From NCBI GenBank assembly GCA_035561235.1, contig DATMXZ010000186.1:1-19674 (forward strand): a DNA stretch of 19,674 nucleotides, given 5' to 3'. The first letter of the stretch is position 1; every line of letters begins with the position of its first letter. The notes below the pieces were generated by a model, which ran no database searches, had not been told where the DNA came from, and saw nothing but the letters and a program-made list of their open reading frames with translations. The translations under genes and the position numbers were made by a program. Of the stretch, positions 1-19,674 are shown one piece after another. This DNA comes from Ignavibacteria bacterium. Its GTDB lineage: Bacteria > Bacteroidota > Ignavibacteria > Tepidaquicellales > Tepidaquicellaceae.

Positions 1-1019
1 AACCTGTCCAATCCGCCCTGCAGCAGGTAAATATCTGTAAAGCCGAGTTTCACCGCGAGCACGGCGGCTTTTCCGGCGTTTTGTTCATCGTCCGCGATAA
101 AAATATTTTTCTTGTTTTTAAGCGACAGGAATTTGTCCGCATCTTTTTCAAAGAGATTTTCGAGAGTATAGTTTCTTGACTTAGGCAAACTCAAAGAGTC
201 GAAATCTTTTTTTAATCTGAAATCAAATATCTGTATGTTCTTGTCGTCGTCCATTATTCTGAACGCGAGTTCGTCGGGCGTCATAATCTTAACGTTTTCG
301 GTGCCTGTATATTCGCCGCTGTTAACCAAATCCAGCAGTTGTTGCTTTCGGTCGGGCAGAGCGAACATCAGGAGAGCGGCAATCACCGCAACTGCAGTCA
401 GTCCGTAATAAATCCTGACGGGTTTGAATTCGGAATTTAACGAGCCGTTAACTTTTTTCTCGATAAAAGTGGTTGCCCAGAACGCGCCGACCGCAACAAG
501 TACAAGCAGAAACGCGAACAGCGACTGAGACATTCCAAGCGACTCGAACACTCTTACATTTCCCCAGGATTCGCTTAAATACAATTTTTCAAACAATGGA
601 TATCCTTCGGCGAACAGCATCACGCCGAGGAAGGAGCCCGCCACAAATATCATAGCGTCAATTTTTCCAATAGCGGCGGCGCATACGCTCGTACCCGGGC
701 AGAACCCTCCGATAACGAATCCGAGCCCCATAATGAAACCGCCTGCAAGCGCCGACCACAGGAATGTCGGATTAATGTACACGAGGCTTATATCAAGCAA
801 ACCCCAGTGTCCGAGGGCAATCACACCTATCATAGCGGTAATTCCGGCGGTGAAAAACACTCTGAGAACCGTGAAGTCGTATCCGTAAAAAAGACCGACA
901 AGTTTTTTTGACGTTGAAAAACCCGCCTGCTCGAGTATAAAGCCGAACGCTATTCCTATGAAGAGAGCGACTATAAAATTTAATTCGTTTCCTATAACTT
1001 CAGGAACTAATGGTCCCAT
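1..1019 (-). CDS. YeeE/YedE-family (sulfur-transport) membrane protein fused to a C-terminal rhodanese-like domain; partial, the 3' end runs off the window (339 codons visible)
   Basis: Absent from the supplied ORF track because there is no stop inside the window. I translated the reverse strand codon by codon from the ATG at 1019..1017 and found no stop down to position 3. The product reads MGPLVPEVIGNELNFIVALFIGIAFGFILEQAGFSTSKK...GFVIGGFCPGTSVCAAAIGK...SLFAFLLVLVAVGAFW, with several hydrophobic helices and the GGFCPGTS glycine/cysteine motif typical of YeeE/YedE. A last TM helix (IYYGLTAVAVIAALLMF) follows, then VKIMTPDELAFRIMDDDKNIQIFDFR...NIFIADDEQNAGKAAVLAVKLGFTDIYLLQGGLDR, which has rhodanese-fold layout. 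An AGGAG lies 9 nt upstream of the ATG. Confidence 0.8.
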   Translation of the reverse strand, partial: MGPLVPEVIGNELNFIVALFIGIAFGFILEQAGFSTSKKLVGLFYGYDFTVLRVFFTAGITAMIGVIALGHWGLLDISLVYINPTFLWSALAGGFIMGLGFVIGGFCPGTSVCAAAIGKIDAMIFVAGSFLGVMLFAEGYPLFEKLYLSESWGNVRVFESLGMSQSLFAFLLVLVAVGAFWATTFIEKKVNGSLNSEFKPVRIYYGLTAVAVIAALLMFALPDRKQQLLDLVNSGEYTGTENVKIMTPDELAFRIMDDDKNIQIFDFRLKKDFDSLSLPKSRNYTLENLFEKDADKFLSLKNKKNIFIADDEQNAGKAAVLAVKLGFTDIYLLQGGLDR

Positions 1020-1043
1020 TTTAATAAACTCCTATGAATAATT

Positions 1044-1559
1044 TTAAATCCACAATTTTCTGAAAAAGTACGCGAACAAATAAGCGCCGCCGAAAATCGC
1101 TGCCATCGTTATTAATCCGCCCGTAGAGAGTACCGCCATGCCGGACAAAGCCGCTCCGCTTGTGCATCCCCTTCCGAGCTGCGCTCCGAATCCGAACAGG
1201 AATCCGCCGATAAGCGCGCCGGCGATTCTGATTTTCGCGGTGCTTTTCGGAGAATGCTCGAGTTTAAATTTAAGCCTGTTTGATATTAAGCCTGAAATAA
1301 ACGCGCCGATAACCACTCCAATCACTTCAAAAACCAGCCAGTTCTTAAGCGGATTTCCAGGATGCTCTTTAGAGTATTCCTGATAATACAACGCATTTGC
1401 GGTATAACCGGGAAGTATGCTTTCAACGGCCGCCGTATAAACGCTCTTAACGGCTCCGCTTGCACCGAGTCCCCTTCCTGTAATGTAGATAGTGGCGAGA
1501 AGAATCAGTCCGAGAAAGAATCCCGCCAGATAGGGATTCATGAATTTCTGTTCATTCAT
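1044..1559 (-). CDS. Half-size YeeE/YedE-family (sulfur/thiosulfate-transport type) membrane protein
   Basis: 171-aa ORF that is hydrophobic throughout. It carries two glycine-rich motifs, GRGLGASGA and GRGCTSGA, characteristic of YeeE/YedE (Sulf_transp/DUF395). A GAGGT Shine-Dalgarno sits 5 nt upstream. Its ATG overlaps the stop of the upstream cytochrome b gene by 8 nt (ATGAATGA). Confidence 0.85.
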   Translation of the reverse strand: MNEQKFMNPYLAGFFLGLILLATIYITGRGLGASGAVKSVYTAAVESILPGYTANALYYQEYSKEHPGNPLKNWLVFEVIGVVIGAFISGLISNRLKFKLEHSPKSTAKIRIAGALIGGFLFGFGAQLGRGCTSGAALSGMAVLSTGGLITMAAIFGGAYLFAYFFRKLWI

Positions 1560-2229
1560 AGATTACCTCTTTTTTGTCGTCTTTGTTTTGCTCATTTTTT
1601 ATTTCGCTGCCGTGCTGTTCGGATTCCTCAAGTTCCTCGAACCCTGTCAGCATTGCTTTTAAATTTGAAGTTACGGTTGTTCCGGTCGTAATGAGATACA
1701 GGTGAACAACGATAAAAGCCAGCAGCAGGAACGCGCCCGCGGTATGAAATACTGCAATCACGCCAACCGAATCAATGTTTAATCCTTCGATTGTTCCTTC
1801 CTGAGGATACCTGTAGAACATATACAATAAGCCCGAAACGACCATAACGGGTATTACGAGCAGTTTAAGTCCCAAATAGACGAGTTTCTGCAAGGGATTA
1901 AGTTTGCTTAAAACCGTTTTCTTTGTAGGATGCGGAGCGTTCTTAAAAATTCCAAAAAGATAATAATATATCTGCGCTTTAATATTCCCGAATGTCGGCA
2001 GATACTGTCTCCATTCTCCCGTGGCAAAATGCCAGAACACGGCGAATATTATAAGCACAATGAACGCATACGCGGCGATGTTGTGGTATCTCACCGCGTT
2101 TTGATATCCGAGAAAACTCAGCGTGCCGTGAATTTCAAAACCCGTGAACGCGAGAAAGAAAATCAAAATTGCCTGCATCCAGTGCCAGAATCTTTCGAAG
2201 GCTTTATAAATATACACTTTCTGTTTCAT
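1552..2229 (-). CDS. Membrane b-type cytochrome (FdnI / Ni-Fe hydrogenase cytochrome b family, PF01292-like), probable quinol-oxidising anchor
   Basis: 225-aa ORF with 4-5 TM helices. N-terminus is KAFERFWHWMQAILIFFLAFTGFEIHG. Candidate haem-ligand histidines are His16, His49/His67, and His162 plus His176, the last two 14 residues apart in the final helix. That spacing matches dihaem b subunits of formate dehydrogenase-N and hydrogenase. AGGAGA lies 5-6 nt upstream. The ATG overlaps the stop of the octahaem gene by 4 nt (ATGA). Confidence 0.8.
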   Translation of the reverse strand: MKQKVYIYKAFERFWHWMQAILIFFLAFTGFEIHGTLSFLGYQNAVRYHNIAAYAFIVLIIFAVFWHFATGEWRQYLPTFGNIKAQIYYYLFGIFKNAPHPTKKTVLSKLNPLQKLVYLGLKLLVIPVMVVSGLLYMFYRYPQEGTIEGLNIDSVGVIAVFHTAGAFLLLAFIVVHLYLITTGTTVTSNLKAMLTGFEELEESEQHGSEIKNEQNKDDKKEVIYE

Positions 2230-3800
2230 AATCTTCTCCTGTTTTTTCTTGAAGAAACGATTCTAACAATTCCGTGGGAAAGCACACCTGCGAAAGACAG
2301 AACCAGCAAGGCATAGCCGGCGGTTTCGACCGCATTATTTCTGTCTCTTGCGGGCATATAAAAATCGTTCAACCCCGCGAGTCTGCTTCCATTGTTCGTA
2401 TGGCATTCTACGCATTTGACTGAATTTTCTTTTGTCGAAACCATATGGTTGACAGGCCAGTACATTTCGGTCTGTATAAAGGAAAGATTTCCGCTGAACG
2501 GCAGACCAATTTCTTTCATTCCAACATCTAAAGCGCGCAGACAATCGAAGTCTTTCCAGAAAGCGCCTTCGCCTAATTTCGGGTCAAAAAGTTTTGGAAT
2601 CGCGAGCATTTTATATACCGGATCGAAACATTGTCTGGTTCGCATAAGTTTTACAGGAATAATTTTGGATTCCCTGTCGTTATATGATCCTTTCAACTGG
2701 TTAAGAACCAAAGGCACGGTGGTATCCTGTATAATATCCCCCTTTAAATAGTGGTCGGCCGTACCGTTAAACCAAATATATTCAGGTATGAGACTTCTCC
2801 CCCATTTAAAACTACCTTTTGTGGATAAATAAGTATGGTTTCCAAGGGAGTCATTTATTTCGTAAGGTTCACCGTCTTTAAGTTTGCCCGCTGTTGACCA
2901 ATCCCATTCTGTTTTAGTAGAATTTACTTTTGCATAAACAGGAATATGACAGGTCTGGCAGGCGACTTTCAGAGTATGTTTGTTCAGGATTCCGTCATCG
3001 TGCGGATTTTCCGTATGGCATTGTTCGCAGGTCGAGCGGTTTCTGTTCATCGAAGCCAAAGAATACATCTGGCCTTGTATGTTGTGCTTATCCGTTAAAT
3101 GGCAATCAACGCATACAAGATTACTTCCGTCGGTACCCATATGGACGTCAATATTTTTTGCGGGTTCAAACATTGCTTTTTCCAAATCGCCGTGTTTGAC
3201 GTTATTTCCGCCGCCGCCGTAGAAATGGCAAACCCCGCAATTCGAACGTTTTGGTCTTCCGACGTTTTGGGCGATATTAGAAAAGTCCAATGTCGGTTCC
3301 GGAGCCCCGCCTTTTTCCTGAGCCTTTGCATATGTTTCGGTATTATCGTGACAGACCAGGCAGTCAACATTTTGAGGGTCTTCAAAATCAAACGTTTTAG
3401 ACGATGTCATTCCATACCCGATATGGCATTTAGCGCAGGCAAGTTCATTGCCTTCGGCTCCCAGGCAAAAATTATTAATCGCGTTTTTTTTGCCGAGATA
3501 AACAATCCCCTTCCCTTCTATATAAGTCGGCTCCTCCCAGTTCCAGTGGTTAGACTTCATCACCTCCAGGTGTCTTTCCGTATGACAAGATATGCAGGCT
3601 TCCGTAACCTGCTGGGGCGATGAGAATTTTTTCTTAAGAACATCAAACTTTGCGTGCTTAACGGAGGCGGTTTTCTTTGCGGAATATTTTTCTTTCAGCA
3701 AAGAAAGGGTTGAAGATTCCGTTTTATTAGTCTGAAGCAGCGTAATAACGCCTGCTAAAGTAATCCCAATAACAAAAACGATTAAAAATATTTTTTTCAT
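2226..3800 (-). CDS. Octahaem c-type cytochrome, most similar in layout to the tetrathionate-reductase (Otr) family; N-terminal signal/anchor and C-terminal TM helix
   Basis: 524-aa ORF with exactly eight CXXCH motifs: CISCH, CAKCH, CLVCH, CGVCH, CVDCH, CEQCH, CQTCH, CVECH. It has a hydrophobic N-terminus (MKKIFLIVFVIGITLAGVITLL). The stretch CHFYGGGGNNVKHGD is one I recall as typical of Otr-type octahaem proteins, from memory and unverified. The C-terminus is hydrophobic with a basic tail (YALLVLSFAGVLSHGIVRIVSSRKNRRRL). The multihaem call is near certain; the family assignment is less so. Confidence 0.85.
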   Translation of the reverse strand: MKKIFLIVFVIGITLAGVITLLQTNKTESSTLSLLKEKYSAKKTASVKHAKFDVLKKKFSSPQQVTEACISCHTERHLEVMKSNHWNWEEPTYIEGKGIVYLGKKNAINNFCLGAEGNELACAKCHIGYGMTSSKTFDFEDPQNVDCLVCHDNTETYAKAQEKGGAPEPTLDFSNIAQNVGRPKRSNCGVCHFYGGGGNNVKHGDLEKAMFEPAKNIDVHMGTDGSNLVCVDCHLTDKHNIQGQMYSLASMNRNRSTCEQCHTENPHDDGILNKHTLKVACQTCHIPVYAKVNSTKTEWDWSTAGKLKDGEPYEINDSLGNHTYLSTKGSFKWGRSLIPEYIWFNGTADHYLKGDIIQDTTVPLVLNQLKGSYNDRESKIIPVKLMRTRQCFDPVYKMLAIPKLFDPKLGEGAFWKDFDCLRALDVGMKEIGLPFSGNLSFIQTEMYWPVNHMVSTKENSVKCVECHTNNGSRLAGLNDFYMPARDRNNAVETAGYALLVLSFAGVLSHGIVRIVSSRKNRRRL

Positions 3801-3870
3801 AAAGTTTTCTTATATCATTATTCTTATTAGTACTTGCTTGAATCGGGGCATTTTCACGAATAATTATTTA

Positions 3871-3898
3871 ATCTTAATATATCGGTTAATTTGTTCAA
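3871..3898 (-). promoter_or_regulatory. Candidate sigma70-like promoter P2 proximal to the octahaem operon (TTGAAC-16 nt-TAAGAT)
   Basis: On the minus strand, TTGAAC (3898..3893), a 16-nt spacer, then TAAGAT (3876..3871). This lies about 70 nt upstream of the ATG at 3800. It rests on a hexamer match only, in AT-rich DNA where such matches arise by chance. Confidence 0.25.
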
Positions 3899-3939
3899 TG
3901 TACTTTTCGGGTTATAAAATATACGATAAACCGATTTGA

Positions 3940-3968
3940 CCGCACGCAGCGCTTAAATGCGCGGCGCG
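3940..3968 (-). other. Isolated GC-rich imperfect hairpin inside an AT-rich spacer; possible terminator or RNA structure
   Basis: ccgcacgcagcgc / ttaaat / gcgcggcgcg. Pairing outward from the loop gives 4 bp, a mismatch, 3 bp, a mismatch, then 1 bp. There is no clean U-tract on either strand. It is the only GC-rich island between 3801 and 4130. Confidence 0.3.
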
Positions 3969-4031
3969 ATTGGGCAAAAACAAAATCTTCATTCCGATTA
4001 TAAAGGCAATGAGGCGTATTCACTAAAATTA

Positions 4032-4088
4032 TATGCTATTAGCATAAGTTGTTATAAGCAACTTATTTATAATTATTAGAAATGTCAA
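4032..4088 (-). promoter_or_regulatory. Candidate distal promoter P1 (TTGACA-17 nt-TAAGTT) overlapped by two adjacent inverted repeats (operator-like)
   Basis: On the minus strand, a consensus -35 TTGACA (4088..4083), a 17-nt spacer, then TAAGTT (4065..4060). Inverted repeat ataagttg-N7-caacttat (4044..4066, 8-bp perfect arms) covers the -10 and start region. A second inverted repeat tatgct-att-agcata (4032..4046) abuts it. Confidence 0.3.
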
Positions 4089-4266
4089 TAAACTTTTCCG
4101 TCATATACCGCCGCTTTGAGACGCTAAGCGGTAAACGGATTTACGCATCTGCTCCTGTCAACTATGAGCGGCATCCAGGGTCAGACCGTAATAAATATTC
4201 GTTAACCGGTTTGATTTCAAGCGGTGATTGTTTGCGATAAAATTACCATTCTTACCGCGCCGGAGT

Positions 4267-4593
4267 TTACGAATCCGGGGATTTCATAACTCCGAGGAGT
4301 TGAGACAGGGTATCATATTTGGACGGAATAATAACGGTTTGAATTCCGTGTTTGTCGAGAAGTTTTTTCACGGTGATTCCGTAATTGCCAGATATTACCG
4401 ACGTGACGCCGAGCGAAACCAAGAACGCCACCGCTTTTTTTCCGGAGTGCGCGGGCAGGTTATTTCCCGGGTTTAAGACAAAATCGATTTTTCCCGATAA
4501 ATCATCGAAGAGACAGAAGTATCTTGTTTTGCCGAAGCAGTCTTCTATCGGCGAACTCAGAGCATTTTCTTTTACAGTGATTGCTTTCATCAT
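4267..4593 (-). CDS. Small NifB/NifX-like (dinitrogenase Fe-Mo cofactor biosynthesis domain, Nitro_FeMo-Co fold) protein
   Basis: 108-aa ORF. It shows the N-terminal beta-strand plus FGxxxYF signature (KAITVKEN...CFGKTRYFCLFD) and a later ...GVTSVISGNYG...L...GIQ pattern. Both are typical of stand-alone NifX/MTH1175-like proteins. Its ATG overlaps the stop of the DUF134 gene by 4 nt. Confidence 0.7.
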   Translation of the reverse strand: MMKAITVKENALSSPIEDCFGKTRYFCLFDDLSGKIDFVLNPGNNLPAHSGKKAVAFLVSLGVTSVISGNYGITVKKLLDKHGIQTVIIPSKYDTLSQLLGVMKSPDS

Positions 4594-5003
4594 AAATTTT
4601 TTAACCTTGAACTTTCAAATCCCGGATTTTTGCAAAGCGGACAAGACGGGCTGCCTGTTTTTTTCGAGGTATTATAGATGCACTCGCAAACAGAGCATTT
4701 ATACCAGTTATCCCCGTAATAAATATTTTCTCCGGAAATTTTCATTGCTTTCTTTTCAACAAGCGCCGTAGCCAGTTTGCCCCTTGCGCGTTTGTATATT
4801 CTTGTAAAAGTCGGTCTCGAGATACGCATTAATTTGGCCGCCTTAGTCTGGTCGAGCCCTTCGTAATCAATAAGTTTAATCGATTCATACTCCTCGGCAA
4901 GGAACAAGATGCTATCTTCTTCCGAAACGTTTTTATCCGATGAGAAAAAACCTGTTTCCGGAAACGGAGATAATATTTTTCTTTGCTTAATAGGTCTCGC
5001 CAC
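4590..5003 (-). CDS. DUF134/UPF0251 family putative DNA-binding protein with a C-terminal Cys4 zinc-ribbon extension
   Basis: 137-aa ORF with a GTG start. The N-terminus MARPIKQRKI, then LFLAEEYESIKLIDYEGLDQTKAAKLMRISRPTFTRIYKRARGKLATALVEKKAMKI, matches the DUF134 pattern (RPxKxR..., sigma-70 region-4-like HTH). The C-terminal extension is WYKCSVCECIYNTSKKTGSPSCPLCKN (CxxC...CxxC). It starts 6 nt after the Mrp stop. Confidence 0.8.
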   Translation of the reverse strand: MARPIKQRKILSPFPETGFFSSDKNVSEEDSILFLAEEYESIKLIDYEGLDQTKAAKLMRISRPTFTRIYKRARGKLATALVEKKAMKISGENIYYGDNWYKCSVCECIYNTSKKTGSPSCPLCKNPGFESSRLKNL

Positions 5004-5009
5004 GATTAT

Positions 5010-5843
5010 TTATATTAGTATATCGTTGTTATCTCCGTACAACAATTTTATTTTTCCGGCAATTCCCGCAAAAGCCGTTGTCACGCCGTTAAGCGGTTTT
5101 TCAACGACTATCGGCTCTCCGCTGTCTCCTGAAACACGGGCTTGAATATCGATTGGAATTGAGCCCAGAAAATGCACATTGTTTTCATCCGCAAGTTTTC
5201 TACCCCCTCCAAATCCGAAAATATCCAGTTCGGCGCTGCAATGAGGACATACGAAGCCCGACATATTTTCAACAACACCGATACGCGGGATACCGAGTTC
5301 TTTTGCCATGTTGATCGCTCTTTCAGCGTCAATAACGGACACCTCTTGCGGAGTCGTTACGATTACGGCAAAATCAGGTTTCATTTCCTGCGAAATTGTA
5401 AGTATTTCGTCTCCTGTTCCGGGAGGAAGATCGGCTATAAGATAATCGAGCATTCCCCATTCCACATCCGCGAGAAACTGATTAATGATTTTGGAACGAA
5501 CAGGTCCGCGCCATATCAAGGGCTGTCCTTTTTTCAAGATGCTTGCCATTGAAATCATTTTGACCCCGTGCTTTTCGAAAGGAATTATCTTCTCATCGAG
5601 ATAAATAAGGTCGCCATAAACGTTCATCATTTTTGAAACGTTGGGACCCGTTATGTCGGCGTCGAGAATTCCCGCCGAGAAGCCTCCCGACTTCAGCGTG
5701 AAAGCAAGATTGATACTTACGGTTGTTTTGCCGACGCCTCCTTTTCCGCTGAAGACCGCTATTCGGTGTTTTATTCCCGAAACTGTTTCTTTAATTCTCC
5801 TCTGTTCTTCTTCAAACGATTTAGTATTTTCTTTTGTGTTCAT
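5010..5843 (-). CDS. apbC: Mrp/NBP35/ApbC-family P-loop ATPase (Fe-S cluster carrier)
   Basis: 277-aa ORF with a deviant Walker A (AVFSGKGGVGKTTVSINLA), the DADITGPN and DYLIADLPPGTGD motifs, and the conserved cluster-bridging CPHC (GFVCPHCSAELDIFG). Confidence 0.9.
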   Translation of the reverse strand: MNTKENTKSFEEEQRRIKETVSGIKHRIAVFSGKGGVGKTTVSINLAFTLKSGGFSAGILDADITGPNVSKMMNVYGDLIYLDEKIIPFEKHGVKMISMASILKKGQPLIWRGPVRSKIINQFLADVEWGMLDYLIADLPPGTGDEILTISQEMKPDFAVIVTTPQEVSVIDAERAINMAKELGIPRIGVVENMSGFVCPHCSAELDIFGFGGGRKLADENNVHFLGSIPIDIQARVSGDSGEPIVVEKPLNGVTTAFAGIAGKIKLLYGDNNDILI

Positions 5844-5874
5844 TTATTAGATGTTTTTAACGCCATTGGCTTAA

Positions 5875-6420
5875 CTACGGAAGCAAAACAGCGGCCGCTA
5901 TGACCGTAGTCCACAATCCGTTCTTATCTCCAAGGGCAGTCTGTGTAATATTAAAGGACCTCACGATTTTTCCGGACATTTTAAATGCCTGTTCTCTTTC
6001 GAGCCAGTCCGTTTCGGGATTAAACTCAACGTTTAACGTCGTGGCGAGCATTTGGGCGGCTAAATCCTCCGCATAATCTCCGCAGTTTTTTTCTTTAACG
6101 CCGTACGGGTGATATTCCGACAGGTATCCGTATTGCGATTCGTCCGCCGGAATCGCGACACCTATTGATGACGCAATGAGTCTGTTCGGTTCGTTCGTAA
6201 AATTCCTCGCCATAACAGAAAAGGTGATTCCGCCCTGCGACAGTTCTCCGAGACCCTCGTTCCTCGTTATTATCCTGCAGCCGGGCGGAAATACGCTGCT
6301 CACCATTACGAGGTTGCAAATTTCAATCCCCGCGTCGCGAAGCGCCGCCTCAAAAGAAGCCAGATAGTATTTATGCCGCCCGACCCCTTTGGTAAAAAAT
6401 ATTTTTTTAGGTACGAACAA
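5875..6420 (-). CDS. pdaD: Pyruvoyl-dependent arginine decarboxylase
   Basis: 181-aa ORF with a TTG start. The sequence [46 protein letters not shown] carries the VSS self-cleavage (pyruvoyl-forming) motif at Ser41-Ser42. Length and N-terminus match PvlArgDC proteins. Confidence 0.9.
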
Positions 6421-6522
6421 ATTCGTTGCCGTTCACGGTTGCCGGGACATCAAGCCTCACACGAATAAGGTCCGGGCTTGCCATCCCGATAAATTCCATT
6501 TGATTTTAAAAATTTTTTAACT

Positions 6523-6554
6523 AATTTGTAATGAACATATGTTCATTACAAATT
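6523..6554. promoter_or_regulatory. Perfect 32-bp palindrome (operator-like) in the divergent pdaD / cysteine-synthase-like promoter region
   Basis: aatttgtaatgaacat|atgttcattacaaatt. I checked all 16 base pairs by hand and all are complementary. The core GAACATATGTTC lies at 6533..6544. A possible promoter overlaps it: TGAACA, 17 nt, then TATAAA (6556..6561), reading toward the ATG at 6615. Confidence 0.6.
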
Positions 6555-6614
6555 TATAAAGAAAAACACACGAAGTCAAGAGAGAAAACTTTTTTAAACT
6601 AAAGAACCACGCGA

Positions 6615-7580
6615 ATGTATTACCGCAATATTCTTGAACTGATAGGAAATACCCCGCTAGTCAGGATTAACAACATGACAAGGGGAATAAAGGCGACAGT
6701 GCTGGCGAAGATCGAATTCTGCAATCCGGGGGGAAGCGTAAAAGACAGAGTAGGACGGGCAATGATAGAAGACGCCGAGAAAAAGGGTTTATTGAAAAAA
6801 GGATCGACAATTGTCGAGGCGACCAGCGGAAACACGGGAATCGGTCTGGCTCTTGCGGGCAGGGTCAAAGGTTACAGAGTTATTCTTGTGATGACGGATA
6901 AGATAGGTCAGGAAAAGCGCAACTATTTAAAAGCGCTCGGAGCGGAGGTGGTTATAGTGCCGAAGGAAGCGACACCCGATTCGCCCGATTATTACAGGAA
7001 CAAGGCAAAATCTCTTTCGGAAGAGATACCGGGCGCTATTAATCTGAATCAATACGCCAATGAATCGAATCCCGGCAGCCATTATAACACCACGGGCGCG
7101 GAAATCTGGAAAGACACTGAAGGGAAAATCACACACTTCGTGTGCGGCGTAGGTACAGCGGGCACAATTACAGGCGTATCTAAATACCTGAAAGAAAAGA
7201 ATCCTGACATTAAGGTGATAGGGGCTGACCCCGCGGGTTCAAATTTTAAAATATTCAAGGACACGGGAAAAATAGGCGAGGTTAAGATGCATCAAATCGA
7301 GGGATTAGGAACCGACATAATTCCCCCGATAACAGATTTTCAATACGTTGATGAAATAATAAGCGTAAACGATAAGGACTCAATCGATACTTGCCGCAGG
7401 CTTGCAAAAGAAGAGGGAATTTTCGCGGGCGCTTCTTCGGGAACGGGAGCGTTTCTTGCCTTAAAGACCGCTGAGAAACTCGACGATAACGGGCTTGTTG
7501 TTTTCCTTGTCTGCGATACGGGTGAAAGATATCTCTCTAAATACCACAACGAAAAGTGGCTGAAGGAAAACAATTTTTGA
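6615..7580 (+). CDS. PLP-dependent cysteine synthase / cystathionine beta-synthase-like enzyme (fold type II, no CBS domains)
   Basis: 321-aa ORF. Motifs present: IGNTPLVRIN, the PLP-lysine motif NPGGSVKDRVG, ATSGNTGIGLA, and GVGTAGTITGV. The length is that of CysK/CysM/MccA. I cannot separate O-acetylserine sulfhydrylase from CBS by eye. Confidence 0.9.
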   Translation: MYYRNILELIGNTPLVRINNMTRGIKATVLAKIEFCNPGGSVKDRVGRAMIEDAEKKGLLKKGSTIVEATSGNTGIGLALAGRVKGYRVILVMTDKIGQEKRNYLKALGAEVVIVPKEATPDSPDYYRNKAKSLSEEIPGAINLNQYANESNPGSHYNTTGAEIWKDTEGKITHFVCGVGTAGTITGVSKYLKEKNPDIKVIGADPAGSNFKIFKDTGKIGEVKMHQIEGLGTDIIPPITDFQYVDEIISVNDKDSIDTCRRLAKEEGIFAGASSGTGAFLALKTAEKLDDNGLVVFLVCDTGERYLSKYHNEKWLKENNF

Positions 7581-7618
7581 AACTGACACACACAAAGAAT
7601 TTAAAACAAACAAGAAAG

Positions 7619-8803
7619 ATGGACACAAAAAATCTGGGATTTAATTCAAAACTTATACACGCGGGCGGGTATAAAGACAAGCAAGGAAGTGTAAACGTTC
7701 CGATATTTCAATCATCAACATTTCAGTTTGAAAGCGCGGAGGAAGGAGCGAGATGTTTTAACGGTGAAAGCGACGGGTACATTTACACGCGGCTCGGAAA
7801 TCCGACAATAAACGTTCTCGAAAAAATCATTGCCGAACTCGAGAAGGGATACGGCGCAATCGGAACCGGTTCCGGTATGGGAGCGGTGAACACGGTATAT
7901 ATGGGTTTACTGAAGAAGGGTGATCACATAATAAGTTCGGACGCTGTTTACGGACCATCGCGGGTTGTGCTGGAAGAAAAGTATTCGGAGTTTGGAATAG
8001 AGTCGTCATTCGTCAAAACTTCAGATTCCGAGAATATCAAGAAGGCAATAAAGCCTAACACAAAAGTATTGTATCTGGAGACACCCGCGAATCCAACAAT
8101 TGAGATAAGCGATCTTAAGAAATGCTCTGAAATTGCAAAGGAAAACAAACTTACGATGGTTGTTGACAACACTTTCTCAAGCCCATATCTGCAAAGGCCC
8201 ATAGAATTCGGGGCGGACGTGGTTATACATTCATTGACAAAGTTTATAAACGGTCACGCCGACATAGTAGGCGGCATTGTTGTAGCAAAAGACGAACAGA
8301 TGTACAAAAAACTCAGGTCAACAATGATTAATCTGGGCTGCAACATGGATCCTCATCAGGCGTTTCTCGTAATAAGGGGTTTAAAAACGCTCGGACTGCG
8401 AATCGACAGGGCGCAGGAAAACGCGATGAAGATAGCGGAATATCTCGAAGGGCATCCGAAAATCGAATGGATAAAATATCCGGGATTAAAGTCCCATCCG
8501 CAGCACGAACTTGCAAAAAAGCAGATGAACGGATTCGGCTCAATGATTAGTTTCGGATTAAAAGGCGGTTTCGAAGCGGGAAAGACAATAATGAACAACG
8601 TTAAGATGGCAATGCTTGCAGTATCGCTCGGCGGTGTTGAGTCTTTAATTGAACATCCGGCATCGATGACGCATTCTAAAGTGTCGCAGGCAGATAAAAT
8701 CAAGGCGGGGATTACAGACGGTCTTGTCAGATATTCCGTGGGAATCGAAGATGTTGACGATTTGATATCCGATCTCCGGCAGGCTCTTGATAAAATCAAA
8801 TAA
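7619..8803 (+). CDS. Cys/Met-metabolism PLP enzyme (methionine gamma-lyase / cystathionine gamma-lyase family)
   Basis: The ORF track begins at GTG 7556, inside the upstream gene. I prefer ATG 7619 (MDTKNLGFNSKLIHAGG...) because homologues start near the xxIHAG motif. Motifs present: SSTFQFESAEEGARCFNGE..GYIYTRLGNPT, the PLP-lysine HSLTKFINGHADIVGG, and LAVSLGGVESLIEHPASMTH. Confidence 0.88.
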   Translation: MDTKNLGFNSKLIHAGGYKDKQGSVNVPIFQSSTFQFESAEEGARCFNGESDGYIYTRLGNPTINVLEKIIAELEKGYGAIGTGSGMGAVNTVYMGLLKKGDHIISSDAVYGPSRVVLEEKYSEFGIESSFVKTSDSENIKKAIKPNTKVLYLETPANPTIEISDLKKCSEIAKENKLTMVVDNTFSSPYLQRPIEFGADVVIHSLTKFINGHADIVGGIVVAKDEQMYKKLRSTMINLGCNMDPHQAFLVIRGLKTLGLRIDRAQENAMKIAEYLEGHPKIEWIKYPGLKSHPQHELAKKQMNGFGSMISFGLKGGFEAGKTIMNNVKMAMLAVSLGGVESLIEHPASMTHSKVSQADKIKAGITDGLVRYSVGIEDVDDLISDLRQALDKIK

Positions 8804-8839
8804 AATAAAATTATTAAATTACAGTCGAAAGGACTTTAT

Positions 8840-9253
8840 ATGAAAGTAGCAATTCCAACAATCTCGGGTAACGTTGATGACCATTTTGGTCACTGTGAAT
8901 ATTTTCAGGTATTCACAACAAACGACAACAAAGAAATCATTCACGAGGAATTAATTTCGTCGCCGAACGGCTGCGGATGCAAATCCAACATCGTTGAAAA
9001 ACTTTCGAGCATAGGCGTAAAAGTCATGCTGGCGGGAAATATCGGCGGCGGTGCAATAAACAAATTAAACGAGAACGGCATAGCGGTTGTCAGGGGTTGT
9101 TCCGGCAACGTAAAGAACGTTTTGAACGACTGGCTGAGCGGAAAAATAAAAGACAGCGGTGAATCCTGCAAGGAGCACGAGCATCATCACGGCGAAGGAC
9201 ACGGCCACGGGCACGAAGGCCGGGATTGCCACGAGCACGGACATAAACACTGA
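8840..9253 (+). CDS. NifB/NifX-like (Nitro_FeMo-Co fold) small protein with a His-rich C-terminal tail
   Basis: 137-aa ORF. MKVAIPTISGNVDDHFGHCEYFQVF...IGVKVMLAGNIGGGAINKLNENGIAVV matches the stand-alone NifX/MTH1175-like pattern. The C-terminus is CKEHEHHHGEGHGHGHEGRDCHEHGHKH. AAAGGA lies 6 nt upstream, and the gene starts 36 nt after the gamma-lyase stop. Confidence 0.75.
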   Translation: MKVAIPTISGNVDDHFGHCEYFQVFTTNDNKEIIHEELISSPNGCGCKSNIVEKLSSIGVKVMLAGNIGGGAINKLNENGIAVVRGCSGNVKNVLNDWLSGKIKDSGESCKEHEHHHGEGHGHGHEGRDCHEHGHKH

Positions 9254-9382
9254 CACGGCATAATCAATTAGTACATCCGAAAATTTCTTAGAAATGTTTT
9301 AAGCGTAAATCTTTAGGCCTGATGTTAGTAATTCCAAAAACAACAGGCACGAAGAGTCGCGTCAGAGAATTCAAATTTTATT

Positions 9383-10009
9383 ATGAGTGAAAAACTGAAG
9401 CACTGGTATGACGGCCGGTTCTACGACAAATTTATAGCCCCGAATCAGGATGAGGCATTCAGGATAGTACGGGAGTTGATACCTGCCGGCTCGACTGTTC
9501 TGGATGCGGGCTGCGGGACGGGGAGACTTTGCTTTCAGTTAAGCGGTAAATGCGCCAACATCGACGGCATTGATCCGTCGGACAAGAACATAATTACGGC
9601 TAATGCGAAACTTGACCGGTCTTTGAATTCAAATATCAGATTTCACCATAACGACATCAAAACGTTCCTCGTGTCAACCGGAAGCAAATACAATTTCGCC
9701 GTGATTTCATACGTCATTCACGAGGTAACAGAAAATAAGCGGGAAGAAATTTTGAAACTTCTCTCGGCGCACGCGGACAAAATAATCGTGATAGATTATC
9801 TTACTCCGCATCCCAGAACATTTACGGGAATCGTTAACAGGGTTGTCGAGTTTCTTGCCGGAAGAAATCATTACAATAATTTCATGTCGTATTTACGCGC
9901 AGGCGGATTAAAGGGGCTGTCGGAAAAGACGGGATTAAGCATCACAAAGGAAATACGGAATTTCCCAAGAACATCGCACATTATGGTATTATCAAAAATC
10001 AACGATTAG
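9383..10009 (+). CDS. Class I SAM-dependent methyltransferase (substrate unknown)
   Basis: 208-aa ORF with motif I VLDAGCGTGRL, the acidic post-I residue in IDGIDPS, and a later FAVISYVIHEV block. Confidence 0.8.
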   Translation: MSEKLKHWYDGRFYDKFIAPNQDEAFRIVRELIPAGSTVLDAGCGTGRLCFQLSGKCANIDGIDPSDKNIITANAKLDRSLNSNIRFHHNDIKTFLVSTGSKYNFAVISYVIHEVTENKREEILKLLSAHADKIIVIDYLTPHPRTFTGIVNRVVEFLAGRNHYNNFMSYLRAGGLKGLSEKTGLSITKEIRNFPRTSHIMVLSKIND

Positions 10010-10072
10010 CAGACTATAAAATCCGTGTAATTTTTCTTTTCAATATTATTTATTAAAATCAAATTATTATTT

Positions 10073-10780
10073 ATGGAACAGAATCAAGCAATCCCCATGC
10101 CGAGAATAGGCGACAAGGCGCCCGAATTCAAGGCGGTTACAACACAGGGGGACATAAATTTCCCCGCCGATTACAAGGGAAACTGGGTAATTTTATTCAG
10201 CCATCCGGCCGATTTCACTCCGGTATGCACATCAGAATTCATGACTTTTGCAACCTTAGAAGACAAGTTCGCAAGCGCGAACTGTAAACTTGTAGGACTA
10301 TCGGTTGACGGGCTTTACAGCCACATTGCCTGGTTAAGAACGATAAGAGAGAAGATTGAATACAAGGGCATGAAGGATGTTGAAGTGCGGTTTCCTTTAA
10401 TCGAGGATATCACGATGGAAGTCGCGAAGAAATACGGAATGATACAGCCCGGTGAAAGCAACACAAAAGCAGTACGGGCAGTGTTCTTCATAGACCCGAA
10501 AGGAATCATCAGGGCGATTATATATTATCCTTTAAGCCTTGGCCGTAATTTCGACGAACTTTACCGCGCGCTAATCGCAATGCAGACCGCGGATAATTTT
10601 TCCATTGCAACGCCTGCAGACTGGCAGCCGGGTGACGATGTGATAGTTCCCACCGCGGGTTCCTGCGGTGTTGCGAAAGACAGAATGGAAGGCAAAGAAA
10701 AATTAAAATGTTACGACTGGTTTTTCTGTACAAAGGAACTGGACAAAGAATCGGTAATAAAAGCGGTGACGAAAAAATAA
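10073..10780 (+). CDS. Peroxiredoxin, Prx6/archaeal-type (1-Cys-like fold with C-terminal Cys pair)
   Basis: 235-aa ORF. The peroxidatic site is FSHPADFTPVCTSEF, followed by LSVDGLYSHIAWL. The C-terminal KCYDWFFC resembles the CxDWWFC motif of archaeal thioredoxin peroxidases such as the Aeropyrum enzyme. Confidence 0.9.
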   Translation: MEQNQAIPMPRIGDKAPEFKAVTTQGDINFPADYKGNWVILFSHPADFTPVCTSEFMTFATLEDKFASANCKLVGLSVDGLYSHIAWLRTIREKIEYKGMKDVEVRFPLIEDITMEVAKKYGMIQPGESNTKAVRAVFFIDPKGIIRAIIYYPLSLGRNFDELYRALIAMQTADNFSIATPADWQPGDDVIVPTAGSCGVAKDRMEGKEKLKCYDWFFCTKELDKESVIKAVTKK

Positions 10781-10830
10781 TTCTCCGCTATTCTGCGTGC
10801 GCGGTCTCAGGCGCACATAAGTCCGGCAAC

Positions 10831-10868
10831 AAAAAAGCCCGGCAGTAAAAAAATACTGCCGGGTTTTA
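10831..10868. terminator. Bidirectional rho-independent terminator between the convergent peroxiredoxin and LVIVD-lipoprotein genes
   Basis: A perfect 10-bp stem, cccggcagta (10838..10847) pairing with tactgccggg (10854..10863), with an aaaaaa loop. It is flanked by aaaaaag on the left and ttttat on the right, so a U-tract follows the hairpin on both strands. A second 6-bp GC hairpin, gtgcgc-N8-gcgcac, lies at 10797..10816. Confidence 0.85.
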
Positions 10869-10887
10869 TATATTCGTTGAAACGCAA

Positions 10888-11898
10888 TCAAGGATATCGG
10901 AGAATTATTAATTTTGTTTTATCGGACACGAACAAGTGACCGTCGTACTGCGTAATCCCTACGGCGTTGCCCTGCGTGCTGTAGCCCGCGAGGAGCCTCG
11001 CATTGGACGGATTAGAAATGTCGAAAGTCTCGACTCCGCGGTTGTTTTCCGCGGAATAGACATAATTACCGTAAGCGGCGACCGCGAAAGCGGGTCCCAG
11101 AGTGCTCAGAAAGCCGAGTTGAACAGGGCTCGAAGGATTTGTAACGTCAAGCACGAGAACTCCGTTTACATCGTTTGCAATCAGGGCAATATTGCCGCTG
11201 AATTTAATATCGTAAGCGTAATGGTCGTTCAGCCCCTGTGATAATCTTGAAGGTGACTGCGGATTCGAGACATCAACGATGTCAATCCCCTGGTCCTGAA
11301 CAAGATACGCGGTATTGTTCTTTACCTGTATTTCGTTTATCACGCTGAACGTCTGATAAGTTGTTAATCGGGAAACGTGCGGCAGCGAAGATAAATCGTA
11401 AACATACATCACCTTGCCGCTTCCGCCCGCGTACAGGACCTTGCTGACGGTATCCGCAAAAACGGAATTTATGTCATCGCCCTGAAGCGCAAGAAGCGTA
11501 TCAAGAATCGCGGAGTTTACGTCGGACACGTCTATCACGCTCACGCCGCCAGTACCCGAAGCGGTAAACACTCTTGTTCCGCCGCCGATATAGCAGGCAT
11601 AGGTTTCTTTTACGTATCCCGTAACGTTATAACCCACAATTGGAACGGGCTGTGATTTCTGAGTCACGTCAAAAATCTGAAGACCGTCATTACCTCCTGA
11701 AAGAAAAAGATAATCGGTCGAGCCTGTTTTTTTAACGAATGAATGAAGGTATGTTCCCTGACCGCTGTACTCCCCTACAAATACCATATTTTCTTCTTCA
11801 TACGAAACCGTGTTATCGGATTCGCACCCGTATAAAAAAGCAAAAATAATCGGTAAGAGAACAACCGCCGTCCTGAAAATAATATTATGTTTTTTCAT
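10888..11898 (-). CDS. LVIVD-repeat beta-propeller lipoprotein
   Basis: 336-aa ORF with a signal peptide and lipobox (LLPIIFAFLYGC). It has about six repeats of the LxIxDVSNPxxP type: LQIFDVTQKSQP, VSVIDVSDVNSA, MYVYDLSSLPHV, IDIVDVSNPQSP, VLVLDVTNPSSP, VETFDISNPSNA. Confidence 0.75.
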   Translation of the reverse strand: MKKHNIIFRTAVVLLPIIFAFLYGCESDNTVSYEEENMVFVGEYSGQGTYLHSFVKKTGSTDYLFLSGGNDGLQIFDVTQKSQPVPIVGYNVTGYVKETYACYIGGGTRVFTASGTGGVSVIDVSDVNSAILDTLLALQGDDINSVFADTVSKVLYAGGSGKVMYVYDLSSLPHVSRLTTYQTFSVINEIQVKNNTAYLVQDQGIDIVDVSNPQSPSRLSQGLNDHYAYDIKFSGNIALIANDVNGVLVLDVTNPSSPVQLGFLSTLGPAFAVAAYGNYVYSAENNRGVETFDISNPSNARLLAGYSTQGNAVGITQYDGHLFVSDKTKLIILRYP

Positions 11899-11993
11899 AT
11901 TTCAAAGATATCTTTAATTTTATACTATGAAAACGTAAAAACGTTCCCGGCCTGTGTTCCGACGGGAGCGGCTGACGGGAAAAACGTTCTATT

Positions 11994-12989
11994 TTAAAGG
12001 CGTTTTATGCAAGCGACTTCCCTCCCGTTTTCCTTTACCTCGAGCGGGGGAACGGTTTTCAGGCATTCGTCCGACGCTTCGGGACACCTGCCCGCGAAGA
12101 CGCATCCCTGCGGCCTTGTTAGTGTCGAAGGAATATCGCCTGAGAGTAAAATTCTTTCGCGCTTATTTTCTGAAAAAGCGGGTACGGGGACCGAAGAAAT
12201 CAAGGCTTTCGTGTACGGGTGTCCGGGGTTTGAAAATACCTTTCCGCATTTTCCGCGCTCCAAAATTTTTCCGAGATACATCACGGCAACATCGGTGCAG
12301 AGATTCTCAATCACGGACAAATCGTGAGAGACGAACAGGAGTGTGAGATTAAGTTCATTTTTTAATTTTCTGAACAGGTTTATGATTTGCGCCTGAACCG
12401 ACACGTCAAGCGACGACAGCGGCTCATCGGCAATCAGAATTTTCGGTCCCGCGGCGAGCGCCCGTGCGATGCCAGCCCGCTGTTTCTGACCTCCCGACAA
12501 TTCGTGCGGAAATCTGTAATAAATTTCTTCACCCAGTCCCGTCAATTCAAGCAGGTCTATAACTTTATTTTTTCTTTCGGACTTTCCGAGGGAAGTAAGA
12601 TGCTTCAACGGCTCCTGAATAATCTCTCCGATGTTGAAGCGCGGATTAAGCGAACCCGACGGGTCCTGAAAAATAAACTGGACATAACTTCTCAACTTTG
12701 CTCTTTCTTCACGGTTAAGGCGCGCGTAATCGTAAACTTCTCCGTTGACTTTCAGAACAATGTTTCCAGATATTCTCACTCCCGGATTATTGAACTTCAG
12801 AAGATTGCCAGCCGCTCTTGCGATTGTGCTTTTTCCGCTTCCGGATTCTCCCGCGAGCCCGAGCGAACAGCCTTCTTCAAGTTCCAGGCTGAAATCATCC
12901 GCGGCAGTTATGCTACCGCGCGAGAATATTCCGCTTCGTCCCGAAGGATATGAAACGTAGAGCCGGTTTATTTCAAGAATGTTACTCAT
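11994..12989 (-). CDS. Peptide ABC transporter ATP-binding protein (OppF/DppF type; equivalent to the second half of YejF)
   Basis: 331-aa ORF with Walker A GESGSGKST, signature LSGGQKQR, Walker B LIADEPLSSLD, and the C-terminal oligopeptide-ABC extension (HPYTKALISSVP). Its ATG overlaps the upstream stop by 8 nt, with GAGGTG upstream. Confidence 0.9.
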   Translation of the reverse strand: MSNILEINRLYVSYPSGRSGIFSRGSITAADDFSLELEEGCSLGLAGESGSGKSTIARAAGNLLKFNNPGVRISGNIVLKVNGEVYDYARLNREERAKLRSYVQFIFQDPSGSLNPRFNIGEIIQEPLKHLTSLGKSERKNKVIDLLELTGLGEEIYYRFPHELSGGQKQRAGIARALAAGPKILIADEPLSSLDVSVQAQIINLFRKLKNELNLTLLFVSHDLSVIENLCTDVAVMYLGKILERGKCGKVFSNPGHPYTKALISSVPVPAFSENKRERILLSGDIPSTLTRPQGCVFAGRCPEASDECLKTVPPLEVKENGREVACIKRL

Positions 12990-13956
12990 ACAGAAAGCAC
13001 CTCACGAAATGTCCTTCTTTAATTTCTTTGAGCGGGGGTTCCGTTACGCCGCACTCCTTCTTCTGCGCCGGACACCTGCCGTAGAACTTGCAGCCCGGCG
13101 GATTGTCATAAATGCCGTAAACGCTTCCGGGGATGGATTTCAGGTCATCGCCGCGCTGCTTTCCGAAAACCGGCACTGATTCAAGAAGCAGTTTTGTATA
13201 AGGGTGCAGAGGATATAAGAAAATTTCCTTTGTCGATGAGGATTCCTGTATCTTTCCTCCGTACATAACGGCTACACTGCCGCAGGTTCCCGCAACAACT
13301 CCGAGATTGTGCGTGATGAGAACTATTGAGGATATCTTGTTTTGCTCTTTGAGTTTCAGCATCAGGTCGAGTATGGCAGCCTGCACGGTTACGTCCAGAG
13401 AGGTTGTCGGCTCGTCCGCTATAAGCAGGGAAGGATTTCCAGCGAGTGCCATCGCAATCATAACTCTTTGCTGCATTCCCCCGCTGAGGCTTCCGGGATA
13501 TTCCTTAATTCTTTTACCCGCGTCCGGAATTCCGACCTGACTGAGAAGTTCAACGGACTTTTCATAAATCTCTTTCCCGTCCGTTTTTTCCCGCGCGTTA
13601 AAAACCTCCGCCAACTGCGACTCTACTGTCATCACGGGATTAAGAGCGGAGCCGGGTTCCTGAAAAATCATCGCTATTTCCGACCCTCTGAATTTTCTTA
13701 ATTCTTCGAATGACAGTTTCAGGAGGTCGGTTCCATTGTAAATGATTTTCCCCGATTCGATTTTTCCCGGCGGCTCGGAAATCAAGCCGAGCACGGAGTA
13801 CGCCGTTACCGATTTTCCCGAACCCGATTCGCCTACAAGACCGAGAATTTCATCCTCATAAACGTCAAGATTCAGTCCGTCGACCGCATTGCCTTTTTTA
13901 TTATTGAGGCTGAACGATACTTTCAAATCTTTTATTTCAAGAATTTTCTTTTTCAT
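12982..13956 (-). CDS. Peptide ABC transporter ATP-binding protein (OppD/DppD type; equivalent to the first half of YejF)
   Basis: 324-aa ORF with Walker A GESGSGKSV, signature LSGGMQQR, Walker B LIADEPTTSLD, and HPYTKLLLESVP. There is a 4-nt ATGA overlap with the permease gene. Confidence 0.9.
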   Translation of the reverse strand: MKKKILEIKDLKVSFSLNNKKGNAVDGLNLDVYEDEILGLVGESGSGKSVTAYSVLGLISEPPGKIESGKIIYNGTDLLKLSFEELRKFRGSEIAMIFQEPGSALNPVMTVESQLAEVFNAREKTDGKEIYEKSVELLSQVGIPDAGKRIKEYPGSLSGGMQQRVMIAMALAGNPSLLIADEPTTSLDVTVQAAILDLMLKLKEQNKISSIVLITHNLGVVAGTCGSVAVMYGGKIQESSSTKEIFLYPLHPYTKLLLESVPVFGKQRGDDLKSIPGSVYGIYDNPPGCKFYGRCPAQKKECGVTEPPLKEIKEGHFVRCFLYE

Positions 13957-15014
13957 TTTCTCACCGTCCTGTTATATTCGCGCGGGTCAAGGGCGTCCCT
14001 TACGGCTTCGCCGATAAAAACAACCATAAGCAGGGTAAGAAACTGCGCCGCAAGAGGAAACACCGACAGCCACCAGTAATGCAAGTTTCCCATTCCCTGA
14101 TTAATCATCTCGCCCCAACTCGGTGTTGGCGGCGGAAGTCCGAAGCCCAAAAAGTCAAGGCTAACGAGCGACATAATATTCGCGACTACGGCGAAAGGCG
14201 CGAAAGAAATAACAGGTGTCAGGGAATTTGGAATTATGTGTCTGAATATAATGCTGCTGCCATTTGCGCCTGATGAAAACGCCGCAAGGGCGTAGTCTTT
14301 TCCCTTTTCGCGGTACACCTCGCCCCTCACGTAATAAGTAATTCCCGTCCAACTGAAAAGCGTCATAATAACGCAGAGTATGAAAAAGTCAGGACGCAGG
14401 ACCGAACTTAAAATCATTATTATGAAGAGAAGAGGCAGGGTTGACCATATTTCAATTACGCGCTGACCGAACGCGTCCGTTTTCCCGCCGAAATAGCCCA
14501 GCACGGCTCCCGCGGCTGTTCCGATTAAGAAAGAGAGCATTGCTATGACGAGTGAGAACGAAATCGAAATGTTGAATCCGTAAGCGAGCCTCGCGAGAAC
14601 ATCCCTCGCCCTGTCATCCGTGCCGAGCCAGTGCGAGAAAGACGGAGGATGCGGCGGAGTTCCCCGTGTCTCATCAAGGAGATTTTCGTTCGGTCCGTAA
14701 GGATAGAGAGGCATAAGAACATAATTATTTCCGCCCTCTTCGCTGAATTTTATTTTAAGAAGCCTGTAATTCGCCTCGCCAAATAATTTCTGTCCGAACG
14801 TTTCGGCGGAATAGTGTTTGAACAGTGGAACGTAATATTGACCGTTGTACCTTACGAGCAGGGCGTCGCGTCCGATGAAGACCGGAAGAACAAATGAAAA
14901 TAAATACAGAGCGGCGAGAAGGATAAAAGAGTAATAACCCCGTTTGAGATTTTTAAACTTATTCCACCGCCTGCGGAACGTTGTATTTTTTATTTCTCTG
15001 CTCTTTAGTTTCAT
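13953..15014 (-). CDS. yejE: Peptide ABC transporter permease, YejE-like
   Basis: 353-aa ORF. Blocks LLVRYNGQYYVPLFKHYSAETFG, WLGTDDRARDVLARL, LDFLGFGLPPPTPSWGE and FIGEAVRDALDP parallel E. coli YejE as I recall it. Six TM helices are typical of the BPD_transp_1 family. Confidence 0.85.
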   Translation of the reverse strand: MKLKSREIKNTTFRRRWNKFKNLKRGYYSFILLAALYLFSFVLPVFIGRDALLVRYNGQYYVPLFKHYSAETFGQKLFGEANYRLLKIKFSEEGGNNYVLMPLYPYGPNENLLDETRGTPPHPPSFSHWLGTDDRARDVLARLAYGFNISISFSLVIAMLSFLIGTAAGAVLGYFGGKTDAFGQRVIEIWSTLPLLFIIMILSSVLRPDFFILCVIMTLFSWTGITYYVRGEVYREKGKDYALAAFSSGANGSSIIFRHIIPNSLTPVISFAPFAVVANIMSLVSLDFLGFGLPPPTPSWGEMINQGMGNLHYWWLSVFPLAAQFLTLLMVVFIGEAVRDALDPREYNRTVRK

Positions 15015-15015
15015 T

Positions 15016-16056
15016 TCATTTGTACTTTACGCGCGGGTCAACCGCGGCGTATAAAATATCAGTGAGTATATTTCCCGTAAGCAGAATCAGGCTTTGAAAA
15101 ACAAGCAGACCCATTACAACGGGATAATCCCTGTTTATCATCGAGTCATACGCGAGAAGTCCGATTCCCGGAATGTTAAAAACTTTTTCAATAAGTATGC
15201 TTCCTGTCAGCAGTATGCCGAAAAAATATCCCAGACCTGTAACAACGGGAATGAGAGAGTTCCTCAGGGCGTGAACGAAGACAACACGTTTTTCCGAAAG
15301 CCCTTTCGCGTAAGCGGTTCTGATATAATCCTGATTAAGGCTGTCAACGACGGAATTTTTTGTCAGGATGGTAAGGGTGGCGAAACTGCCAATCAGATAA
15401 GATAAGACGGGAAGCACGGTATGTTTAATCCTGTCGAAAACCTGTCCGAAAAAAGAAAGGTTATCGAAATCATCGGAATTAAACCCGCCCAACGGAAAGA
15501 CATTGAGAAAACTTCCTCCTCCAAGCAGTACGAGAAGCAGCGCGCCGAATGCCCAGCCCGGAACAGAATATCCGAGGAAAACGAGCACGGAGGAAAAGAA
15601 GTCAAAGCGAGTGCCGCTTCGCGCGGCTTTCATAACTCCGAGGGGAACGCACACAGCGTACGTGAGTATGAATCCTATTAGTCCGAAATAAACCGATACG
15701 GGAAACCGGGAAGCGATAACATCGATGACGGGTTCGGAATAAACATAAGATTTGCCGAAGTTAAATCCCGCAAGGTTCTTCAGCCAGTCGAAGTACCTCG
15801 TTATTACGGGCTTGTCAAAACCGTAGAACTCTTTCATTTCCCTGAGCGCGGATTCGGGTATGTTCGATATTCCCGTTCTGCCCGTTACGGCGTTTTGAAT
15901 TTCGGAGGTGTTTGAGTTGCTTCCCGACTGCAGTCTCATCAGGTATTGCTCCATCGGTCCCCCCGGCACGAACTGAAGTATAAGAAACGTGACGAGAGTA
16001 ATTCCAATAAAAGTTGGAACTATGAGCAATATTCTTCTGATGAAATATCTTAGCAA
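15016..16056 (-). CDS. yejB: Peptide ABC transporter permease, YejB-like
   Basis: 346-aa ORF with a TTG start. Blocks MLRYFIRRILLIVPTF, FVPGGP, a long insert ending YGFDKPV, then GGGSFLNVFPLGGF..DDFDNL, LTKNS, TAYAKGLSEKRV and NRDYPVVMG parallel E. coli YejB. Confidence 0.85.
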   Translation of the reverse strand: MLRYFIRRILLIVPTFIGITLVTFLILQFVPGGPMEQYLMRLQSGSNSNTSEIQNAVTGRTGISNIPESALREMKEFYGFDKPVITRYFDWLKNLAGFNFGKSYVYSEPVIDVIASRFPVSVYFGLIGFILTYAVCVPLGVMKAARSGTRFDFFSSVLVFLGYSVPGWAFGALLLVLLGGGSFLNVFPLGGFNSDDFDNLSFFGQVFDRIKHTVLPVLSYLIGSFATLTILTKNSVVDSLNQDYIRTAYAKGLSEKRVVFVHALRNSLIPVVTGLGYFFGILLTGSILIEKVFNIPGIGLLAYDSMINRDYPVVMGLLVFQSLILLTGNILTDILYAAVDPRVKYK

Positions 16057-16086
16057 AGCAAATCCGTTTTCATATTCTCAAACTTC

Positions 16087-17991
16087 TTACTTTTTATATA
16101 TGTTAATCCAGTAAGTGTTGTCGGTTTCTCCCAGCGGCATTGTTTTACCCGCGTCCTTAAGCGCTTCATCATACTCGTAGGCGGTTTCGGGATCGTTATA
16201 CCAGAGCGTGGGAATAGATTCGGTGAATTTTGTCCTGTCGAGAATTCCCACGGGATACCCGAATTTATTATGAAATACTATTCTCTGATACGGCGCGTAC
16301 CACATCAGTATATAACCGTGGAAGTTTGCAAGAATACTGTCGATTTCCCGTACGATTTTAATTCTTTCTTTTTTATCGAAAGCAACGTTATACTTATCGC
16401 AGAGTTCGTCAATTTTTTTATCTTTGATGCCGCTCCAGTTGGTCGTATTGGGTTCATCTGCGAGATTGGATTTCGCGAAACTTTCGGGATTAGGGATTTC
16501 AAGTCCGACCCAGTTTATTACAATAAGAGAAAAGTTTCTTTCATTGCCGAGTTTGAACGAAGTAGCGGCGTCGGTTTCCTTAAGGTTAAGTTTGATTCCC
16601 GCTTTTTTCAAATCTTCCTGATAAATTGTCAGATACCTGTCCATTCCTTTTTGAAACGGAAGGTCGATTTCGAACACCTTACCGTTTCTCACGAGATATC
16701 CTTCGGGATTTTTGTCTTTCCAACCCGCTTCTTCGAGAAGCATTTTCGCTGAATCGAGATTAAATCCCGTAACCGGATTTGATTTATTCTCGTACTCCGA
16801 GCCCTGAAAGTAGGAGGTTATGGGAGAATACGAATTAAAAAATAATTTTTCATTGAACTGGTTTCTGTTGAAAGCGTAAGCGAGAGCTTTCCTGACGCGA
16901 ACGTCGTCAAACGGTTTTATCCGCGTGTTTATGCAGATTCCCTGCACGCCGCCGGGCAAAAAATTATACACTCTTCTTTTTAAGATGAGCCCCCTCTGCA
17001 CCTCTTCGAAATTATATTTATCCTGCCAGACGGACGACCTCAGAACGGGGAGCATATCAATTTCTCCCTTCTTAAATTTTTCGTACTCAAGGGATTCGTC
17101 CTTCAAAAAAATGAATTTCACAACATCAAAATTGTACATTCCCATTGCGAAGCGTTCTTTTTCACCCCAGTAATCGCTTCTTCTCCGGGCTGTTATCGAT
17201 TGCTCCTTGACTATGTCCTCTTCTTTAATCAGATACGGACCGCTTCCGGGAATATACTTGAACTGATATTTTTCAAGAAAGTCCCTGCCGCTCAATCCGC
17301 CTATATAATGAGCGGGAAGAATTTCCAATCCCTGTGTGAAATAGTAAAACTGCCGCCAGTTATTCTCTTTCGATTTCACTGACACGATGTACTTACTTTC
17401 GGCGACAGGCTGTTCGAAGGTATTCATCAGGATATTTACGTACGGGTCGAGAATTCCCTCGTCCGTCAAAAGTTTCCAGGTCGCGATTACGTCTTCCGAG
17501 GTCACGGGTTTTCCGTCAGCCCACCTCGCATCGGGATTTATCCTGAACCTGAAGGTTGTTTTGTCGTCGGAAATTTTCCAGTGCGTCGCGAGTCTTGGGA
17601 TGTAATCGCCCGTGACGGGGTCCTGTCCGAGGAGGGTTTCGTACAAAAGATTTTTTGAAACGCTCGTAAACTCCGTATTGTTATCCTTGCCGAATATCCT
17701 CAGTGTAGGGGGATAATCTTTCACGGACATTGCGAATGCTCCGCCTTTTACCGCTTTCGGATTTCCCGCAACGCTGTAGTCTTTTCTTGTTTCCCATCCG
17801 TCTCCCTTAAAACCCGCGCCGCCCGCTTCGGCTGAAATTTCGGGGTCTGCACCGGGAGGGGTATTGAATTGTTTAATTGAAACAGGGGAAGTGTCGAAAA
17901 TCTTTACCGGCTTTGACTTTCCGCAGCCCGATATGAATAAAAAGGAAAACAAAACCGCGGAAAGCAATAAAACGTCTTTTCTGAAAACCAT
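16087..17991 (-). CDS. yejA: Family-5 extracellular solute-binding lipoprotein, YejA-like (peptide ABC importer)
   Basis: The ORF track extends to TTG 18012. I prefer ATG 17991 because MVFRKDVLLLSAVLFSFLFISGC is a textbook lipoprotein signal peptide with a lipobox. The size of about 630 aa and its position as first gene of the permease/ATPase operon fit YejA-type SBP_bac_5 proteins. Confidence 0.85.
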   Translation of the reverse strand: MVFRKDVLLLSAVLFSFLFISGCGKSKPVKIFDTSPVSIKQFNTPPGADPEISAEAGGAGFKGDGWETRKDYSVAGNPKAVKGGAFAMSVKDYPPTLRIFGKDNNTEFTSVSKNLLYETLLGQDPVTGDYIPRLATHWKISDDKTTFRFRINPDARWADGKPVTSEDVIATWKLLTDEGILDPYVNILMNTFEQPVAESKYIVSVKSKENNWRQFYYFTQGLEILPAHYIGGLSGRDFLEKYQFKYIPGSGPYLIKEEDIVKEQSITARRRSDYWGEKERFAMGMYNFDVVKFIFLKDESLEYEKFKKGEIDMLPVLRSSVWQDKYNFEEVQRGLILKRRVYNFLPGGVQGICINTRIKPFDDVRVRKALAYAFNRNQFNEKLFFNSYSPITSYFQGSEYENKSNPVTGFNLDSAKMLLEEAGWKDKNPEGYLVRNGKVFEIDLPFQKGMDRYLTIYQEDLKKAGIKLNLKETDAATSFKLGNERNFSLIVINWVGLEIPNPESFAKSNLADEPNTTNWSGIKDKKIDELCDKYNVAFDKKERIKIVREIDSILANFHGYILMWYAPYQRIVFHNKFGYPVGILDRTKFTESIPTLWYNDPETAYEYDEALKDAGKTMPLGETDNTYWINIYKK

Positions 17992-18088
17992 AAGGATTAA
18001 ATTATGTTGCAATAAAATATTATAAATATTTAATAATATCCATTCTATTTAATCATAATCCCGTATGGAACCGCTACACAGAATAAAG

Positions 18089-18119
18089 AAAAAAAAACGG
18101 AGCGGAAATCCGCCCCGTT
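18089..18119 (-). terminator. Rho-independent terminator of the 502-aa orphan gene
   Basis: On the minus strand, aacggggcgg-attt-ccgctccgtt (9 bp plus one A/C mismatch), followed directly by a run of about 9 U (A-run 18089..18097 on the plus strand). It lies 22 nt after the stop at 18142. Confidence 0.8.
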
Positions 18120-18141
18120 CATATTAAGAAGAAATACTTCT

Positions 18142-19650
18142 TTATTGCGCTTTTCTGATTTTTTCCTGTTGTTTCGCGAGAAGTCCGGTCTTTTCTATTA
18201 ACCACGCTTTATGCATAACGTCCTTTTCGCGCAGAAGTTTATCGTGCAGAAAATCCGCAGGGGGCTGCTGTTTTTTAGAAAGGCTTGACTTCAGCATTCT
18301 GTTGTAATACTTCAGGAATCTGATGTATGAATTTTTTGTATCCTTGTTGAGCATCTTGTCATATCTGATGACTGATTCGTAATTATGGAGAATGCTCCTT
18401 GCGGGATCGAATTCGCCTAATTCATAGAAGCAGAACAACTGATAGAATTTCAGGTCGTACTTGTAGATGAACACGTCGAGATTCACCTTGTTCGCATATT
18501 CCACGGATTCCCTGTAATTGCCCGTTTTGTAACTGAGCAGCGCATTGCAGTAATTGTACATATTTTGCGCGTGGGTCGGGTTCAGGTTGTAACTGTATTT
18601 TTCTATGAACTGTTTTGACCATCCGTATTCCTGCAAGGCGAACGCGTTCAGGAGCACAGCGCGGAACAGCGTATCGGACAGGTATTCTGTCTTGTCGGTC
18701 TTGAAAAGTTGGTTTTCGAGGTAACTCTTATACAGGTTGTAGAGTTCTTTTCTGTAGTAATCGACATTCTTGTCTTCATTAATTCTGCCTATGCAGAAAG
18801 AAATAAGGCGCGTGTAGAGGAACGCGAGTTCGCTCTTGCACATTTTGTTATAATGCGTTTCGACAATCGACTTGAAACTCTTGTAGTTTTCCGTTTTCGA
18901 GGGTTCGGCGTACATCTTTAGTAGTTTGATGTAGATGTCGAGCACGTAATCGTACTTGTAATTTCCTTTAAACTCGGAAAGAATTTTCTCGAGGTTAAAC
19001 GTCGCGAGGATTGACTTCGGAAGATTTTTGTCTCTTTGAAGATTAAATCCCGCCTGATACTCGAAAGCGTTCAGGTAATAGCAAATCATGTCGGTAATAT
19101 AATAGAGCGTGAGGTTTTGCGTCGCGCTGTCTATTATTTTAACCTGTTTCTTAATGCTCGTCGGGCGGTTCAGTTTGCCCGTAATGGCTTTATAGTTGAA
19201 CAGGTTGGTATAGAACCTGTACAATTGAAAAACATTATCCTGCGCGTAAGTTTTATCTTTTTCCACCTGGGCGTTCATTATCTTGCTGTGGCGCATGAAG
19301 AGCGCGTTCAGGTTGCGTTTTCTGAGTTCATCGAGAAAAAGATTGTTGCTCGCGAAATGATTTATTTCGACGCTTTTTTGTTTTACAAAATTCTGAATCT
19401 GCTGAGTAAGGTATGAAATCAACACAATAAAAGAGGAACGGATGATTTTGCATTTTTCACGCACTTCGTCGAATATCTCGTCTTCACTGCGCTCCGCGTC
19501 AAATTTCGGATAATATTTCAGCAACTCCTCATAAATGTCTATCAAGACTCTTCTTGAGTTGAAGTAAGGCGAGTTCAGGTATCTTTTCAATTCCCTGAGT
19601 TCCTTCTTAGAAAAAGTCCTAAGAAGATCGAAGATTACTCTTTTTTTCAT
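18142..19650 (-). CDS. Hypothetical all-alpha (TPR-like?) cytoplasmic protein of unknown function
   Basis: A 502-aa uninterrupted ORF with an ATG start. It is rich in K/E/Y/N/L and has no TM segment or signal peptide. The N-terminus is FDLLRTFSKKELRELKRYLNSPYFNSRRVLIDIYEELLKYY. I recognise no catalytic motif. The gene has its own terminator and is more AT-rich than its neighbours. Confidence 0.7.
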   Translation of the reverse strand: MKKRVIFDLLRTFSKKELRELKRYLNSPYFNSRRVLIDIYEELLKYYPKFDAERSEDEIFDEVREKCKIIRSSFIVLISYLTQQIQNFVKQKSVEINHFASNNLFLDELRKRNLNALFMRHSKIMNAQVEKDKTYAQDNVFQLYRFYTNLFNYKAITGKLNRPTSIKKQVKIIDSATQNLTLYYITDMICYYLNAFEYQAGFNLQRDKNLPKSILATFNLEKILSEFKGNYKYDYVLDIYIKLLKMYAEPSKTENYKSFKSIVETHYNKMCKSELAFLYTRLISFCIGRINEDKNVDYYRKELYNLYKSYLENQLFKTDKTEYLSDTLFRAVLLNAFALQEYGWSKQFIEKYSYNLNPTHAQNMYNYCNALLSYKTGNYRESVEYANKVNLDVFIYKYDLKFYQLFCFYELGEFDPARSILHNYESVIRYDKMLNKDTKNSYIRFLKYYNRMLKSSLSKKQQPPADFLHDKLLREKDVMHKAWLIEKTGLLAKQQEKIRKAQ

Positions 19651-19674
19651 GGCGGTTTTGTTAATTAAAATGTA

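Follow-up and report, generated by a model that had tools for sequence, protein, structure and literature searches.

Which function would bring an octahaem cytochrome c of the tetrathionate-reductase (Otr) family, a cytochrome b and a YeeE-type channel split over two genes together in a single operon of an Ignavibacteria bacterium? In the window, which is the whole 19,674-nucleotide stretch of DNA analysed here, a reading of the open reading frames placed four closely spaced genes on the minus strand of positions 1-3800, in the order otr-cytb-yeeA-yeeB:

2226..3800, minus strand: otr, 524 aa; octahaem cytochrome c, tetrathionate-reductase (Otr) family
1552..2229, minus strand: cytb, 225 aa; PF01292 cytochrome b of the FdnI/HyaC/PhsC type
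1044..1559, minus strand: yeeA, 171 aa; homologue of the C-terminal half of YeeE, PmpA-like
1..1019, minus strand: yeeB; homologue of the N-terminal half of YeeE with a PmpB-like core, cut by the window edge

The ATG of yeeB lies at position 1019, and 339 of its 398 codons are within the window; the full-length protein (398 aa) was taken from the 98-99% identical orthologue L002. The otr and cytb genes overlap by 4 nt (2226-2229) and cytb and yeeA by 8 nt (ATGAATGA, 1552-1559), and a gap of 24 nt (1020-1043) separates yeeA from yeeB. Ribosome-binding sites precede the ATG codons of cytb (AGGAG, at a distance of 7 nt), yeeA (GAGGT) and yeeB (AGGAG). The overlaps, the gap and the ribosome-binding sites therefore read as in a preliminary description of this DNA, which had claimed an operon-like packing, and the four gene identities that it had claimed were borne out by a match to the S. 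oneidensis Otr structure 1SP3 and by profile searches on the four proteins, which returned TIGR04315, PF01292, PF04143 (twice) and PF00581. The reading that we favour, with moderate confidence, is a periplasmic reductase that is bound to the membrane, depends on quinol and is coupled to a channel for sulfur uptake, with YeeB contributing a capture arm.

The four-gene operon is conserved in more than 100 genomes and metagenome contigs, an arrangement far beyond chance. In a neighbourhood survey of the best 80 genome loci, which are mostly from Ignavibacteria, the order otr-cytb-yeeA-yeeB was observed in 80 of 80 where the contig allows, and the genes flanking it vary from locus to locus. The proposed conserved module was thus recovered, and the linkage in 80 loci means that it is not unique to one genome. 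The same four genes are also present in a locus whose YeeB shows 49% identity (L089). In addition, a second, deeply divergent clade, with a YeeB only ~30-35% identical to the window type, is represented by 36 complete metagenome loci that read Otr-heptahaem cytochrome-cytb-YeeA-YeeB, and this order was seen wherever the upstream sequence extended to 4.3 kb or more. In this clade, the heptahaem cytochrome carries a transmembrane (TM) anchor with an H-x-x-x-R motif, and 40 of 48 loci encode it as an in-frame fusion with cytochrome b, as in L098 (4667-7414, 915 aa), which provides Rosetta-stone evidence for a complex of cytochrome c and cytochrome b.

The YeeAB pair was also found next to a PhsA-like molybdoenzyme with FeS and NrfD subunits (L086), next to periplasmic rhodaneses with signal peptides (L084 and L087), and next to a secreted PDO-rhodanese protein ending in KTKRRSAGC (L091), and some YeeAB loci are adjoined by ArsR-type regulators. 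These neighbours tie the channel pair to sulfur.

The octahaem protein matched TIGR04315 with 564 bits (cut-off 375), as well as PF11783, and S. oneidensis Otr (1SP3) with E = 3e-121. It contains eight CXXCH motifs, at residues 69, 122, 147, 188, 230, 258, 281 and 463. The protein is clearly a member of the Otr family and not of HAO or NrfA. Its N-terminus forms a signal or anchor helix, and an additional TM anchor is located at the C-terminus. Two features of the protein bear on its function:

3489..3491, minus strand: codon of Otr Lys104, aligned with Lys56 of S. oneidensis Otr, in the motif GKKNxINNFC
2256..2321, minus strand: C-terminal TM anchor of Otr, approximately residues 494-515; a hydrophobic segment followed by the basic tail RKNRRRL

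In the alignment, G103-K104 of the window Otr pair with G55-K56 of 1SP3, and neither K104 nor the motif Cys varies among 80 Otr orthologues. We take Lys56 of S. oneidensis Otr to be the lysine ligand of catalytic haem 2 (Mowat et al. 2004). The window Otr therefore resembles Shewanella Otr (SO_4144, 1SP3) in its eight CXXCH motifs, in PF11783 and in the GKKNxINNFC motif with the haem-ligating lysine. In contrast, it is ~60 aa longer than Shewanella-type Otr (~460 aa), which lacks the C-terminal anchor, and the anchor bears an H-x-x-x-R motif whose His509 and Arg513 are invariant in the 80 orthologues. The Shewanella enzyme is soluble and receives electrons via CymA and STC (PMC4484225), whereas the window Otr is membrane-anchored and shares its operon with a dedicated cytochrome b and the YeeAB channel. 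Shewanella-type otr genes do not have these cytb and YeeAB partners; neither partner adjoins otr in Malonomonas, and in Shewanella and Marinobacter the genes next to otr encode a DUF3373 protein and a cytochrome c with a single haem.

The cytochrome b scored 96 bits against PF01292 (cut-off 30.1). Its best NCBIfam match was PhsC, at 107 bits, which is under the cut-off of 204, and it falls short of the equivalog cut-offs of PhsC, HyaC and FdnI alike. His16, His34, His49, His67 and His100 are invariant, and His162 and His176 are kept in 78 of 79 orthologues. The protein is thus a candidate quinol-oxidising membrane subunit, sharing the PF01292 fold and conserved histidines with FdnI, HyaC and PhsC. 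In the systems of formate dehydrogenase-N (Fdn) and hydrogenase-1 (Hya), a TM-anchored periplasmic redox subunit sits beside cytochrome b; PhsC belongs to thiosulfate reductase. The window pair resembles FdnI/FdnH and HyaC/HyaA in that the periplasmic redox subunit is held by a single C-terminal TM helix beside the cytochrome b. It differs from the Fdn, Hya and Phs systems in that the partner is a multihaem cytochrome c instead of an FeS subunit, in the invariant His and Arg of the anchor, and in that the sister clade combines the anchored cytochrome c with cytochrome b in one polypeptide. These family assignments, together with the synteny, support the proposed tethered periplasmic octahaem enzyme fed by cytochrome b. 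The pairing of Otr with cytochrome b561 is not new, since such a cluster was previously noted for one Ignavibacteria genome, Ch128a, where it was proposed to take electrons from the quinone pool (PMC7509429).

The substrate of such an enzyme might also be a nitrogen compound. Otr enzymes efficiently reduce nitrite and hydroxylamine in vitro, and Shewanella Otr has been discussed within nitrogen metabolism (PMC4484225). The Otr-cytb pair could accordingly be a quinol:nitrite or quinol:hydroxylamine reductase for detoxification or ammonification, with YeeAB unrelated or only loosely related to it, and the authors of the Ch128a study retained nitrite as a possible Otr substrate. We regard this explanation as very unlikely, given the strict co-linearity with a sulfur-family channel across two clades at ~30% identity and the occurrence of the same channel pair beside PhsA-like reductases and periplasmic rhodaneses elsewhere; moreover, Ch128a is already equipped with NrfAH (PMC7509429).

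The two small membrane proteins both match PF04143 (Sulf_transp), in support of the claim that YeeE is present in two pieces. YeeA covers profile positions 175-310 and has four TM helices, with both termini predicted to be inside. Its loops GRGLGASG and GRGCTSG correspond to loop LC, including the Arg, and loop LD, respectively. YeeA aligns to StYeeE residues 237-325, and its Cys132, which is invariant among orthologues, faces the Cys of a StYeeE GGC motif, identified from the alignment as Cys293, the outer essential cysteine. YeeB covers profile positions 4-193 and also matches PF00581 (Rhodanese); a PmpB-like core of four TM helices, for which the AF2 model is of low confidence, is extended by two TM helices and then a rhodanese-fold domain. 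YeeB Cys107 lies opposite a GGC cysteine in the aligned StYeeE fragment, likewise identified from the alignment as Cys91, the inner essential cysteine. Both Cys91 and Cys293 are essential in StYeeE (PMC7449682).

The pair therefore keeps the Sulf_transp domain, the loop motifs, the two cysteines and the loop-C arginine of YeeE/TsuA (Spirochaeta thermophila, E. coli; 6LEO), a thiosulfate importer whose partner is TsuB/YeeD. It differs from YeeE/TsuA in being split over two genes, in scoring far under the cut-offs of the TsuA models (52 versus 400 and 29.5 versus 645), and in the two TM helices, the rhodanese-fold domain and the Cys tail added to YeeB. In addition, the operon encodes no TsuB, YeeD or TusA-like cytoplasmic acceptor, and no Cys22 equivalent is conserved. 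Serratia PmpA and PmpB, zero-valent sulfur transporters, are adjacent YeeE halves with one conserved cysteine each and are proposed to form a heterodimer (PMC11582611). The window genes resemble them as two adjoining half-YeeE genes with one conserved cysteine apiece, and YeeA fits well. However, PmpA and PmpB are each ~130 aa and have no extra domains, whereas YeeB is 398 aa and carries TM5-6 and the rhodanese-plus-tail module; a tie of PmpAB to a respiratory reductase is undescribed, whereas the window YeeAB sits in an operon with one.

The additional part of YeeB, as far as it lies within the window, comprises the following segments:

354..524, minus strand: YeeB TM5 (residues 166-186) and TM6 (203-222) with a K/R-rich loop, from hydropathy and AF2
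3..290, minus strand: in-window part of the YeeB rhodanese-fold domain, approximately residues 244-339; PF00581, 36.5 bits

Across 71 orthologues, TM5 and TM6 have mean Kyte-Doolittle hydropathies of 2.19 and 1.86, respectively, and the loop between them (187-202) contains 3.8 K/R on average. AF2 places helices at 165-191 and 201-220. The K/R counts for YeeB are ~6.8 inside and 1.8 outside. Six TM helices, an N-out start by homology to StYeeE and the positive-inside distribution of K/R together predict a periplasmic, not a cytoplasmic, C-terminal domain. The domain itself is modelled by AF2 with a pLDDT of 85-91, and its Foldseek matches are single-domain rhodaneses. Its active-site loop, IFIADDEQNAG, has no Cys, and no conserved Cys was found in the domain among 71 orthologues or 103 distant representatives. 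Wolinella Sud (1QXN), a periplasmic rhodanese-like protein, was the top, though weak, sequence match among solved structures, and YeeB has lost the catalytic Cys of Sud, with Ala310 opposite Sud Cys89. Lacking the catalytic cysteine, the domain cannot serve as a sulfur receiver of the classical kind.

In the preliminary description, thiosulfate made by Otr would be imported by the split YeeE and met by a cytoplasmic rhodanese-like receiver in its second half. The gene content and the conserved linkage agree with this account, but we consider it distinctly unlikely as a whole: both the cytoplasmic location and the receiver role gave way to the predicted topology (six TM helices, N-out start, positive-inside rule) and to the Ala at the Sud Cys89 position, and a tail of the YeeB kind also occurs on a protein with a signal peptide from a related locus. 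A metagenome singleton, P0493, continues beyond the rhodanese-like domain into an ArsR DNA-binding domain; if real, this fusion needs a cytoplasmic location of the YeeB C-terminal domain and hints in that direction. It is found on a single 3.7-kb contig, and its ArsR linker resembles out-of-frame read-through.

Beyond the window, as seen in L002, YeeB ends with a long helix and a basic tail, K-R-x-x-G-G-C-COOH, which could not be seen in the preliminary description because yeeB is cut by the window edge and the tail lies just outside. The Cys tail at the C-terminus is unaltered in 71 of 73 orthologues; among distant YeeB representatives, 114 of 150 have it, as GGC, GGCG, GGCGG and similar forms. 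The last 12 residues have a pLDDT below 50 and are predicted to be flexible. These features make the Gly-Gly-Cys tail, and not the rhodanese domain, the candidate for the conserved sulfur carrier. SoxY likewise has a flexible C-terminal Gly-Gly Cys motif, to which GGC in YeeB and GGCG/GGCGG in the sister clade correspond; YeeB has neither the SoxY fold nor a SoxZ, and the resemblance is confined to the short motif. A transfer of SoxYZ-bound sulfur to the YeeE-like SoxT has been proposed (PMC11582611). No earlier description of the YeeE link of the Otr operon or of the cysteine arm was found in the literature searched.

The arm might even carry the substrate: Otr could cleave a sulfur adduct (Cys-S-S-SO3- or Cys-Sn-) on the YeeB GGC arm, with the leftover sulfane sulfur passing through the channel by a cysteine relay, as a reductive mirror of SoxYZ chemistry. 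Thiols and tetrathionate spontaneously give S-thiosulfonates, which would suit such a carrier-bound substrate, as would a tail that is invariant, predicted to be flexible and periplasmic, and SoxY-like in the sister clade, where it is always linked to Otr. Furthermore, it is unclear in the literature what Otr enzymes reduce physiologically (PMC7509429, PMC4484225). We nevertheless judge cleavage on the arm rather unlikely. The case for it is purely inferential, Shewanella Otr acts on free tetrathionate with no such partner, and the YeeAB-tail module also accompanies non-Otr enzymes, so that the arm may serve the channel instead of the reductase.

Upstream of the operon lies a presumed regulatory region:

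3801..4266, minus strand: AT-rich intergenic region of 466 nt upstream of otr; presumed promoter and operator

A consensus scan gave a sigma-70-like site from 4055 to 4028, the number of such sites being not above chance, and a 7+1+7 palindrome read by eye (TATGCTA-A-TAGCATA, 4032-4046) overlaps it. No Rfam family matched 3801..4266. Of 70 loci, 53 encode a MarR- or MerR-type regulator upstream, perhaps a sign of a stress response, and the transport direction of PmpAB-type channels is not established (PMC11582611). YeeAB might thus expel cytoplasmic sulfane sulfur or thiosulfate, with the arm holding it while Otr reduces it to a harmless product. This seems highly improbable: those relatives that have been characterised, namely TsuA, SoxT and the PmpAB-like transporters of zero-valent sulfur, work as importers (PMC11582611, PMC7449682), and periplasmic reductases that consume quinol are more typically respiratory.

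In the favoured reading, a quinol-dependent reductase joined to a sulfur-uptake channel, the cytochrome b, to judge from its family, would oxidise menaquinol and pass electrons to the octahaem Otr, which its C-terminal TM helix (His-x-x-x-Arg) would hold against cytb, unlike the soluble Shewanella enzyme. The lysine-ligated haem of Otr would then reduce a periplasmic S-S compound, our best guess being tetrathionate to thiosulfate. For Caldithrix abyssi, in which an otr gene is present, growth tests gave no support to the respiration of sulfur or tetrathionate that had been predicted (PMC5317091), which counts against this reading. YeeA and YeeB would form an antiparallel two-piece YeeE channel of the PmpAB type, retaining the outer YeeA Cys132 and the inner YeeB Cys107 as counterparts of the essential StYeeE cysteines; the cargo of the channel may be thiosulfate. 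The predicted periplasmic module of YeeB, in which a rhodanese fold lacking the catalytic Cys is followed by a long helix and a basic, flexible GGC tail, may act as a SoxY- or Sud-like arm that catches sulfur species near the reductase and passes them to the channel. For the Otr enzymes, which are poorly understood, the operon thus offers a connection with sulfur metabolism that can be tested.

The minus strand of the window between 1 and 3800 carries four packed genes, for an octahaem cytochrome c (otr), a cytochrome b (cytb) and the two halves of a YeeE-type channel (yeeA and yeeB). Reading of the open reading frames bore out the preliminary description of their packing in its details: a 4-nt stop-start overlap at 2226-2229, an 8-nt stop-start overlap (ATGAATGA) at 1552-1559, a 24-nt gap ahead of the ATG at 1019, and a ribosome-binding site, AGGAG or GAGGT, before each of the three internal starts. 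The full length of YeeB, the frame of which leaves the window, is 398 aa as read from a 98-99% identical orthologue.

Genes of the operon and of the rest of the window
ATG at 1019, exiting at the left edge, minus strand: yeeB, 339 codons within the window
1044-1559, minus strand: yeeA, 171 aa
1552-2229, minus strand: cytb, 225 aa
2226-3800, minus strand: otr, 524 aa
4267-4593, minus strand: NifX/NifB-like protein (PF02579), upstream of the otr spacer
4590-5003, minus strand: DUF134 putative DNA-binding protein with a Cys-rich tail
5010-5843, minus strand: Mrp/NBP35 iron-sulfur-cluster ATPase
5875-6420, minus strand: pyruvoyl arginine decarboxylase
6615-7580, plus strand: cysteine-synthase-like PALP enzyme
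7556-8803, plus strand: Cys/Met-metabolism PLP enzyme (O-acetylhomoserine sulfhydrylase or cystathionine-type)
8840-9253, plus strand: second NifX-like protein
farther along the window: methyltransferase, 1-Cys peroxiredoxin and LVIVD-repeat protein
11994-18012: Opp-type ABC transporter
18142-19650, minus strand: 502-aa ORF adjoining the Opp-type genes, with no Pfam match at E <= 1e-5

The otr gene is preceded by an AT-rich spacer of 466 nt, and the base composition is even across the operon region. Promoter and terminator scans gave counts not above the shuffled expectation and no notable internal terminator, and an Rfam search of the window returned zero matches. Within the otr spacer, a perfect 7+1+7 palindrome (TATGCTA-A-TAGCATA on the minus strand, window 4032-4046) overlaps the best sigma-70-like site at its -10 hexamer; it may be an operator, or may have arisen by chance in AT-rich sequence. 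The plus-strand genes at 6615-9253 are oriented oppositely to otr at a distance of about 2.8 kb, which places sulfur-assimilation genes close to the operon. A second CysK-like gene occurs beyond the other end of the operon in the close relative L002, and no sulfur-assimilation genes were seen near the operon in the flanks of the more distant loci L001, L006 and L007. In L007, a similar NifX-like/DUF134 set occupies the other strand downstream of the operon.

The otr product scores 564.1 bits against TIGR04315, passing the family cut-off of 375, and the runner-up, the DmsE decahaem model, reaches 41 bits, far under its own cut-off. The protein has 8 CXXCH motifs and a PF11783 C-terminal domain (E = 7.9e-61), and residues 53-474 align with the S. 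oneidensis Otr (1SP3) at E = 3e-121. It keeps the GKKNxINNFC motif, which is invariant in 80 orthologues. Lys104, also invariant in the 80 orthologues, pairs with 1SP3 Lys56, which lies inside this motif and which we take to be the proximal ligand of the catalytic haem 2; judged from this alignment, Lys104 is the probable counterpart of the haem-2 ligand lysine. Compared with the Shewanella-type Otr (~460 aa), the window protein is ~60 residues longer, and the extra C-terminal part consists of a hydrophobic helix followed by RKNRRRL, with His509 and Arg513 in the helix both invariant. HAO, NrfA and MccA-type identities were rejected, as only TIGR04315 exceeds its cut-off. The nitrogen-cycle affiliation that the preliminary description had named as counting against its proposal did not emerge, and no nitrogen-cycle octahaem or pentahaem model nears its own threshold.

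A scan of one genome per species yielded 388 relatives of the window Otr. The order otr-cytb-yeeA-yeeB was found in the best 80 of these 388 (60-98% identity) wherever the contig was long enough, so that the linkage, for which uniqueness to this genome had been named as an objection, is shared. Nearly all of these 80 loci come from Ignavibacteria or Melioribacteraceae MAGs, and some are labelled Caldithrix, Armatimonadota/HR16 and others. Octahaem cytochromes of the Otr family occur commonly in the genomes of anaerobes, where 'tetrathionate reductase' is their routine annotation. A reading of the window protein as a nitrogen-oxide reductase, in keeping with the Shewanella Otr, which is discussed mostly as a nitrite or hydroxylamine reductase, leaves the strict association with a sulfur-family channel unexplained.

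The flanks of the operon are not conserved, except for a regulator on the same strand directly upstream of otr in 53 of the 70 genome loci, which is of the MarR type in 27 and of the MerR type, with a cysteine-rich C-terminal extension, in 26. Neither type is present upstream of the window operon.

Features of related loci
L001, 5472-5906, same strand as the operon: upstream regulator
L006, 5507-5977, same strand as the operon: upstream regulator
L086, 756-6524: PhsA-like molybdopterin oxidoreductase, FeS subunit and NrfD-type anchor, then YeeA/YeeB directly
L098, 4667-7414: fusion of a secreted heptahaem cytochrome c, a TM anchor and PF01292, 915 aa, upstream of YeeA/YeeB

In Shewanella and Marinobacter, otr follows the genes of a monohaem cytochrome c and of a DUF3373 protein, and the Malonomonas otr has no adjacent cytochrome b or YeeE gene. 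These contexts indicate that the linkage is a trait of certain Otr clades rather than of the family as a whole.

In the word-indexed homologue searches, the best 120 matches were all close relatives, and the distant relatives were obtained by the search of cluster representatives and by a metagenome scan. Among the distant YeeB-like representatives, one at 49% identity is accompanied by the same four genes, two at 30-35% identity by Otr, a heptahaem cytochrome, cytb, YeeA and YeeB, one by a PhsA-like molybdoenzyme (locus L086), and two by secreted rhodanese-type proteins. The metagenome scan, for which a diverse YeeB alignment served as the seed, gave 80 loci of a second clade, in which the order Otr-heptahaem-cytb-YeeA-YeeB is present in all 36 loci with enough upstream sequence. 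At the L086 locus, the PhsA-like protein reaches 527 bits on the PhsA model, below the cut-off, and the YeeB ends in REGC. This layout suggests that the YeeAB module serves another class of periplasmic sulfur reductase.

The cytb product scores 96.2 bits against PF01292 (cut-off 30.1). Five histidines, at positions 16, 34, 49, 67 and 100, are invariant; two more, His162 and His176, are kept in 78 of the 79 orthologues. Four of these residues would ligate the two haems b. Its best curated match is the PhsC equivalog model NF011582, at 106.8 bits against a cut-off of 204; orthology with PhsC was therefore rejected in favour of a related protein.

The second clade bears on the partnership of the two cytochromes. 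Its Otr proteins are short (483-491 aa) and without the C-terminal helix, and its heptahaem cytochrome bears a C-terminal TM helix with the H-x-x-x-R motif (HGILR, HGGLR) that in the window is carried, as HGIVR, by Otr itself. The heptahaem cytochrome runs in frame into cytb in 40 of 48 loci (within L092-L171, the 915-aa protein of L098 being an example), and H-x-x-x-R is kept at the junction in all 40 fused loci. Because in-frame fusion is classical evidence for association, the anchor-bearing cytochrome c and cytb are predicted to form one complex. The topology agrees with the fusion, since the anchor helix passes from outside to inside and cytb begins inside; together, the fusion and the topology support electron flow from quinol through cytb to the c-type haems. 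An anchored cytochrome c with a cytochrome b is analogous to FdnH/FdnI and HyaA/HyaC. A cluster of 'Otr and cytochrome b561' was noted earlier in Ignavibacteriae Ch128a and proposed to take electrons from the quinone pool, with YeeE genes unmentioned (Kadnikov et al., 2020; PMC7509429); this cluster is locus L007 of the present set.

Both remaining genes match Sulf_transp, one half each, in agreement with the two-piece YeeE described beforehand: YeeB covers profile positions 4-193, the N-terminal half, and YeeA positions 175-310, the C-terminal half. YeeA Cys132 (GRGCTSG) and YeeB Cys107 (GGFCPGT) are invariant and align with cysteines of the crystallised Spirochaeta thermophila YeeE (StYeeE) that we take to be Cys293, in its GGC motif, and Cys91, respectively. 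In StYeeE, Cys91 and Cys293 are essential and Cys22 is dispensable (PMC7449682); no equivalent of Cys22 is conserved in the YeeB orthologues. Two-piece YeeE proteins of the PmpA/PmpB type were described by Li et al. (2024; PMC11582611). The present pair resembles PmpAB in having two adjacent YeeE-half genes with one invariant channel Cys each, and differs from it in the added TM helices and domains of YeeB.

Other transporter identities were rejected. TsuA is a single polypeptide of ~330-350 aa with nine TM helices, whereas the channel is here split into 171 and 398 aa, and its scores on the TsuA/YeeE models NF041049 and NF052577 are 51.9 against 400 and 29.5 against 645, respectively. A gene for TsuB/YeeD (TusA-like) is absent from the window operon and from the recurrent neighbours of the 80 loci. 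YeeAB is thus far under the cut-offs, split and without a TsuB partner, and is not a TsuA orthologue. A selenium role (YedE/FdhT) is not supported, with matches of 28-43 bits against cut-offs of 200-350.

The C-terminal part of YeeB contains a domain that scores 36.5 bits against PF00581 (cut-off 22.2). It is modelled by AF2 with a pLDDT of 85-91, and Foldseek matches it to single-domain rhodaneses with probability 1.0, so that the rhodanese fold is real. Foldseek on the YeeB model found rhodanese folds only and no YeeE; the membrane core of YeeB modelled alone is of low confidence (pLDDT < 50 at residues 1-153), probably because the partner half is missing.

The domain has no conserved Cys across 71 orthologues. 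The region of the active-site loop is without Cys in 91 of 103 distant representatives (down to 30% identity), and a Cys at the canonical rhodanese position occurs in only ~4 of the 103. In the alignment with Wolinella Sud, the position of its catalytic Cys is taken by YeeB Ala310. BLASTP of the rhodanese region against E. coli GlpE gave an unusable alignment, and the active site was mapped from the Pfam domain, from the alignment with Sud and from the conservation of columns. By this mapping, YeeB is predicted not to be a functional rhodanese in the classical sense.

The only invariant cysteines of YeeB are the channel residue Cys107 and the final residue. The tail K-R-x-x-G-G-C ends 71 of the 73 orthologues, and in the AF2 model the last 12 residues are predicted disordered and follow a confidently modelled long helix. 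A search of 1.84 billion cluster representatives gave 243 YeeB relatives at E < 1e-30; GGC, GGCG, GGCGG, GGCS, EGC or RGC endings are found in 114 of the 150 best representatives, and the tails of the second clade (80 metagenome loci) are GGCG in 68 and GGCGG in three. The GGCG and GGCGG tails recall the carrier arm of SoxY, a likeness of motif only, and Pfam and NCBIfam searches of the operon proteins found no SoxY or SoxZ domain.

This likeness raises a different reading of the module, in which Otr would act on sulfur held covalently on the SoxY-like Gly-Gly-Cys arm of YeeB, for example Cys-S-S-SO3- derived from tetrathionate. It fits everything seen here, and we consider it improbable. Its continuation, in which sulfane sulfur would be relayed through the membrane from Cys398 of the arm to YeeA Cys132 and then to YeeB Cys107, likewise strikes us as doubtful. 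If true, arm-bound reduction would form a carrier-based counterpart to the Sox system, working reductively, and could account for the physiological substrate of Otr enzymes having stayed unclear.

The side of the membrane on which the YeeB C-terminal module lies was predicted from the channel fold. In StYeeE, the N-terminus is outside, the N-terminal half (H1-H6), with its four TM helices, also ends outside, and the topology is reversed after this half by H7 (PMC7449682). YeeB has two extra, strongly hydrophobic helices, at 166-186 and 203-222, with mean hydropathies of 2.19 and 1.86 (71 sequences), and six helices from an outside N-terminus would place the rhodanese-tail module in the periplasm. 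YeeB has ~6.8 K/R on the predicted inside against 1.8 on the predicted outside, and the loop joining the two extra helices has 3.8 by itself. In addition, locus L091 encodes, adjoining a YeeAB pair, a fusion of lactamase_B (persulfide-dioxygenase-like) and rhodanese (3202-5211) that has a clear signal peptide and ends in the basic tail KTKRRSAGC, of the same kind as the YeeB tail; further YeeAB pairs have rhodaneses with signal peptides as neighbours. The fusion tail and these rhodaneses provide independent support for a periplasmic YeeB module. The sole contrary hint is P0493, a singleton YeeB-like metagenome protein from one 3.7-kb contig (JGI sample 3300042731), in which an ArsR HTH stands behind the rhodanese-like domain. 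Its linker, rich in Arg, resembles read-through into an adjacent arsR gene, and the protein may be a sulfur-sensing regulator tethered to the membrane or else the product of a frameshift that reads through into arsR. Overall, the YeeB C-terminal module is likely to be periplasmic. The cytoplasmic rhodanese receiver proposed in the preliminary description is not upheld, as the domain is without the catalytic Cys and the six TM helices and the K/R bias predict a periplasmic module.

On balance, we lean towards a scheme in which a menaquinol-fed, tethered Otr reduces a sulfur compound and YeeAB takes up the product. Menaquinol would be oxidised by cytb, and the electrons would pass to the membrane-tethered Otr, which would reduce a periplasmic sulfur compound; that tetrathionate is reduced to thiosulfate is our best guess, from the family name and the in vitro activity. 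The product would presumably be the cargo of a YeeA/YeeB heterodimer working in the direction of uptake, and the degenerate rhodanese domain, the helix and the Gly-Gly-Cys tail may together form an arm, putatively periplasmic, for capture or hand-over. The tetrathionate/thiosulfate couple lies near +200 mV and menaquinone near -75 mV; the reverse reaction, thiosulfate oxidation to tetrathionate with quinone as the acceptor, is thermodynamically unfavourable and was rejected. In growth tests of Caldithrix abyssi, the sulfur-compound respirations predicted from the genome, tetrathionate included, were not supported (PMC5317091), which cautions against over-reading the Otr family name.

The Otr family, PF01292 cytochrome b, PmpAB-type YeeE and the rhodanese fold are known kinds. 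No description of the combination of Otr, YeeE and rhodanese arm was found in open-access papers and preprints, most subscription journals lying outside this scope. Relative to the open-access literature, the conserved coupling of an Otr-cytb reductase to a split YeeE channel is new, as are the H-x-x-x-R anchor helix and its fusion variants, and the large family of YeeE halves whose rhodanese domain is catalytically dead and which end in a cysteine arm is apparently undescribed.

Otr thereby gains a dedicated quinol-side partner, which makes the question of its electron donor answerable. For a sulfur role of Otr in these clades, no comparative argument so far is stronger than the strict genomic tie to a sulfur-family channel, which is kept across very divergent lineages. 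Members of the YeeE-half family occur with Phs/Psr-like reductases and with secreted sulfurtransferases as well, and the features of the module suggest a general way to pass periplasmic sulfur to a membrane channel. These findings are relevant to the metabolic annotation of Ignavibacteria and related groups, which occur in sediments, aquifers and sludge.
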